A stretch of DNA of 64,000 nucleotides from an uncultured Methanosarcinales archaeon. Lineage in GTDB: Archaea; Nanobdellota; Nanobdellia; Woesearchaeales; JAGVZT01. Numbering within the stretch: position 1 is the stretch's first letter; each line of letters opens with the position of its first letter. The notes under the pieces were generated by a model. It saw nothing but the letters and a program-made list of their open reading frames with translations. It was not told the origin of the DNA and did not search any database. Positions 1-64,000 of this stretch are shown here, piece by piece. Location: assembly GCA_964354685.1 (NCBI GenBank), contig CAYHAM010000006.1:9523-73522 (forward strand), read 5' to 3'. A program made the translations under genes and the position numbers.

Positions 1-3000
1 ATAAGCCAGACCTCCACTCTCCAAGAAGAAACCACCTCCTCTTTCAACATAACTTATAATCTCATCAACTTCAGAGGTGTCATTTAATATACCATTCAAC
101 ATATGATCTCCTAAACTCCACATAACAGCATCATATTCACTCATATTACTAGCATTGGGGCTTCCATTTGAGCTTGTGTTCCACTTGATATAAGAAACAT
201 CAATTGAGGTAATTGAACTAATCGCACTAGCAATCTCTTCATCATTGTTATCACTACCATGACCAGTTGTATCATCATCAACAACGATCATAAGACTCTT
301 ATCATCATCTGCCAAGAAAACACCCTCATTGCTTTCATTTTCATAACTGCTGGTAGTAACATTCACAGAAATATAATATCCTCCTTCAGATTCATTTAAA
401 TCAACAGCAAATGTGTAATTACCACTAGCATTTGTTATTCCGCTATTCTGCCAACTTCTTCCATCAAAGCTCCACATCATTAGAGAGATATTAGCGTTGT
501 TAACTGCTTGATCTGTTGAATCCATTACATTTATGGTTATATTAACACTCTGGTTGGGTTTGACTAGTGCATACTCATAGCCATCCACCAATATATTAAC
601 ATCAATTCCTCTATATAATATGAATTCTTGTCTAAAATACCGTGTTTGGTTTAACCCATCCTGATCTGTGTAATTTACCTGCACAGTTGCATTATATGTT
701 CCTGGCGCAATATTCTTTGGTATAAACAAGCTTGCCAAAGTCACATTTGAATCAGACATATTCAACTCAGGTATCTGATAACTAATTGGAATAAACCACC
801 ATTGCTTTGTGTTGTTTTCAATGTAAAGTGACACATTGATAATATCCAAATCAAAGCCACCAATGTTTGCAACAGTAGCATTAACATAGTAAATCTCCTC
901 ATTTGCAACAACTGTTGGTAAGGTGTAGTAAGCATTAACCTCTGCAAGACCAACTCCAATTGTTACAACCTGTTGTTTTGTTATTATATTGTTTGTGTTT
1001 GGATCAGTGTAATTGACTTCAATTGTGAAGTTGTATTCACCCCTTGTTGCATTTGAGGTATTAGCCCTAAACTCTGTGTAATTTAAACCTCTGGCAAGAA
1101 CAGACACATTTCTGCTATAATAATCAACATTCCAATAGTTCCAAGCATCACCACCAGACTCATTGATTATTGCTATAATACTAATACTCACATTGAAACC
1201 TTTGCTAAACCATGTGTTATTTAATGTGGTGTTTATTATTGAGGTTTCATTCCAATCAACAGAAGGTGGTGTTGCTGTGCTGATGGGTACTATTGTTGAT
1301 ACTGTAAAGAAAGTTGTGTTGTAACTATAGGCTCCGCTTCCGTAAGTTGAGTTTATAAGCACAGTGTAATTACCAGCAGAAGCATTTGATGCAACACTTG
1401 TATTAAACCTAACACTGGTGTTAGAACTAGCTAACATAAAACTAACATTATCTTCAGGAGTCCATGAAATCAAGCTGTATGCTGAATCTAAAATTGAAAT
1501 ATTGACAGTGACATTTACATTTCTAGATTGATGTGTGTTCTCTATGGTTGTATTAATCCCTAGCAAACCCCCTGGTTCAAGCTCTGTTAGGTTTACAAAA
1601 ACAGACCTTGTGAATATATTTTTAGTTACATTAAACTCTTCATTTCTATAGAATGTTGAATCGCTCACAATTGCAGTTGCATTTATTGGGTAACCACCTA
1701 ATGATGAATTTGCAGGCACTGAAACATTGAAGTTTGTTGAATTATAACCATTAAAACCTATGTTTACGAGGGATGAGGAAGGTATAACTGTCCATGCATA
1801 ATCCCCAACAACAAGGCTAACATTAACACCTGAGGCAGGAACATTACCCACATTAGTTACATTTAGAGTAAATTCTGAATCAAGGCCAATCGGTGTTTGT
1901 TCAGGTGAGATTATATCCAACAATAATATTATATCCTCTTCTATCTCTAAAACAATCTGTCCTGTTTTGTTCTTGCTCCTACCATTTGGATCAGTATAAT
2001 AATATGTATAATTTATTGAATAATTGTCAGGTAATGCATTTAAGTACGATTCAGGTGATGTGATTGTAAATGATGTGGTATTTGAACCACTACCACCCAC
2101 ATTCAAAATTCGCTCACTTGGAGAAATTGTCCACAAAACTGTCACATCCGAACCTGTAGAGTTTAGAACAATAATGTCTGTTACGTTAAATTGTACAGCA
2201 GATGAGAATCCATTTGATATTGTTATGTTTAGCTCCGAGCTCTCATTGATACCAATACTTGTGGGAGTTAGTTGATCTGTCTTAGATATTCCCACAAGCT
2301 TCAAAGTAGTAGCACCATATCTAAGTGCACCTATATTCGTGATATTACCAGTAGCCTTAATTGTGTAAGCACCAAATGACGCACTCTCATTCACCTCATA
2401 ACCCCCGCCAGAGTTATTCCAACTCAGTACTACTGAATTGATTGGTGCAATATTAGTAACATTATTTATCTCACTCCCATTTGGGCCAAAATCTTGATCA
2501 ACCTGGCTTGAATCCAAGATATCAATCCATACGCTGACATTATAATAGTTTACATCATTTATATTAGTAACATTGACATTAATCCAATCAATGATATCAC
2601 CAGGCTCAAGCTCTGATTGAGACCTAGTCACTGTCAAACTTATATCCTCTGTAACCTCAAAATCATCAGAAACATTCAAATACTCGCGCTCATTGCCATC
2701 AAAATCAATACTCACATTGGCAGAGTAATTGCCAACAATTGTGTTGCTTGGAACACTAACTGTAAAAACAACGTCATCACTACTGTTAAAGCTGATATTT
2801 GTAGATTGATTCTCAGAAGGAGAAATATTCCAATTCATTTCAAAGCCGGTGCTATTGTAAATCTTTAGAGTGAGGTTTACATTACTCAAATTTACATTAC
2901 CTATGTTATTTATTGTGATAGTCACATCAGAATCAACTCCTTTAGGCATATCAGGAGCATTAATACTTGCCGATATATTTTTGTAAGCATTCATTGTAAT

Positions 3001-6000
3001 TGTTGAATTAGTGGTCTTCTGCTTTGAAAAACCATTTGGATCAGTGTAATTAACAATAGCTTTTATTGTATAAACCCCGCTCTCAACATCAACTGGGTTG
3101 TTTGGTGGAGTGATATCAATGATTGTTGAATTAACAGCTCTGCCGCTTACATTTAACAAAATATTTCTTGGTTCAATGGTCCATAGCCCAGTATCATTTT
3201 TGTTATAGAAATCCCAGACCTCTGTTGAAATATTAAACCCAACAAGTGATGAGAAATTATTTAGGATACTAATATTAAACCCAGCATTTTCAAATAAATC
3301 AATATCAGAAATATTTAATGAAGAGCTAGCATCAACCAGAACAATTTCAAAGCTTGTCTCATTATAAGTTTTAGCACCATAACCCCATGTTGAATTTACT
3401 TGAACAATATATGCGCCAGTATTAGAACCTGCAGCAATGTAATAACCAGCCGAGTTGTTGTTCCAGCTCACAATACTAAAGGATCCTGAAGTGATATTGC
3501 TCACATTTATCTCAGAATCCAAAGGTCCAAAACTCTGATCAACATAGCTGCTATCAAAAATATTAACACTTGAATTAACAACATAACTCTCCTCGCCAGT
3601 GTTGTTGATCGTTGCATTGATCCATTCAATAAGGTCACCTGCCTCATACTCGCTATGAGCTACTTGTATGCTTGTTATAAATATGTCTTGAGTAACATTA
3701 GAAAGAGTATAATTTGTTTTTGAGTAACTAGTGTAATTAGCAACAGCAGTTATATTGTACTCTCCTAAGATGGCATTAGCAGGAACTGTTATATTAAAAT
3801 GTGTCTGATTACTTTTATTCAATACAATATCAACAACCTGAACACTTGGAACTATTGTCCAGCTCATTAGACTGCTAGTTGAATTGTAAATCAGTAGAGA
3901 AACATTTACATCCTCAAGATAAACATTGGCTAGGTTGTTGATAGTTACATTTATCCGCTTGGTTAATGACAATGGCAGTCTGTTTGGAGCAAACACACCA
4001 ACAGAGTAGTCTATAGACTCATTCACCTCAACAAATTGTGTTGTGTGCTTTGTCTTTGTTCTTCCATTAGGATCTATATAAACAACACTTGCATTTATTG
4101 TGTAATTACCAGCTTTTGCCAAATCATTTTCAGAAGGTGATGTCACAACAAAGCTAATAGTATCATTGGTGTTTGCAGCAATTGTTTTGTTCTCAGGCAA
4201 AGCAGGATTAAAGCTCCATTCATCTGTAACATCACTACCATCCTGATAAGTAATATTTATTATTGTGACATTATAGTTAACAGCACTACTCCATACATTT
4301 GATATATTGACAATGAAATTCATTGATTCACCAGGTAGTATTAATGAGTCATTCACTGTTGAATTGATCACAACTTGCAATATCCTAAAGGTAGTATCCC
4401 TTGTGACAGAATCAAGGCTATCTGGAGTAGAGGTTGCTCTAACAGTATAATTACCCAAAACAGTATCTTGGTGAATCGTATAACCATACGAAGAATTATC
4501 AAAAACAGCTTTTGCTGTTTGCCCTGTTGCAATGCTTGTGTTTGTTATATTCTCATAATCCAATGGCCCAAAGCTCTGCTCTTGGCCAGTGCTATTGAAT
4601 ATATTTATGGTGGTTGTTATGTTATGTGTTGTCTTTGCGAGATTTTTTATGCTTACAGTTATATTACTCAAGTTGTCTCCTGGCTCAAGCTCTGTTTGAC
4701 TCAAATTAACTGAGGTGATATTTATTGCCTCTGTTACATTAACATACACAGAATCCTGGGAAGAGCTACCAGCAGTTGCACTTGTAACAACAGTTATATC
4801 AGTTACCCCAACAACATCTGCACTCACATTCCAGGTTGTGTTCTCGCTCTGACCATTGTTTAGATCGCTTATGTTATGTATGGGGTCACTATTTGGCAAA
4901 CTCAAAGCACCAGAAATAATAATCTGGGCTTGCACCCCTAATATATTACCATTAATAGCAGTTACTGTAGCGTTTGTTGTGAACAAATCCCCTTGATAAA
5001 TCTGTTGATACTCTTGTGGATCAAATACTGACACATTAGCTATTCCTGCCTTTGCTAATATAAACAAGTTCTGTGGATTTTTTATATCAATAAATGTCAA
5101 GTTTAAAGTAGAATGCTCAAACACAATCCAGCTATCATCAGGATCAAGTATCCATCCATTATTCTCATAATAGCATTCGTACCTAATCTTAATCTCATCA
5201 TTATCATTAACATAATCTGACAAATCCCCAGAAATACCATACCTATCACTCACCTCATTACCACCATCATTTGTCCTCAAGTTGCCAATATCATCCCATG
5301 AGTTGCCTGTGTTGTTCCATAACTCCACATCCTGATCGCCCTGGGGAGCACCCTCAGCAGAGTCACCATCACAACCAGCAGGACTACCATCTGATCCATC
5401 ATGACAATAAACCAACATAAATGTCATATTTGTTATCAAATACTTAGACACATCCAATGAACTAATATCAAACACAAAAACACCATAACCATGAATGGTT
5501 CCTGTATCTGTTATGTCTCCAAAATACCAATAGTCGTTGTTATTAGCCCAGGTGTTTGAATAGTTGCCTCCACTCAACTGGAAAGATCCTGTGAGCTCTG
5601 AGCCGGCATCAGCAGTCTCAGGGCCAGTCAGATTCTGATTTAGGCCTTTGAATATGTAATAATCATTAACACTTGTGTTTAAAGTGAAGTTATTCAAAAT
5701 AGATACTCCAGAACTAACACTAGTCTCATCCCAAGTTATAACCCTATCATTGGCTATCCACCTACCATCACCAACATCTATGACATTCCAATTAGATGGA
5801 ACATAAACACTTGGATCTGCTCTATCTGTTAGTGTTGTTGTGCCAATGTTTGTTGAATTAAAAATAAATAACTCTGCTTCTCCCACATCCCTTGTTCTGT
5901 TGATAATATCAAATTCATAAGTTCCACCACTTTTAACAACAGTACTGTTTGGTCCTTCTGTGCTATAATTATAATTGCTTGCAACATCAAGGAACCTTGC

Positions 6001-9000
6001 TGTTGAATTAAACCAATAAACACCAGTAGTTGATTGGTTTGAATAATATCTAACCAAGGAATAATTTATATCTTGGATAGTGCCCACATCCCAAAACACT
6101 GTATCAGCTGTCATGTTTGACACACCGCCATCCAATGGACTTACATTACCATTTGTAAACCAGCTTGTGTCAAGATACTCTGTCAAATTTGTGTTGTAAG
6201 CAGGATCATTTCCATAATTGTATATATAAAATCTAACTAGCATATTTATGTTATTACCAACAAAAGGAGGTATTTCCCTTATTATCACCAAAAGTGGTTT
6301 AGAGCCCATCTCTATGTCAGTTGTTGTGATCTTTGTTGCAGTTATTGAATTTGGATCTGTGAACTCAACTGTAGAATTGATGTTGTAAACACCTGTTGAA
6401 CTATTTACAGTCACTAAGAATTGTCTTGAACTCTGAGAAGAGCTTGCTAAAGAGCTTATTGACTGACTTGTTGGAGACACCCTCCATGTTTGTGGGATAT
6501 CAGGTGTGATAGCAAGATTAGTTATTGTGTTTGCATAGTTATTGGTTATAGTTACAGTCAGTGTTGTTGTGCCATCAGGGCTTATTGGGTTTGGGTTAAA
6601 GTCAGATGTTATTTGTAACTCAACTGTTTTTACAGTGTCATCTCCACCAGAAGTTCTGTTACCATATTGATCCTCATAAATAGAATCAACATCCAAAGTG
6701 TCAATGCCAGATGTGTTTGAAGTCGCATTAAATGTTAGATTCATTGTTGAATCCATGTACAAAGGCCCACCAATATCTTGCCACTCAATTATTCTCAAGC
6801 TATCATTATAAACCCCTCCATTTGAGATGGTGCTCTCATCAACAACATAATTTGTTGGAATTGTTACATTAACATAATGTACATCACTCATATTATCCTC
6901 TCCATTGTTTGTCAAAATTAAAGTTAGCCTTGTCACATAATCCATTGTTATCTCAGATGGAACTATACTAAAGACCATGTTTGCCCTACCTTTGGCAAGC
7001 ACCTTAATATCCCTTAGGTCATTGGCACTACTTATAGAGGGAGGGGTTCTCTCATCAGACCAATTGGCAGTTGCATTGAATGCGTTCACAAATGTCTTAT
7101 CATCAAAGCATATAGGTGATGTTAAATTATAAAAAACCATTTGTTGCTCATTTGGTTGCAAAACCAAATTTTTCCAGGAGATTTTTCTAGTTGTGGAATT
7201 GTAACTAACATTTGAGAAATTTCCTTGTGTTATTGTGCTTGTGTTAACAGTGAAGTACGGCGAAGGCCCACTACAAGAATCATCAGTTATATCTTGTGTC
7301 AAATTGATTAGCACAGCTGTATCTGTAAATGTGTTTGAGAGTGTTATATTAAATTGATAGCTTGTATCAGAGCTAACTGCAGTTAGAACATTCTGAGACA
7401 ATGTAACATTTGTAACACCAAAGCTTCTCACAAACAACTCCTGCTCATTCCAATTCCTCAAGGTATAATTCCATCTATACTTAATTTCCCTAACTGTCAA
7501 ATTGGCTATTATGTTACATGCGCATGAACCAAAACCACATTGTTGGGTAGAGGTTGCACTGAATCTCAACCTATAATCATGGTTATCCTCTGTTATCAAA
7601 TCAACCTCTCCAAATGTTCTATTCGACCAACCATTAAAATCATTATTGGTTCCACTCTTATCAGAAATATTAAACAACCTTTTCAGCTGGTCATTGTCAT
7701 TATAAACATCAACATCATCATAATAAGTAGTTAGCGTATCTCCTGCACCAATTGTTGTATCCCAGAAAACAGAGGTGTTGAAAACCTGGATATACTTTTC
7801 AATAGCATCTGAAGGGGGTGTATTGTTAAATGTGTAACTCTCAGTTGTCTCATTGGTTACACTTGCTGAACATACTGCAAAGAAAACTGCAGTATCAGAA
7901 TCACTACCATAAATCCCCCAATCAGGAGCAATATTATCAGTATAACCTTGGCTCAAAAACTCTTGATCATAAGAGCCTTTTATTGTTATTGAGTAAGCAG
8001 CACTCTCATTCACAATTGCACTGAAATTTAACAAAGCAGTTCCACCAACTGCTATGCTACTACTCAGACTCCATGTAATTGACCTATTGGTTGAGTTCCA
8101 AGTTCCGCCACCGAAGTCTGTTATATTCCAATTGTTATCTGGGAAGGTAATTCTAACAAAACTACCTGCTGCAATTGTGGATGCGCCAATGTTTTTCACA
8201 CTAATATTAAACAAAATAATTTCATTGAAGTCAAACTCATCCGGAGTAATATTGAATTGATATGCAGGGTTAGAAGTCACATTAACAACAAATGCTTGGC
8301 TCTCATTCACTGTAAACCAACTATTAGTGGAGTTCTGGTACTTACCATACCATCTAAAACTACCAATGCCAGAACTATTTGATGTAATAACGTATTTAAC
8401 TGTCTTATAATAATCGGGGTATATATCTCCCAAAACAAATATCAAATTATTGCCAACTTTAGAACCACTTCCATTATCAACAACCGTCCATCCAGGCATT
8501 GTCTCATTTATTGTGACATTGTAAGCAGTAATGTCTCCTTTGTTGTAAACAGCAAGCAAAACGGTAAAGTTCGTGTTAGCCCCAACACTGCTGGGGACAC
8601 TCCTTAAAACAGACAGGTTTATAGCTCTAGTACCAGCCCCCTCACCGACCTCAAACAACTGCTCTGAAAGCCTTGGCACAATCCATTCAACCCTGTCAAT
8701 AGCACCATTGTCATCAGAATCGAAAAACATGACATTATATTCTGGATTATATGTTATATCCCTTGAAAATCCGCCAATAACATGATACAATCTTGGATCA
8801 ACTATATCTTCAGGAATATCTGTAAATGTCTTAACATTATAATAATGTATTGAAGCATTCGAATAGACCAAAACTTGTTTAAACCTATCCAACCTATTAA
8901 TACTGCTCTCTCTTTTCTGAGGAGGCTCTAGTGCCAATCTCTCATAAGTATAACCCCCAAGCAAATTCTTTTTGACTTTTATAATCTCTACAGGTTTGTT

Positions 9001-9726
9001 AATCTCTATATCCCCTTCTATTATCAATAAGGAATCATCCACTTTGGTTGTGGTAACACCTTCTGCAAAACTTCCGATCTCCTTCACCAAGGACTCGTTT
9101 ACCAAAACACCTTCTTTTGAAGTGTCAATCAACTTCTCAACATCATAACTATTAGCTTTTACCTGTGAATTCAATAGCACATTGCCTGACACAGCTTCTC
9201 TAAACTCAGGCATAACCATACCCAAAACAAATAATAGCAAAACAAAACTAAAACCAACTAAACTAATTGTTTTGGCAACTGTATTGGACTTTGTTTTATT
9301 TTCAGCATTTTCAATTAAGTTGTGCAGATATTTACACTCATCATAAAACTCTCTTTTAAAACCTTCAGATAAGTTATTATACTCAGAACAAATCTTATTA
9401 TAAATAGAAGAGGCCAATCCAACCTCTCCTTTATCCAAATGATGATATGTTTTATCAATAAGACTATAAATATAATCTCTATGCAGTACTTCTATTAATT
9501 CCTGCTTTGTCCTGGTCCTCTTAACACTTTTGGCAAGCTCTTTATCATCAAGCGAATCCTTTATCCACTTGCTAATCGCAAAGTTGAAGTAATAATTGAA
9601 AACATCATTATCTATATTAGCCAAGAACCTCTTCAACTCTAGAAGATTGTTTATCATAACACCCTCAATCTCCAAGCCCTTCTCGGCCTTGGTGTTCTCC
9701 ATCCACCATCTTTTTTGATTTTCCAT
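1..9726 (-). CDS. Giant membrane-anchored surface glycoprotein, partial (>3242 aa, 3' end outside window). Order: cytoplasmic DUF5752-like and helical N-terminus, one TM helix, many DUF11/CARDB/MG2-like Ig repeats, jelly-roll insert, GATase-I-like extracellular domain
   Basis: Not in the ORF track because there is no stop in the window. Hand translation from ATG 9726 gives MENQKRWWMENTKAEKGLEIEGVMINNLLELKRFLANIDNDVF..., TM ISLVGFSFVLLLFVLGMVM and DSDDNGAIDRVEWIVPRLSEQLFE. The same frame reads ...IISYVERGGGFFLESGGLAY at the window start. Sampled segments were open, and a premature stop would have produced a listed ORF. Confidence 0.9.
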   Translation of the reverse strand, partial: MENQKRWWMENTKAEKGLEIEGVMINNLLELKRFLANIDNDVFNYYFNFAISKWIKDSLDDKELAKSVKRTRTKQELIEVLHRDYIYSLIDKTYHHLDKGEVGLASSIYNKICSEYNNLSEGFKREFYDECKYLHNLIENAENKTKSNTVAKTISLVGFSFVLLLFVLGMVMPEFREAVSGNVLLNSQVKANSYDVEKLIDTSKEGVLVNESLVKEIGSFAEGVTTTKVDDSLLIIEGDIEINKPVEIIKVKKNLLGGYTYERLALEPPQKRESSINRLDRFKQVLVYSNASIHYYNVKTFTDIPEDIVDPRLYHVIGGFSRDITYNPEYNVMFFDSDDNGAIDRVEWIVPRLSEQLFEVGEGAGTRAINLSVLRSVPSSVGANTNFTVLLAVYNKGDITAYNVTINETMPGWTVVDNGSGSKVGNNLIFVLGDIYPDYYKTVKYVITSNSSGIGSFRWYGKYQNSTNSWFTVNESQAFVVNVTSNPAYQFNITPDEFDFNEIILFNISVKNIGASTIAAGSFVRITFPDNNWNITDFGGGTWNSTNRSITWSLSSSIAVGGTALLNFSAIVNESAAYSITIKGSYDQEFLSQGYTDNIAPDWGIYGSDSDTAVFFAVCSASVTNETTESYTFNNTPPSDAIEKYIQVFNTSVFWDTTIGAGDTLTTYYDDVDVYNDNDQLKRLFNISDKSGTNNDFNGWSNRTFGEVDLITEDNHDYRLRFSATSTQQCGFGSCACNIIANLTVREIKYRWNYTLRNWNEQELFVRSFGVTNVTLSQNVLTAVSSDTSYQFNITLSNTFTDTAVLINLTQDITDDSCSGPSPYFTVNTSTITQGNFSNVSYNSTTRKISWKNLVLQPNEQQMVFYNLTSPICFDDKTFVNAFNATANWSDERTPPSISSANDLRDIKVLAKGRANMVFSIVPSEITMDYVTRLTLILTNNGEDNMSDVHYVNVTIPTNYVVDESTISNGGVYNDSLRIIEWQDIGGPLYMDSTMNLTFNATSNTSGIDTLDVDSIYEDQYGNRTSGGDDTVKTVELQITSDFNPNPISPDGTTTLTVTITNNYANTITNLAITPDIPQTWRVSPTSQSISSLASSSQSSRQFLVTVNSSTGVYNINSTVEFTDPNSITATKITTTDIEMGSKPLLVIIREIPPFVGNNINMLVRFYIYNYGNDPAYNTNLTEYLDTSWFTNGNVSPLDGGVSNMTADTVFWDVGTIQDINYSLVRYYSNQSTTGVYWFNSTARFLDVASNYNYSTEGPNSTVVKSGGTYEFDIINRTRDVGEAELFIFNSTNIGTTTLTDRADPSVYVPSNWNVIDVGDGRWIANDRVITWDETSVSSGVSILNNFTLNTSVNDYYIFKGLNQNLTGPETADAGSELTGSFQLSGGNYSNTWANNNDYWYFGDITDTGTIHGYGVFVFDISSLDVSKYLITNMTFMLVYCHDGSDGSPAGCDGDSAEGAPQGDQDVELWNNTGNSWDDIGNLRTNDGGNEVSDRYGISGDLSDYVNDNDEIKIRYECYYENNGWILDPDDSWIVFEHSTLNLTFIDIKNPQNLFILAKAGIANVSVFDPQEYQQIYQGDLFTTNATVTAINGNILGVQAQIIISGALSLPNSDPIHNISDLNNGQSENTTWNVSADVVGVTDITVVTSATAGSSSQDSVYVNVTEAINITSVNLSQTELEPGDNLSNITVSIKNLAKTTHNITTTINIFNSTGQEQSFGPLDYENITNTSIATGQTAKAVFDNSSYGYTIHQDTVLGNYTVRATSTPDSLDSVTRDTTFRILQVVINSTVNDSLILPGESMNFIVNISNVWSSAVNYNVTIINITYQDGSDVTDEWSFNPALPENKTIAANTNDTISFVVTSPSENDLAKAGNYTINASVVYIDPNGRTKTKHTTQFVEVNESIDYSVGVFAPNRLPLSLTKRINVTINNLANVYLEDVNVSLLIYNSTSSLMSWTIVPSVQVVDIVLNKSNQTHFNITVPANAILGEYNITAVANYTSYSKTNYTLSNVTQDIFITSIQVAHSEYEAGDLIEWINATINNTGEESYVVNSSVNIFDSSYVDQSFGPLDSEINVSNITSGSFSIVSWNNNSAGYYIAAGSNTGAYIVQVNSTWGYGAKTYNETSFEIVLVDASSSLNISDIDLFENAGFNISILNNFSSLVGFNISTEVWDFYNKNDTGLWTIEPRNILLNVSGRAVNSTIIDITPPNNPVDVESGVYTIKAIVNYTDPNGFSKQKTTNSTITMNAYKNISASINAPDMPKGVDSDVTITINNIGNVNLSNVNLTLKIYNSTGFEMNWNISPSENQSTNISFNSSDDVVFTVSVPSNTIVGNYSANVSIDFDGNEREYLNVSDDFEVTEDISLTVTRSQSELEPGDIIDWINVNVTNINDVNYYNVSVWIDILDSSQVDQDFGPNGSEINNVTNIAPINSVVLSWNNSGGGYEVNESASFGAYTIKATGNITNIGALRYGATTLKLVGISKTDQLTPTSIGINESSELNITISNGFSSAVQFNVTDIIVLNSTGSDVTVLWTISPSERILNVGGSGSNTTSFTITSPESYLNALPDNYSINYTYYYTDPNGRSKNKTGQIVLEIEEDIILLLDIISPEQTPIGLDSEFTLNVTNVGNVPASGVNVSLVVGDYAWTVIPSSSLVNIGFNGYNSTNFNVSVPANSSLGGYPINATAIVSDSTFYRNEEFNVTKNIFTRSVFVNLTELEPGGLLGINTTIENTHQSRNVNVTVNISILDSAYSLISWTPEDNVSFMLASSNTSVRFNTSVASNASAGNYTVLINSTYGSGAYSYNTTFFTVSTIVPISTATPPSVDWNETSIINTTLNNTWFSKGFNVSISIIAIINESGGDAWNYWNVDYYSRNVSVLARGLNYTEFRANTSNATRGEYNFTIEVNYTDPNTNNIITKQQVVTIGVGLAEVNAYYTLPTVVANEEIYYVNATVANIGGFDLDIINVSLYIENNTKQWWFIPISYQIPELNMSDSNVTLASLFIPKNIAPGTYNATVQVNYTDQDGLNQTRYFRQEFILYRGIDVNILVDGYEYALVKPNQSVNITINVMDSTDQAVNNANISLMMWSFDGRSWQNSGITNASGNYTFAVDLNESEGGYYISVNVTTSSYENESNEGVFLADDDKSLMIVVDDDTTGHGSDNNDEEIASAISSITSIDVSYIKWNTSSNGSPNASNMSEYDAVMWSLGDHMLNGILNDTSEVDEIISYVERGGGFFLESGGLAY

Positions 9727-9741
9727 CTTACTTTTGTACAC

Positions 9742-11625
9742 TTATGACGCAACAGCCCCAAACACAACATATCCAGAGCAATTGCCTGCAACACCCAATG
9801 GAACACCCATCTTCCAGTACACTTCCTTTGTTGAATTAACACCATCCTGAGTTTTTTTAGCAAGATTAAATGTATCAACCTGCACAGCTGAGCTTGTGAG
9901 TTGACCCATTCCAGAGTAAGATACCCCAGAGCTCACGGAATATCTCTCTCTGTTTACTGAAATATTGCCTATTGTACAATTCATGCTCAAACCATCTCCC
10001 TTAAAAACAGCATACCCGTACAATGTTATATCAAGCTCCTTGTTACCAAGGTTTGTTACAGTTATGTTAACATCCTCTGTTGAATTGTCCCCTGCATTTA
10101 AACCAGAGTAGTTTATCTCATTTGGATACAAGGAAATGCCATACAACTCATTTATTGTTGTGCTTTTATTGTTTGAACCTACTAAGCTATTTACATCAAC
10201 TGCTGTCACATTACAAACCCATGAGGCATTATTTGCATAATACCAAACATCAAAAGAGCAAGAATAGTTGGCTTCATACGTGCCAGCATTAATCTGGCTA
10301 CAACTTATATTAGTATAATGATTGTTATTGTTGTCAGCACTATCAGACCAAATAGAATTGTCGTAAAAAGTTGAATTCACATTTGTTATTACGCTGATAC
10401 CATCTTGATGGCTCACAGTTGAATTGCAATAAACCTTTACACTTGAGCCCACATTCAACACAACTGGATCATCAACAACAACCTGGGTAACATTGGGATA
10501 ATAAACTTCAACAGTCAAATTATAGGTTGAGGAATTACCATCCCAACCATTTGAATCTGTACAGTTTATGCTCCATGTGTAATTACCATTACCAAAAACC
10601 CTTGAAAAGTTTTGAGTTATGTCCTCTTGTATTATTGTTTCAGATGCTCCATTCACAGAGCCATTAATAACAAGCGAACAACTGCTCACATTAGCCACAA
10701 AATCACTCACATTGTACTCCAAAACAACTGTTCGGGATGTGTTCCACTCACTATCATCACTTGGATTCTCTAAATTTATTACTGGAGGAGTTGTGTCAAC
10801 GTACAGTATCCTTATTTCAGAAGCATTCTCATTGTTGTTTGTTGAGTTATCTGTACAATTAATACTCCAATTGTATATATTGTCACCAATGTTTGTTATT
10901 GTAAAGTTTAAGGTAATACTTTCATTGATTGTTGAGTTAGTTTGATTAACATTACCATTTAATATCAAGCTACAGTTGCTAACATTATTCAGTGCATCAC
11001 TCACACTATAATAGAATGTCACATCACTTACCAAATTCCAATTGGCATTCTCTGGACCAACAAGATTTATTGATGGCCCTTGCAAATCTGAATAATTTAC
11101 CTCCAACCAAATCGTATCTATACTCGCAACCTCATTATCAGGTAATCCAACCTGCATCCCTTTCACACCAAGGTAAATCTTAGCTAACTCTTGCCAGCCA
11201 AGACTAGTTGTGATTTGATAATAATCATTCCTCAAACTAGCGCTTTGATTAGCAACACTAGAACCATTATAGGCGTTTCCATCAAGATTCTTCCATGTTG
11301 AGCCATTGTCTAAGCTATACTTCAATGTCAGCTCATCATTACCTATGACTGGATTAGAGAAGTTTGATCTCAGGGCAAGGTAAAGGTGGTGTATAGTTCC
11401 TGAACCAGGTAAATCAACAAAGTTGAAAGTATACAAACCATTACCATTGTCTGTTTCATCCCATGCAAGCATGTTATCAGGAGCCTCATCTGCTTCCTCA
11501 GGGCTGTTTGTCCAATTATCACCATAACTTCCAGAAGAAGCATAGTATTCTGAAACAGGTGCAATCACATCCTTCAAACTAATCAAAACTGCAATCAAAA
11601 TCAATATCACTAATACTTTTTTCAT
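9742..11625 (-). CDS. Secreted protein (627 aa): signal peptide, shared ~150-aa jelly-roll-like module, two Ig-like repeats, C-terminal two-domain unit homologous to the 324-aa protein at 29927-30901
   Basis: The ORF track starts at TTG 11640. ATG 11625 (MKKVLVILILIAVLISL) follows GAGGAG and the upstream stop. C-terminal motifs WYYANNASW.CNV, LSMNCTIGNI and YWK..(V/I)P are shared with 29927-30901. Confidence 0.9.
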   Translation of the reverse strand: MKKVLVILILIAVLISLKDVIAPVSEYYASSGSYGDNWTNSPEEADEAPDNMLAWDETDNGNGLYTFNFVDLPGSGTIHHLYLALRSNFSNPVIGNDELTLKYSLDNGSTWKNLDGNAYNGSSVANQSASLRNDYYQITTSLGWQELAKIYLGVKGMQVGLPDNEVASIDTIWLEVNYSDLQGPSINLVGPENANWNLVSDVTFYYSVSDALNNVSNCSLILNGNVNQTNSTINESITLNFTITNIGDNIYNWSINCTDNSTNNNENASEIRILYVDTTPPVINLENPSDDSEWNTSRTVVLEYNVSDFVANVSSCSLVINGSVNGASETIIQEDITQNFSRVFGNGNYTWSINCTDSNGWDGNSSTYNLTVEVYYPNVTQVVVDDPVVLNVGSSVKVYCNSTVSHQDGISVITNVNSTFYDNSIWSDSADNNNNHYTNISCSQINAGTYEANYSCSFDVWYYANNASWVCNVTAVDVNSLVGSNNKSTTINELYGISLYPNEINYSGLNAGDNSTEDVNITVTNLGNKELDITLYGYAVFKGDGLSMNCTIGNISVNRERYSVSSGVSYSGMGQLTSSAVQVDTFNLAKKTQDGVNSTKEVYWKMGVPLGVAGNCSGYVVFGAVAS

Positions 11626-11626
11626 T

Positions 11627-14608
11627 CTACTTCTCCTCAAACATCCTCAACGCCATCAATTTCTTATACACCTCTCCACAACTCTTGTAAACTTTGATCT
11701 TTAAATCCTTAGGTAGTTTTGAATAAACACTCTGCAACCTTTTGTAATCATCCATTGCTCCTTTTACATCATCATTCTTTATCTTTACCTCTACCTCTTT
11801 TACCAAACCATTGAATTCAATGAGATTCTTCTTAATTACATCCTCTTCTGTTTCTTTTCTTCCTTCCAATTTCTCGCTCTTCCCTTCACTCCCTTTTTTT
11901 CCTGTTTTCCCCTCTCTCCCCACAATTGTTGTGATTGTCTCTGATGTTGTGTCCTCCCCCTTTATCTTATCCATTGCCTCTATCTCACCCTTTGCAAGTT
12001 CATGCTTTTCCTTCCAAACATCCTCATCAACCCTCTTGTGATTGAACACTCCTCTAACAAATAAGAAATAATACAATATCAAAGCAACAATCAAGATTAG
12101 TCCAAGCATAATCATTATTGCCTCTGTTATTGAAAGCCCTAACTTCTCTGAAGATAACAAAGCAAAACCTGTAATTCCAATTCTATCTTTCAGCTCATCC
12201 TCTGGAATCTTACCTTCCAAGAACATGTTATAATCAAAGAGCACTAAAGTCCTTATCCTCTTTGCATTATCCAAGCCCGCATTTGAATTAATCACATACC
12301 ATATTCCTTCCCCAAACAAATCAGAAACTCTGAATCTTATTATAGGATCATTCTTGATTATGTTGTAATCACCATTCATAAATTCAATATCACTTGCAGA
12401 AGTTACAACTGCTTTCGGTATATACTCTACAACAACAATATTGTCATAACCAGACAACTCCTCATAACCCTTTTCTATCAAAATTGTCTTACTCTCTACA
12501 CTCTCATCTAAATAAGAAACCTCAACAATTCTAATCTCCTGTCCAATACTTATGTTACTAATCAGATTAGAATTGACCTCAATATACTCATTTCTCTGCT
12601 TTTCGCTATAGATTCCAAGAGGTAATTCGTTGATTATACTGACCATCTCTGTTCTATCAAAGATTTGTGTTGACTCTGACCTCTCTTTAACAACCAAATC
12701 AGCAGGTGTTGTTGTTTCTATTTGAGTTATTCTTGAGATTATCCTTGAGATTTTATTGTCAATCTCATTATCACTCAAATCAGAGTATCTCATTACCCTG
12801 AGCTCACCCACTAATAACTCAACCTCTTGCTTGCTCTGTTGCACTACATCCACCAAACCAAGCTTTGATATTGTGTCTTTCTCTAATTGATCCTTTCCAT
12901 TTAAATCAGATAGCACAAAATCTATATCCATATTCAATTTCTCAGCATCCCTTAACACACCATCAATTTTTTTAAGTGAATACTCTGAAATAAATATCTC
13001 TCTTATACTTCCATTACCAAGCTCAACAACACTTTGTTTTGCACTCTTATTGATTGTAATGTTCACCTCTGTTGAAAGAGCTCCTTCATTACCAGCAATA
13101 TCAACCGCACTAACCTTGTAGAAGTAATCGCTAACATTCTCATTGACCTCATCTGTGTAAGAGTTACCACTTACACTAACCAAGAAGTTAGCATAATTAA
13201 CATAAGGTTCCGCAGATCTATAAATATTGAAGTGGTCAACCTCTTCACCATCATAATACCATTTTAAACTAATCCTGCTTTTAGTCAACTTCTTGACATA
13301 CAAATCTTTTGGAGCTGGAGGAACAAGTGTGTCAACAATAAACAATCTACCATCTGTTATCTCTGTACCAACATTGCCCATAATATCCCTTGCCTCAAAC
13401 TCAAATGAACCAACAAGCTCATTAGACTTTTGAGTAACAATCATATAACCGCTCCACTCCTTACCAGAACCCTCGAGCGAAACCTCTTTTCTTCCATCAG
13501 TGTTATCAAACTTATAGTATAGCTTTGGAATTGGTTGTACCCTCTCAGATGTTTTCAATTTAACATTTATTATACCCTCCTTAATCCTCTCTTTATCAAC
13601 ATCAATCTCTATTGAAGCAGTTGGAGGCAAGTCTACTTCAAATTCAACCAAAGCCTTGCCAACATTGCCTGCACTGTCTTTACATTTAACATAAAACGTA
13701 TACACACCTTGATCTAAGCTTAGCTGTGTCTTATGAGTCAAAAGACTTCCACTCAAAGCCTCTGTCATGACCTCATAACCAATATCCTGCTTGTTAAATC
13801 TACAAACCACATTCTCATCTGTTGATATATTCAACATCACATCTTTTGAACTCACCACACCTTCTGGGGAGATTATTGTTAGGATAGGAACCTTTGTATC
13901 AACCACAAACTCAACCACTTCTGAATCTTCCATAACATTACTATAATGATCAACACATCTCACATAATAACTATAAACTCCATCAACAAGATTCAAAGAA
14001 TAGCTATGATATGTCTTGTTACCATCCATCTCATAGCCCATTGAATAATAATCAGTATCCAACACACTAAATCTACAATATGCATTCTCATCTGTTGTTA
14101 TTTCCAAACTAATGTTGTTTTTATTTATTGGACCAAAGGGTTTGCTTTCAATTATCTTGGGTGGTGCTGACCTTACAAACACCTTTGTGGAGCTATCATT
14201 CAGAGAGCTCTCACTAAAGTTATCTCCACTATAAACAACATAAACCAAATAGCTTCCCGCATTACCTTCATCACATCCAACAATCCAACTTGGTTCTACA
14301 GATGAATAACTCAAAGGTGCTATACTTCCTAAACCCACATCAACACCTGAAACATAAACCAAACCACTTTGATTAGCAGCAATGGTTGCAACAACATTAT
14401 TCAACGTGTAATTCTCCTTGTTGTATATCTCTCCAGCAGTTATCTGTGTGCTGTTAGGATAATTCCCACAAATATAAACCTCAGAAGGATACATGTTATC
14501 TGTTGAAATTATACTTGCATATGAATTTAGTAATATGAGTAAAATAGCTATCAACACAACTACTCCCTTCCTCTTTTCCAAAACCTCTCTCAAAATTGTG
14601 TTGTTCAT
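11627..14608 (-). CDS. Membrane-anchored surface protein (993 aa): signal anchor, Ig-like repeats, fibronectin type III-like domain, coiled coil, C-terminal TM helix and cytoplasmic helical tail
   Basis: ORF track. FN3-like LKW...VDHFNIYRS...YFYKVSAVDIAGNEGALS; TM AIMIMLGLILIVALILYYFLFV; ATGA overlap with the upstream RHH gene. Confidence 0.85.
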   Translation of the reverse strand: MNNTILREVLEKRKGVVVLIAILLILLNSYASIISTDNMYPSEVYICGNYPNSTQITAGEIYNKENYTLNNVVATIAANQSGLVYVSGVDVGLGSIAPLSYSSVEPSWIVGCDEGNAGSYLVYVVYSGDNFSESSLNDSSTKVFVRSAPPKIIESKPFGPINKNNISLEITTDENAYCRFSVLDTDYYSMGYEMDGNKTYHSYSLNLVDGVYSYYVRCVDHYSNVMEDSEVVEFVVDTKVPILTIISPEGVVSSKDVMLNISTDENVVCRFNKQDIGYEVMTEALSGSLLTHKTQLSLDQGVYTFYVKCKDSAGNVGKALVEFEVDLPPTASIEIDVDKERIKEGIINVKLKTSERVQPIPKLYYKFDNTDGRKEVSLEGSGKEWSGYMIVTQKSNELVGSFEFEARDIMGNVGTEITDGRLFIVDTLVPPAPKDLYVKKLTKSRISLKWYYDGEEVDHFNIYRSAEPYVNYANFLVSVSGNSYTDEVNENVSDYFYKVSAVDIAGNEGALSTEVNITINKSAKQSVVELGNGSIREIFISEYSLKKIDGVLRDAEKLNMDIDFVLSDLNGKDQLEKDTISKLGLVDVVQQSKQEVELLVGELRVMRYSDLSDNEIDNKISRIISRITQIETTTPADLVVKERSESTQIFDRTEMVSIINELPLGIYSEKQRNEYIEVNSNLISNISIGQEIRIVEVSYLDESVESKTILIEKGYEELSGYDNIVVVEYIPKAVVTSASDIEFMNGDYNIIKNDPIIRFRVSDLFGEGIWYVINSNAGLDNAKRIRTLVLFDYNMFLEGKIPEDELKDRIGITGFALLSSEKLGLSITEAIMIMLGLILIVALILYYFLFVRGVFNHKRVDEDVWKEKHELAKGEIEAMDKIKGEDTTSETITTIVGREGKTGKKGSEGKSEKLEGRKETEEDVIKKNLIEFNGLVKEVEVKIKNDDVKGAMDDYKRLQSVYSKLPKDLKIKVYKSCGEVYKKLMALRMFEEK

Positions 14609-14769
14609 TTTACCTTATCCAAAACCTTCTTGTCTTTTTCAAGAGCCTTTTCAATAGCCTTCTCCAAATACTCATTTAGGGTTAGACCCTTCAACACAGC
14701 AATAACCTTGGCTTTAGTATGAACATCATCCTTCAACGCTATGTTGACACGCTTTGCTCTCTTACTCAT
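14605..14769 (-). CDS. Ribbon-helix-helix DNA-binding protein 3 (54 aa)
   Basis: Hand translation MSKRAKRVNIALKDDVHTKAKVIAVLKGLTLNEYLEKAIEKALEKDKKVLDKVK shows the strand-helix-G-helix pattern. ATGA overlaps at both ends. Below the ORF-track size cutoff. Confidence 0.88.
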   Translation of the reverse strand: MSKRAKRVNIALKDDVHTKAKVIAVLKGLTLNEYLEKAIEKALEKDKKVLDKVK

Positions 14770-14921
14770 TTCACCAACTCCTTTAAAAGCCCCAAATCCT
14801 GCTTAACCTTATCCTCAATTGCCTGCTCAATATAATCCTGGATTGTTACACCTTTTAGGGTCGCCACTATCTTCAGCTGCTTATGAAGCTCCTCTTTCAT
14901 CCAGATATTTACCCGAGTCAT
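14766..14921 (-). CDS. Ribbon-helix-helix DNA-binding protein 2 (51 aa)
   Basis: Hand translation MTRVNIWMKEELHKQLKIVATLKGVTIQDYIEQAIEDKVKQDLGLLKELVK. ATGA overlaps at both ends; GGAGG upstream. Confidence 0.88.
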   Translation of the reverse strand: MTRVNIWMKEELHKQLKIVATLKGVTIQDYIEQAIEDKVKQDLGLLKELVK

Positions 14922-15085
14922 AGCTTGGCCTCCTTGATAAGATGCTTATCCTTCTCAACAGCCCTCTCAATAGCTTGCTCAAAATAATCATTCAAAGTGA
15001 TATTCTTAAGAACAGAAATAACCTTAGCTTTGGTGTGGGTTTCCTCTTTTAAGGCTAAATTGACCCTTTTTTTCTTTAATACCAT
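14918..15085 (-). CDS. Ribbon-helix-helix DNA-binding protein 1 (55 aa)
   Basis: Hand translation MVLKKKRVNLALKEETHTKAKVISVLKNITLNDYFEQAIERAVEKDKHLIKEAKL; about 60% identical to RHH3 by manual alignment. Confidence 0.88.
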   Translation of the reverse strand: MVLKKKRVNLALKEETHTKAKVISVLKNITLNDYFEQAIERAVEKDKHLIKEAKL

Positions 15086-15181
15086 ACATTATACCTTTTT
15101 TAATCAAAATCGAAGTTATATCTGCCTTTTTTTAACCACCACATACAACCCAACATCAAAAATAGCCCTTTTTAAAATTAA

Positions 15182-15230
15182 ATGATAAATATCATATAAA
15201 TATCTTTCTAATAAATATGACTTTTATCAT
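15182..15230. promoter_or_regulatory. BRE/TATA of the RHH operon flanked by two ATGA-N6-TCAT palindromic boxes
   Basis: Minus strand TAGAAAGATATTTATAT (15194-15210); ATGATAAATATCAT at 15182-15195 and ATGACTTTTATCAT at 15217-15230. Confidence 0.55.
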
Positions 15231-15284
15231 AAAATACTGCTTTAAGCAAAAACTTAATAAACAAAGCTCGCTTAGGGTGCTATA

Positions 15285-15584
15285 ATGAATCCTAAAAAGA
15301 AAAGCCAAACAAAGTTATCTAAAACAACTGGCATTATACTGCTTATACTCATTGCATCCTACATGCCGCTCCTTACAGGATGTTCTCAAGAGAAACACAT
15401 AACAATCCCAGCTGAGTGCGGAGCGATTATGGGATCACTCTTAAACAAGATTGAAACAGAAGAAGACTGCCGCGTGCAATGCAGAAACGAGTGCTTTGCA
15501 GTTGAATACGAGTTATCTAGAAGTGTTTTTGTGCAAAACAACGCAACAATGTGCAATTCTTGTGAATGTTATTGTAAAAAATAG
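15285..15584 (+). CDS. Small Cys-rich secreted/lipoprotein-like protein (99 aa)
   Basis: Hydrophobic leader ending LLTGC; C..QC...C and CNSCECYC motifs. Confidence 0.75.
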   Translation: MNPKKKSQTKLSKTTGIILLILIASYMPLLTGCSQEKHITIPAECGAIMGSLLNKIETEEDCRVQCRNECFAVEYELSRSVFVQNNATMCNSCECYCKK

Positions 15585-15665
15585 ATTTTCTTGACCAAAC
15601 AAAATTGTTAATTAAAGAAAAAATATAAAAAGACTAATTCCTTAGCAAAGTAGGGGGATTAAAAT

Positions 15666-16040
15666 ATGGCACAACAAAATCAAATATATAAATGCAGTAT
15701 TTGTGGAAACATAATTGAGGTACTGCATCCTGGAGCAGGAGAGCTTGTTTGTTGCGGAAAACCAATGGAATTACTTAAAGAAAAAACCAAGGATATTGGT
15801 CAAGAAAAGCATGTTCCGGTAATAGAAAAAACAAAAACAGGAATAAGAGTAAAGGTTGGTTCAGTTCCTCATCCAATGGAAGAGAAACATTACATTGAAT
15901 GGATAGAATTAATTGCAGATGGTGTTATTTACAGAAAATTCCTCAAGCCAGGACAAAAACCAGAAGCAGAATTCAACATAAAAGCAGAAAGAACTCAAGC
16001 AAGAGAGTACTGCAATATTCATGGATTGTGGGGATCTTAA
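15666..16040 (+). CDS. dfx: Desulfoferrodoxin (two-iron superoxide reductase)
   Basis: Desulforedoxin centre CSIC...VCCGKPM plus SOR ligands [16 protein letters not shown] and EYCNIHGLW; GGGGG ribosome-binding site. Confidence 0.97.
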
Positions 16041-16117
16041 AACAGAAAGTTTAAAAAAGTATATCTTAAATAATCTCTAAAAAAGGTGAGATCATAGAAA
16101 AACAACAACTTCTAAAG

Positions 16118-16324
16118 ATGCTGGAGACCAGCCTCTACTGGGAAGAGGAGTTCTTGATAAAATATGATACTGAAAACATGTGGGAGCTTCTTAAAACATT
16201 ACCAGAAGAAAAATTTGAGAAAATCAGAGAACTGTTTCAGGAGAACCTATCAGACACACAGAGACACTCTAAAATCCTTAAAGAACTAATGAAGAGAATT
16301 AGGAGTGATGAGTATGAGCTATGA
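16118..16324 (+). CDS. Short ferritin/rubrerythrin-like two-helix protein (half bundle)
   Basis: LYWEEEF...Y and SDTQRHSKIL resemble E..E / (D/E)..RH di-iron half-sites. The true start may be ATA 16094, just after GGTGA. Confidence 0.65.
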   Translation: MLETSLYWEEEFLIKYDTENMWELLKTLPEEKFEKIRELFQENLSDTQRHSKILKELMKRIRSDEYEL

Positions 16325-16511
16325 TGCTATAAACGACATGTTTAGAACTGTTCTTGAGCAAGAGGAGATGGTACTAAACCTATATTCAAAGATTGTGATG
16401 AAAGTTAAAAATCAGGAAGTTGTAACCTCACTTATGGAAATCATGAGAGATGAAGCTAGACACATAGAAAATGCAAAAAAGATTCTGGAGATATTAGTAG
16501 AAAGTGTGTAA
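16305..16511 (+). CDS. Short ferritin/rubrerythrin-like two-helix protein (half bundle)
   Basis: LEQEEMVLNLY...EIMRDEARHIE is a rubrerythrin-like half motif. Likely start ATG 16314, after GGAGTGA. Confidence 0.75.
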   Translation: MMSMSYDAINDMFRTVLEQEEMVLNLYSKIVMKVKNQEVVTSLMEIMRDEARHIENAKKILEILVESV

Positions 16512-16513
16512 TC

Positions 16514-18376
16514 CTATTTACCAACCCCTTCATCAATCCTTTTCTTGATATTTGAAACCCTCTCAACAATCTTGTGCTTTCTTGCAAGATAACCAACCAG
16601 CAGCTTTAGCTCTTCATCAATCTCTTGAAGCACCTTATCCTCACCAACCATTGATTTGTAATCTTCCCTTTCTCTAAGATTAGAGATTCCCACAATAAGC
16701 TCTTGCTCAATATCATACAAGCGTTGCTTTGTCTCTCTATTAGTTTGTAGTTTCCTAACATTGTTGTATAATCCAATAAGCTCTGGGAAGCTTTTAAGCA
16801 GATCGCTATTTGCCTTAGACAATTCATATATTCTCATAACCAACTTATCTTCAATCTTCTCTATAAGCTTACCCTCTACACTAGTGAGCTCTTTGAGTTG
16901 TTCTAAGTGAGTACCCAAAAGCTGTTTAATCTTCTTTCTCTTTCTCTCCTCATCATACCTTGTTAGATACAAGTAGAATGTGTAGAACACTATAAGTAAA
17001 ATTATTAATATAATTGCAGTTATTATCAAAGCAATTAAAATGTGCGGCCAACACCACCACAGCCAATAGCAATATGCAGCCAAGATTATTATTGTCAAAA
17101 CAATTAAAGAGTAAATCAAATACACTCTACGCATAATATTCTCATAATCCTCAACATTTATCCTCTTTTTGTATTTTAAAAAATACATAACAATATTGGT
17201 TATTATCATAACAACCGTCAAAGCAATTATTACAACCAATAATATCCACCATGGAAACAAGCCAAACTCTCTACAATCTTTTGGACAATCACAATTCTCA
17301 CCAGCATCGCAAACACCATCCCCACAAACAGGCTTTGGAACCTCCTCAAAAGGCAGCTTTGCATAAGCCTCTGCTTCAACAAATATCCTACAGGGTGGAC
17401 AAGGCCCACCGCAGTCTATACCTTCCTCACCTTGGTTTTGAATACCATCATGGCAAGTACCAGGTGGGATACAACTCTTTATTGTTACAGGCTTTTTCTT
17501 CTCTGTGCCGCAATTGTTTTTGTCATAGCATGTTCTTACTTGCGTTCCATTTTGGAAGCACTCTGACCACTCAGTGCAAACCCAGTCCTCCTTGCAAACA
17601 ACCTCTTCAACTTTTATTTCCTTTGCTCCTCCACCTCCTCCACCACCCCCAACAGCTCCCCCTGTAGGGCATGAGCCACAATCTTCAGAGCAAGTGGTAC
17701 AGCTCTCATAAATACTACAAAACATATCACCACAATAACCAGCCAGTATATCAAATCCAACTACTTGAGAAACACTAAAAAATCCATCGCTTACAGAAAT
17801 AGTGACAGAATAATTACCATCCTCACCTGTCGAAGGTGTAAAATTAATAAAACCTGTTAGCAAATTTATTTCAAACAAGCTGGTGTTATCATAATAATAT
17901 AAAGTGTCATTGTCCGGATCTGTTGCAGTAACGTTGTATTGGAATGGAACACCCACTACCAATGTTTGATTAGATATTGGCAACATTGAAGGAGGATAAT
18001 TCTCCCTTAAATCAACCCTTGAAAATCTCCCAGAAACCCAGCTATAATTACCAGAAGCTGATGCAGATCTGTTGTTTATTCTAAATGTTATATTCTCATC
18101 ACTCAAAGCCCCCTCATCCTCTGTTGTGTTTATATCATCACCATCACAACTCAACAAACCATAATAACCTTCTATACCAATAAAAAACATTCCGCAAAGA
18201 GTGCCATTTACATCATAAGCTGTTATGTTGGTGTTTACTGGTGCAGCTGTGCCATTAAATGTAACATTACCATAAAACTCTGCTGCTGGTGGAGGAATAC
18301 CAACTACAAAATCTGCTATAGTAAGCGCTAACAAAAACACCAAGATCAATAAAAAAATCTTTTTATAGATCATCAA
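16514..18376 (-). CDS. Cys-rich membrane protein (620 aa): N-terminal P..AEFYG domain, cadherin/He_PIG-like Ig domain, poly-Gly linker, Cys-rich repeats, three TM helices, cytoplasmic helical tail
   Basis: ORF track. CKEDWVCTEWSEC, CHDGIQNQGEEGIDCGGPCPPC and CGDGVC motifs; three hydrophobic segments. Confidence 0.85.
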   Translation of the reverse strand: MMIYKKIFLLILVFLLALTIADFVVGIPPPAAEFYGNVTFNGTAAPVNTNITAYDVNGTLCGMFFIGIEGYYGLLSCDGDDINTTEDEGALSDENITFRINNRSASASGNYSWVSGRFSRVDLRENYPPSMLPISNQTLVVGVPFQYNVTATDPDNDTLYYYDNTSLFEINLLTGFINFTPSTGEDGNYSVTISVSDGFFSVSQVVGFDILAGYCGDMFCSIYESCTTCSEDCGSCPTGGAVGGGGGGGGAKEIKVEEVVCKEDWVCTEWSECFQNGTQVRTCYDKNNCGTEKKKPVTIKSCIPPGTCHDGIQNQGEEGIDCGGPCPPCRIFVEAEAYAKLPFEEVPKPVCGDGVCDAGENCDCPKDCREFGLFPWWILLVVIIALTVVMIITNIVMYFLKYKKRINVEDYENIMRRVYLIYSLIVLTIIILAAYCYWLWWCWPHILIALIITAIILIILLIVFYTFYLYLTRYDEERKRKKIKQLLGTHLEQLKELTSVEGKLIEKIEDKLVMRIYELSKANSDLLKSFPELIGLYNNVRKLQTNRETKQRLYDIEQELIVGISNLREREDYKSMVGEDKVLQEIDEELKLLVGYLARKHKIVERVSNIKKRIDEGVGK

Positions 18377-18932
18377 CTTTCAAAGCCTCTGTTTCTTTAT
18401 GCAATTTTCTAATAGCCCTCCAAATCTTTCTAGCAACAACTGCTAGAATAAATGCTGCTATCAGCAACAAAACAAGCAAAAATCCAATGTAAAAACCTTG
18501 ATTTAATCTTTGAGGCTTTGGCTCCTCTAGCACAAGGATAGCTCTGTCAACATCACCCACAATAAGGTTAACCTCTCTAAAAGAGCCAGGCTTCCAAAAA
18601 ACAGATTCGTTGGTATTCATCTTGATTTCATTCACATAAAATGTTAGCCCCTCATTGTCTTCTGCACCCTCATCATTATCTGTTGAAGGATCATCACCTG
18701 CACAAGACAAGAACCCATATTCTCCCTCCTCTTCTAAAATTTTTTCTCCACACAAAACACCATCACTATCAAAAATTGCTATCTTTGTACCAGCAGACGC
18801 ATACTCTCCATCAACAATTATCCACCCATAAAACTCTGCTGCAACAGGTGGAATTGCAAAGCTGTATCTAACCAATGCTACTATCAAAAGCAAAACAATC
18901 ACAACTCCAACAAGCAATTTATTAGATTTCAT
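18363..18932 (-). CDS. Membrane protein (189 aa) with the same P..AEFYG...CG...YG.LSC.GDD domain as 16514-18376, plus a C-terminal TM helix
   Basis: IPPVAAEFYG...LCGE...GEYGFLSCAGDD aligns with IPPPAAEFYG...LCGM...GYYGLLSCDGDD. Confidence 0.85.
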   Translation of the reverse strand: MKSNKLLVGVVIVLLLIVALVRYSFAIPPVAAEFYGWIIVDGEYASAGTKIAIFDSDGVLCGEKILEEEGEYGFLSCAGDDPSTDNDEGAEDNEGLTFYVNEIKMNTNESVFWKPGSFREVNLIVGDVDRAILVLEEPKPQRLNQGFYIGFLLVLLLIAAFILAVVARKIWRAIRKLHKETEALKVDDL

Positions 18933-19633
18933 TATTCATCCACCATCCAAGTGTCATTCGCATTCATCTTTACCCAATAACCATACATTGGAGTTGTATT
19001 TACCAGATCATTTTGAGAGGGAGCAACACTAGGAGAATAAACCTTCCAATGATCAGCACTATCACTTGCATTGTACATATGCACAGAATCAAGGTTTGGA
19101 AGAACATCCACAAATGTCTCATTAACCAACCTTGTTTTGTTGCTTGGGTAACCAACAAGGTTCCAATCTTCAAATAAAAATATAATCCTTGGAAACTTTA
19201 ATGTTCCATTAAATACAAAACTATCATCATTTTCCATATTTATCCAATAACCCTCTTCAACAGAGATTGTACTTAAATCTTGGATAACCCATGATGGCAA
19301 ATCAGGCTTGTAAGCCTTCCATTTGTCAGAGGGATCATACCTATCATAAGTGTGTATTGAAACATAATTGTTATCCAAAGAGGACAAAACATTTGAAACA
19401 GACATATTGTTTGCCTCACAATAAACTGATATCAAATTCCATCCACTAACAAGATACAAAGAACAAGTTGAATTATAAAAATCACCAATAAACACTGTTG
19501 ATGCTGCCTTTCCTGTTAATCCAGGAAATTCTTTTAGATACAGTAATCTCAAAGCAAAAGGAGTTGCAATCAAAATAGCAACCAAGAAGATTATCACAAC
19601 CAGCCTTGATGAGCTATCACCTTTTATTTTCAC
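18932..19633 (-). CDS. Secreted protein (233 aa) with two GWNL(I/V)-type repeats
   Basis: SGWNLIS...EEGYWINM and EDWNLVG...MYGYWVKM; N-terminal TM helix; GTG start. Confidence 0.85.
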   Translation of the reverse strand: MKIKGDSSSRLVVIIFLVAILIATPFALRLLYLKEFPGLTGKAASTVFIGDFYNSTCSLYLVSGWNLISVYCEANNMSVSNVLSSLDNNYVSIHTYDRYDPSDKWKAYKPDLPSWVIQDLSTISVEEGYWINMENDDSFVFNGTLKFPRIIFLFEDWNLVGYPSNKTRLVNETFVDVLPNLDSVHMYNASDSADHWKVYSPSVAPSQNDLVNTTPMYGYWVKMNANDTWMVDE

Positions 19634-19684
19634 ACATATCTACCCCTTTCACTTTTCAAATTATAAATTACCTTTATCATTTTT

Positions 19685-19701
19685 CAATATAAATCTTTCG
19701 T
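19685..19701 (-). promoter_or_regulatory. BRE+TATA promoter for the 233/189/620-aa genes
   Basis: Minus strand ACGAAAGATTTATATTG, about 50 bp upstream of the start. Confidence 0.65.
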
Positions 19702-19790
19702 ACTTTTGACCATTTTGTATTGCCACTTAAAAATTACTACAAAGATATATAAATAAAAGCAAGGTTGTTGGTATCATCAAAAAGGGGTGG

Positions 19791-20489
19791 ATGGCTTTGG
19801 CTTTTTTGAGTATTGGCAAAAAGAAAACAGAGGAATCAGGTTCTGAAAAAGAACAACAACCAAAAAATTCTCCTAAACAGGAGATTCCAGATGAGTTGCC
19901 AACACTAAGCCAGGATGTTCTAAACGAAGCTATACCTGATAAGGCTACTTCTAACCCAAACCAAGAAGACATCCCAGATGAATTGCCATCCTTGGATTTA
20001 GAGGTTGAGAAGGCTCCTGAAAAACCCAAGCAAGAGAAAGAGGCTTTGGAAAAGCCTGCTCTAGAACCACTGGTAGTAAAACAAAGCCTAAAAGCTGAAG
20101 CAAAACCCTCTGGGCCCTCAAAACCCTTATCAGCACAAAGCTATTTTTACAAAATCGCAGACAAACTAAAGCAGAAACAGCCATCTGAAGATATACTAAA
20201 AGGTATGAAAAACTACTGGGACAACCAAAAGTTTGAAGAAGAAGAGCTAAAAACACAAACTCAAAAAGAGCTTGATGCAAGCTTGAGAGAAAAAATAATA
20301 GATCTCCAAGAGCTTGAGGCAAAATGGGTAGAACAAAGAAGAGAGCTTGAACATGCAAAGAACATGATCACATCTATAGAAGCAGACATTTCAATAAATT
20401 CAGAAGAACTCAGAACAATCCTGGACAAACTAGAAAAAGTAGAATCAATCTACAACAAAATAAAAAATCAACCCAAAGAGCAAAATTAA
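19791..20489 (+). CDS. Cytoplasmic acidic/Pro-rich protein with C-terminal coiled coil (232 aa)
   Basis: ORF track. IPDELP(T/S)L occurs twice; heptad-rich C-terminus; TATATAAATA and GGGGTGG upstream. Confidence 0.8.
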   Translation: MALAFLSIGKKKTEESGSEKEQQPKNSPKQEIPDELPTLSQDVLNEAIPDKATSNPNQEDIPDELPSLDLEVEKAPEKPKQEKEALEKPALEPLVVKQSLKAEAKPSGPSKPLSAQSYFYKIADKLKQKQPSEDILKGMKNYWDNQKFEEEELKTQTQKELDASLREKIIDLQELEAKWVEQRRELEHAKNMITSIEADISINSEELRTILDKLEKVESIYNKIKNQPKEQN

Positions 20490-20824
20490 TACAACCTACC
20501 CCCAACACCAACTTCTTTCTCAGGAATAATCAAGATACATTCTTTGCCTTTATCAGGAACTCCTAATACAAGAACTTCAGACATAAATGACCAGATCCTT
20601 TTAGGAGGGAAATTCACAACAGCTAGGATCAATTTTCCCTTTAATTCTTTCTTTGTATAGTTGCTACACAATTGAGCACTTGATTGCTTTATCCCAACCT
20701 CTTCTCCAAAATCAATCTTTAATTTGTATGATGGTTTTTTTGCTTCAGGAAAATCCTCTAATTCAACAACTCTTCCAACTCTAATGTCCAATTTTAGAAA
20801 ATCATCAAATGTAACCTGTTTCAT
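20486..20824 (-). CDS. csaA: CsaA/Trbp111-family OB-fold tRNA-binding and export chaperone
   Basis: FDDFLKLDIRVG...FPEAKKPSYKL.IDFG...KQSSAQL...VVNFPPK.I..FMSEVLVLG is the CsaA signature. Confidence 0.92.
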   Translation of the reverse strand: MKQVTFDDFLKLDIRVGRVVELEDFPEAKKPSYKLKIDFGEEVGIKQSSAQLCSNYTKKELKGKLILAVVNFPPKRIWSFMSEVLVLGVPDKGKECILIIPEKEVGVGGRLY

Positions 20825-20839
20825 ATTCTTTATACCAAT

Positions 20840-22579
20840 TCACTTCAACTCAGCACCACACTTCTCACAATACCTTCTCTTAGCAGGGTTCTTGTGCTTA
20901 CAAGCTGGACACTTCTTCTTCCTTCTCTTGATTAGCAGGAATATTATTATTAGTATTATAAACAACACAATTATAACTGGCGCTAGTGTATAAATCAAAT
21001 ACTCAATACCTCTATACCCCACAACAAACCTTCCCCTCTTTACCTTTACCAAGTTTTGTTCCCTTTCCCCATAATATGCAACCACCAAAACCTCTTCATT
21101 ATCCTCATAATCCTCTTCCTCAAGATCAACCTTTACTCTTATCTTCTTCTTCTCTCCCTTTTTTATAAACACAACCTTGTCAGAGCCAAAACTAAACCTC
21201 TCTCCTGCAATAACAATATCAACAAGCTCCAAATCAACATAAGTATCAACCTCTCCAATGTTCTTGATCTCTATGATAAACTCTTTTCTAACCTTATCAT
21301 ACACAACACTAACAATCTCTATCTCTGAGTTATCCATCACTTCTGTTAAGTTCACAATCATGGATATATCAATAATATATTCCAATGAGCGCTTTGACTC
21401 CCCATAAATAACATAAATATCAGCAGTTATATCCCCAAACATTGGCTCAACATCATAAACCAGTGTTCTATATTCAAGCCCATCCATAAATACAGGCTCA
21501 ACCTCTCCAACAGTTTGTATTTCTCCATCACCCCATGAGAGCCTGTACGTGCCTAAGAAATATGTTGCTAAATCAACATTGTTCCTAAATGTTACCTCAA
21601 GCTGGTTTGTTAGCTGATTGTAGAAAACACTAACAATCTCAAGGTTTAGTCTATAAGTAGGCAAGTAAAACAAGTCAAGTCCTTCAACAGGGCTTATTGC
21701 ATCCCCAGGAACCCTTGCACTCCTAGCAAACTTCACAAAAACACTGATCCCAGCCTGCCTTTTTATTGTTGTTGCTGTACCAACATACTGGTTGCCTATT
21801 AGCACACCAACCTCAATCCCAGCCTCTTTTATATACTCCCTAACCTGGTCAGGAACATTTGCACTACCAATGAAAATTACTGGCTCAGCCCCAGACATTA
21901 CCTCTGTCTCAATAAACTCACCATTTGTCAAAATAACCTGCTTTGTTGGTTTTAGTTCCATATATTTCTTCACAATCTCAATGTTGTTGTCAAACCTGTC
22001 TCCATCCTTGTTGATTATTTCAGGATTATAAATACTAAGGGCATCCTTCACCTCTCTGTTAACATATCCAAATAAGATCACTTTGTCAGGGTCTCTTGCT
22101 GCCAAAAAAGTAGCCACCTCTCCTATGTTGTTTCTATCAGCAAAAAGAACATAGCTCTTTGAAACCTGTGCATAAGGAGCAACAGAAATCGCATTGTACC
22201 CATAAGAATCATCAATCACAATAAAGTTCTTTATATCAGGAAGCCTTCTTGCAAGCTCAAGATTCACATTATCAAAAGTTAGCTCCTCTGCATCATAACC
22301 CCTTCCAGTAAGAACATTCTCATAACCAGTTACAAAAGGATACCTTGATGACGTTATCACCTGAAGAGATGCTCCTGCAGATAAGCCCTCTGTTAATATT
22401 GTTGAATGTCTTTGGCTAACCAAGAAATTGCTCGGGAGTCCTTGGAGGTTTGCATACTGAATAACTGAATACACATCCCTCCAATCCTCTGAGTTAGAAA
22501 TAATTTGATCTATTGCTGAAACAAAGAAGCTGTTCAATATCAGCAACAAAAAAGTAAACACCACTACCCTTTTTTTCAT
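20840..22579 (-). CDS. Membrane protein (579 aa) with cell-wall-binding-2 (CWB2)-like repeats, Ig-like domains, C-terminal TM helix and zinc ribbon
   Basis: YNAISVAPYA...YVLF, KVILFG and GDRFDNNIEIVKKY resemble CWB2 repeats. TM helix is followed by CPACKHKNPAKRRYCEKCG. Confidence 0.75.
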   Translation of the reverse strand: MKKRVVVFTFLLLILNSFFVSAIDQIISNSEDWRDVYSVIQYANLQGLPSNFLVSQRHSTILTEGLSAGASLQVITSSRYPFVTGYENVLTGRGYDAEELTFDNVNLELARRLPDIKNFIVIDDSYGYNAISVAPYAQVSKSYVLFADRNNIGEVATFLAARDPDKVILFGYVNREVKDALSIYNPEIINKDGDRFDNNIEIVKKYMELKPTKQVILTNGEFIETEVMSGAEPVIFIGSANVPDQVREYIKEAGIEVGVLIGNQYVGTATTIKRQAGISVFVKFARSARVPGDAISPVEGLDLFYLPTYRLNLEIVSVFYNQLTNQLEVTFRNNVDLATYFLGTYRLSWGDGEIQTVGEVEPVFMDGLEYRTLVYDVEPMFGDITADIYVIYGESKRSLEYIIDISMIVNLTEVMDNSEIEIVSVVYDKVRKEFIIEIKNIGEVDTYVDLELVDIVIAGERFSFGSDKVVFIKKGEKKKIRVKVDLEEEDYEDNEEVLVVAYYGEREQNLVKVKRGRFVVGYRGIEYLIYTLAPVIIVLFIILIIIFLLIKRRKKKCPACKHKNPAKRRYCEKCGAELK

Positions 22580-22620
22580 TTAAAAAACAACCCCCTCTAA
22601 CCATTGAAATATATCTGATT

Positions 22621-22638
22621 TATATATAAATCTATCGA
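22621..22638 (-). promoter_or_regulatory. BRE+TATA promoter for the CWB2-like/csaA unit
   Basis: Minus strand TCGATAGATTTATATATA, about 40 bp upstream of ATG 22579. Confidence 0.65.
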
Positions 22639-22669
22639 AAATCTTTTATTTTCGGAGATTTATATGCTT

Positions 22670-22872
22670 AGAAATTCCAAAAGAATTTCTGGCACACTAA
22701 AAAATCCTATGGATTTTTGGTGTCCCAGAAATCTGCAAAGCAGATTTCTAAGGATGTTCAAGAACCAATGGTTCTTGACACTCAGAAATTCAAAGAATTT
22801 CTTTTGTATAAATCTTTTGAAAACCTCTGGTTTTCAAGAGATTTACCTTCAGAAAATGCTTTGCATTTCTGA
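22670..22872. repeat. Intergenic array of seven back-to-back short inverted repeats (hairpins)
   Basis: AGAAATTC-CAAAA-GAATTTCT; AAAAATCC-TAT-GGATTTTT; AGAAATCTGC-AAA-GCAGATTTCT; TCAAGAACC-AAT-GGTTCTTGA; AGAAATTC-AAA-GAATTTCT; TAAATCTTTTGAAAACC-TCT-GGTTTTCAAGAGATTTA; TCAGAAAATGC-TTT-GCATTTCTGA. Confidence 0.92.
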
Positions 22873-22903
22873 CATATAGAAAAAGCACTGGTTTATACCT
22901 AGT

Positions 22904-23245
22904 TTATTCTACCTTTGGATCAAAGCTTGTAACCTCATTTTTTTTGCCATCTACCACAACCCTCGTCTTTGCCTGTTTTGTCTCATTATCAACTGTTGAA
23001 TAAACCATAACAATGAAATTCCAATCATCACCATACTTATAACTTTCAACAACATCCATGTTGTATTGTGGAATGCCGACTGTTCTGTTTTCCTCTGTTG
23101 TATAAAACTTTACCCTCTCTTGCAAAAAGAGCAGAGCTGTTTGCTCTGCCTCATCTTCAGATATGCTCTGACATCCGCAAACAAGTATAGAAAATAACAG
23201 GATAAAACTCAAAAACACGGTATATAAAAAGGTTCTTGTTTCCAT
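22904..23245 (-). CDS. Small secreted/lipoprotein-like protein (113 aa), possibly PepSY-like
   Basis: Hydrophobic leader ending VCGC; ISEDEAEQTAL helix and VVVDG..NEV hairpin. Confidence 0.75.
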   Translation of the reverse strand: METRTFLYTVFLSFILLFSILVCGCQSISEDEAEQTALLFLQERVKFYTTEENRTVGIPQYNMDVVESYKYGDDWNFIVMVYSTVDNETKQAKTRVVVDGKKNEVTSFDPKVE

Positions 23246-23269
23246 TCTCCATTATCGAAAGTTTTAGAC

Positions 23270-24034
23270 TTAAGACAATTCAACATAAAAATAATAATCT
23301 GTATGTGTTGTAGCAGGGCTACCATTCTCTGCTATTAACATCTGGAAATCATAGGTTGAATTTGCAGCATCATTTTTATAGCCATCAACATTATTCTCTA
23401 TCTTAGTTGCATATACTAAATTAGCACTTCCATCATAGAGCAAAACCTCCTCAAACCATTCTGTGGAGCTTTGGGTACTATCATTAATCCAGGTTTGTAT
23501 TGAATAGTTACAGGTATCCTGTATTATCTGAGTAGGCCCAGAATAAAATCCCCAATGGTCATTTGCATCATCATCAAAAGTATCATTTATTGCATCTCCT
23601 GGTGTGTTAGTTAAATTGTGGTGCATCTCTGTCATTTCATCAGAAACATGAGTTGAGTTTGCGCACCTCACGCCGCTCCAATTAATCATGCTTGAAGTTC
23701 TAGTAGCATAAACCTCTCCAGCAATTGTTGATATGTTCCATTCATATATTGAATAGTTGCTTGCATCCTCCAAAACATATGAACCAGTAACATTTCCAAC
23801 ATAGGCCTTCCAATGGGAATCTGCTTGCCTAGCATTGAGGATCAATGTTGCAATCACCCCACCAGTTATGCTAATATTATTCTCTAAAGTTGGGTTACCA
23901 GACGCAACTGATGTCTCGTTTCTAACATAAGTGATTACTGGTCCTGAGGGTACTGCTGCCCACACAACTCCAATTAAAATCACGCTAATAATTATGCAGG
24001 TAAAAATTAAAAATGATATATCTCTTACTCTCAT
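23270..24034 (-). CDS. Secreted ~250-aa subunit-like protein, subtype A (A1)
   Basis: Signal peptide, AVPSGP, WKAYVGNVTG, LEDASNYSIYEW, YDFQMLIAENG, terminal YYFYVELS. Confidence 0.92.
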   Translation of the reverse strand: MRVRDISFLIFTCIIISVILIGVVWAAVPSGPVITYVRNETSVASGNPTLENNISITGGVIATLILNARQADSHWKAYVGNVTGSYVLEDASNYSIYEWNISTIAGEVYATRTSSMINWSGVRCANSTHVSDEMTEMHHNLTNTPGDAINDTFDDDANDHWGFYSGPTQIIQDTCNYSIQTWINDSTQSSTEWFEEVLLYDGSANLVYATKIENNVDGYKNDAANSTYDFQMLIAENGSPATTHTDYYFYVELS

Positions 24035-24077
24035 TTTCTCACCTTCTCTCTTTTAATCAAGATTTTGAGATTGTTAA

Positions 24078-24830
24078 TCATGATATTTCAACATAAAAGT
24101 AATAGTTTGTTGCTGTTGAATCACCTTGGTGTCCGTCCTCTGCCACGAGCATTTGGAAATCATAATTCTCATTACCACTCTTGAACCCATCAGCACCGCC
24201 TTGCACAATCAATGCCACATAAATCAAAGAGCTATCACTCATGCTGTAAAGCAGTGTCTCATTAAAGTTCCTACTGGCATCTGGGGCATCATCCACATAC
24301 GTGCTTACAGTGAAATCACACTGATCTGCTAAGAAACCAGTGCTGCTCACATTAAATGCAGGATGTGTTGTCTCACCAAATGTCTCATTTATTCCATCCA
24401 CATCTTGGCCTATTCCTAAATTGAAGTCCAATGCACTCTCCTCACTTTCAACATGTGTTATGTTTGCACATATTACATTACCACTTGTCCAATTTATGCT
24501 ATTATTACGAGATGCATACACCTCGCCCTCAGGATCTGCAAGATCCCAGGTGTACATTGAATTGTTCAAAGCATCATCCAAAACAATTGTTCCACTAATA
24601 TTACCATAGTAACCTTGCCATCCTTGGGTTATTGTTGTTGTGTTTATACTCAGCTCTGAAACATTGCCAGCCTGGGCTTGTACACTTCTAGCAGCACCTG
24701 TTATTCTTCTTGAGGTGTTTAAAGTTGCCAAGCCCTCTGGTCCTGCTGGGTCATCTGCCAGTACACTTATAGCTAGCCAAGTTATCACTACCAAAAGCAA
24801 AACAACCCAAATCAGGTTCTTCGATCTCAT
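24078..24830 (-). CDS. Secreted ~250-aa subunit-like protein, subtype B (B1)
   Basis: The ORF track starts at TTG 24911; ATG 24830 (MRSKNLIWVVLL) gives a normal signal peptide. AGNVSEL, GWQGYYGNISG, EDGHQGD, terminal YYFYVEIS. Confidence 0.92.
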   Translation of the reverse strand: MRSKNLIWVVLLLVVITWLAISVLADDPAGPEGLATLNTSRRITGAARSVQAQAGNVSELSINTTTITQGWQGYYGNISGTIVLDDALNNSMYTWDLADPEGEVYASRNNSINWTSGNVICANITHVESEESALDFNLGIGQDVDGINETFGETTHPAFNVSSTGFLADQCDFTVSTYVDDAPDASRNFNETLLYSMSDSSLIYVALIVQGGADGFKSGNENYDFQMLVAEDGHQGDSTATNYYFYVEIS

Positions 24831-24907
24831 AATCTTGCTTCTCTCTCTTACAAACCTCCTTGCTCTAGGCTTTGGAGGCTTGAGTATAAAAAACAAAAAA
24901 TCAAGCC

Positions 24908-25669
24908 TCAACCTAGCTCAACATAAAAGTAATAGTTTGTTGTTGTTGTATCACCTTGGTGTCCGTCCTCTGCTACAATCATCTGGAAGTCATAGTTGTC
25001 TGTACCACTCTTGAACCCATCAGCACCACCTTGGTTGATTATTGCTGCATAAATCAAATCCGCATTACTACTGCTGTACAACAAAGTCTCGTTGAAGTCT
25101 CTTGTTCCATATGCGTCATTCACATACGTACTCACAGTGAAATTACATGTGTTAGCTGTAAAGCCAGTGCTACTCACATTAAACTCCGGATGACTATTCG
25201 TCTCATTGAACGTTTCATTAATTCCATCTACGTCTTGGCCTGTTCCTAAATTAAAGTTCAATGCTGTCTCTTCAGTTTCAATGTGTGTTATGTTTGCGCA
25301 GACTATGTTACCACTTGTCCAATTTACAGCGCTACTCTCCCTAGTTGCAAAAACCTCTCCATAAGGGTCTGCCCAGGTCCATGTATACATTGAGTTGTTC
25401 AATGCGTCATCTAGTACAATAGTTCCAGTAACATTACCGTAATAACCCTGCCATCCTTTTGTTACTGTTGTATGATTCATTGTCAACTCTGACACATTAC
25501 CAGCTTGAGCAGGTCTGCTCTGAGCTGTTGTACTAATTGTTCTCCTTGTTGAATTCAATGTTGCTATATCCTGTGGTCCAGTAGGATCGTCTGCAAGAAC
25601 AATGCCTGCTGTCAACAAAACAAACAGTGTCAACAATAGAACACCATAAATCCCCTCTCTCTTCATCAA
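24908..25669 (-). CDS. Secreted ~250-aa subunit-like protein, subtype B (B2)
   Basis: AGGAGGTGA ribosome-binding site; AGNVSEL, GWQGYYGNVTG, EDGHQGD, terminal YYFYVELG. Confidence 0.93.
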   Translation of the reverse strand: MMKREGIYGVLLLTLFVLLTAGIVLADDPTGPQDIATLNSTRRTISTTAQSRPAQAGNVSELTMNHTTVTKGWQGYYGNVTGTIVLDDALNNSMYTWTWADPYGEVFATRESSAVNWTSGNIVCANITHIETEETALNFNLGTGQDVDGINETFNETNSHPEFNVSSTGFTANTCNFTVSTYVNDAYGTRDFNETLLYSSSNADLIYAAIINQGGADGFKSGTDNYDFQMIVAEDGHQGDTTTTNYYFYVELG

Positions 25670-25774
25670 TTTTCACCTCCTTTCATCTTTTTATTAATAT
25701 TCAACTCCTTTAATTGGTTGAACATGATCCACTTTATGTATTCCCTATACATGTACGATTCATATTCCATCTTA

Positions 25775-26377
25775 TTAATCACCTCTCCTTTGTTTTAACA
25801 ATAATTTTTCAGGATCATAAAGAACATTAAGCATTTCAACTTCTGATAATTTTGGAATATCATCTTCTGTTTTTACTATAAGCTTCAACTTCTTAAGAGA
25901 AAGACCCTCTTTCTTCACTTTAGAAGCAGAATCAAGCACACCCTTTTTTGTAAAAACAAAAAGACTGGAACCATCAGTTACAATAGCCTTTATTTGCTTG
26001 ATTTCTGGCTTTATCTTCAGATAAAACCTTCCAATCTCCTCATGCAAAGTTTTATCTTCAACAAACCACGTACGAAGAACAAACTTGTGATAATCGCTCA
26101 AACTCAACAACTTTTTGTCTGCAAAACCATCAGTGGTTGCTATTAGGTAACCGAAATCATCGCTTAATGAAAATATGACCCTAGGCTTTCCTCTTTCTCT
26201 TTGAGGTATCCTCTTTTTTTTAACAATCCCAGCAGCTTCTAGCAATCTAAGCTGCTGGCTTATGTTGGCTATGGAGGTGTTTAGTTTTTCTGCAAGCTGT
26301 AAAGGGCTCTGACTTTGCCTAGAAATCTCCTCTAGTATCATCCATTTTGAGGATGTGAACAATCCTTCAAGTTCCAT
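25775..26377 (-). CDS. ArsR-like winged-helix regulator with a degenerate nucleotidyltransferase-like C-terminal domain (200 aa)
   Basis: SPLQLAEKLNTSIANISQQLRLLEAAGIV...RGKPR. The C-terminus (IKAIVTDGSSLFVF...VLYDP) has no intact GS..DxD motif. Confidence 0.8.
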   Translation of the reverse strand: MELEGLFTSSKWMILEEISRQSQSPLQLAEKLNTSIANISQQLRLLEAAGIVKKKRIPQRERGKPRVIFSLSDDFGYLIATTDGFADKKLLSLSDYHKFVLRTWFVEDKTLHEEIGRFYLKIKPEIKQIKAIVTDGSSLFVFTKKGVLDSASKVKKEGLSLKKLKLIVKTEDDIPKLSEVEMLNVLYDPEKLLLKQRRGD

Positions 26378-26441
26378 TACGCTTCCTCTTACGCTTACAA
26401 TTACACTTACGCTTACACTTACACTTACACTTACACTTATA
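26376..26441. repeat. Hexamer tandem repeat (CTTACR)n, 11 units (four imperfect), abutting the regulator's ATG
   Basis: ATTACG CTTCCT CTTACG CTTACA ATTACA CTTACG CTTACA CTTACA CTTACA CTTACA CTTATA. Confidence 0.95.
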
Positions 26442-26542
26442 CCAGTATTATTTTATCTCTACTTTCCCTCTCTGTACCTTATTTATACTAAACAAACCAT
26501 TAGTATACAAAATAATACCCTTCTTTACAAAAAATACAACTT

Positions 26543-26559
26543 GTATTTAAATCTTTCGT
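26543..26559 (-). promoter_or_regulatory. BRE+TATA promoter for the ArsR-B-B-A unit
   Basis: Minus strand ACGAAAGATTTAAATAC, nearly identical to the promoter at 19685-19701. Confidence 0.6.
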
Positions 26560-26724
26560 TTCCTTAATTTATTTCAGAAGTAGATTAATCTGGAATAGTA
26601 AATAAATAAAAATAGTTAATTAATTACTGAATTTGACGTTTATGGTGGCTTTAAGAACAAAATTCACATAATATAAATTCTAATTAACTATTTAATTAAT
26701 TAATATAATAAATTTATAATAAAA

Positions 26725-27450
26725 TTAAACTAATTCCACATAGAAGTAATATGCTGTTGAAGAAACAGGCCCTTCCCAGCCTTTTTCAGGCACAAGCATC
26801 TGGAAGTCATAATAACCTATGTCAAAACCAAGGGTTGTGTTCTCAATTATTGTTGTGTATACAATATAAGTACCATCCCACAACAAGATCTCCTGGAAGT
26901 TCTCTGTTGTTGTTTGAGGAGTGTCATTGATATATGTTATTAAAGTATAATCACAAACATCTTCATTGAACTCAACAGAACCTGTCCAGAAACTCTGATG
27001 AGTTGTTCTTGTAAATGTGTTGCTAATACTATCATCAGCTGAACTTGTATGGTTCATTGCTGTTTCCTCTTGAGAAACATGACTTGAGTTTGCACAAACA
27101 ATGCTGTCCCAATTAATAGTAGTGCTGCTCCTTGTTACATAAACCTCTCCAGCAACTGTTGAGATGCTCCACTCATATATTGAATAGTTGCTCGCATCCT
27201 CTAAAACAAGCTTTCCAGTTACGTTTCCAACATACGCCTTCCAATGTGGGTTTTGAGTTGTTGCATTAAGTACAATAGTTGTTATTGTGCCCCCAGTTGT
27301 GTTCAAAATTGTAGCAGACCTTGATGTTCCATTCTCAATACCAGTGATATTTATCTGAGGTCCAGTTGGAACTGCAGCTAGGACAAATGAAGCAATACTA
27401 ACTAACAAAATCAAAACTAAAATCCCTTTCCAATTATTATTATTTTGCAT
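26725..27450 (-). CDS. Secreted ~240-aa subunit-like protein, subtype A (A2)
   Basis: The ORF track starts at 27501; ATG 27450 (MQNNNNWKGILVL) overlaps the upstream stop and gives a signal peptide. AVPTGP, WKAYVGNVTG, terminal YYFYVELV. Confidence 0.92.
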   Translation of the reverse strand: MQNNNNWKGILVLILLVSIASFVLAAVPTGPQINITGIENGTSRSATILNTTGGTITTIVLNATTQNPHWKAYVGNVTGKLVLEDASNYSIYEWSISTVAGEVYVTRSSTTINWDSIVCANSSHVSQEETAMNHTSSADDSISNTFTRTTHQSFWTGSVEFNEDVCDYTLITYINDTPQTTTENFQEILLWDGTYIVYTTIIENTTLGFDIGYYDFQMLVPEKGWEGPVSSTAYYFYVELV

Positions 27451-27955
27451 CTTTCCTCTTCTCATTTGCCCTATGGTAAGCAGTCCAGATTGTCCTATCA
27501 TCCCTATTCAGCAAGATAGCTATCTTGCTGAAACTCAAATTATGATCATCCTTCAAAAAGCACACAATTGTTTCAAGAACACTGATCTCTCGGACTCTTA
27601 AAAGTGAAACTGGGATTTGATATTCAGCACTTGCAATCAAGCTATGTGGAAAAGCCTTTGGCAGCTTCTGCCTTGATTTGTGATAAACAACACCAATTGT
27701 GCTCTTGCTCCTGTTTGTTAACCCAGAAATCTCATATATACTAAGCCCAAGGTTCTCCTTCAAATACTTGACAATCACCTCAAAACCACCAAGCCTTCTG
27801 ATACTTAAAACAGAAATAGGTATTAGATAATCCTCCTCTTTTCTCAACAAAAGCCTCTCAATATCCTTCTTAGAAACATCATACTCCTGCTTTAGGTACT
27901 CAAAGAACAAGGATACAAGCTGCTTCTCATCAATTGATGCTTTATCTTGGCCCAT
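27440..27955 (-). CDS. Tandem (duplicated) helix-turn-helix protein (171 aa)
   Basis: Internal repeat IPISVL...IVKYLKENLGLSIYEISGLTNRSKSTIGVVYHKS / IPVSLL...IVCFLKDDHNLSFSKIAILLNRDDRTIWTAYHRA, a sigma region 4-like HTH. Confidence 0.85.
   Translation of the reverse strand: MGQDKASIDEKQLVSLFFEYLKQEYDVSKKDIERLLLRKEEDYLIPISVLSIRRLGGFEVIVKYLKENLGLSIYEISGLTNRSKSTIGVVYHKSRQKLPKAFPHSLIASAEYQIPVSLLRVREISVLETIVCFLKDDHNLSFSKIAILLNRDDRTIWTAYHRANEKRKDAK
27507..27532. repeat. Perfect 26-bp palindrome inside the tandem-HTH gene
   Basis: TTCAGCAAGATAG|CTATCTTGCTGAA. Confidence 0.95.
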
Positions 27956-27965
27956 TTAGTAACTC

Positions 27966-28053
27966 TTTATTATGTAAGTTTATATATTTATTATGTAAGT
28001 AAAACAATCTATAAAAATATCTTATAAATCATCATCTTATTTACTATGTAAGT
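27966..28053. promoter_or_regulatory. Three 14-bp direct repeats TTTAYTATGTAAGT upstream of the tandem-HTH gene
   Basis: Copies start at 27966, 27987 and 28040 (spacings 21 and 53 bp); the third has one mismatch. Confidence 0.7.
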
Positions 28054-28182
28054 AACATATATTTAAAGGTTTCTATTTTGAATACATTATAAGCCTCTTC
28101 TGCTCAAAACCGAAAATATTAAAACCCCTTTATTTTGCCAAAGTAATCTATCAACAACTTTTGTTGAAGAAATGAGGGGAAA

Positions 28183-29349
28183 ATGAGAATAGGTTTGTTT
28201 TGTTCAGATCCTTTTTACTTTCCAGGGGGTATCCAGGAGCATGTTAAAGGACTATATGATTTCCTAGTCAAGAGAGGTCATTATGTTAAGGTGCTAGTCC
28301 CAAGATACAAAAAAGGTGAGTATTATGGAAGAGATTTTATACTGATTGGCAACTCCAAGTCAATTTCAGGAAATGCTGGCTCAAGCAATCTTAGCTACTG
28401 TTTTAAAACATCAAAACTCAAAGCTCTTCTGAAAAAAGAGGATTTTGATATTATCCATCACCACAACCTAGGATTTTTCTTAGGACTACAGCTTCTAAAT
28501 TCATCAGACTCTCTGAACATCATAACCATCCACACCTCTTTAGATGGAAGCAGATTCTATAGGTTTAACCAAAAACTCTTTAATCTTTGGATTAAAAATT
28601 ATGTTGTAAAAAAATTTGCAGGTGGAATCTTAATATCAAAACACGTAGGGGAACTCATAGATTTAAACAACTTACTGAAGGGACAAAACAAACCAATTTC
28701 AATAATCCCAAATGGAATTAACCTAGACAGATTTAAACCCACAAACAAAAAAATTGACAAGTTCCAAGACAGTATGATAAATCTGCTCTTTGTAGGGAGA
28801 ATTGAGAAGAGAAAAGGACTACCTTATCTAATCAAGGCTTTTGATATGGTCAAAAAGAGGAATAAAAATTCTAGATTAATTATTGTTGGTGATGGGCGTG
28901 ACAAAGAAAAATGTCAGAAAATAGTAAGAAAAAACAAAACAAAGGATGTTGTATTTGTTGGACAGATTTCTAATGATGATCTCCCTAACTACTATGCAAC
29001 CGCAGACATATTCTGCTCACCAGCACTCTATGGCGAGAGTTTTGGGATTGTGCTTTTAGAAGCCATGGCATCTGGTAAGCCGGTTGTTGCTTTTGCTAAT
29101 CAAGGTTACAAAAAAGTTTTGATTGGTGATGGAGGAAAATTCTTAGTTGAACCTAAAAATATAGTAGGGTTAGCTAGGAAATTAGAAATATTGATTAATG
29201 ACAAAAATTTGAGAAAAGATATGGGTAAATGGGGGATAAGAGAAGCAAAGAAATACTCTTGGAACAATATAGGAAAACAAGTAGAAAACTTCTACATAAA
29301 AGTATTAGAAAAAAATAAGAATGAGGTGAGCTTGTGGAAGAAAACATAA
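28183..29349 (+). CDS. GT4-family glycosyltransferase (PimA-like)
   Basis: GGIQEHV, FVGRIEKRKG, ESFGIVLLEAMASGKPVVA; CCGAAAATATTAAAA upstream. Confidence 0.93.
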   Translation: MRIGLFCSDPFYFPGGIQEHVKGLYDFLVKRGHYVKVLVPRYKKGEYYGRDFILIGNSKSISGNAGSSNLSYCFKTSKLKALLKKEDFDIIHHHNLGFFLGLQLLNSSDSLNIITIHTSLDGSRFYRFNQKLFNLWIKNYVVKKFAGGILISKHVGELIDLNNLLKGQNKPISIIPNGINLDRFKPTNKKIDKFQDSMINLLFVGRIEKRKGLPYLIKAFDMVKKRNKNSRLIIVGDGRDKEKCQKIVRKNKTKDVVFVGQISNDDLPNYYATADIFCSPALYGESFGIVLLEAMASGKPVVAFANQGYKKVLIGDGGKFLVEPKNIVGLARKLEILINDKNLRKDMGKWGIREAKKYSWNNIGKQVENFYIKVLEKNKNEVSLWKKT

Positions 29350-29690
29350 ACAAAGCACTAATTTTTATTGCGAACATGATATTTTGGGTTCACACCCTTG
29401 GAATGATTTTTGTTCTTTATGGTGTGCTACGCCCTTTTCATGGAATGCTCTGGAACATCCATTTGTTGGTAACTATTTCAATAATTGTTGGTGTCATCAT
29501 AAACGAATGCCCTTTAACAACATTTGAGAGGAGGATAAGAAGGAAAGCAGGCCAAAGAAACGTGCCAAACAGAGGCTCTAGATATTTAGAGGTTTTTTAT
29601 AATTACACCAAGATAAAACTCCCAAACTCAACAATGAGAATCATTGGTTTGATTATCTTTATTTTAGGTATGGCTGCCCATTTAATATAA
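29334..29690 (+). CDS. DUF2784-like small membrane protein
   Basis: Three hydrophobic segments with H..., ECPLTTFERRIRRKAG and GSRYLE motifs. Confidence 0.7.
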   Translation: MEENINKALIFIANMIFWVHTLGMIFVLYGVLRPFHGMLWNIHLLVTISIIVGVIINECPLTTFERRIRRKAGQRNVPNRGSRYLEVFYNYTKIKLPNSTMRIIGLIIFILGMAAHLI

Positions 29691-29754
29691 TATAAGTTTT
29701 AATTTAATATAAGTGATTTATTATAGATGAAGATCGATTAATAGTTGTTTTAAA

Positions 29755-29925
29755 TCAGCTCCTAAGCTCTTTAACAAGCTCTTCAAACTCTTGCATAACC
29801 TCTTGCTTTGTTAATATGCCTTCCTTTTCAAGCAAATTTATCATTGCCTCCAGCTTTATCTCTAGCTCACGCAACTTGCCTTTGTTTGAAAGAACCTCTT
29901 CCCCAAGAACTTTTAAATCAACCAT
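29755..29925 (-). CDS. Small helical protein (56 aa), SHOCT-like motif
   Basis: Hand translation MVDLKVLGEEVLSNKGKLRELEIKLEAMINLLEKEGILTKQEVMQEFEELVKELRS; ATG is 1 nt after the 324-aa stop. Not in the ORF track. Confidence 0.75.
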   Translation of the reverse strand: MVDLKVLGEEVLSNKGKLRELEIKLEAMINLLEKEGILTKQEVMQEFEELVKELRS

Positions 29926-29926
29926 C

Positions 29927-30901
29927 TTAAACAACAGCAGAGAATGTTACTGTTCCATTGCAGAATCCCCTGGCAGAGCCAATAGGAATTCTAAGCTTCC
30001 AATATGTTGTGTTTGTTGAATTCAAATTAGCACCATCACCATCATCAACTTTTTGCAGAATCTTGTAACTAGGTATACCTAATGGCAACTTTTCATCTGT
30101 TAAATTCCACATGGCAGTGTCAAAATCCTTAGCACTAGTAACATTATACCTAAGATTACTGATTGTTATATTGCCAATTGTACAATTCATAGACAAGTTA
30201 TCACCATCTACAACTCCATACCCGTCAAGAGATAGGTTGATGTGTACATTTCCCGTGTTTGTAACATTAACATTCTTTTCCCCTGCGTTTGTTGTTGTTT
30301 CCCCAGGCGTCATCTCCCCAAAATCAATCAAATTTGTGGAAAGATTCAAAGCAGCTAGTTGGGTTATTGTAGGAGGTGTAGCATCAATAGATGTGTTAGA
30401 AATATTACTAGAATCCCTAGCAGACACATTACAATTCCACGAGGCATTGTTAGCATAATACCAAACACTGAAATTGCATGAGATTGCTAAAGCAGATACA
30501 TTTATTGAAGAGTTTGAGCAGGTTGTGGAAAAATAATGATAGTTATTATCATTTGCTGAGCTTGAGTTATAACTTGTTGCATCATAAATAGTTGCATTTA
30601 CTGCAGTTATATCACCCAAACCATTTAAATCATTAATTGTAGCATTACATCTTAGCAATTCAGTTGTGCCTTCACTCAAACCAATACTAGCTTGATCCCC
30701 GTCATCATGCTCGTACAACACAACCTGAGTAATAGTTGGTCCAATATTAGTAACATTAACCCTTGACTCAATAGATGTATTGTCATAGTAAGCAGCATTA
30801 CTTGTATCACTTATTGATACTAATAGATAGATACCTAATATTGTAAATAAAAATATGCAAGACAATGCCAACAATTGCTCTTTTTTCATTGTAATTTTCA
30901 T
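29927..30901 (-). CDS. Secreted protein (324 aa), second subunit-like family: Ig domain plus SCPU/WxL-like terminal domain
   Basis: Signal peptide; IDFG...NVTNTGN...LSMNCTIGNI...YWKLRIP...GFCNGTVTFSAVV. Homologous to the C-terminal half of 9742-11625. Confidence 0.88.
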   Translation of the reverse strand: MKITMKKEQLLALSCIFLFTILGIYLLVSISDTSNAAYYDNTSIESRVNVTNIGPTITQVVLYEHDDGDQASIGLSEGTTELLRCNATINDLNGLGDITAVNATIYDATSYNSSSANDNNYHYFSTTCSNSSINVSALAISCNFSVWYYANNASWNCNVSARDSSNISNTSIDATPPTITQLAALNLSTNLIDFGEMTPGETTTNAGEKNVNVTNTGNVHINLSLDGYGVVDGDNLSMNCTIGNITISNLRYNVTSAKDFDTAMWNLTDEKLPLGIPSYKILQKVDDGDGANLNSTNTTYWKLRIPIGSARGFCNGTVTFSAVV

Positions 30902-30922
30902 TTTACCTTCTCTTTTCTATAT

Positions 30923-31702
30923 TTACGATAACTCAACATAAAAGTAATAATCTGTTTGTAATGTAGCAGGGCTGCCATTCTCTGCTATCAGCATCTGAAA
31001 ATCATAGGTTGTATTTGCAGCATCATTTTTATAACCATCAATATTGTTTTCTATCTTAGTTACATATATTAAATTAGCACTCCCATCATAAAGCAAAACC
31101 TCGTCAAACCATTCTGTGGAGCTTTGGGCACTATCATTAATCCATGTGTTGATTGAATAATTACAGGTGTCAGTAATTATATGACTACTACCTGCCCAAA
31201 AATCCCAATGGTCATTTCCATCATCATCAAAAGTGTTATTCATTGGATCATCAGGAGTGTTTGTTGTGTTGTGGTGCATATCTGCCATTTCATCTGCAAT
31301 ATGTGTTGAGTTTGCACACACCACATTATCCCAACTAATGGTACTTGAAGTTCTAGTAGCATAAACCTCTCCACCAACTATTGACACACTCCACTCATAT
31401 ATTGAATAATTGCTTGCATCCTCCAAAACATATGCTCCAGTAACATTTCCAACATAAGCCTTGTAATGAGGGTTTGCCTGCCTTGCTGTGAGCCTCAATG
31501 TAATAATCCTACCTCCTTTACTATCATTGTTATCTTCCACTGTTGGAACACCTGATGCTGCTGATGTTTCATTGCTAACCCACTCCAAACTTGGTCCTGT
31601 CGGAACAGCAGCAAATACACTCTTTATCAAAGTCAATGTTACTAATACAGCAATGACTAATACCAATACCAATTCCACTTTTTCTCTACTTGTCCTTGTC
31701 AA
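30923..31702 (-). CDS. Secreted ~250-aa subunit-like protein, subtype A (A3)
   Basis: TTG start 6 nt after GGTGA; AVPTGP, YKAYVGNVTG, terminal YYFYVELS; 11 N-x-S/T sequons counted. Confidence 0.92.
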   Translation of the reverse strand: MTRTSREKVELVLVLVIAVLVTLTLIKSVFAAVPTGPSLEWVSNETSAASGVPTVEDNNDSKGGRIITLRLTARQANPHYKAYVGNVTGAYVLEDASNYSIYEWSVSIVGGEVYATRTSSTISWDNVVCANSTHIADEMADMHHNTTNTPDDPMNNTFDDDGNDHWDFWAGSSHIITDTCNYSINTWINDSAQSSTEWFDEVLLYDGSANLIYVTKIENNIDGYKNDAANTTYDFQMLIAENGSPATLQTDYYFYVELS

Positions 31703-31741
31703 ACCATATCACCATAAATTTAAAAGAGCAAAAACTACTCT

Positions 31742-32500
31742 TTACTCAATTTCAACCCAAAAGTAATAATCTACAGGGCTTGTGTCACCATCATGTCCAT
31801 CTTCTCCAACTAGCATCTGGAAGTCATAGTTGTCTGTGCCAGTCTTGAACCCATCAGAGCCACCTTGATGGATAAATGCCATGTAAATCATCCCATTGTC
31901 AGAGCTGCTCCAAAGCAAAGTTTCATTAAAATTCCTGCTCGCATCTACCGCATCATTCACATAAGTGCTCACAACGAAATCGCACTCATCAGCTGCAAAT
32001 GTGTTGTTTCCAACACTAAAGAAAGGATGAGTTGTAAGGTTGAATGTCTCATTGATACCATCTACATCTTGCCCTAAGTTGTTGAAGTTGAGTCTAGTTT
32101 CTTCTGTTTGAATCTCTGTTATATTTGTACAATGCACATTGGGATCAGTCCAATTCACACTATTGTTCCTAGTTGCGTAAATCTCACCCTCAGGATCAGC
32201 CAAGTCCCATGAATACATTGTGTTGTTGAGTGCATCATCTAATGTTATAGTACCACTAATATTACCATAGTAACCCTGCCAACCCCTGGTTACCACAGTG
32301 GCACTCATGTTTAGCTCACTCACATTACCAGCCTCTGCCTGTATATACCTTACACCAGCATAGGGTCTTCTAGATACATTTATTATAGTAAATTCCTGGT
32401 TTGGAGGCGTAGGCACGTTTTGATATCCTGCCAAAACAGAAACTGCTATTAAAGCAAATACCAATATTATTATTGTCCAGTTTGCAATTGTCTTCTTCAT
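31742..32500 (-). CDS. Secreted ~250-aa subunit-like protein, subtype B (B3)
   Basis: GAGGTGATC ribosome-binding site; GWQGYYGNISG, EDGHDGD, terminal YYFWVEIE. Confidence 0.93.
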   Translation of the reverse strand: MKKTIANWTIIILVFALIAVSVLAGYQNVPTPPNQEFTIINVSRRPYAGVRYIQAEAGNVSELNMSATVVTRGWQGYYGNISGTITLDDALNNTMYSWDLADPEGEIYATRNNSVNWTDPNVHCTNITEIQTEETRLNFNNLGQDVDGINETFNLTTHPFFSVGNNTFAADECDFVVSTYVNDAVDASRNFNETLLWSSSDNGMIYMAFIHQGGSDGFKTGTDNYDFQMLVGEDGHDGDTSPVDYYFWVEIE

Positions 32501-32572
32501 TGAAGATCACCTCTTTTTAAAGTATAAAAATTCGGATTTTTTCCTTGATTAAAAGGAACATGATGTTTAGAA

Positions 32573-32797
32573 TCAGGATTTGTATGCAGCATTTTTCACA
32601 TTACCTCTTTCTTTTACAATAGACATTTTCTCTATATTCTTCTCATTGATGATAATAGTACCAAGATCACCATCAATCTTTACAAACCCATTTTCAATTG
32701 CCTCTAGCCTTCCGCGAGCAATCTTAAACTGAGAACCATCTCTGTAGGGAGCTTTGACTTCCTCACCTAAGAATTCCTCAAAAATGCTTTTTGGCAT
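32573..32797 (-). CDS. Small Sm/LSm-fold-like protein (74 aa)
   Basis: Helix then beta pattern FLGEEVKAPYRDG..IARGRLEAIENGFVKI...TIIINEKNIEKM resembles the Sm1/Sm2 motifs. Confidence 0.6.
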   Translation of the reverse strand: MPKSIFEEFLGEEVKAPYRDGSQFKIARGRLEAIENGFVKIDGDLGTIIINEKNIEKMSIVKERGNVKNAAYKS

Positions 32798-32853
32798 TTG
32801 CGTTCACCATAACCTTGCTTTTTCTTTGGCGTTGTAATAAACTATTATACAAA

Positions 32854-32919
32854 TATAATATTTACTATTTCGGTATACAAAAACATATACTCATATATAA
32901 ATATTTCGGTTTAGTATAT
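32854..32919 (-). promoter_or_regulatory. 66-bp promoter block, copy 1 (identical to 34165-34230)
   Basis: Minus strand ATATACTAAACCGAAATATTTATATATGAGTATATGTTTTTGTATACCGAAATAGTAAATATTATA contains BRE+TATA and ACCGAAATA twice. Confidence 0.85.
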
Positions 32920-33054
32920 TAAAATAGGATTTTAAATAGGCAGATATTGTGATTAAGTAATTAATTAATTTAATAAGTAAATTAATATCTTGATTATTGA
33001 TATAACTAACTTTAACACAATAATATAAGTATTCAAAAGAGTAAAAACTGCTCC

Positions 33055-33813
33055 TTACTCAATCTCAACCCAAAAGTAATAATCTACAGGGCTTGTGTCA
33101 CCATCATGCCCATCCTCTGCCACGAGCATTTGGAAGTCATAATTGTCTGTTCCTGTTTTAAAACCATCAGAGCCACCTTGGTGGATAAATGCCATGTAAA
33201 TCATCCCATTATCAGAGCTGCTCCAAAGCAAAGTTTCATTAAAATTCCTGTTTGCGTCTACAGCATCATTTACATATGTACTAACAGTAAAGTTACATTC
33301 ACTTGCTGTGAAAGTATTGTTCCCAACACTGAAAGCAGGATGCGTTGTAAGACTAAATGTTTCATTTATACCATCCATATCTTGCCCCAAATTGTTAAAG
33401 TTGAGCCTAGTTTCTTCTGTTTGAATCTCTGTTATATTTGTACAATGAATATTAGGATCAGTCCAATTTACACTACTATTCCTAGTTGCGTAAATCTCAC
33501 CCTCAGGATCAGCCAAGTCCCATGAGTACATTGTATTGTTGAGTCCATCATCTAAAGTTATAGTACCACTAATATTACCATAATAACCCTGCCAACCCCT
33601 GGTTACCACAGTGGTACTAATATTTAACTCACTCACATTACCTGCTTCTGCTTGTATTGATCTTACACCCGCATAAGGTCTCCTAGAAACATTCAATATA
33701 CTAAACTCCTCGTTTGGGGGCGTAGGTACATTCTGGAATTCTGCTAGAACAGAAACTGCTGCTAGAGCCAAAACCAAAATTATAAGTACCCAGTTTGCAA
33801 TTGTCTTCTTCAT
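33055..33813 (-). CDS. Secreted ~250-aa subunit-like protein, subtype B (B4); recent duplicate of B3
   Basis: Same length (252 aa) as B3 and roughly 85-90% identical by eye; same ribosome-binding site. Confidence 0.93.
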   Translation of the reverse strand: MKKTIANWVLIILVLALAAVSVLAEFQNVPTPPNEEFSILNVSRRPYAGVRSIQAEAGNVSELNISTTVVTRGWQGYYGNISGTITLDDGLNNTMYSWDLADPEGEIYATRNSSVNWTDPNIHCTNITEIQTEETRLNFNNLGQDMDGINETFSLTTHPAFSVGNNTFTASECNFTVSTYVNDAVDANRNFNETLLWSSSDNGMIYMAFIHQGGSDGFKTGTDNYDFQMLVAEDGHDGDTSPVDYYFWVEIE

Positions 33814-33882
33814 TGAAGATCACCTCTTTTTATAATTCCAAGATCTAGATTTCCTTGACTAATAGGAACATAAGTTTTAAAA

Positions 33883-34104
33883 TCAGGATTTATAGAAATC
33901 ATTCTCTAACACTCCGCTTACCTTTACTTTTGACATTTTCTTTATGCACTTACTATTGATGGCCAAAAAAGCACATCATCAACATTAACAAAACATTTAC
34001 ACTTGCCTAAAGCCTTTAACGAGAAATCCTGAACAGATAGCCATAACTCTGTCTATTGTTGTAATCTCTTCACCCAAGAATTCTGTAAATAAACTCTTTT
34101 CCAT
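33883..34104 (-). pseudogene. Decayed copy of the LSm-like gene
   Basis: Starts MEKSLFTEFLGEEI and ends AINSKCIKKMSKVK...FYKS*, matching the intact copy. The middle carries frameshifts and several stop codons. Confidence 0.9.
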
Positions 34105-34164
34105 TTTCATTCACTCTTTCTCGTTTACCCTTAATCTTTTTCTTTTACTCTAACATTAAACTGC

Positions 34165-34230
34165 TATAATATTTACTATTTCGGTATACAAAAACATATA
34201 CTCATATATAAATATTTCGGTTTAGTATAT
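34165..34230 (-). promoter_or_regulatory. 66-bp promoter block, copy 2
   Basis: Base-for-base identical to 32854-32919; offset 1311 bp. Confidence 0.85.
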
Positions 34231-34340
34231 CAAACCAGAATTTAGATTTACTAGACACATATATCGGTTTAATTTAATAAATAATTAACTAGTAAAGTAA
34301 ATTAACTAAATAAAATAAAAAAATTAATTAAGTTAATAAA

Positions 34341-37300
34341 CTACTTTAGTTCAATATAGAACGAGACACTATTATATATACTCTCTTTATACTCTCTTAG
34401 CCTTGCAGGCACCCTTATTTCATAATCATATACCCCGTACTTACCTTGGCTTTGAACATTTACCTTTGTTATGAACACAAGATCTTGAGTGCCATTGTAC
34501 TCTCCATTGTTTGGATCACTGTAATCCCACAATATCCCAGTAATAAAGTTGGAAGTATTTGTTGAGTTAGCTATGGACACATTTGTTATATTAACACCAT
34601 ATATAACAAAACTTATTTTCAATTTTGGAACACCATTATTAGTGTAGAGCTTATAAACTGAGTCATTTGCAGTTGACATGTTCATAGCATTATCTATCTC
34701 TGCAAAGTCATTGTTTGCAGTTAGGTTAGAGGTGTTTATACCTATTGCTTGCAGGCTTGTCCAACTAACATCAGCACCTGTTTCTACAACAAAAATATTG
34801 CCCCCACTTGAGCTATTCCACGCTATTTCAGACAAATTCTCAACAGTACTTAAAACAACCTTTCCAGAAGCATTCCCATAGTAAACATGCCATGATGGCA
34901 TATAATAGGTTGTGTTTGCATAGTTGTTGTTCTCATAGAGCTCAAATATAGTACCATTTGTTCCTATAGGTGGATCAACAACAACATAAATATAGTGAGC
35001 ACCAATCATTGGAGTCCATGTAACATTTACTGTCTTGTTTGAGTTGTTGCCACTTGGATCTGTCAAGTTACCTATTGTAACATTCACATTTATTTGGCTT
35101 CCATTATCCCAATCACCATCAAAGAACTGCACAGTTATATTATAAGCATCAGAACCGCCAATATTATATATAGTAGCAAATATTGTAATATTCTCTCCCT
35201 CAACAGCTGAGTAATCGCTAAAAGTTATATCAGTGCTTTGCAAAGTCAAGTCAGGAGGTCTTATCCATATTTGCCAAGTTAAAGACGAGTTCTCATTACC
35301 ATAATAATCAGTACAATTCACACTCCAATTATGCCACCCACCTTGTGGAATCCTTGGATAAAAAGGATTGATTGTATCTTCTAAAATTGGTGGATAATGA
35401 GTATCATCCACAACCCCATCAATAATCAATGAGCAGTTTGCAATGCTGCTATGTGTATCATTAACAATATATGTGAAAACAACAGAACTATTTGCCTCAG
35501 ATCCATTTGGTGGCGTGTTAAGCTGAATGCTTGGAGATGCCTCATCATAAGTCAACTCAAAAAAAGAATGATTGTAAGTATTTTTGTAAAGGGTTTTTGT
35601 TCCAAGCGACACTGCTGTGTAATTGCCAGTTGGTTTGCCAGAAACATTCCATGAATATGACCAAAGCCCATCTGAACCAGTCTGTCCAGAGCTTTTATTA
35701 ATCCAAACACTCAAGCTTCCAACACTTGAGGATACTCCTGTAGTCACTCTACCATATCCGGTTATATTCACAGCATCCCAACCAAACCAATCCGAGGTTC
35801 CATAATCAGCTTTTACATTTGATGAGGTGAATCTTATGGTGAGTGCTTCGCTACAGCTTACTCCACTTACAATACACAAATCTTGCATCACAAACTCAGC
35901 TCTTGTTCCCATACCAGCTGTGGTTCCAATCTCACACGCTTCATCATTCAGACAGTCTGAAATCAATCTCAAAGTTGCATCACTGTCATTCACAAACACA
36001 GCAGAACCCTCCCCACTGTCCATTGAGGCTGCAGCTTGATAATATGAGAGATTCATAGCAACACAAACTCTGCCACCACAGGGTGTTGCATTGACAAATT
36101 TAAACAATCCATCTCCTGTTGAGGTGGTGTGCCTCTCTATTCCTCCTGTTGATTCAAACCCTCTCAACCCACTAGTATTCATATCTGTTGATGAACAAAC
36201 ACCATAACTAGTAGAGGACTCACTTTCAACGCAAGCATCAAAGCCATCATAAGGATCACTATCAATACACTCATAACTTCCATTTGTTGGGCAAGATCCA
36301 TTGTACATCCGGAAGTTGGTGCCTACCTCAAAATTATCATAAAGGATAGAATATGGATACAAATTATTTGGCCAAGAATAACTTGGCTGAGTTGCTTGTG
36401 AATTATTATAATACACAAAGTACCGATTTTCATTAATAGCATTTGCTGAAACACTTCCGATAAAGAGTATCTCACAATACGTTGAATTATCCCCTCCAGT
36501 CACATTAACAGGAACCTCTTTGCTTGAGTTTGTCTCTATTACCCTTATCTCATTTACACAACTAGATATATTCCCATTCAATCCAGTAACACTCACCCCT
36601 ATAGTTTCATTTACCCTTTCTCTGTTTTCTGTCTCACTCAAAAATATTGGCTTTCTTCTCTGCCAAGAAATGTTCCACCAAGGTACAGTGCTATTACCCA
36701 AGATTATATCTAACGTAACATTCGTATCCAATGGGTCATGTGTTGCATCTGTTGTGTTGGTTGTTATGTTTGCAACATCAGCAAGTTCATTCCCCATTTC
36801 ATACTTGGCTTTGTTATTAGAAACATTAACATGCATAATATATTGTATATTCACTGTTAATAGCCTTGTCTCTGATGTGTTTTGATGGAAGCTATTATCA
36901 AAATCATCAAAGCAAGTTATATTCCAATAATAGCCACCATTTGTCATGTTTGTCACATTGAATTGCAATGTTTGGTCTTCAGGCATTGGAGCATACATAG
37001 TATTATTTATTGTTCCACCAATTATTAATGAACAGTTTGTAATGCCTGAAGCAACATCTACAACACTGAACAAAAAGTACACATTACCATCAGCATCCTC
37101 TGCTCCAGGACTAGGCGAGATCAAACTAATGCTAGGACCATTGTTGTCAATTTTAATGTTTGTATGAGTATTATTATTACCAACATTGCCCAATGTGTCA
37201 TTTGCAAAAGCCAAAAATTGATAGCTATCTCCATCTGCTAAGCTACTAATATCCCAGCTGCAATTATAAGGAGCATTGCCATCATCATCAACACAAGCTA

Positions 37301-40300
37301 AATTCCAAGATGCTGCTGGGCCAGTCCTATACTCAAATCTTACCACGCTAATATTCCCAATCCCAATATCAACAACACTTGCATTCACCATATAGGTTGA
37401 GCCAGAGATATCCCCAAGGTTTGGTGGTCTATCAAGGGTTGTGGTTGGACCAGTGCTTTCGATATAAACATTTCTAAACTCAGAACCATTTTTATTACCT
37501 AGCATGTCCGTACAATTTATACTCCAATTATAAGCACCTTCATCAAGGTTGTACAAACTGAAGTTCTGGATTTGGTCCTCCTGCACACTAAAATTTGTTT
37601 GGTTAATACTTCCATTAATTACCAGTGAACAATTCCTAATATCACTAGTCAAATCACTCACATTATAATAGAAGGTAACATTCTCCACAAAATATTCATT
37701 GTCAGCAGGCGCCTCTAATTTAATACTAGGTGCTGTTCTGTCAATAGTAATATTATAGTTTGTATTATAATCTCCCCAATTTCCAATTGTATCGTTAGCT
37801 CTAACTCTGACTTGATAACTGCTGCTATCTCCATAATCTGTGAAATTCCATAAGCACTCAAAAGGCACTCCATCTGTGTCATTGCAAGCATTCTTCCATG
37901 TTGCTGTGTTATTTTCCCTAAACTCAAACACAACCCCACTTATATTACCTATCTCATTGTCTATTACAGACGCATTCACTGTGTATGAATTTACAGTTAG
38001 GTTAGTATAATTCTGAGGTTTATCCAAAATTGAAACAGGCCCTGCTGTGTCAAATCCAACAATTATTGTGTTATTGTTCTTCAAACCATTATCGTCAGTA
38101 ACTGTCAGCATTAAATAACAATCTAGTGTGTTGTTAGCACACTGTTCTTGAGTAGAGGTGTTAAATGTGCAATTTGCATCCGCACTGTCACATATTGTCA
38201 TTGGTGAAGTAAAATCCGCATTGTCATCAAGTTGGAAAAGATAATTGCTAATGCTTCCATCAGAATCATAAGAAGCAGAACCATTCAACACAACACTAAA
38301 CCCAAGCCATGTATTATTAGCAGGATAAATCCAGTTTGCAAAAGGATGGTCATTGATTGTAAGATTAACATCACCGGAAAAAACTGTGGCGCTATTATTA
38401 CTCGTAACCTTACATCTAATCCCAAAAACATTGTTACCAGAATCTTGCCCACTAGTTATATTAAAGGTGCGATTGCATGCATCTCCACCAATCGTTAAAT
38501 TTCCGCAAATAAAACTATCTTCATCATTTATTAAGTCTATGGTTGAAGTTGTAATATCCTGCCATGAACTATCTTTGTATTGTACAAACAAAACAACATC
38601 AGTACAATTCAAAGCACCTGGCTCACACCTTACACTGCAATTCATCTCAAATGTATAGTTGGTAGTTTCACTTGATTCATTAACTTCAATATCAGAGGTT
38701 GGATAAGTCATATTAATACTCAAGTTTCCTGCAGCAGTAACATTCCAAGTTAAGCCAATATCTAAGGAAGCCAAATTGGCTGCAGAGTCATTTGCATAAG
38801 CTATTGTCCAGTTGTATTGGCCAGAGAATTGTAATAGATACTCTGTAGAATAAACATTATCACCATTTTGACTATCACAAGAACTTGTTTCATTGTCATA
38901 TAAGGTTATGTTTATTGCAGGTTGACCTGGATTTAAGATATTAGCAAGCACCTTATCAACACCAGAGTAAGTATCTGTGACAGTTATATTTAAACACACA
39001 TAATCATTCACATCAAACGTATTGTTATCTATATTTGGATTGCTCAACTGGGGATCTGTTGTATCAACACCAATTGTCCTTGTCTCTGATTCATTCATGT
39101 TGTAATTACTGCTATTGTCATAACAGCGTATGCTCCAATTAAAGTAAACAGTGCTGTACTCGACCCTTAACCAAATCGCATCTATGCTTACAATCTCATT
39201 ATCAGGCAAACCAACCTGCAAACCCTCTACCCCTAAATATATCTTGCTTAAATCATCCCAATCAAGATAAGCAGTAATTGGATAATAATCATTTCTTAAA
39301 CTGCTACTTTGGTTAGCAATACTAGAACCGTTATACGAAGTTCCATCCAAATTAAGCCAAGTTGTGCCATTATCCAAGCTATACTTCAAAGTCAACTCAT
39401 CATTGCCAATACCAGCTGCTGAAAAGTTAGATCTCAAAGCAAGGTAAACATTGTTAATTGCCCCACTACTTGGCAAGCCAGAGAAGTTTGCTGTAAACAG
39501 TTCATTACCATTATCAGTCTCGTCCCATGCAACAACATTATCAGGAGCCTCATCTGCTTCCTCCGGATTGTTTGCCCAATCACCACTATAAGAGTCAGCA
39601 GGAGCATAAAAATTTGTTGTAGTTGAGTTATCCAGATCTTCAGTAAAGTTTAAAGTCTGCTCTTTAATAATAGTATAATTGGTTTGAGAAATCACTCCAC
39701 CAATTATTAGAGAACAATTCTCCACACCAGATCCAGAATCATTAACACTATAATAAAATGTGACAGTTGTACTAGTGCTCCAGGCATCATCTTCAGGATT
39801 GACGACCTCAATACTTGGTCCATAATTATCTGAACAAACACAACTACCTGCCTGACAAGTGCCATCTAAGAAAGCCCCACAATCATTATCACATTCAGTA
39901 TCATTACATTGTGCAGGATTATTTCCATCCCACACATCTCCAATCTGCAAAGTATCATTCAAAATTGTTGTTGTTCCATTAGCACAATCATCACTCCTAT
40001 CAGCATAGGTAACCCCAGAATCATAATAGATAGTACCTGAATCTGTACATTCAGATGAACAAGGAGCAGTTGGAGCAGGAGAATAATCACCACTTTGATT
40101 ACTGGTCGCATTACAGTAATCACAATAATCCTCTCTCAAAACACCTGAAGAGCTTAGATTAGCTCCAAAAGTATCCAAGCATTGTCTGCTCCAGTAACAT
40201 GTCTGAGTCTCATTTGGATTTGTTCTATCATCATAACCACAAGCCCCGCCATCATAATCATCAATACAAAACTCTGGTGCATCCTCGCTGTTCTGCACCC

Positions 40301-43300
40301 AAGCACAAGAGTCATTGCATGCCTTGTCATAATAACAAATATTATCAACAACACTAGGTGTTGTGTCATTGTCAACATCACAGCTCGCTTCGCAACCAAC
40401 ATCACAATCAGCTGCAACACTACCACAACTCCCTCCTTCTAAATAAACATAATCTCCACAATCAGTTGATGATCCAGTACAACCAAAGTTCCCAGAATCT
40501 TGATCACCACTTGAACAGCTCTGATCAATTGCATAATAGCTACAATTATAACCAGTATGAGTTGAGGTACTTGCACTCAGGTTAGCACCTTGATTTTGAT
40601 CAGCACAGTACACCCAAACCCCCCACAAGTTTGAAGAATCACAGCTTCTGTAATCATTAGTTGTGTTACACAACCTGTAATTCACATCATAAGTATAACC
40701 TGTGTTGTTGTAAACACAATCATCTGCATCACCACTACAATACCAACCGGTGTATATATAACTTGTGTCATTAATACATTTACCAGTATCAGCCCCCCCT
40801 CCGCAAACCTCATCATCATTGCCATCACCATACGCCTTACCAGAACAAGGGTAACCAGTTAGCTCGTCATTACCACAATCCTGTAGAATATTACAATATT
40901 GGTTATCAGGACAATCAGTATGCACATCGCACAATATATCAACAGCAATATTAACATTAGTTGTTGTATTATCAGCCCAACCATTTGTCGAGTTACAAGC
41001 AACATACAAATATGTTTCATTTATTGGAAATTGGCTACCACTCCAAGCACAGCTTATATTTGTTGTGCCATTTCCACTACAATTAGTGTTATCACTCATA
41101 TCAGCATAGCTCTCATCAGAGCCACTCATCCTACAATTCCCATTCTTGTTGAGTGTTAAATTTACTATAGGAGATCTCTGCACAGTTGTCCAAGGAGATT
41201 CTGTATCCTCACCAACTGCTGTAACTGTCTTCTCAATAGGGGCAGCATCAACAGTAACAGTATAATTAACATCATACCAATCTGACAAACCTGTTTGGTC
41301 AAAACACTGGATATTCCACCAATATGTCCCATCTTTTACACTCACTGCTATCTTTGTCTTTGTGTTGTTTGCCACATTGTAGACAGTGGCATTTGGCAAC
41401 CAAGTGCCATTAAAATTGGCCCACAAAGTACAATTTGCTAAAACAATGTCATGGCTGTCAGTAACAGTGAAATTAAAATCTATTGGTAAACTCATAACAA
41501 TTGTGTTATTACCAGGATAATCAAGTGAGGTAACATTTGGTGGATTTGCAAAACCAGTTATATTAATGCTATCCCAGAAACACCAGTCTGCTCTTCCATC
41601 AGCTGTACCACCTATATGGATTGAAATATTCTCAGACAAATTGATTCCACTCAATGAAGACAGATTTACATTAAAGAAGGTATAACCAGCTGGTGTTGGA
41701 GGAGTAGTGTCTGCCCTTGCATGATCACAGGCAGCACCATTAGCACATTCGTAGATTGTTGCAGTACTATTAGAGTCATTTACCCAAATCCTACAAAACT
41801 CACTAGCATCTAAGCTTGCAGCATAATGATAACCCCTCACATTTATATTATCATATTTGCTTGGATCAAACTTGTATATCAAACCACCTCCCCAATTAAA
41901 ACCATCCATCTCTTGCATAAGTAAAGAATAACCCACAACCCCATAGTTGTTTATACACATATCAAAGCTATCTGCATCATAGGCATCACTACAATTATTG
42001 AACTCACCCCAAGGAATGTTTTGAGTACATCCTGCTGAAGTAGGGCATTCTGTATTAGTGCTCGCATTCAAAAAATCATTAGTAAAATCTTCAAACATTA
42101 TTCCCAAGAATGTTGGGTCAACTGCTAGGTACCAATACCTAAACTCTGTGAATATCCCTCCATTATAATAAACCATAGCCTTCCCAATCTTGTACAGCTC
42201 AGGGCTTACAAATGGTGGTCTTGCAGAGTAACTAACAACTGAATTGTTACTCAAATCACTCCAAGATAATATTTTTCTATTATCAGCAAGGCTCTCAACA
42301 GCCCCTCCATTATCTAGAACAGTGAAGTTGAGTGGCAATGACTCAGAAAAATCAAATGATACCTCATCAACATAGGAGACAATCTTAATTGAAGATGTGA
42401 ATGCACCCATCCAAGGATCAGTTGTAACAGGTGTCTGCCTCAAAATATCAAACTCATAAAACTCTTTAACAGTAAAGTATGAGAACATCGTATTATTAAC
42501 ATTACTCCCAGTTGCATAAACAACCATAGAGTAATTGCCCTCGGTATTTGTAAGAGAATAATTAGTTTCATAGATGCCTCTCTGAGTCTCAATTATTGTG
42601 TTTTGTTTTGTAGACAACCATGTTGAAAAATTGGTTGGATTGGTAATCATTAAATCAACACTAGCGTCCTTAACCAAGTGACCATCCTTGTCTAAAACAA
42701 CAATTATGATCTCAGCAACCTCTCCTGGATGATAGATAGACCTCTTTGTGTTAATACTTGCAACACCTGTTTCAGCATAACCAGGATCCTCTTTTGTTAT
42801 TGTGAATGAATACTCTTGCCCTGGAATGATGTCCATAACCTTCTTCCACTCGCCATCACACACCTCTGCCTCAAAGTTCCAGTCCTCGCACTTGTACAGC
42901 TCCTCGCCCTTAGCAACAACACTAACAACACCACTTGTAAAATTCAACCTTGTTGGATCAATTGCATAAACCTGTATCCATACCTTGTTTTTAACAGAAG
43001 GAATCTCTTTTGAAACAGCAGCCAAACCAAGATCAATATTATCTTTCTTAATCTCCAAATCCTTGAACTCTATCTTTTTAATTGGAGTCTCTTCAGGAAT
43101 TATCTCAGCATCATACAAACCATGAGTTAAATTCTCAATTGATTTAAAACTCCCACCAGTCTTCCTATTGTAAAACAATCCTTCAGCTCTTATATTCCTG
43201 CCAGCAACACTCTTGATATCAAACTTACTAATCTTCCCCTCTATTTTCTTCTCTATTTGGACTTCTATTCCTTCTTCTTTTATCTCTTCTTCAATCACTT

Positions 43301-43949
43301 GTCCTGATACAGCTTCTTTAACAACAAAACTGGTAGAATCAATAACAACACCATTAAACCTTGCTAAAATTGTGTAATTACCAACATCTTTTGGAACAAA
43401 AATCATAATTCTATCTGGTTGACCCAAAAACTCATACTCCTTTCCCTCAAACTCCACTATAATCCTTTCTCCAGCCACTATACCTCCAACATGTTGTATA
43501 ACCACATTCTCTCCCAAAGAATAAACCATTTTGTCAGTTTTTATGATTCTTTTACTTGTCACTATCTTCTCTTCTTCCCCTTTCCCTTCTTTCACTATTT
43601 CAAAGCTCACATCATCAATCAAATCCAAAGTAACATGGTTCACTAGCTTTATTGTATAACTGCCTTCTTTTCTTGGTATAAACTCAATACACTTTTCCAA
43701 ATTACCCATGTACTGATAAACATCTTCTTCCACAATCACAAAAAGAGACAAATCCCCAAAATCATCTACGCCAATACAAACATTAACAGAATCTCCTAGA
43801 GCATAACTTGTTTTATCAACACTTAGTATCCCTCTTGGCTGAAAGAATTCTTCTTCAAAACCCTTGATGCTTATTATTTGGAGTATAAACAACATCATAA
43901 TTGACACTACAAAAATCCATTTTTCTTTCCTAACCATCTCTTCTATCAT
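34341..43949 (-). CDS. Giant secreted adhesin-like glycoprotein (3202 aa): N-terminal AIDP...DPGYAE domain, MG2-like domain, jelly-roll domains, ~38-Cys region, Ig repeats, DUF2341-like domain, CARDB, C-terminal subunit-like domain
   Basis: ORF track. Signal peptide and no C-terminal TM helix; ends YYGNASG...YDYEIRVP...FYIELK. ATGA overlap with the 5598-aa gene. Confidence 0.93.
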   Translation of the reverse strand: MIEEMVRKEKWIFVVSIMMLFILQIISIKGFEEEFFQPRGILSVDKTSYALGDSVNVCIGVDDFGDLSLFVIVEEDVYQYMGNLEKCIEFIPRKEGSYTIKLVNHVTLDLIDDVSFEIVKEGKGEEEKIVTSKRIIKTDKMVYSLGENVVIQHVGGIVAGERIIVEFEGKEYEFLGQPDRIMIFVPKDVGNYTILARFNGVVIDSTSFVVKEAVSGQVIEEEIKEEGIEVQIEKKIEGKISKFDIKSVAGRNIRAEGLFYNRKTGGSFKSIENLTHGLYDAEIIPEETPIKKIEFKDLEIKKDNIDLGLAAVSKEIPSVKNKVWIQVYAIDPTRLNFTSGVVSVVAKGEELYKCEDWNFEAEVCDGEWKKVMDIIPGQEYSFTITKEDPGYAETGVASINTKRSIYHPGEVAEIIIVVLDKDGHLVKDASVDLMITNPTNFSTWLSTKQNTIIETQRGIYETNYSLTNTEGNYSMVVYATGSNVNNTMFSYFTVKEFYEFDILRQTPVTTDPWMGAFTSSIKIVSYVDEVSFDFSESLPLNFTVLDNGGAVESLADNRKILSWSDLSNNSVVSYSARPPFVSPELYKIGKAMVYYNGGIFTEFRYWYLAVDPTFLGIMFEDFTNDFLNASTNTECPTSAGCTQNIPWGEFNNCSDAYDADSFDMCINNYGVVGYSLLMQEMDGFNWGGGLIYKFDPSKYDNINVRGYHYAASLDASEFCRIWVNDSNSTATIYECANGAACDHARADTTPPTPAGYTFFNVNLSSLSGINLSENISIHIGGTADGRADWCFWDSINITGFANPPNVTSLDYPGNNTIVMSLPIDFNFTVTDSHDIVLANCTLWANFNGTWLPNATVYNVANNTKTKIAVSVKDGTYWWNIQCFDQTGLSDWYDVNYTVTVDAAPIEKTVTAVGEDTESPWTTVQRSPIVNLTLNKNGNCRMSGSDESYADMSDNTNCSGNGTTNISCAWSGSQFPINETYLYVACNSTNGWADNTTTNVNIAVDILCDVHTDCPDNQYCNILQDCGNDELTGYPCSGKAYGDGNDDEVCGGGADTGKCINDTSYIYTGWYCSGDADDCVYNNTGYTYDVNYRLCNTTNDYRSCDSSNLWGVWVYCADQNQGANLSASTSTHTGYNCSYYAIDQSCSSGDQDSGNFGCTGSSTDCGDYVYLEGGSCGSVAADCDVGCEASCDVDNDTTPSVVDNICYYDKACNDSCAWVQNSEDAPEFCIDDYDGGACGYDDRTNPNETQTCYWSRQCLDTFGANLSSSGVLREDYCDYCNATSNQSGDYSPAPTAPCSSECTDSGTIYYDSGVTYADRSDDCANGTTTILNDTLQIGDVWDGNNPAQCNDTECDNDCGAFLDGTCQAGSCVCSDNYGPSIEVVNPEDDAWSTSTTVTFYYSVNDSGSGVENCSLIIGGVISQTNYTIIKEQTLNFTEDLDNSTTTNFYAPADSYSGDWANNPEEADEAPDNVVAWDETDNGNELFTANFSGLPSSGAINNVYLALRSNFSAAGIGNDELTLKYSLDNGTTWLNLDGTSYNGSSIANQSSSLRNDYYPITAYLDWDDLSKIYLGVEGLQVGLPDNEIVSIDAIWLRVEYSTVYFNWSIRCYDNSSNYNMNESETRTIGVDTTDPQLSNPNIDNNTFDVNDYVCLNITVTDTYSGVDKVLANILNPGQPAINITLYDNETSSCDSQNGDNVYSTEYLLQFSGQYNWTIAYANDSAANLASLDIGLTWNVTAAGNLSINMTYPTSDIEVNESSETTNYTFEMNCSVRCEPGALNCTDVVLFVQYKDSSWQDITTSTIDLINDEDSFICGNLTIGGDACNRTFNITSGQDSGNNVFGIRCKVTSNNSATVFSGDVNLTINDHPFANWIYPANNTWLGFSVVLNGSASYDSDGSISNYLFQLDDNADFTSPMTICDSADANCTFNTSTQEQCANNTLDCYLMLTVTDDNGLKNNNTIIVGFDTAGPVSILDKPQNYTNLTVNSYTVNASVIDNEIGNISGVVFEFRENNTATWKNACNDTDGVPFECLWNFTDYGDSSSYQVRVRANDTIGNWGDYNTNYNITIDRTAPSIKLEAPADNEYFVENVTFYYNVSDLTSDIRNCSLVINGSINQTNFSVQEDQIQNFSLYNLDEGAYNWSINCTDMLGNKNGSEFRNVYIESTGPTTTLDRPPNLGDISGSTYMVNASVVDIGIGNISVVRFEYRTGPAASWNLACVDDDGNAPYNCSWDISSLADGDSYQFLAFANDTLGNVGNNNTHTNIKIDNNGPSISLISPSPGAEDADGNVYFLFSVVDVASGITNCSLIIGGTINNTMYAPMPEDQTLQFNVTNMTNGGYYWNITCFDDFDNSFHQNTSETRLLTVNIQYIMHVNVSNNKAKYEMGNELADVANITTNTTDATHDPLDTNVTLDIILGNSTVPWWNISWQRRKPIFLSETENRERVNETIGVSVTGLNGNISSCVNEIRVIETNSSKEVPVNVTGGDNSTYCEILFIGSVSANAINENRYFVYYNNSQATQPSYSWPNNLYPYSILYDNFEVGTNFRMYNGSCPTNGSYECIDSDPYDGFDACVESESSTSYGVCSSTDMNTSGLRGFESTGGIERHTTSTGDGLFKFVNATPCGGRVCVAMNLSYYQAAASMDSGEGSAVFVNDSDATLRLISDCLNDEACEIGTTAGMGTRAEFVMQDLCIVSGVSCSEALTIRFTSSNVKADYGTSDWFGWDAVNITGYGRVTTGVSSSVGSLSVWINKSSGQTGSDGLWSYSWNVSGKPTGNYTAVSLGTKTLYKNTYNHSFFELTYDEASPSIQLNTPPNGSEANSSVVFTYIVNDTHSSIANCSLIIDGVVDDTHYPPILEDTINPFYPRIPQGGWHNWSVNCTDYYGNENSSLTWQIWIRPPDLTLQSTDITFSDYSAVEGENITIFATIYNIGGSDAYNITVQFFDGDWDNGSQINVNVTIGNLTDPSGNNSNKTVNVTWTPMIGAHYIYVVVDPPIGTNGTIFELYENNNYANTTYYMPSWHVYYGNASGKVVLSTVENLSEIAWNSSSGGNIFVVETGADVSWTSLQAIGINTSNLTANNDFAEIDNAMNMSTANDSVYKLYTNNGVPKLKISFVIYGVNITNVSIANSTNTSNFITGILWDYSDPNNGEYNGTQDLVFITKVNVQSQGKYGVYDYEIRVPARLREYKESIYNSVSFYIELK

Positions 43950-46900
43950 TTTATCTCAACATAAAATGTCACACTGTTTTGGGTATTTGGTTGTATATAT
44001 CCTCTTAACATAGCAGGAACCCTAATCTCAAAATCATAAACCCCATACATACCTGTTTTATTCTCATTAACCTTTGTGATAAACACAACATCTTGGGTAC
44101 CATTATATTCTCCATTGTTCGGATCATTGTAATCCCATAAAATTCCAGTAACAAAGTTTGATGTGTTTGTTGAGTTAACAATTGCAACATTGTTGATTGT
44201 GTTGCCATAAGCAACCCAGCCCATTGATAATCTCACACCCCCATTCTCAGTCCATGTCGTGTTTATTGAATCAGGATTCTGAGTCATGTTCATAGCAGTA
44301 TCTGCCTCATCAAAGTCATCCATCTGCAGGCCATTGATTGTATCCCTTGATACTGCCTGTAAACTATCCCACTTGACTATGCTATCAGAATCAACAACAT
44401 AGATGTTACTATTTGTATAATTACTAACATTCCAATCAAACAACGACATGTTTGTTGTGTCATAGAGCTGTAACAATCCTGTAATATTACCAATCACTAT
44501 CTCATATGAGCCAACAATGATTATATTATAAGCAAGGTTGTTAGACTCATTTGCCTCAACAATTGAACCATTTGTTGCCAAAGGCGGATCAACCACAACA
44601 TAGATGTTTGTGGACCCCATCTTGACAATATATGTAGTATTTACAGTTGCATTTGTCCCTAGAGGTAAGCTGTTAATTGTCTTGTTCCCGTTTATTTGAT
44701 TGTCACTACCTGGATAACCTTCAAAGAATTGCACTGTTATATTAGCAGCGTCCCCATTACCAATATTGTAAATTGTTGCATTGATTGTTACATTTTGACC
44801 TTCACTAAATGAGGTTTGATTGAACACAATATCTGAATTATTCAACGTAAGATCAGGCACCTCAATAAAGTAAGACCTTGTTTCACTTGTGTTCCAATTT
44901 CCTGCATTATCCCAACAAGTAACATTCCAATAATGCCATCCAGGACCCTGATCAGTTGCAATTGTTGAAACTTCAGTGTTGTTCAATGCACTGAAGTTTG
45001 CCCTATAAACAGAACCATCAATAGTCAAATTACATGTAAGATTATCATCAAGATTGTCAATTACAGTAAAGTTTAATTCAACAGAGGTAGATGAACTGTT
45101 GTGACCCTCCTCTGGATAAGTTAAATTAATAGAAGGCTTTGTAATATCAACATAAATTGTTATTGGTGTTGAATTTCTAATATTATTAACATTATCAAAT
45201 GCCTCGAGTATAATCTCATGCGATCCTTCCCCAACACCCACTAAATTTGTTGAGTTTGTACTACCATTGGTAGCAGTACCATTCACATTCTTTACTCCGT
45301 CAACATAGAATGTATAGTTTAAAACCTGATCAAGATTATCAGTTATATTGAAATAAATTGTTGGAGTAGTGGTATTAAACCATGTGCCATTAGCAGTTTC
45401 AATGTATGGATATGGTGCAATAATATCAACATACAAAGTGCGATTACTCGTAATTGTATACATATGTTGCGATGTATTATCATAACACTCAACAGCCCAA
45501 CTATAGCTTCCATTTAAATAATACACTGTGAAGTTGTTCATTGCATTGTTAATTATCTCTGTATTATTCTTTGTATCATTTATTTGTCCATCTAGTAACA
45601 AACTACAGTTCTCAATTCCAGTATCATCACTCACATTAAAATAGAAAGTCTGGTTCTCAACATTAGTCCAATTATTATCCGCTGGGCTGACCAATGTTAT
45701 ATTTGGAGCTATATACACAAAGAAATGTTTGGTCTCACTAGTGTTAATATTGGTGGCATTATCCCAACAACTCACATTCCAATAATAAGTTGTCTCATTC
45801 AACCAAGAAACTGTTGTATTGATCTCAGAGCCATTATTAGCAGCAAAATTCTCTCTGATTACACCATTATTCAAAGTGAGATTACACCTCATTTCATTAT
45901 CCATATTATCAGTAACTGTGAAATTCAAGTCAATTATTGTGTTTGTGTAATTCAATCCATTAGATGGATAAACCAAATTAATTGAGGGATTTATTTTATC
46001 AACCCTCAACAACCAGGTACTGCTATTACCCTCTGCACCGAACACGTCAGTACAATTAACACTCCAGTTATAGAATTTTGTGGCAATGTTCACAACACTA
46101 AAGTTATTCATTGCATTGTTAATTATCTCTGAGCTGTTCTTTGTGTCATTGATTACCCCATTCAATATCAAGGAACAATTTCTAATACCAGTAGTATCGT
46201 TCACTATAAAGTAGAATGTCTGATTCTCTGCATTACTCCATGAACCATTAGGAGGATTAACCAATGTAACATTTGGTGGAACAGCAAGATTAAATGTTCT
46301 TGTTTCACTGGTATTAATATTGCTAGCATTATCCCAACAACTCACATTCCAATAATAAGAACCCTCAACACTTCCAGTGTATGTTGTTTTAATCTCTGTG
46401 TTGTTATCAGCAACAAAATTCTCCCTATACACAGAACCATTCACAGTCAAGTTACACCTCAACTCATCATCCATATTATCAATGACAGTGAAATTCAAAT
46501 CAAGTGTGAATGATGTAGAATTATAACTCTCTTGTGGCCATGTCAAATTAATACTTGGTAAGATCCTATCAAGGTTTAGTCTCCAAGTTGTGCTATTACC
46601 TCTGGTATTAAAGTCGTCATAACACTCAACAGACCAATTGTAGAGGTTTGATTTTATATTATACACAGTGAAATTGTTTTTGGCATTATTTGTTACCTCA
46701 CTGCTATTTTTTGTAACATTAACCAGCCCATTGAGTATCAATGAGCAATTGTTAATACCAGTATCATCGCTCACATTGAAGTAAAAGGTCTGATTCTCAG
46801 CATTGCTCCAACTATTGTCTGGTGGACTGTCAAGGATTACAATAGGTGGAATAACAACATTAAATGATCTTGTTTCACTGGTATTAATATTGCTAGCATT

Positions 46901-49900
46901 GTCCCAACATGTAACATTCCAATAGTATGTGCCTTCACCAGTAGCAGTATAGGTTGTATTAATCTCTGAATTATTAGCAGCAGCAAAATTCTCTCTATAC
47001 ACAGAGCCATTAACAGTTAAATTACATCTCATCTCATCATCCATATTATCAATTACACTGAAATTAAGATCAAGGGTGAGCGAACTAGAATTATAACCGT
47101 TTACAGGCAGAGTTAGGTTAATGAATGGTTTTATCCTATCAACCTTTAACAACCACGTTGTGCTATTGCCTTCAACATACAAGGAGGTGTTATCAGTGCA
47201 ATTCACACTCCAGTTGTAATACCCTGATTTGATATCATAAACAGTAAAATTATTTACAGCATTGTTTGTTATCTCACTACTGTTCCTTGTATCATTAATT
47301 TGCCCATTAAATATCAAGCTGCAATTCTCAATTCCAGTATCATCACTCACATTGAAATAGAAAGTTATATTCTCACTATTATTCCAAGTGTCATGTGCAG
47401 GAACTATTAACTCCACAACCGGAGCCAGATACACATTAAAACTCCTTGTTTCACTTATATTCCAGTTTGTTGCATTATCTACGCAAGTGACATTCCAATA
47501 ATACGTTGTCTCATTCAAACCACTAATAGTTGTATTAATCTCAGTATCAACATATGCAACAATATTTTGCCTATAAACATCACCATTTAGGGTTAGATTA
47601 CAAATAAGCTCACTATCCAAATTATCACTAACAGAAAAGTTCAACTCAATTGTTGTTGAGGTTGTATTAACTCCTTGTGGTGGGTAAGTTAGATTAATAG
47701 AAGGTTTGGTTGTATCAATATAAATTATTATTGGTGTTGAGTTCACAACATGCCCTGCCTCATCACTTGCCTCCAAAACAAGCTCATAAACACCATCTGT
47801 TTTTGAGCTTAGGTTAATTGAAGTTGTAGTGCCATTGTTCACACTGCCATTGGCCTCATGGCTCCCATTTACATATAGAGTATAATTTAAAATGTCATCT
47901 AAATTGTCAGTTATATTAAACAATATTTCAGGAGTTGTGTCATTAAACCATGTTTGATTAGCAGTCTCAAAAATAGGAGATGGATTGCTCAAGTCTATAT
48001 TTACCTTTAGAGATGTTGAATTCTTACTCCTACTCAAATTATCAGTAGCCTGCACAATTATATAATGCACACCCTCACTCAATGTAACATTCAACAGCTT
48101 GCTCACATTATCACTAGCACTACCATTCTGGCCATTAAGGATACCATCAACAAATATGCTGTAATTGATAGATCCATTGGTAAAGTCCTGAAGTGTAAAG
48201 TTTATCTCAACTGTTTCATTATCTTGCCAAGAGTCATTCTGAGGGCTATTTATTGTAGAAATAAGCACAGATATGTTTGTTGTGGCATTGTTGTTGCTCT
48301 CATTAAGCTCAGCTATATTATCATCAGGATCAACAACAACCCAAATTGTATGATAACCAGCAGTGATAATCCATGAAATATTAAAAGTGACTGTTGCATT
48401 ATAACCAACATCTTTTGTATTATTTCCTATAAATGTTCCACTTCCAGGTAAGCCATCCCAAAACTCAACCAATACATTACTTGCATCAATCCCCCCAATA
48501 TTGCTAACATTGGCAAATATTGTAATATTCTCATTTAGATCAGGATTACTATTGTTAAAAGAGATCATAGAATTGTTGATAAACAAATCAGGCTGATTTA
48601 TTGTGAAATTGCCAGTAAAGCTTGTGTTGCTATTACCCAAATCATCAACACATGATACACTCCAGTTGTGAGCACCATCTGCTAATCCATTAACCTCTAC
48701 TAGGAAATTAGTACCACTCGTATTTGTAATGTTTGTAACATTTACAGCACTATCAATAGTGAGGTTACAAGTGATGTTTATTCCAGGTGCATCTGTTGGC
48801 GTCCAGTTGAATGTTATATTGTTATAATTGATTGCTTGTCCTTCACCAGGATAATTAAGTACTATCGATGGTCCAAGAGTATCTATTGTAAAGTTCTCAT
48901 AAGGTGCTGTGTAAGGATTTAGATCAGGAGCTTCATCTATACATTCTACACTCCAATTGTAATACCCATCCGAAATGTTTGTAAGATCAAAGTAATTGGG
49001 TTCATTCCTCTCTATACTTGAATCGCTATTATTGAACACCCCATTAATATATAATGAACAATTATTAAATCCAAAATAGTCATACGGAGTATAATTAAAT
49101 GTCATATCTTGACTAGTTGTTCTATAATTGTCTATAGGGAAATTCAAAGTAACATTTGGAGGAGCTTCAACTGTGAAGTTTATCAAAATGTATGAATTAG
49201 TATTATTTGCATGGTCAATACAGGTTACTGACCAATTGTAATTGCCATCATATAACTCACTATACCTTGTAACTGTGCTTCCATTTGAAACACTAACATT
49301 TTCCCATTCCACACTATCTACAACAGTAATATTACATATTAACTCATCATCTAAATTATCTGTGACCGAAAAACTGAAAGTTACATTATTCCAAGTAACA
49401 GTTTCGTTATTGTATGGAGTGATTATCGTGATGTTTGGGGAAGTAGTATCTATTATCAATTGCCTTTGAGGCGATCCTGTTCCCTCCAGTTCATAAATAT
49501 CAGTAGCATTTATAGTCCAATAATACAAACCATCTTCTGAAAAATTGAATAAAAATGAATTTTTCTCACCATTCTCAAGACTCGTGTCATTCTCAGTTTT
49601 AACATTATTTATTATGAGAGACGCATTTCCCAGACCATCAGCATCAACAGGGATATAAGTAAAATTTACATTTTCACGATAATCCAAAATGGTCCCATTA
49701 TCAGGACTCACCAGAGCTATATAAGGGGGATTGTATATTGTAAAATTCCTTGTCTCACTTGTATTGGTATTGTAAGCATCATCCCAACAGGTTAAATTCC
49801 ACCAATATACACCATCCAAATTTATTGTTATAGTCTGGTTAATAACAGAGCCATTAATTGCGGGGATGTTTGATTCATTAACCTCACCATCTAGTGTCAA

Positions 49901-52900
49901 GTTACAATAGAGTAAATTAGAAACATCATCTGTCACTGTAAAATTGAATTTTATTAATGGTCCGAAAACAGATGCATTAGGTAGTGGTGAGTGTAATGTT
50001 ATAGTTGGTTCAGTACTATCAATAACAAATCTTCTAACAGGAGACGCAAGTGTACTTAAACCTGAGAGATCAGTACAGTTAACTGTCCAATTGTAAAAGC
50101 CTGGATTGAGTCCAATCAGAGTAAAATTATTTTGATAACCATTGTTGATTGATGAGTTGGTTTGGTTTATTTCATTATCCAATATAAGATCACAATTATT
50201 AAATCCGGTATTATCTGTAGGAGTGTAATATAGAGTAATATCTCCTAAACTCTGTGAGTGGTTGTCCTCAGGGGAATTTAGTTCAACACTTGGGGGAGAA
50301 CTAACATTTATGCTTCTAGTCTCACTTGTGTTCCAATTTCCAGCATCATCAACACAAGTTATGTTCCAATAACTTACCCCATCAGGGATATTATTTATAG
50401 GTCTTGATGTTAGTGACCCGTTGTTAGCGTTGAAATTCTCATCATACACACCACCATTAATAGTAATATTACACACTAATATCTTATCAGCATCAAGATT
50501 GTCAGTGACTGTAAAGTTAAAATAAATAGTACTTTGATTAGTTGAATGATTGTCTTCAGGCGCATATAAAACTATGCTTGGTTTTGTGAAATCAATAAAA
50601 AACCATCTTTCAGTAGCCTGTACAGTTAAATTACTGATATCAGTCACATTTACAGTCCAGTTATATCTCCCCTCCACTAGATTTCCTACTGTGAATGTAC
50701 TAATTTCACCATTCCCAACCTCTGAGCTACTATCATTCCAAACACTATTTATATATAAATCAGCCTTTGTAACATCGTTGTTGTCAGTTGCATTGTATTG
50801 TAAATCTATTGATGTTGAATTCTGTGAGTAATTATCAGGTGTCACAAGTGTCACATTTGGTGGAAGATCAATAATGCTGAAGTTTATTGTCTTACTGGTA
50901 TTAAAGTTGCCAGCATTATCAACACAAGCAACATTCCAAGAATGATTCCCTTGTTCTAAACTTCCTATTGGACGAGATGTTAATGAAGCATTATTTGAAC
51001 TAAAATTGGCGTCCTCAACAGTCGAATCTATTGTTATGTTACAAATTAAGACAGAATCAAGATTATCAAAAACTGTAAAGTTGAATAATATTGTACCAAC
51101 GTAGAAAGTTGAATTCTCATCTGGTGCTGCTAAATTAATCGATGGTTTTGTTGTATCAACTGTTAATGTCCTATTAGTATTACCCCAATCGTAATTATCA
51201 TCATCATCATACGCTAGACAGTTCCAAATATAAATCCCCTCTTGTAAAGTTCTAGTGAAAGTAGTACTATTTGATGTCCCACCTATGTTGTTGGTACCAT
51301 TTGCTCTAAAGGTACCATTAAAATTTGCATAAAGAGTCATATTAAATAATCCATTATTATCTGTGGCAGAACAATTAAATACAACTGATGGATTATTTGT
51401 TGCGGAATTATTATTTGGGCTTACTAATGTAACCACTGGTGGAACACTTGAAGTATCTTCTATTGTAATATATATATGATCTGTTTCATTGTGACCAACA
51501 TATATAGGATATTGTGTTGAATTGAAAATAACATAGAATTCATGTGTTGTACCAATACCACCTGTGGCATTCACATCCCATGTTATTTGACAGCTTCTGC
51601 CATCAACCATTCCACCAAGACAACTATCATCTGATTTATTTTGTGGATTGGAATCAATTGTATAAAATGGTTCGGTTCCATTTATTGTAGATACCATCCC
51701 ACTCTTAATCAGATACTCCCAACCAACTGTTAGGTTTGCATAATCAATAATCATAATTATGTCATCATCTGCATCAGTATCACCACAAACACTTGTTCCA
51801 AATACTCTCCACTTAATTGTAATTATATTATCATCAGCATAACTGCTATTGATTGTTTTTCTGTATCTGAAAGTATTATAATCATCAGCATCTCCCCATC
51901 CAGGAGCAGAGGCATCTGTCCCAAGGTTTATTTCGCTGCCTGCACCACACTCGCTTCCAACAGTTGAAACACAATCCAATTTTTCATACCCATCTGGCCC
52001 CAAAATCCACATATCAAAGCTTCCTCCACCAGTTCCGTCATCAAATTCAGGATTATCACCATTGTCACAATTATTGCTTGTTAAAACCTCATCACCATGC
52101 CAGCACCCACCCCAAGTGATTGTCACATTCTTCAAGTATTCAGGATTTAAATCGCTAACATTGAATGATAATGTGGCATTTAATTCACAATCATAAGGCT
52201 CAGCATTAGTAAGATTTTGAAATCCTGTTTCCCATGAATTAGATGAAGTGCATGTTCCACCTGTACAATCTGCAACAAGGGTATCTGAATAATCACCAGC
52301 ATCTGCTTGAGTATATGTCCCATCTGAGTAAGTTGATAGGCTATCTGTATAAGCAGAATAGTAGTTTAATGGGTCAACTGCAACCAACCAAGGCCTTGCT
52401 TCTTCAAAAAACTGACCATCATGCAAAATATAAGATTCTAGTTTATACCTATTTGGAGAGATCTTGGGAATCTTCGCCTGATAACTCACTGTTGAGTTGC
52501 CTCTAAGGTCAGACCAAATGATTTGTGTTTCCTTATCTGAATACCATACGTAAGCATTATTAGCCTCAATGATCTCCCACTCTGAAGGAATGGTCTCAAC
52601 AAAACTGTATTGATTGGTTCCTTCCAATGAATTAATGTGTATTGTTGATTCAAAGTCACTTTCCCAGGGATCTATAGCAATTGGAGTTTCTCTTATAATA
52701 TCAAAAACATAATCCTCTTTCACCTCAAATAAGGTGTACAGCACATCTTTAACGCTACTATTTATTGTAGTAATTTCCAAACCATAAACTCCTTCAATTT
52801 GTAAAGGACCATATACAAATTCATAAAGCCCAGGTCTTAGCTCTTTGAATTGAGATGAATAAACTCTTTCTTTTGTTCCATCTGGCTTTGTTATTGTTAA

Positions 52901-55900
52901 TTGTAGGTTCTCATTAGAAACAAATTCTCCTTTCTTATCAAGAACTATGGAGATCAATTCAGCGCTTTCCCCCAGTCTATAGATTGGCTTTTTAGAATTT
53001 AAGGTAATTAAACCATTAGGATATCTGGAGTTTCCTACCTTCTTATTTGTTTGAACATCGTTAATTATAACATCTCCTACTATATCCTCTACTCTTTTCT
53101 CATATACTGGTTCTGTTATTGGAGAATAGGATTTTTGCATTGATATTGGATACTGATGAGGGTCTAATATTGCCTCAACATCCCCACATTCTCCTCCAAC
53201 ACAGCTAACCTGGGCTGTGAAACTAAAGAACTCATCCTTTTCAACAGAAATATCACCATCTGGATCAACAAGAGAAACCACTAAAGTACCCCAAGGAATA
53301 GTCCAGTTTGTATAGTCAATGTCTATGCTTGATTCATTATCCATACACAATGCATCAATTCTAAATTCACCTGAATCATTTATTTTAGTGGTTTTATTAA
53401 TAATCCACCAATCACTATTATTTGTAAAAGTTGTATTTGTATAAAATAAGTTAGAGTCAGGAATATTTGTCAAATTAACTGTTACATTTACAACCGTGAA
53501 ATAATCGCTAGTACAATTTACTCTTATTGCAGTGAGGCTGTCATTGAATGACAAACCTGAACATGCACCCCATGAGCCATTATTAATTTGGCATTGTATC
53601 TCATTAATCTCTGGTGGCTTTGTTGCAACAATCGTTACATTAGATGAATTTACTTGAGAACCATGGCCATCATTATCAAATGGAATTACACCACACCACC
53701 ATGTTTCTCCTAGAGATGTATTTTCACTGCTTAAAATTGAATAAGTTTGAACTCCATTTGAAACATTCATTAACTGAGAATATATTAAAACACTACTATT
53801 ATACCAGCTTATATTGGCTGAAAGTGTATCAAAATAATTTGCATCAATTATAGTAAAATTACAATAGAGATCTTCTTCTGGTAAAGGATACAAAGGAGTT
53901 AATAATATATATGAAACATTTGGCAGAACATTTTGAATTATGGTTATATTAATTCTGCTAGTAGTTGCTGAAGAAACATAGCTTGAATAATTCTCAGCAT
54001 CATAGGTTACAAAAAACTCCCATGGAATTCCAGTAAGACCAGTGGCATTAACTTGCCAAGTTGTATTACAACTTGAACCACTCTTCATATTTGCTAGACA
54101 GGAATTGTTTTGATAAAACATAGGGTTTGCTGTAACTGTGTAAAAAGGATCTCCTGAATTCATTGGTATTATACCCTTGTTTTGAGGAATTTCCTGTTCC
54201 AATTCTACTGTTGGTTGTGGGTAAACATACTTTCTGATTTCTATTGTTCTTACTCTGTGTTCGTTTGTGCTTCCTCCTGTTCTTCCTCCTAAAAAGAAAT
54301 AGTTACCTGCTGTACTCTGCGGACTTGAATCTGTCCCATTCACTCTTAAAACCCCATCATAATAGATCAATGCATTCGCTCTAGTACCATTATTGTAAAA
54401 ATATACTGAAAGATTGTGCCATTGTGAATCATCCAATGCAGCAACAGGGTTCCACTCAGCAATAGAAGGACCATTATCAGTAGTACTTTTTGTAAATGCT
54501 ACTCTTTCATCTGGATCTGTCCATTCATCAACAGTAAAGTGATAACCATCATTTACAATATCTTCTCTGCCTGAACTTACAGATGTATCGTGTACACCTA
54601 TCCATGTAGAATCAGCTCCTGTTCCACCGCCTGCCCAGGTTTCATATCTACCGTAAAAACCAGGTCCTGGATTTTTTAGCCAGTATAGATAACCCAACTG
54701 ATCATTAGCAACAGGAGTAAGCCTTACCCCTACTGTTGAATCTACATACGCTGCAGAACCAGTAAGGCTCCCGCTTGGAGGACCTGACATATCCTCGTAT
54801 AAAAACAGTGTTTCTGTTCCATTGCTCTGGCTTTGTGCTGTAGAATTACCATAATAAACATAAATTGAGGCATTGCCATAGGCGCTGAGTGAGTACTCCA
54901 CCCATATTAAAGTTGAACTTGTATTGCAACCATATTCAACCCAATAATCCAATTCATTATTTGAACTGTCCACGAATCTTACATCTCCACAGTCACTCCT
55001 CATTTTACCAGCAGAAATAAGAGATTGCGTATTCAAGGTTACATTGAATTGATAATCTGTAAGTATATTGTTTGATTTCTCTGTAAGATTAATCTTTCTT
55101 CTGTAATCCCAGGATGTGTTCCACCAATTCTCAGGGTCAAGTGTTGCACTTACATATCCACACTCTCCCCCAGTACAATTTACTCTTGCCGTAAAATTAA
55201 AGAATTTGTTCTGAGTAACGTTTATATCTTCGTTAGGGTTAATTAATTCTACGACCAAACTTCCCCAAGGAACTGTCCAATTGGATGATCCTGAACCGGA
55301 AGTGCTGGAGTTATCATAACATGTTACTGAGAGGTTAAATGTTCCTGAGTCAGTTATTGTAATGTCAGTATTATTGAAAACAAAATAACCTGTTGAATTA
55401 TCATTGGTATAGTTATTGAAAAAAGTATATGAATCCTCAACATTGATTAATGTAAACGTCGCATTTACAACATAACCATCAGGATCTGTGCAATCAGCCC
55501 TTACTGCTTTTAAACTGTCTCCATATAAAATATTCTCACATTGAGTCCAGGTTGAGCCATCTTCATAACACCAAATCTGGTTGACCACAGGAGGTTGGGA
55601 TGCCAGAATTTGAATAGCAGAAGAGTTAACCTGTGTTCCATATTCTATTTGATCATATGGTGTAACACCACAATGCCAGTACTCACCACTGGAAGTGTTT
55701 CCTGAATTTAAGATAGCATTAGTTTTAACTCCACTAGTTACACTAACAACTTCTGAATAAGATAAAGCACTTCCCTTATACCAACTTACATTAGCGGTTA
55801 ATGTATCCAGAGCACTGGAATCTGATACTGTAAATGTACAATTTAAATCATCACTTGGACTTGGTAGTAATGGATCTATTGAAACTGAATCAACTGTTGG

Positions 55901-58900
55901 TGCAATGTTGTTGATTATTGTAATGTTTACTGCAGATGTATTAACAGCGCTAACATTTGCAGAGTAATTCATCGATGCATATGTAACAAAGAACTCCCAA
56001 GTTGTATTAGCACTACCTGTCGCGTTGACTTGCCAGGTTGTATCACAATTGTTACCATCTGTCATATTAGCTAAACAATATCTATAAGAAGAGTTCATAG
56101 GATTATCAGAAGTTGTGTAGAATGGAGTTCCAGAATTCAAAGGGACTACTCCTTTACCAGAATTATTTTCTTCACTTCCTAAAGTATAACTCGGAGCACT
56201 ACTCATTGCTTTATATACTCTTAAATCATCGTATTCTGCTTTTGGAGTTCCTGTATTTGTGTTTGAAGCAGTTAATCCATAATAACCTGAATTTCTTGAA
56301 CCACCTGAAGCCACATTTGCATAATTCCATGAACTTGGCTCAGCAGTTATTGCTAACCAAACTTTATTCCAAGTATTTTGCCCTATGATCATAAATTTAT
56401 GATAATACCAAGTGTTTTGATTCCACGCATAACTTCCTTCCTGGAACCAAGAAACCCCATCATTTAACAAATCTAATTCTCCTGAAGCCCCGTCATTATT
56501 ATGTAATAATGAACAATAACCTCTTCCTGCTCCTCCTGAACCATCCATTCTTAAAGAAGGGCCGAACCTATAAGCATCGCCATCAGTCCATTGAGTAATT
56601 TGCATTTTAACAACAATAACACCATTAGTAAAAGAAGGACTTGAACCTAAATAATCTATTAATAATTTATTTGGGTCTCCAGAACCTCCTGAAGCAACTA
56701 ACTTATTATTAGTTATGTTCCATGTAGCTCCGCCAACACTACTATAATTAGCCTCTGTTGTAATATCTGGTTTGTCGGTTCTATTAAAATCATCCCAATA
56801 CATATAGACTAAATTATAATCATAAGTAGGAGTACTTGCACCAGAATTTCCATAATATAAAAAAACAGTATCTTTTTTCTGAGAAGCGCTTAAATCTGTT
56901 TTAAAATGAATTATTGTATTTGCAGTGTTATTTGTGTTAGGTTCAATATGATAAGCAATCTCAGTACCATTTTCTATTATTCTTAAATCACTCATATCAG
57001 CATTCATCTTACCTGCAGAGACCAAAGTCTGAGTATCAATAGAAACATTGGTTGTCCAATTACTAACTGCACTTCCAGAATTTTCTGTTATATTAATTTG
57101 CATCCTATAATCCCAATTTGAATTCCACCAGTTTGTAGGGTCAAGTGTCGCATTTACATCCCCGCACTCTCCACCACTACAAGTAACTCTTGCTGTGAAA
57201 TTAAAGAAACGATTTCTAGTAACATTAACATGAGTAGAAGGACTAATCAATTGAGCAGACAAATTACCATAAGGAATGCTCCAATTGATATCCTCTTCCA
57301 TTACAGGATTTTCCCTGCAAGTGATATGCAAGTTAAACAATCCAGAATCATATATTGTCATATCTGAAACATCATACTCCCAATACTCACTACTGTAATT
57401 AACCCTTAACCAAATAGCATCTATGCTTGCAACCTCATCATCAGGCAAACCAACTTGCATGCCCTCAACTCCTAAGTATATGTTGCTCAAATCACTCCAG
57501 CTAAGACTACCAGTGATCTGGTAATAATCATTTCTCAAACTACCACTCTGGTTTGCAACACTAGCACCATTATAAGCAGTTCCATCAAGATTCTTCCATG
57601 TTGTGCCACCATCTAGACTATATTTTAATGTTAGCTCATCATTACCTATAGCTGGATTAGAAAAGTTTGATCTTAGTGCTAAATAAACCTTGTTGATAGT
57701 ACCAGCCTCTGGTAACCCAACAAAATTATGAGTATATAACTCATTCCCATTATCAGTTTCGTCCCATGCAACTGCACTATCTGGCTGATTATCAGCCTCT
57801 TCAGGGCTATTTGCCCAATCACCACCATAAGAGTTTGCATACAGATTCAATTCTGAACCAGATTCATTTGTTAATGTAGCATTAAAGTACACTTTGTTAT
57901 CATCAACATTCTTAAGCATAAAAGAAACATTGCTTATTGACCCGCCAGAATTAGAAGTACAGTTTGTTCTCACACTATCAAGCGTATCCCCAAATGCAAT
58001 AGTTGTGCAATTAACCCATCCAACACCAGCTTTATAACAACTTGTGTTGCTGATTGTTGGTAGAACCTCAACAGTGATATTTGTGTGGGTGTTGTTATTA
58101 CCAATATTACCTATTGTGTCATTTGCAAAAGCCCTCACCTGATAAGAATTACCACTACTTAACCCAACCATGTTCCATGTGCATTCATACATTGGACCAG
58201 AATTGTCACTACATATAAACCCCCATGATGCAGTTGAATTTTTCCTATAATAGAAAGAAACAGTGTCTACATTGGATAATGCATCAGTAGCACTTGCATT
58301 TACAGTATAAGTGGCTGTTGAAATATTTGTGAAGTTCTGGGGTCTGTCAAGAGTGGTTGTTGGCCCTGTTCTATCAATTGTAATAGTATAATTGGTAGAA
58401 TACCAATCATCATTAGGAACAGTTGCATTATCCCAGCACCTTATGTTCCAAATATATTTGCCATCTGATGGATTGACTGTAATGTTTGTATTTGTGTTAT
58501 TTGTCACATTAAAAGCAGTACCCTGAATTGTCCAACCAGATATATTCATGTAAAGGCTGCAGTTCTGTATTGTATGATCATCCGTGGCTGTGAAGTTGAA
58601 ATTAACTGATGTTGAAGTGATATTTGCCCCATTAGATGGATAATTTAAAGATGTTACATTTGGTGCACTATCCCAACTACAACCACACAATGTGCAGTTA
58701 GTCTGGCCACTATGGCTTCCACAACTGCTTGGTGTTCCAGAACATTGATATACTCGTTTTATTATCAAAACCCCATCAACATGGCCATAATCACCAGCCT
58801 CAATATCGTCATTATCCCACTCAATTCTAAAACCATTATAGAAATACTGGGAATCTGTAATTGTATCTGTGTAATGCCCCCATGTGCCACCATCATTTAA

Positions 58901-60742
58901 TGTGCTTTGTTCATTCCAACTACTGCTACTATTAAGATAATCAATAGTAAATTCACTGTCACTGTTAACAGACTCATAATAATAGAAATCAATATAAATC
59001 GCATCTGCATCTGAGTAATCTCCAGTAGGCGTCATCAGCCAAGTGTTAATTCCACCACCAGAACCATCAAACCTTGCTGACCAACTTCCATTAGAGGCCC
59101 TTGCATTTGACCTGCTCCATTGAGTGTCATCTATCTCCCAATTGGTTGGAGGGAATGTGGCACCTTCAAATGACTCATTAACCATAGTTGTGTTAACAAG
59201 AACCCATGCACACCCACACGCCAAACAATCATTTTGATTATTGTGATTACTACAGTTGCTTGGAGTCCCTCCACAAAGACCAGCTTCATTATATGCATAC
59301 TTAGTATCATTCCCAAACTTGAATTCCAACGTATGTTTACCACATGTCAAAACCTTGCTTATTTCATACCCTGTTTCATCACAGCTGTAGTTAGAAATGA
59401 ACACACTGTTATTTATCCATTCATATTCCAAAACATTGTTTCCACATCTTGTTTCCAAAAACTTTAAGTCATTATCCTCATTCACATTGCTCCAAGTTGT
59501 GCCATTAAAAACAGTTATTGTCAAATCAGCCATGCCTGTTGTGTTAAACCTAACCTCCCAGTTGCCACCAACAGTAGGATAGCTCTGAACATCAATTATT
59601 GTGATATCTGTCTCAGCATAACCAGGATCATCGGGTGTTAATACAAACGAATACTCTTGCCCTGGCACAATATCCATCAACTTCTCCCATGTGCCTTCAC
59701 AAATCTGTTCTTCAAAGTTCCAATCCTTACACTTGTATAATTCATTACCCTCTGCAACTGCTGTAACAACTGCTCTTGAGAAATTTAGCTCAGTTGGATC
59801 TATTGCATAAATCCTTTGCACACCTTTACCTCTAAGTTCCGGAATATCTTTTTGGACCTCATCTATCTTCAGATTAATCCCTTCCTCTTCAATCAACAAC
59901 CCATCAAAACTTATACTCTTAACAATATTACTCTCAAAACCTAACTCAACATTTACAAAACCACCAACATCTTCAATAGAATTGATATTGTAATCAATGA
60001 ACTCTCCATCTCTTTTTATTAACTTCAAAGCTTGCTTTAGCTCTTCTGAAACATTAATCTGAGGTTCAACTGGTTCCTCTTTAAAAACAACCCAGAAAAT
60101 CTTTTCTATTACACTGTTGTCTTCAAGTGTTATCACAACCTTATACTCACCCACCTGCTTTGGTATGAAAACAATCTTCTCATTAAACTCCCCAAGGTAA
60201 TGTAAACTATTGTTCCCAAACCATATCACAAGACTTGAAACATTAACATTCAGCCTAATATACACCCCTTCTCCTAAATTGTAACTGATCTTATCTATGC
60301 TTATTACATCATTCGATAGATTATCACTCTCATCTAATTCAATCTCAACCTCTTGCTCACCTCCTTCATCACTGGCTATGTCAACAACATAAAAATTAGA
60401 GGCTGTTATTGTTCCATCCTCTTTATCAAGCAGCTTAACTGTATAATTACCAGGAACCTTTGGCTTAAACACAGTAACAGTTCTAACATTCCCCGCGTAC
60501 CTATAAACTTGATCTCCATGAATTATGAAAAGCTCTTTGCCTTCAATTGGTCCCAAAACATGTATGAAAACATCTTCACCAGTAGAATAGTATATCTTTT
60601 CAATAGACAATTTTTCTTGATTTGATTCAGATGCAATCCCACTTATTGAAGCATAACCGATTATTATAATACCTAAGATTAATATGATTAATAAAATCTC
60701 CAAGTTCTTATTCATGCCTTTAATACTCATCTCTTTTTTCAT
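43946..60742 (-). CDS. Giant secreted adhesin-like glycoprotein (5598 aa): N-terminal AIDP...DPGYAE and VQSYP.VGGNW domains, MAM-like domain, two DUF2341 plus ConA/L-lectin-like units, MG2-like domain, ~22 Ig repeats, two CARDB domains, C-terminal subunit-like domain
   Basis: ORF track. WWN..WDYR DUF2341-type starts; RLTP...QLG / GGGTGAD lectin-like motif; ends GNITG...YDFEIRVP...FYVEIK; no C-terminal TM helix. Confidence 0.93.
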   Translation of the reverse strand: MKKEMSIKGMNKNLEILLIILILGIIIIGYASISGIASESNQEKLSIEKIYYSTGEDVFIHVLGPIEGKELFIIHGDQVYRYAGNVRTVTVFKPKVPGNYTVKLLDKEDGTITASNFYVVDIASDEGGEQEVEIELDESDNLSNDVISIDKISYNLGEGVYIRLNVNVSSLVIWFGNNSLHYLGEFNEKIVFIPKQVGEYKVVITLEDNSVIEKIFWVVFKEEPVEPQINVSEELKQALKLIKRDGEFIDYNINSIEDVGGFVNVELGFESNIVKSISFDGLLIEEEGINLKIDEVQKDIPELRGKGVQRIYAIDPTELNFSRAVVTAVAEGNELYKCKDWNFEEQICEGTWEKLMDIVPGQEYSFVLTPDDPGYAETDITIIDVQSYPTVGGNWEVRFNTTGMADLTITVFNGTTWSNVNEDNDLKFLETRCGNNVLEYEWINNSVFISNYSCDETGYEISKVLTCGKHTLEFKFGNDTKYAYNEAGLCGGTPSNCSNHNNQNDCLACGCAWVLVNTTMVNESFEGATFPPTNWEIDDTQWSRSNARASNGSWSARFDGSGGGINTWLMTPTGDYSDADAIYIDFYYYESVNSDSEFTIDYLNSSSSWNEQSTLNDGGTWGHYTDTITDSQYFYNGFRIEWDNDDIEAGDYGHVDGVLIIKRVYQCSGTPSSCGSHSGQTNCTLCGCSWDSAPNVTSLNYPSNGANITSTSVNFNFTATDDHTIQNCSLYMNISGWTIQGTAFNVTNNTNTNITVNPSDGKYIWNIRCWDNATVPNDDWYSTNYTITIDRTGPTTTLDRPQNFTNISTATYTVNASATDALSNVDTVSFYYRKNSTASWGFICSDNSGPMYECTWNMVGLSSGNSYQVRAFANDTIGNIGNNNTHTNITVEVLPTISNTSCYKAGVGWVNCTTIAFGDTLDSVRTNCTSNSGGSISNVSFMLKNVDDNKVYFNATLTNESGSELNLYANSYGGDWANSPEEADNQPDSAVAWDETDNGNELYTHNFVGLPEAGTINKVYLALRSNFSNPAIGNDELTLKYSLDGGTTWKNLDGTAYNGASVANQSGSLRNDYYQITGSLSWSDLSNIYLGVEGMQVGLPDDEVASIDAIWLRVNYSSEYWEYDVSDMTIYDSGLFNLHITCRENPVMEEDINWSIPYGNLSAQLISPSTHVNVTRNRFFNFTARVTCSGGECGDVNATLDPTNWWNSNWDYRMQINITENSGSAVSNWTTNVSIDTQTLVSAGKMNADMSDLRIIENGTEIAYHIEPNTNNTANTIIHFKTDLSASQKKDTVFLYYGNSGASTPTYDYNLVYMYWDDFNRTDKPDITTEANYSSVGGATWNITNNKLVASGGSGDPNKLLIDYLGSSPSFTNGVIVVKMQITQWTDGDAYRFGPSLRMDGSGGAGRGYCSLLHNNDGASGELDLLNDGVSWFQEGSYAWNQNTWYYHKFMIIGQNTWNKVWLAITAEPSSWNYANVASGGSRNSGYYGLTASNTNTGTPKAEYDDLRVYKAMSSAPSYTLGSEENNSGKGVVPLNSGTPFYTTSDNPMNSSYRYCLANMTDGNNCDTTWQVNATGSANTTWEFFVTYASMNYSANVSAVNTSAVNITIINNIAPTVDSVSIDPLLPSPSDDLNCTFTVSDSSALDTLTANVSWYKGSALSYSEVVSVTSGVKTNAILNSGNTSSGEYWHCGVTPYDQIEYGTQVNSSAIQILASQPPVVNQIWCYEDGSTWTQCENILYGDSLKAVRADCTDPDGYVVNATFTLINVEDSYTFFNNYTNDNSTGYFVFNNTDITITDSGTFNLSVTCYDNSSTSGSGSSNWTVPWGSLVVELINPNEDINVTQNKFFNFTARVNCTGGECGYVSATLDPENWWNTSWDYRRKINLTEKSNNILTDYQFNVTLNTQSLISAGKMRSDCGDVRFVDSSNNELDYWVEYGCNTSSTLIWVEYSLSAYGNASIYVYYGNSTAQSQSNGTETLFLYEDMSGPPSGSLTGSAAYVDSTVGVRLTPVANDQLGYLYWLKNPGPGFYGRYETWAGGGTGADSTWIGVHDTSVSSGREDIVNDGYHFTVDEWTDPDERVAFTKSTTDNGPSIAEWNPVAALDDSQWHNLSVYFYNNGTRANALIYYDGVLRVNGTDSSPQSTAGNYFFLGGRTGGSTNEHRVRTIEIRKYVYPQPTVELEQEIPQNKGIIPMNSGDPFYTVTANPMFYQNNSCLANMKSGSSCNTTWQVNATGLTGIPWEFFVTYDAENYSSYVSSATTSRINITIIQNVLPNVSYILLTPLYPLPEEDLYCNFTIIDANYFDTLSANISWYNSSVLIYSQLMNVSNGVQTYSILSSENTSLGETWWCGVIPFDNDGHGSQVNSSNVTIVATKPPEINEIQCQINNGSWGACSGLSFNDSLTAIRVNCTSDYFTVVNVTVNLTNIPDSNLFYTNTTFTNNSDWWIINKTTKINDSGEFRIDALCMDNESSIDIDYTNWTIPWGTLVVSLVDPDGDISVEKDEFFSFTAQVSCVGGECGDVEAILDPHQYPISMQKSYSPITEPVYEKRVEDIVGDVIINDVQTNKKVGNSRYPNGLITLNSKKPIYRLGESAELISIVLDKKGEFVSNENLQLTITKPDGTKERVYSSQFKELRPGLYEFVYGPLQIEGVYGLEITTINSSVKDVLYTLFEVKEDYVFDIIRETPIAIDPWESDFESTIHINSLEGTNQYSFVETIPSEWEIIEANNAYVWYSDKETQIIWSDLRGNSTVSYQAKIPKISPNRYKLESYILHDGQFFEEARPWLVAVDPLNYYSAYTDSLSTYSDGTYTQADAGDYSDTLVADCTGGTCTSSNSWETGFQNLTNAEPYDCELNATLSFNVSDLNPEYLKNVTITWGGCWHGDEVLTSNNCDNGDNPEFDDGTGGGSFDMWILGPDGYEKLDCVSTVGSECGAGSEINLGTDASAPGWGDADDYNTFRYRKTINSSYADDNIITIKWRVFGTSVCGDTDADDDIIMIIDYANLTVGWEYLIKSGMVSTINGTEPFYTIDSNPQNKSDDSCLGGMVDGRSCQITWDVNATGGIGTTHEFYVIFNSTQYPIYVGHNETDHIYITIEDTSSVPPVVTLVSPNNNSATNNPSVVFNCSATDNNGLFNMTLYANFNGTFRANGTNNIGGTSNSTTFTRTLQEGIYIWNCLAYDDDDNYDWGNTNRTLTVDTTKPSINLAAPDENSTFYVGTILFNFTVFDNLDSVLICNITIDSTVEDANFSSNNASLTSRPIGSLEQGNHSWNVACVDNAGNFNTSKTINFSIIDLPPNVTLVTPDNYSQNSTSIDLQYNATDNNDVTKADLYINSVWNDSSSEVGNGEISTFTVGNLVEGRYNWTVNVTDISNLTVQATERWFFIDFTKPSIVLYAPEDNHSTNQSTIYFNFTVTDNLDADKILVCNITINGGVYDENFNANNGSLTSRPINNIPDGVSYWNITCVDDAGNWNTSETRSINVSSPPSVELNSPEDNHSQSLGDITLYYTPTDNTGFNNCDLILDNEINQTNSSINNGYQNNFTLIGLNPGFYNWTVNCTDLSGLSTLASPVRRFVIDSTEPTITLHSPLPNASVFGPLIKFNFTVTDDVSNLLYCNLTLDGEVNESNIPAINGSVINQTITINLDGVYWWNLTCWDDAYNTNTSETRNFTIYNPPYIALVSPDNGTILDYRENVNFTYIPVDADGLGNASLIINNVKTENDTSLENGEKNSFLFNFSEDGLYYWTINATDIYELEGTGSPQRQLIIDTTSPNITIITPYNNETVTWNNVTFSFSVTDNLDDELICNITVVDSVEWENVSVSNGSTVTRYSELYDGNYNWSVTCIDHANNTNSYILINFTVEAPPNVTLNFPIDNYRTTSQDMTFNYTPYDYFGFNNCSLYINGVFNNSDSSIERNEPNYFDLTNISDGYYNWSVECIDEAPDLNPYTAPYENFTIDTLGPSIVLNYPGEGQAINYNNITFNWTPTDAPGINITCNLTIDSAVNVTNITNTSGTNFLVEVNGLADGAHNWSVSCVDDLGNSNTSFTGNFTINQPDLFINNSMISFNNSNPDLNENITIFANVSNIGGIDASNVLVEFWDGLPGSGTFIGNNTKDVGYNATVTFNISWIITAGYHTIWVVVDPDDNIAELNESNNNATTNISVLISTINSPQNDSWQDNETVEINFTLQDFTNGSINYSIFVDGILNGQNGSASDNVSKLLNVTLSEGVHYIIVQATDNLSRSKNSTSLKVNIDLSNPSPIFETANQTWFNDTTPEILFNITDNLDDILNYTLYVNGSHEANGSVNNGTTTSINLSSKTDGVYELVLEASDEAGHVVNSTPIIIYIDTTKPSINLTYPPQGVNTTSTTIELNFSVSDNLDSELICNLTLNGDVYRQNIVAYVDTEINTTISGLNETTYYWNVTCVDNATNWNISETRSFNVYLAPVVELIVPAHDTWNNSENITFYFNVSDDTGIENCSLIFNGQINDTRNSSEITNNAVNNFTVYDIKSGYYNWSVNCTDNTSLYVEGNSTTWLLKVDRIKPFINLTLPVNGYNSSSLTLDLNFSVIDNMDDEMRCNLTVNGSVYRENFAAANNSEINTTYTATGEGTYYWNVTCWDNASNINTSETRSFNVVIPPIVILDSPPDNSWSNAENQTFYFNVSDDTGINNCSLILNGLVNVTKNSSEVTNNAKNNFTVYNIKSNLYNWSVECYDDFNTRGNSTTWRLNLDRILPSINLTWPQESYNSTSFTLDLNFTVIDNMDDELRCNLTVNGSVYRENFVADNNTEIKTTYTGSVEGSYYWNVSCWDNASNINTSETRTFNLAVPPNVTLVNPPNGSWSNAENQTFYFIVNDTTGIRNCSLILNGVINDTKNSSEIINNAMNNFSVVNIATKFYNWSVNCTDVFGAEGNSSTWLLRVDKINPSINLVYPSNGLNYTNTIIDLNFTVTDNMDNEMRCNLTLNNGVIRENFAANNGSEINTTVSWLNETTYYWNVSCWDNATNINTSETKHFFVYIAPNITLVSPADNNWTNVENQTFYFNVSDDTGIENCSLLLDGQINDTKNNTEIINNAMNNFTVYYLNGSYSWAVECYDNTSQHMYTITSNRTLYVDIIAPYPYIETANGTWFNTTTPTIYFNITDNLDQVLNYTFYVDGVKNVNGTATNGSTNSTNLVGVGEGSHEIILEAFDNVNNIRNSTPITIYVDITKPSINLTYPEEGHNSSSTSVELNFTVIDNLDDNLTCNLTIDGSVYRANFSALNNTEVSTIATDQGPGWHYWNVTCWDNAGNWNTSETRSYFIEVPDLTLNNSDIVFNQTSFSEGQNVTINATIYNIGNGDAANITVQFFEGYPGSDNQINGNKTINSLPLGTNATVNTTYIVKMGSTNIYVVVDPPLATNGSIVEANESNNLAYNIIIVGSYEIVIGNITGLLQLYDTTNMSLFDWNVSNYTNSNIYVVDSDSIVKWDSLQAVSRDTINGLQMDDFDEADTAMNMTQNPDSINTTWTENGGVRLSMGWVAYGNTINNVAIVNSTNTSNFVTGILWDYNDPNNGEYNGTQDVVFITKVNENKTGMYGVYDFEIRVPAMLRGYIQPNTQNSVTFYVEIK

Positions 60743-60746
60743 CTTT

Positions 60747-61304
60747 TCAAATAGGCATATTTTTTAGCCTAAGCTCTTTCTCAACCTCCTTAACAAACTC
60801 AAAATATCTTTCAAAACCATAAACTATGACATGATCTTGTAAAACATCTTTATTTAGCAACAAATCAAGAAAACCTTCTTTACCAACAACAGTGCTCTGG
60901 AAGCCTTGGATAACTATTGAATATTGGGGGTCCTCAAGAACAAAGACTATCTTTTCTTTGCTAAGCAAAACACAATGGATTGTCCTTTTGCTTATCTCTT
61001 TTTTCAATAGCTCCAAGGCCCCTCTGAGCTCTGCGTTCCTTTTCAAGAACATATCTTTTTTCTCAATCTCAATAAGTGAAAGAAGAATTAGGCACTTATC
61101 ATTATCCAGATTAAGTGAACATAAATGAGAAGAGCCCAAAACAATCTTCTTGAGTATGCCATCATCAATCAGATAAGATACTCTTTTGTTAACATAAGGA
61201 TAAGTCTTATTTAGTATTTTTGCTATTTGATTAATGCTATAAAAAGCCACCAAGTTCTTAGAAAACGCTTCAACTATCTCTATATCAACATCGCCAATTA
61301 TCAA
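60747..61304 (-). CDS. Winged-helix protein with a degenerate nucleotidyltransferase-like domain (185 aa), first gene of the giant-protein operon
   Basis: YSINQIAKILNKTYPYVNKRVSYLIDDGIL...G.SHLCSLNL; C-terminal HVIVYGFERYF with no catalytic GS/DxD; TTG start. Confidence 0.75.
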   Translation of the reverse strand: MIIGDVDIEIVEAFSKNLVAFYSINQIAKILNKTYPYVNKRVSYLIDDGILKKIVLGSSHLCSLNLDNDKCLILLSLIEIEKKDMFLKRNAELRGALELLKKEISKRTIHCVLLSKEKIVFVLEDPQYSIVIQGFQSTVVGKEGFLDLLLNKDVLQDHVIVYGFERYFEFVKEVEKELRLKNMPI

Positions 61305-61370
61305 TCTAGGACCCTTTTTGAGTTGTTATATCTTTTTAGATATAATTATATATGCTTTTCAATATAACCT

Positions 61371-61387
61371 ATATATAAAGCTTTCGG
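61371..61387 (-). promoter_or_regulatory. BRE+TATA promoter for the wHTH-5598-3202 operon
   Basis: Minus strand CCGAAAGCTTTATATAT. Confidence 0.7.
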
Positions 61388-61528
61388 AAATCTATGGATT
61401 TCCGAGACCCGGAAAAGCACAGCTTTTCCTATGTTTTGGTTTTGATAGTTTTTCTTCGTTATTCTTTGAGAATATAGAACTAGAATCACCACGAGTTGCC
61501 TCTATCGTGGTTAAACACTTGCAACTCG
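61384..61528. repeat. Intergenic hairpin cluster
   Basis: TCGGAAATC-TATG-GATTTCCGA; GGAAAAGC-ACA-GCTTTTCC; TATTCT-TTG-AGAATA; CGAGTTGC...GCAACTCG. Confidence 0.75.
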
Positions 61529-61600
61529 CGAATTTTGATGTTAATAATAAAAAATTATTCATAAGAAAGAGTGGTAATTATATTTTAAATCTTTATTCTA

Positions 61601-62455
61601 TTAAATCTTGATCTCTCTCTCAAAATCAAGCTCAGGGAGCTTATCAGGAGCCTCTTTAGAATCAATATTTACAATTAGTCCACTTGATTTTGTCTTCTTC
61701 TTTTTTGCAAAAAACTCAAAAAACATAGGTTTTTTCACATCACCACTCTTAACTTCCAATTCTCCTATTTCAAGATTTAGCCTCTCAATCTCTTTTTCAT
61801 ACATGTCTCTTATTTTTTTAATTTCACCATCATGGGCACTTTTTATATCTTCTATATCTTCTTCGTATCTCTCTCTTAATTTTTCTGTCTCTTCCTCATA
61901 CCTCTCCACTATTCCTTTTATCTCATTCTCATAATTCTCTTTTATTTTCTTCAGATCTTTTATCTCTTTTTCTAATTCCTTGATATTTTCATCATATTGT
62001 TTTCTCTCACCTTCAATCAACTTATTTAGCTCCTCTAAATCCTTCCCTTTTGATACAAGCTGATCCTTTATCTCTTTCAACTCTGAATGCATAGACTCAT
62101 TCTCATTCTTATATTTTAATAACTCATTAGATAATTTTAATAACTCGTTAGATAGCCCTTCTCTCTCAATATTTGGTTCTTCAATTATTTTGTTGATCTT
62201 TATTTTCACACCAGGTGATGATATCTGTAGTTGGTTTATTTTGTGATGGAGCTCCGCACATTTCTCATAAACATCACCCTTCCCAGCCTTAAGCTCTTTG
62301 TAAAGCCCCTCTAATTCAACATAACCCTCAGAAGCCCTAAGGTAATCATTATTTTCAATGTAGTTAGAAATCCTATCTATCAAAGCATAGGCATGCTCCA
62401 AATCAGCATCCGCTGTTTCTGTCTTACCTTTTCTAACAAAAGAAAAAAACCTCAC
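61601..62455 (-). CDS. Cytoplasmic coiled-coil protein (284 aa) with N-terminal helical module
   Basis: ORF track. E/K-rich heptads; GTG start; C-terminal APDKLPELDFE. Confidence 0.82.
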   Translation of the reverse strand: MRFFSFVRKGKTETADADLEHAYALIDRISNYIENNDYLRASEGYVELEGLYKELKAGKGDVYEKCAELHHKINQLQISSPGVKIKINKIIEEPNIEREGLSNELLKLSNELLKYKNENESMHSELKEIKDQLVSKGKDLEELNKLIEGERKQYDENIKELEKEIKDLKKIKENYENEIKGIVERYEEETEKLRERYEEDIEDIKSAHDGEIKKIRDMYEKEIERLNLEIGELEVKSGDVKKPMFFEFFAKKKKTKSSGLIVNIDSKEAPDKLPELDFEREIKI

Positions 62456-62529
62456 TTTGACCCTCTTTTTCCTTTATAAAACATTTTAACAATGACCTAT
62501 ATTTATATCTTTTTGTAAAACCTATTAAT

Positions 62530-63630
62530 CTATACTTCCACCTCTTCTTCTTCTTCTTTTTCTCCTGACCCAATCCCTTCAATATTTACCTCATCTCCCT
62601 CTCCACCTTCGCCCTCCTTCTTCTCTTTTTTTGAGATCTTTGATTTTAGCCACTTCACAAAATTTGTTTTCTTCTTCTCCTTCTTCTTCTTTTCCTGCTC
62701 TTCCTCTATCTTTTTCCTAAAAAGTTCCTCTAACTCCTTAAGGTTCTTCTCAAGATGTGGAGACTCTTTTGTTAAATCCTTCAATGTATCCTCAAGCCTC
62801 CCAAGATCCTTAAATCTCTTATCAAACTTCTCAATAAACCCTTCCTCAAAATCAACAAACACCCTATTCAACAAAGATATGGCCCTTGTTGTATGGTCCT
62901 CAAACTCCTTTGAGGTTGTTATGAGCTTCTCAACCTCCTTTTTCTCAGCTTTTTCAATAACCTTAACCTTTAAATCATCAAAATCTTTCATTAATTTGTT
63001 TAAATTCTTAGAATTATCTTTAACAGAATCCTCAAGCTCAGTCAGCTCCCTAACCCTCTTTTGGAAATCTATAAAGATACTCTCTATCTTATCAGAGTGT
63101 CTCTCTGCAGTGCTCTTCACAGTTTTTATATTAATCAGCTCCTTCTTAACCTCTTCACTCAACTTGACAATATCATCAATCCCCCTAAACACATTCATCT
63201 GATTCCTAAGCTCCTTAAGCTCTTTTAGGATTGTCTCCATCCTCGCTTCATTGCTCTCAATATTTGCCTTTAGAACCTCAATCCTAACATCTTCCTTTCT
63301 CATTTCAGTCATAAGCTTGTCTGGTTGTACTGCCTCAACAAGATCAACTGCTTTTGTTGTTTTAACCTGAATCTGCTGCAAATCTTTGTTAGTTTCAATA
63401 ATCATACCCCTAAGCTCACCAATCATCTCATTGATCCTAGAAAACCTCTCCCCAAACACCTTTCTAATCTCACCAAAAGAATCCATCTGGGCCTTGAGCC
63501 TTGTTAGTTCTGCCTCAACATTTATTGACCCAGTGCTAGCTTTTACATCTGTTTTGGTAACCTCTTTTACCTCTTCAACTGCTTGCTTACCCTCACCGCC
63601 TTGTTCTTTCTTTTTCCCAAAAAGTGCCAT
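62530..63630 (-). CDS. Long coiled-coil protein (366 aa)
   Basis: ORF track. Continuous heptad pattern, MALFGKKK N-terminus, acidic tail. Confidence 0.85.
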   Translation of the reverse strand: MALFGKKKEQGGEGKQAVEEVKEVTKTDVKASTGSINVEAELTRLKAQMDSFGEIRKVFGERFSRINEMIGELRGMIIETNKDLQQIQVKTTKAVDLVEAVQPDKLMTEMRKEDVRIEVLKANIESNEARMETILKELKELRNQMNVFRGIDDIVKLSEEVKKELINIKTVKSTAERHSDKIESIFIDFQKRVRELTELEDSVKDNSKNLNKLMKDFDDLKVKVIEKAEKKEVEKLITTSKEFEDHTTRAISLLNRVFVDFEEGFIEKFDKRFKDLGRLEDTLKDLTKESPHLEKNLKELEELFRKKIEEEQEKKKKEKKKTNFVKWLKSKISKKEKKEGEGGEGDEVNIEGIGSGEKEEEEEVEV

Positions 63631-63782
63631 AAAATACCTCTTTCAGATTAAACCATATCTATGTTTTTTATAAACTTTTTGTTGATTAATTGAAAAAGCA
63701 TATCTTGTCTTTTAAGGCAAGGATAGGTTTCCTTTTTCAGTGGTCAACAGCCTCTTTGTTAAAATATTACGCTTTTTCAATT

Positions 63783-63875
63783 ATGGAAAAACCCGTTTTT
63801 GGTTTTTCCATTCCGAAAAATTGAAAATCAATTTTTCGTTACCAACATACCTCGTCATTTATGACGAGGTTGTTG
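63783..63875. repeat. Three adjacent hairpins at a gene end
   Basis: ATGGAAAAACC-N7-GGTTTTTCCAT; CGAAAAATTGA-AAA-TCAATTTTTCG; ACCTCGTCAT-TT-ATGACGAGGT extended by CAACA/TGTTG. Confidence 0.85.
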
Positions 63876-64000
63876 ATTTCTCCTTTAATCTTTTTATCAT
63901 ATCCACTATTTTTTGATAATATTTATCTTTTTCATCCTTTGGTAACAATGTGTAAACAGTCTGCAACTGTTTATATATACCTGCTGCCTCCTCAAAATTT
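63859..64000 (-). CDS. 3' end of a gene entering from outside the window; terminal helical module
   Basis: Hand translation ...NFEEAAGIYKQLQTVYTLLPKDEKDKYYQKIVDMIKRLKEKSTTSS*, stop at 63859-63861. Confidence 0.8.
   Translation of the reverse strand, partial: NFEEAAGIYKQLQTVYTLLPKDEKDKYYQKIVDMIKRLKEKSTTSS

Follow-up and report, generated by a model that had tools for sequence, protein, structure and literature searches.

A module of about 150 residues (~153 aa) occurs in three different, neighbouring surface proteins encoded by the 64,000-nucleotide stretch of DNA of an uncultured Woesearchaeota-like archaeon analysed here (the window), and in two of these proteins it lies inside another domain. 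The module is a domain family catalogued in neither Pfam nor NCBIfam, with a known fold and in a well-known arrangement. Its spread among the three genes is real but old and represents ordinary domain shuffling; the finding reveals no new mechanism.

Module copies and carrier proteins

A family HMM compared with all six frames of the window detected exactly three copies, all of them on the minus strand (Table 1). Moreover, tblastn with one copy as query recovered both others (E 1e-72 to 1e-75). A further tblastn match at 5542-5754 was weak (E 0.002), was unconfirmed by the family HMM and was rejected as a fourth copy. The carriers were originally described as proteins of 627, 3202 and 5598 aa, and the consensus quoted for the module is indeed present in all three translations. 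The 627-aa protein is a 632-aa ORF counted from its ATG, and the carriers are designated p632, p3202 and p5598 in the following. The module starts with (F/Y)YA...SYGGDW and ends with ...IWLRV(N/E)YS. The copies share 71-75% identity at the protein level and 72-73% at the DNA level, whereas the remainder of the carriers is 27-47% identical or unrelated, with 55% identity over one 64-aa Ig stretch. Thus, the copies are far more alike than their surroundings, as had been claimed. The comparison with the flanks gave the same picture: identity in 60-nt windows is 58-88% within the module and 20-37% within ~30-60 nt beyond either edge, dropping to background at both sides.

Table 1. Positions of the module copies, their Asp-boxes, the host domains and the carrier genes in the window
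Feature	Position	Strand	Remarks
Gene of the 627/632-aa surface protein	9742..11640	-	Module, 2 Ig-like repeats and C-terminal domain
Module copy A	11089..11547	-	p632 aa 32-184; tblastn, translation, family HMM
Asp-box in copy A	11293..11316	-	SLDNGSTW, consensus S-x-D-x-G-x-T-W
Gene of the 3202-aa giant surface protein	34341..43949	-	
C-terminal part of the p3202 host Ig-like repeat	39000..39152	-	aa 1600-1650, begins TVYFNWSIRCYDNSSN...
Module copy B	39153..39611	-	p3202 aa 1447-1599; tblastn, translation, family HMM, alignments
Asp-box in copy B	39357-39380	-	Equivalent of the copy A box
N-terminal part of the p3202 host Ig-like repeat	39612..39833	-	aa 1373-1446, ends ...TLNFTEDLDNSTTTN
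Gene of the 5598-aa giant surface protein	43946..60742	-	
Second p5598 host-domain sister without module	53159..53689	-	aa 2352-2528; 36% identical
p5598 host-domain sister copy without module	55079..55627	-	aa 1706-1888; 45% identical to the excised host
C-terminal part of the p5598 host domain	57083..57391	-	aa 1118-1220, into DUF2341-type region
Module copy C	57392..57850	-	p5598 aa 965-1117; tblastn, translation, family HMM, alignments
Asp-box in copy C	57596-57619	-	Equivalent of the copy A box
N-terminal part of the p5598 host beta-sandwich domain	57851..58096	-	aa 883-964; alignments

The source of the window is a metagenome assembly, in which repeats can be collapsed or chimeric. However, it is hardly conceivable that the copies result from an assembly artefact or from chance similarity. 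They differ at 27% of their nucleotides, which argues against a duplicated assembly path, and all three are in frame inside long ORFs. Moreover, a Logan contig that was assembled independently carries an identical p632 gene, and orthologous module-bearing genes were found in three other assemblies, while match E-values of 1e-72 or better speak against chance similarity.

The N-terminal hydrophobic segments of the carriers and their 5-6 N-x-S/T sequons per 100 aa indicate that these proteins are extracellular. By Pfam, they contain only Ig-like, CARDB, MG2 and DUF2341 domains and no catalytic domain. In p632, copy A is located between the signal or anchor segment and the first Ig-like repeat. 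The p5598 gene overlaps the start of the p3202 gene by 4 nt, and the two genes therefore probably form one operon. Other domains are reused at the locus as well: seven proteins of ~250 aa share the C-terminal ~190 aa of p3202 and p5598, and a 324-aa protein shares the C-half of p632. No phage-like features were observed around the carrier genes in the window.

Nesting of the module in host domains

The module was originally proposed to interrupt an Ig repeat of p3202 between LNFTEDL and YFNWSIRC, as well as a repeat of p5598 whose sister copies lack it. Both proposals are borne out by alignments of the host domains from which the module had been excised. The excised p3202 repeat aligns to p632 aa 184-318 (45% identity) with no break at the junction, and its N-part aligns with the N-part of Ig repeat 1 of p632 and with p3202 aa 2070-2168 and 2223-2379. 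The excised p5598 host matches both of its module-free sister copies, the closer one with a single 1-residue gap at the junction; the loop of p5598 that received the module follows ...FNATLTNESG.... Thus, excision restores a contiguous host domain in p3202 and p5598, as is characteristic of nested domains, and both insertions are real because the excised hosts realign with sister repeats without the module. The excised host repeats themselves are unrecognised by Pfam, and they were identified through their alignment to the sister repeats, a part of which Pfam scores as Big_7. The first and the last strand of a jelly-roll adjoin each other. The termini of the module are therefore probably close together, which may explain why its insertion into loops was tolerated.

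Other types of inserts were considered and rejected. An intein or another self-splicing insert does not fit a jelly-roll fold that has no Cys, no terminal His-Asn and no endonuclease domain, and the original statement that intein-type termini are lacking was correct. A mobile element acting at the DNA level was rejected given the DNA identity of 72-73%, the dS of 0.9-1.7 among the copies and the fact that no repeats were seen at the junctions.

Predicted fold and relatives of the module

Structure prediction by AF2 from the three copies of the window alone yielded an unusable model (pLDDT 53), while an input of twelve sequences gave an all-beta model with a pLDDT of 93.8 and a pTM of 0.89, in which residues 4-7 and 146-159 form the terminal strands. 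The model is in line with the originally predicted jelly-roll and supports an autonomous beta-sandwich of this type, and Foldseek mostly retrieved carbohydrate-binding modules (CBMs), reelin subrepeats and phage tail or fibre proteins. The top matches in the PDB are CBMs, namely 8wab (TM 0.60), CBM16, CBM4-2, CBM15, CBM32 and CBM36, followed by reelin repeats, Eph ligand-binding domains and a gingipain adhesin domain. These matches are moderate (E about 1e-3, TM 0.45-0.60, sequence identity 8-17%). In the BFVD, phage minor-tail or fibre proteins and uncharacterised phage proteins were found with a TM of up to 0.69 and an E of 4e-6.

The module has an acidic composition as well as conserved Asp and aromatic residues; one W, three G, two L and four D (D55, D102, D168 and D175 in p632) are invariant across the 12 family members. 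It is devoid of Cys and contains two conserved N-glycosylation sequons. Each module has one canonical Asp-box (SLDNGSTW, SLDNGTTW and SLDGGTTW in the three copies), on which weak matches to BNR, BNR_4 and Reelin_subrepeat-B are centred. In a distant clade the Asp-box is degenerate but the domain is otherwise retained. A BNR/Asp-box beta-propeller was rejected since there is only one Asp-box per module and the predicted fold is a sandwich; propeller proteins did turn up in the exhaustive search, but their match is confined to the ~30 residues around the Asp-box.

No significant match to the module was found in Pfam, NCBIfam or the sequences of the PDB, and one module compared with 5.8 billion proteins in a word-indexed search gave 0 matches. 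An exhaustive HMM search of 1.84 billion representative proteins uncovered only nine further full-length carriers, all of which are surface proteins rich in Ig domains and N-glycosylation sequons. Two close relatives, one of them among the nine, are labelled Candidatus Woesearchaeota by NCBI. A genome scan added one Woesearchaeota contig, and two metagenome scans revealed nothing new beyond the contig of P0044. The module can also be free-standing at the N-terminus or arranged in tandem after complete Ig repeats (P0004, P0006, P0007, P0012, P0018). Its alignment could serve as a seed for a new domain family, and the two giants provide a clean natural case of a jelly-roll nested in Ig-like domains.

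Several known systems share features with the module. The jelly-roll CBMs (the chondroitin-sulfate-binding 8wab, CBM16 2zex, CBM4-2 2y6j, CBM15 1gny, CBM32 and CBM36) are likewise all-beta, have ~150 residues and are mobile modules in multidomain extracellular proteins, and the predicted structure has the fold of a CBM, i.e. a self-folding beta-sandwich or jelly-roll of ~100-200 residues. CBMs nested within other domains are known, for instance CBM4 in GH10 and CBM58 in SusG (PMC7848910). However, the module lies outside any CBM family of Pfam or NCBIfam by sequence (their CBM models match 0 of the 12 members), and its insertion hosts are Ig-like beta-sandwiches rather than enzymes. As the carriers have no catalytic carbohydrate-active domain, the term CBM does not apply in the strict CAZy sense. 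Subrepeat B of reelin is also a jelly-roll with one canonical S-x-D-x-G-x-T-W hairpin, but the Foldseek matches to the reelin repeats 2ddu, 5b4x and 7lyu reach a TM of only 0.36-0.45, and the module comes from an archaeal organism and has neither an EGF module nor the A/B pairing. PF21471, the Pfam family matched by the largest number of members, was found for 5 of the 12, always below threshold; the best match (E 0.01) scores 15.8 bits against a gathering threshold of 27 bits. The receptor-binding, minor-tail and fibre modules of phages (BFVD; phi812 baseplate 9euf_H) give the best structural scores overall and recognise surfaces from long, repetitive stalks, but sequence identity is 10-15% and most of these matches are uncharacterised. 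Finally, the carriers resemble the giant Ig-repeat surface proteins of DPANN and CPR organisms, as the giants comprise 3,000-5,600 aa and have signal or anchor segments, dense sequons and tens of Ig-like repeats (Big_7, Big_13, Big_3_3, CARDB), and their nearest named relatives belong to Candidatus Woesearchaeota. Symbiont surface proteins of this type are thought to mediate host contact (PMC6142677). We found no description of a shared nested module in DPANN or CPR giants in the literature consulted.

Age, origin and possible role of the module

The original prediction considered the module as recently spread. In the tree, the three copies group together with 98% bootstrap, to the exclusion of the p632 orthologs P0001, P0002 and P0044, and dN among the copies (0.18-0.21) is about half of that between orthologs (0.34-0.44). 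Thus, the spread, or the last homogenisation of the copies, postdates the split from the sampled relatives. However, dS among the copies is 0.9-1.7 and thus near saturation, which makes the spread an old one. Together with a dN/dS of 0.1-0.2 this indicates that the high protein identity is due to purifying selection and not to youth. Third positions are 54-56% identical, and 54% of the codons are identical, where codon usage alone would predict 45%. In comparisons of orthologs, the evolution of the module is no slower than that of the remaining protein.

The presence of the module at corresponding sites in orthologs could be followed for p632 only, as the searches revealed no orthologs of p3202 or p5598. 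In P0001, P0002 and P0044 it occupies the same N-terminal place and gene order is conserved; as it is N-terminal in the p632 orthologs of all four sampled lineages, it is ancient in this gene. For p3202, a search with the host region gave only p632 orthologs and generic Ig repeats, and an exact look-up returned no record. The module-excised host of p5598 retrieved only ~620-aa DUF2341 proteins that match its downstream half.

We consider it somewhat probable that the module is an uncatalogued jelly-roll of the CBM or lectin type that was ancestral in p632, was copied into loops of the giants and acts as a ligand-binding head. The family would be marked by one Asp-box hairpin and limited to Woesearchaeota-like (DPANN) archaea, where it would be specific to giant Ig-repeat surface proteins with heavy N-glycosylation. 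The ancestral site would be the N-terminus of the 627-aa protein, from which DNA copies of exactly the domain may have entered the two adjacent giants in frame, each within a surface loop of a different beta-sandwich domain. These insertions would have occurred after the split from the sampled relatives, yet long ago, and strong purifying selection may afterwards have acted on all three copies while the Ig scaffolds drifted. The donor copy is assigned by parsimony only. The distant giant homologues P0007, P0012 and P0018 carry one module ~1150-1400 aa from the N-terminus, which means that the giants could have had an ancestral module that was overwritten afterwards.

The latter observation also bears on a different and rather unlikely scenario, in which ancient copies in all three genes were homogenised by intragenomic gene conversion and no lineage-specific spread took place. 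It would agree with the star-like tree of the copies, which are equidistant (informative codons split 25/29/30, inner node only 53%), and with the fact that P0007, P0012 and P0018 share their N-terminal ~600 aa with p3202. However, the module of these homologues is un-nested and stands in tandem after a complete Ig repeat, and two sisters of the p5598 host domain lack it. Moreover, a dS of 0.9-1.7 implies that no conversion has occurred for very long, and the longest identical nucleotide runs among the copies are only 16-26 nt. The nucleotide site patterns are clustered (runs test, p 0.002), which would be expected for a conversion mosaic, but the clustering is lost per codon (p 0.37) and at synonymous codons (p 0.44); it is therefore caused by multi-nucleotide codon changes, and the mosaic was rejected.

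As for the function, the copied jelly-roll may serve as a putative head on long Ig stalks that probably binds a glycan, possibly in a Ca2+-dependent manner. The three proteins would then recognise one surface, either that of a partner cell or the envelope of the archaeon itself. Indirect hints at such a role come only from the resemblance in fold, the four invariant Asp and the invariant Trp; the originally proposed binding of Ca2+ or carbohydrate and the shared host ligand are conceivable but unsupported. DPANN giant surface proteins are almost wholly unannotated, yet prime candidates for attachment to partner cells, and within these proteins of 3,000-5,600 aa the compact, confidently foldable and strongly constrained module is the most obvious candidate for binding tests. 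It seems quite improbable that the jelly-roll is a portable specificity cassette, repeatedly copied in frame into loops of unrelated stalk domains and retargeting several giants at once to the same partner-cell glycan. If true, the hopping of domains, and not point mutation, would count among the main routes by which DPANN archaea change their host range.

A ligand-binding head has to be weighed against an assembly or anchoring domain, which would attach the proteins to the archaeon's own glycosylated envelope or tie the three proteins together via Asp-box protein-protein contacts. Where other domains of the jelly-roll and Ig-like type have an Asp-box, it supports contacts between domains rather than ligand binding (PMC2716378). 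Neither giant protein ends with a hydrophobic anchor segment, and the module itself carries the two conserved sequons. The reuse of domains between small and giant proteins at the locus likewise suggests that they are parts of one assembly. Still, we regard this role as possible rather than probable: no partner is identifiable, the Asp-box is the part of the domain that degenerates in the distant clade, and the structural neighbours of the module are mostly ligand-binding modules.

Three copies of the module and the domains that two of them interrupt

The module of about 150 amino acids is present in the surface proteins p632, p3202 and p5598, and translation of the respective stretches reproduced its predicted consensus. 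Using one copy as the query, tblastn recovered the other two with E values of 1e-72 to 1e-75, and a family HMM detected exactly three copies in the six frames of the window. A weak tblastn match at 5542-5754 was not confirmed as a fourth copy by the HMM. The copies are 71-75% identical at the protein level and 72-73% at the DNA level, whereas the remaining sequence common to the three proteins shows 27-47% identity and one short Ig stretch 55%. In 60-nt windows, nucleotide identity amounts to 58-88% within the module and drops to the background of 20-37% in about 30-60 nt past both edges. Thus, the copies are indeed far more alike than their surroundings, as stated in the original prediction. 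Direct repeats at the junctions were not visible in a nucleotide comparison of the edges. A DNA-level mobile element, an intein and a propeller were ruled out for the module.

The module was also excised in silico and the rejoined hosts were compared with the remaining parts of the proteins. The p3202 host (...TLNFTEDLDNSTTTN before and TVYFNWSIRC... after the junction) aligns without a break over the junction with the first Ig-like repeat of p632 (...TLNFT-----ITNIGDNIYNWSINC... in the same region; 45% identity over 141 aa) and matches repeats of p3202 itself (aa 2070-2168 and 2223-2379). The p5598 host (...YFNATLTNESG before and SEYWEYDVSD... after the junction) matches aa 1706-1888 of the same protein with 45% identity over 185 aa and a single-residue gap at the junction, and aa 2352-2528 with 36% identity. 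The realignment of both rejoined hosts to sister repeats bears out the claim that the module interrupts another domain in p3202 and p5598. These hosts are beta-sandwiches of two different kinds, and the module has been shown to be placed once at an N-terminus and twice in loops of other domains.

Coordinates of module copies and selected genes in the window
Feature	Position	Strand	Remark
Giant ORF, at least 3247 aa	1-9741	minus	First cluster; runs past window edge
632-aa ORF (p632)	9742-11640	minus	First cluster; 627 aa counted from ATG
Module copy A	11089-11547	minus	In p632
993-aa gene	11627-14608	minus	First cluster
Longer protein with common N-terminal segment	16514-18376	minus	
Shorter protein with common N-terminal segment	18363-18932	minus	
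Seven paralogous ~250-aa secreted proteins	23270-24034; 24078-24911; 24908-25669; 26725-27501; 30923-31702; 31742-32500; 33055-33813	minus	
GT4-family glycosyltransferase gene	28183-29349	plus	Glycos_transf_1, E 1e-41
324-aa protein	29927-30901	minus	
3202-aa gene (p3202)	34341-43949	minus	Second cluster; downstream of 5598-aa gene
SLDIGLTW string	38745-38768	minus	p3202 aa 1728-1735; outside module
Module copy B	39153-39611	minus	In p3202
5598-aa gene (p5598)	43946-60742	minus	Second cluster
Module copy C	57392-57850	minus	In p5598

Fold and sequence family

AlphaFold yielded a pLDDT of 53 with a three-sequence input; with an alignment of 12 family members it produced an all-beta model with strands at both termini (pLDDT 93.8, pTM 0.89). 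The top Foldseek matches in the PDB were jelly-roll carbohydrate-binding modules (8wab with a TM score of 0.60, CBM16, CBM4-2, CBM15, CBM32 and CBM36), followed by the phi812 baseplate protein, reelin repeats, Eph ligand-binding domains and a gingipain adhesin domain. Among viral models, uncharacterised phage proteins and minor-tail or fibre proteins matched best (TM scores up to 0.69, E 4e-6). Together, the model and these matches support, at the fold level, the predicted jelly-roll and its reading as an autonomous domain.

No Pfam or NCBIfam model reached the threshold for any of the 12 members, and a PDB sequence search gave no significant match. The only recurrent sub-threshold matches, Reelin_subrepeat-B (5 of 12 members), BNR_4 and BNR, are all centred on the canonical Asp-box SLD(N/G)G(S/T)TW. 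Jelly-rolls with an Asp-box, such as those of reelin, have been described before, and the Asp-box there tends toward domain-domain interfaces (PMC2716378). In p3202, another string that resembles an Asp-box, SLDIGLTW, is found outside the module, some 130 residues downstream of copy B.

A word-indexed search of 5.8 billion proteins with the module gave zero matches. When an HMM was run exhaustively against 1.84 billion representatives, 42 proteins were hit, and matches over the full module were limited to nine of them (P0001-P0007, P0012 and P0018). The others are mostly multi-Asp-box proteins whose match is limited to a short Asp-box stretch. An additional partial carrier, the 74-aa fragment P0010, contains ...EADSSPDNVVAWDETDNGNELYTANFSGLPGSGTI..., a stretch near-identical to the p3202 copy; thus, a close copy occurs in one or more further organisms or strains that have been sampled. 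All full-length carriers are Ig-repeat proteins rich in sequons. P0001, P0002 and P0044, the latter from a later word-indexed search rather than the exhaustive one, are orthologs of p632, and P0004, P0006, P0007, P0012 and P0018 have a complete Ig repeat followed by the module in tandem. One Trp, three Gly, two Leu and four Asp are invariant in the 12 sequences. The module lacks Cys, is acidic (20-24 Asp and Glu versus 5-6 Lys and Arg) and has two N-glycosylation sequons that are kept in all three window copies.

The CBM/lectin-type jelly-roll fold class, the Asp-box, nested domain insertion and DPANN archaea with giant Ig-repeat surface proteins are known. New are the domain family, which has no curated model and is borne by about ten of the 1.84 billion representative clusters, and the documented tripling of the domain within one genome, with each copy in a different architectural context. 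The module fails the strict definition of a CBM because it is a member of no CBM family and has no enzyme in the same protein. For experimental work on DPANN surface proteins the module offers a convenient entry point; it does not amount to a new principle.

Age and spread of the copies

Among the three copies, dS is 1.5-1.7 (NG86) or 0.9-1.1 (LWL85), dN 0.18-0.21 and dN/dS 0.1-0.2. Third positions are 54-56% identical, and 54% of the codons at identical residues are identical, while codon usage alone predicts 45%. The high dS and low dN/dS indicate old copies whose likeness is due to constraint, and these codon comparisons show strong purifying selection. Neighbour-joining groups the window copies in a clade (98% bootstrap) that leaves P0001, P0002 and P0044 outside, so that, judged from sequence, the copies postdate the split of the sampled lineages from one another. 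Thus, the proposed recent spread holds relative to this split but not in absolute terms.

The module of p632 is 55-59% identical to that of its orthologs, which is not above the level of the remaining protein (49-67%), with dN of 0.34-0.44 and saturated dS. Carriage at the same site in orthologs, which had been named as a sign of an ancient domain, was found for the p632-type gene: its module is N-terminal in all four lineages and its neighbours are conserved. Therefore, in the simplest history the N-terminal copy of p632 would be ancestral and the source of the copies that both giants acquired in this lineage. Informative codons place all three copies at equal distance from each other (25/29/30), which points to two insertions close in time. 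Orthologs of p3202 or p5598 were not found in protein and metagenome searches.

It is unlikely that the copies are ancient in all three genes and were kept alike by concerted evolution. Site patterns do cluster at the nucleotide level (p 0.002), but the clustering is gone per codon (p 0.37) and at synonymous codons (p 0.44) and thus gives no positive evidence for conversion tracts. Distant giant homologues, which have the N-terminal ~600 aa in common with p3202, bear one module too; however, it stands in tandem and belongs to a divergent clade.

Possible function and gene neighbourhood

The termini of the module probably lie side by side, so that the host domain could re-close around it, as is known for nested CBMs such as CBM4 in GH10 and CBM58 in SusG (PMC7848910). 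The module is predicted to bind a ligand, most likely a glycan, perhaps with the help of Ca2+. Structural Ca2+ sites are common in jelly-roll modules of this type, and the four invariant Asp residues would fit a putative site. Its display by three proteins suggests that all of them address the same surface. This may be the surface of a partner cell; the archaeon's own glycosylated envelope gains some weight because neither giant has a C-terminal hydrophobic anchor segment and because further domains of the locus are common to small and giant proteins.

The large genes of the window (G+C about 35%) are all on the minus strand, those for surface proteins form two clusters, and the closest named relatives are Candidatus Woesearchaeota archaeon. 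The surface proteins have hydrophobic N-terminal segments, 5-6 N-x-S/T sequons per 100 residues and the Pfam domains Big_7, Big_13, Big_3_3, CARDB, MG2, NPCBM_assoc and DUF2341. The 5598-aa gene, with its stop codon, and the start of the 3202-aa gene share 4 nt (43946-43949), and the 993-aa and 632-aa ORFs likewise overlap (11627-11640), which suggests translationally coupled operons. The giant ORF right behind the 627-aa gene encodes NPCBM_assoc/NEW3, MG2 and DUF11-type domains without the module, and the order 993-aa, 627-aa and giant gene recurs on two related contigs, L001 and L003.

The seven ~250-aa paralogs are 32-90% identical to each other, have no Pfam match and all end in ...YYF(Y/W)VE(L/I)x. 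Several of these paralogs share C-terminal homology with the final ~190 aa of p3202 and p5598 (25-28% identity, E down to 9e-14), a relationship that is clearest for the 258- and 259-aa proteins; p3202 and p5598 end in ...SFYIELK and ...TFYVEIK, respectively. The 324-aa protein, which matches the C-terminal half of p632 with 38% identity over 269 aa (E 1e-43), is a second case of a domain block common to separate genes of the locus. The glycosyltransferase gene, one of the few on the plus strand, is surrounded by sequon-rich surface-protein genes. Moreover, two proteins have an N-terminal segment ...IPP(P/V)AAEFYG... in common; the longer one also includes a region rich in Cys, a run of Gly and several transmembrane-like segments.

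Follow-up and report, generated by a model that had tools for sequence, protein, structure and literature searches.

In the stretch of DNA analysed here (64,000 nucleotides, hereafter the window), one open reading frame (43946..60742, minus strand) spans the whole region of interest and very likely encodes three split-domain display modules within the stalk of a giant surface protein, each presenting putative surface-ligand-binding cargo that has undergone turnover during evolution. Judging from its sequence, the 5598-aa product of this Woesearchaeota-type (DPANN) archaeon is a surface protein. It starts with an N-terminal hydrophobic signal or anchor, continues with an Ig-like stalk, the three split-domain modules and a long Ig-like/CARDB array, and ends with a conserved C-terminal domain; Pfam matches include Big_13, Big_7, CARDB and DUF2341. 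We identified 29 giant homologues from Woesearchaeota/Nanobdellota, annotated as DUF2341/CARDB proteins. N-glycosylation sequons are 2.7-fold enriched, and the protein is probably heavily N-glycosylated. The modules occupy aa 1150-3100, i.e. a mid-protein location with no obvious distal tip position.

The window carries three copies of a host domain of ~135 aa, each split by an insert that keeps the reading frame (326, 317 and 485 aa, respectively). The split point is constant: the chain is interrupted after '...C.GGECG.V.A.LDP' and restarts at 'G.(V/I)P..G.PFYT..NP..C..', with the last residue of the N-half motif C.GGECG.V.A.LDP at aa 1202, 1870 and 2528, and the first residue of PFYT...NP at aa 1540, 2199 and 3025. 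All parts lie on the minus strand, and the halves are delimited by motif and HMM. Module 1 consists of an N-half at 57137..57292 (aa 1151-1202, ending in ...CSGGECGDVNATLDP), the 326-aa cargo at 56159..57136, and a C-half at 55907..56158 (aa 1529-1612, GKGVVPLNSGTPFYTT...WEFFVTY...NITII). In module 2 the N-half lies at 55133..55288 (aa 1819-1870), the 317-aa cargo at 54182..55132, and the C-half at 53930..54181 (aa 2188-2271). Module 3 has its N-half at 53159..53314 (aa 2477-2528), a 485-aa cargo at 51704..53158, and a C-half at 51452..51703 (aa 3014-3097), the latter belonging to a 'last-position' host clade. HMMs built from these three copies match each half at E 1e-31 to 1e-43, and outside the window they match only one more locus in the 1.28-Mb genome, on contig C5; the matches are therefore far beyond chance.

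Concerning the cargo, DUF2341 (PF10102) is above the Pfam gathering cut-off in inserts 1 and 2 (E 2.5e-26 and 92.4 bits for the two copies together over the whole protein; E 7.9e-9 and 36.3 bits, against a cut-off of 23.4, for insert 1 alone). In insert 1 it covers aa 1249-1323 (56774-56998) and is followed by a putative beta-rich domain, labelled ConA-like in the initial annotation; a comparison of this insert with PDB sequences gave no match. In insert 2 it covers aa 1917-1987 (54782-54994) and precedes an L-type-lectin-like domain (~aa 1984-2191), which Foldseek matches to ERGIC-53, Emp47p, VIP36, peanut lectin and the legume-lectin domain of M. jannaschii (7elv), at E about 2e-5 and TMt 0.5-0.6, over a modelled region of only moderate pLDDT (45-92). 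Insert 3 contains a weak MG2-like match (PF01835, aa 2584-2644, 52811-52993; E 0.0013, 19.5 bits, below the cut-off of 32.8), more beta-rich domains and a putative C-terminal jelly-roll-like part. Its best PDB sequence match is the bacterial alpha-2-macroglobulin YfhM (E 0.15), and the same cargo class occurs in P0003, P0004 and P0005; orthologues with this class carry precomputed PF01835 matches. The initial annotation had described one host domain opened three times at the same LDP site, and both the motif positions and the HMMs agree with this, its insert coordinates falling within a few bases of ours. The DUF2341 domains that it placed in inserts 1 and 2 are confirmed above the Pfam cut-off, and its legume-lectin-like domain in insert 2 holds at the fold level.

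The two halves of the host domain are predicted to form one beta-sandwich of macroglobulin (MG)/Ig-like fold. An AF2 model of an uninterrupted natural copy (P0018, aa 3799-3935), built from an alignment consisting mostly of interrupted copies, gives one all-beta domain with pLDDT 93.5 and pTM 0.86, and confidence dips at the insertion loop. The exit point of the chain would be after residue ~51 of 137, behind strands 10-16, 21-24, 28-37 and 45-51. Foldseek aligns 129-137 of the 137 residues to single MG domains of C3c, C4, CVF and A2M, and the top 15 matches are all C3c, C3b, C4, CVF, A2M or A2ML1; with E 7e-5 to 3e-4, TMq 0.49-0.60 and 8-16% identity, this is a fold-level match only. In a model of module 2 of the window, both halves show the strand pattern of the uninterrupted copy (pLDDT 91-95 in the N-half and 83-95 in the C-half), and the cargo appears as separate DUF2341 and L-type-lectin folds, the model overall being only moderately confident (pLDDT 78.9, pTM 0.63). 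That the N- and C-halves also touch each other in the interrupted modules of the window is presumed from the uninterrupted homologue, the matching secondary structure and the high pLDDT. At the sequence level, the host domain appears to be a family absent from Pfam: joined and uninterrupted sequences searched at E up to 10 gave no meaningful Pfam match, MG/A2M models included, and the host profile had no match among PDB sequences at E up to 1. We also found no description of it in the literature on DUF2341, DPANN giant proteins or Woesearchaeota adhesins.

The C-half profile of the host domain matches 712 representative proteins at E<=0.001, and the domain is present in about a quarter of the sampled genomes of the phylum. 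Transitions between halves in 170 proteins are mostly N to C (252) and C to N (163), as opposed to 15 C to C and 7 N to N. At the same point, 237 of the 252 N-C pairs have inserts that range from 40 to about 900 aa, some of the long ones possibly concealing host halves missed by the HMMs, and the distance from a C-half to the next N-half has a median of 203 aa, equal to two ~100-aa domains. In these proteins the inserts at the LDP loop fall into 89 sequence clusters, and cargo among relatives includes DUF2341-lectin units, jelly rolls and glycine-rich domains, as well as proteases with propeptides: Peptidase_C1 (papain), S8 (subtilase) and C25 (gingipain-type). The LDP loop is a family-wide acceptor site for very diverse cargo, and this domain family outside Pfam is dedicated to accepting nested domains. 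The fixed LDP/PFYT junction provides a simple sequence rule for locating functional modules such as lectins, jelly rolls and proteases in otherwise unreadable giant proteins. A natural scaffold tolerating inserts of about 100 to 900 residues at one loop is interesting for protein engineering as well.

Sequence comparisons also show that cargo has been repeatedly replaced in orthologous host domains. P0003 and P0005 are 76% identical overall, and identity of about 80% gives way to about 20% over precisely one cargo (MAFFT global alignment; BLASTP returned one HSP only). The host flanks beside the swapped cargo are more diverged (57-67% identity), a pattern suggestive of an old recombination event and not of a precise excision. 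At least nine supported cases of sister host domains with unrelated cargo were found, and the 'last-position' clade contains four cargo classes. The same LDP/PFYT rule would allow cargo turnover to be traced across lineages, with a bearing on host recognition by tiny archaea. These data bear on three further points of the initial annotation. The two halves, which it had taken as parts of one domain, indeed model as a single beta-sandwich (pLDDT 93.5) with Foldseek alignments spanning both of them, and uninterrupted versions do exist and are rare (15 of 252 pairs, plus loci L017, L020, L031 and L036). The variation of cargo among orthologues that it had anticipated is evident from the 89 clusters, the P0003/P0005 swap and the sister host domains. 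Its notion of interchangeable binding modules holds in that the cargo varies, but not in that it consists of binding modules only, since three protease families also occur.

In the window itself, the host halves share 50-69% DNA identity and no exact stretch longer than 12 nt, and we found no direct or inverted repeats or recombination signals flanking the cargo, which indicates that the exchange is evolutionary rather than a programmed switch. In the genome there are just four host copies and no array of silent cassettes, and no recombinase was recognised by Pfam among the three upstream ORFs and the downstream giant ORF. Recent gene conversion or cassette recombination inside the gene is ruled out by the nucleotide identities and the absence of flanking repeats. 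An intein or mobile-element reading was also rejected, as insert ends vary freely without conserved terminal residues and the inserts are recognisable extracellular domains.

We propose that the chain would run through about four N-terminal strands of the host domain, exit at the conserved LDP, fold into a complete cargo of one to several domains, and re-enter at '(K)G.(I/V)P..G.PFYT' to complete the host sandwich, with successive modules spaced by two ~100-aa Ig-like extender domains. Such a nested layout would leave the stalk unbroken while cargo projects sideways. The alternative that each half is a small domain of its own, the two flanking a variable centre with no single fold and no nesting, could draw on the fact that 94% of copies are interrupted, and that, at the C5 locus and the locus syntenic to it, a C-half lies in a protein without an N-half. 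It is nevertheless highly improbable, given the natural copies with only 0-7 residues between the halves, the confident single-domain model, and the coverage of both halves by alignments to single MG domains; moreover, the order is always N then C, a lone half is essentially never found in complete giant proteins, and a ~50-aa piece of three to four strands is unlikely to be stable alone. We give equally little credence to an active, programmed variation (by site-specific recombination, by a mobile or intein-like element targeting LDP, or by silent donors of the kind known from the antigenic variation of pilins). Dozens of unrelated cargoes at one site, the clean swap between close orthologues, and conserved flanks that could in principle guide recombination are what such a system would produce or use, but the low DNA identity of the host halves (exact runs <=12 nt), the cargo without direct or inverted flanking repeats, the mere four host copies without a silent array, the diverged flanks of the swapped cargo, the missing intein-type terminal residues, and the lack of a Pfam-recognisable recombinase in the neighbouring ORFs all speak against it.

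A more serious competitor, although still rather unlikely, accepts the architecture but sees in it a structural or enzymatic scaffold of the envelope, S-layer-like, rather than an adhesin, whose cargo would process or organise the cell's own glycosylated envelope or degrade external polymers. The protease zymogens (C1, S8, C25) carried by relatives, the mid-protein rather than terminal location of the modules and the enrichment in sequons would all suit such a role. On the other hand, lectin folds together with a tandem Ig-like stalk fit fibrillar adhesins, and small-genome DPANN archaea are generally dependent on a host. Large DUF2341 proteins have also been proposed as pilus-associated adhesins of archaea (PMC4858521). 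We favour a role of the giant protein in adhesion or host recognition, in which the two DUF2341-lectin units and the presumed MG2/jelly-roll unit would bind surface ligands, glycans or others, on a host cell or a substrate. If so, turnover of the cargo through ordinary recombination, on an evolutionary timescale, might retune what the cell attaches to or degrades, and may include the swapping of host specificity, as had been suggested.

The closest known device is the split domain of the RTX adhesins of Gram-negatives (MpIBP, V. cholerae FrhA, A. hydrophila AhLap), which projects ligand-binding domains (PMC12077191, PMC10865825, citing Graham et al. 2024 Proteins 92:933), and of which the archaeal protein would be a counterpart. 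In both cases an Ig-like beta-sandwich within a stalk of extender domains would be opened by a complete domain budding sideways and then finished, several split units occur per protein with two extender domains between them, and the cargo includes lectin folds (lectin/CBM in RTX adhesins) and varies among units and species. However, the chain of AhLap leaves the split domain after the first strand (PMC12077191), whereas in the archaeal domain it would leave after ~50 residues and about four strands. The archaeal protein also differs in having no RTX nonapeptide repeats, T1SS signal or outer-membrane retention domain, and no HemolysinCabind or related Pfam domain was found in its 5598 aa. Furthermore, its host domain belongs to a different sequence family with an MG-like fold, and this one family takes at least 89 cargo clusters, whole protease zymogens included, with 94% of copies occupied. 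Split-domain display, until now reported from bacterial RTX adhesins, would extend to host-dependent DPANN archaea; a survey of fibrillar adhesins (PMC8286594) mentions neither nested domains nor archaea.

Structurally, the uninterrupted host domain comes closest to the MG domains of C3/C4/C5, cobra venom factor and alpha-2-macroglobulins, but by sequence profile it matches neither the MG/A2M models of Pfam nor a PDB chain, and no thioester or bait-region domains as in A2M/C3 were found. Domain insertion is also known in that family: Janssen et al. (2005) reportedly described LNK/ANA or the bait region as splitting MG6, and CUB-TED as placed between MG7 and MG8. In Gram-positive pilus tip proteins such as RrgA of S. 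pneumoniae, a vWA domain is nested in Ig-like domains, similarly to the insertion of a binding-type domain in an Ig-like stalk domain proposed here. Each such pilus protein is a single case: the cargo is fixed, the CnaB/CnaA folds are stabilised by isopeptide bonds and assembly is by sortase, whereas the archaeal protein shows none of these features. Finally, DUF2341 (PF10102)-LamG/lectin units are present in large archaeal and CPR surface proteins proposed to be pilus-associated adhesins (PMC4858521). Inserts 1 and 2 likewise open with DUF2341 above the cut-off, followed by a lectin-type beta-sandwich (putative in insert 1), but the unit forms a linear segment in those proteins, whereas here it would be nested as cargo in another domain.

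The host copy on contig C5 is divided between two genes. A 1314-aa protein terminates in an N-half (...ECGNINATLDP plus 32 aa), and its gene is followed by a tail-fibre-like gene and then by the gene of a separate 587-aa protein, which has its own signal peptide, a Cys-rich domain and then a C-half. It is conceivable, although we regard it as doubtful, that the halves also work as a two-piece docking device, where beta-sandwich complementation would plug separate cargo proteins non-covalently into a stalk protein; a reassembly of the C5 type would then represent a natural split-protein docking system. A second Woesearchaeota genome shows the gene arrangement of C5, with 38-52% amino-acid identity over the N-half region, and the division of a domain copy between two genes in two genomes indicates that some C-halves exist without an N-half on the same chain.

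The whole architecture lies within one giant ORF on the minus strand (window 43946..60742), which codes for a protein of 5598 aa in a source genome of 1.28 Mb and 13 contigs. The protein has a hydrophobic signal/anchor segment at its N-terminus, and among its 92 cysteines are conserved pairs in each half of the host domain described below (C.GGEC and C..M..G..C). It also carries 348 Asn-X-Ser/Thr sequons against 130 expected by composition, and this 2.7-fold enrichment suggests dense N-glycosylation. Apart from Ig-like families (Big_13, Big_7 and CARDB), Pfam recognizes only two copies of DUF2341 and, weakly, an MG2.

We found that this protein contains three copies of a host domain of ~135 aa, cut at one site by different inserts, which confirms what the initial annotation had observed. 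The motif closing the N-half (C.GGECG.V.A.LDP) ends at aa 1202, 1870 and 2528, and the C-half (G.(V/I)P..G.PFYT..NP..C..M..G..C..TW.VNATG..EFFV) restarts at aa 1529, 2188 and 3014, leaving inserts of 326, 317 and 485 aa in modules 1, 2 and 3, respectively. These bounds agree with the coordinates originally proposed. HMMs of the half-domains match each copy with E-values from 1e-31 to 1e-43, and elsewhere in the genome they find a single locus. Inserts 1 and 2 both open with DUF2341 above Pfam's cut-off, as had been recognized; the MG2-like segment assigned to insert 3 scores below threshold. For the rest of the module 2 cargo, after DUF2341, the matches are to L-type lectins, namely ERGIC-53, Emp47p, VIP36, and the legume-lectin domain 7elv of M. 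jannaschii (E ~2e-5).

A search with the C-half profile returned 712 matches among 1.84 billion representatives (E<=0.001), and the best 150 of these, together with 29 giant homologs, were surveyed with local HMMs. In this census the order of the halves is strictly alternating (252 N-to-C, 163 C-to-N, 15 C-to-C and 7 N-to-N). The two halves had been read as a single domain, and uninterrupted versions do exist: they account for 15 of the 252 N-to-C pairs (gap <40 aa), for example in the homolog P0044 ('...GGECGYVNATLDPEKGAISTTKGDTPFYTT'). One such copy (homolog P0018, aa 3799-3935) was modelled from an alignment whose other rows are interrupted modules, including the three of the window, with the inserts falling in a 656-column gap. 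It is predicted as a single all-beta domain (pLDDT 93.5, pTM 0.86), and the sole internal dip in confidence, at residues 51-60, corresponds to the insertion loop. Foldseek alignments to individual macroglobulin domains cover 129-137 of its 137 residues (E from 7e-5, TMq 0.5-0.6); the proteins matched in this way are C3c, C3b, C4, cobra venom factor, and alpha-2-macroglobulins. The host domain has no match in Pfam or among PDB sequences. In the model of module 2 of the window (aa 1820-2289; pLDDT 78.9 overall, 83-95 in the host halves), the strand pattern of the host halves is that of the uninterrupted copy. We infer from these models that the N- and C-halves would be in contact within interrupted modules.

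Cargo at the split site is very diverse. Family-wide, the 237 inserts of at least 40 aa (up to ~900 aa) form 89 BLAST clusters, and insert lengths peak at 160-240 and 280-360 aa. Three homologs carry whole protease zymogens nested in the host-domain loop used by other cargo: a papain-family Peptidase_C1 (P0062, aa 1779-2106, E 7e-56), an S8 subtilase (P0041, aa 306-944, E 6e-36), and a C25 gingipain-type protease with its propeptide (P0059, aa 98-764, E 4e-60). Further cluster representatives are glycine-rich domains (Gly_rich_2, ALK_LTK_GRD), and many have no Pfam match.

Orthologs indeed differ in cargo. The homologs P0003 and P0005 share 76% identity overall, with 75-95% farther out on both sides, 57-67% in the immediate flanks, and ~20% in the cargo of the second module. 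The drop coincides exactly with this cargo, a DUF2341-lectin in one protein and a glycine-rich insert in the other. On a host tree built from the joined halves of 91 modules, 31 changes of cargo state are needed, against a minimum of 21 and 52 in label shuffles. Position in the protein (last vs not-last) is strongly conserved, requiring 6 changes against 24.5 in shuffles. In at least nine supported sister pairs the two cargoes are unrelated (e.g. modules 1 and 2 of P0011 and of P0018, modules 2 and 3 of P0006, or module 1 of P0016 and module 3 of P0009), and the 'last-position' clade, which includes module 3 of the window, comprises four cargo classes. The nearest homolog, P0004, has the same three cargoes as the window protein, indicating no recent change in this lineage.

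As for the mechanism of exchange, several observations speak against programmed cassette switching: the host halves of the window share only 50-69% DNA identity, their longest exact match being 12 nt, no repeats were found flanking the window's inserts, and the source genome holds four host-domain copies only. The sole notable repeat (154 nt, 74% identity) reflects the paralogy of modules 1 and 2. Together, these features argue for cargo exchange over long times, through ordinary recombination and the shuffling of domains at a permissive loop. The structural and evolutionary parts of the initial interpretation, a scaffold displaying interchangeable binding modules that allow swapping of host specificity, are supported; binding of ligands and host specificity would be putative functions of the cargo.

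Gram-negative RTX adhesins use Ig-like 'split domains' to project their ligand-binding domains, and have extender domains separating successive units (PMC12077191; PMC10865825), and the archaeal architecture works in the same way. It does not belong to that family: RTX and T1SS features are absent, the host fold belongs to a different, uncatalogued family, and the split occurs after ~50 residues, where in RTX adhesins it follows the first strand. The domain family is new, and the display device built on it is a variation on a known kind. Large DUF2341-bearing proteins of methanococci were proposed earlier as pilus-associated adhesins (PMC4858521).

The homologous loci belong mostly to DPANN (Woesearchaeota, Nanoarchaeota, Nanohaloarchaea, Altiarchaeota, Iainarchaeum, and Micrarchaeota), with a few from Methanosarcinales, Bathyarchaeia, and other Euryarchaeota bins. 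The host domain is patchily distributed in the phylum: of 301 sampled genomes, 76 have it (64 of 225 genera), in nearly all cases within open frames of 1000-7600 aa. The three other genomes sampled from the window's family all lack it. Uninterrupted copies at four loci (L017, L020, L031, and L036) come mainly from non-DPANN bins, namely Euryarchaeota SCGC AAA252-I15, Methanobacteriota, Methanosarcinales, and one short contig binned as Pirellulales. These may represent the ancestral state, or misbinning.

The fourth copy of the source genome lies outside the window, on another contig (C5:6375-14058), and is divided between genes. A first ORF of 1314 aa ends with an N-half (...ECGNINATLDP) plus 32 aa, and is followed by a gene for a tail-fibre-like secreted protein and by a third gene (P0053, 587 aa) coding for its own signal peptide, a triple Cys-rich repeat, and then the C-half. 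This gene order is kept in a second Woesearchaeota genome (loci L038 and L015), where the first ORF ends within the N-half and there is an additional inserted gene for a YhcG-like PDDEXK nuclease. Both parts stay open reading frames in both genomes. The arrangement could result from gene fission long ago; a more speculative reading is a two-chain complementation.

Thirty homologs are also giants, of 3283-7039 aa, and the archaeal genomes that encode them, assembled from metagenomes, are named Woesearchaeota, Nanoarchaeia or Nanobdellota. All giant homologs share a C-terminal domain of ~120 aa with no Pfam family (...GILWD..D...YNGTQD..F.T......G..G.YDFE..VPA.LR.Y.....V.FY.E(I/L)K; window 43946-44300, minus strand), which could be an anchor or tip domain. 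Immediately downstream, and overlapping the stop of the giant ORF by 4 nt, an ORF of 3202 aa (window 34341-43949, minus strand) has no host-domain copy, and matches Big_7, Big_3_3 and CARDB, as well as MG2 below threshold.
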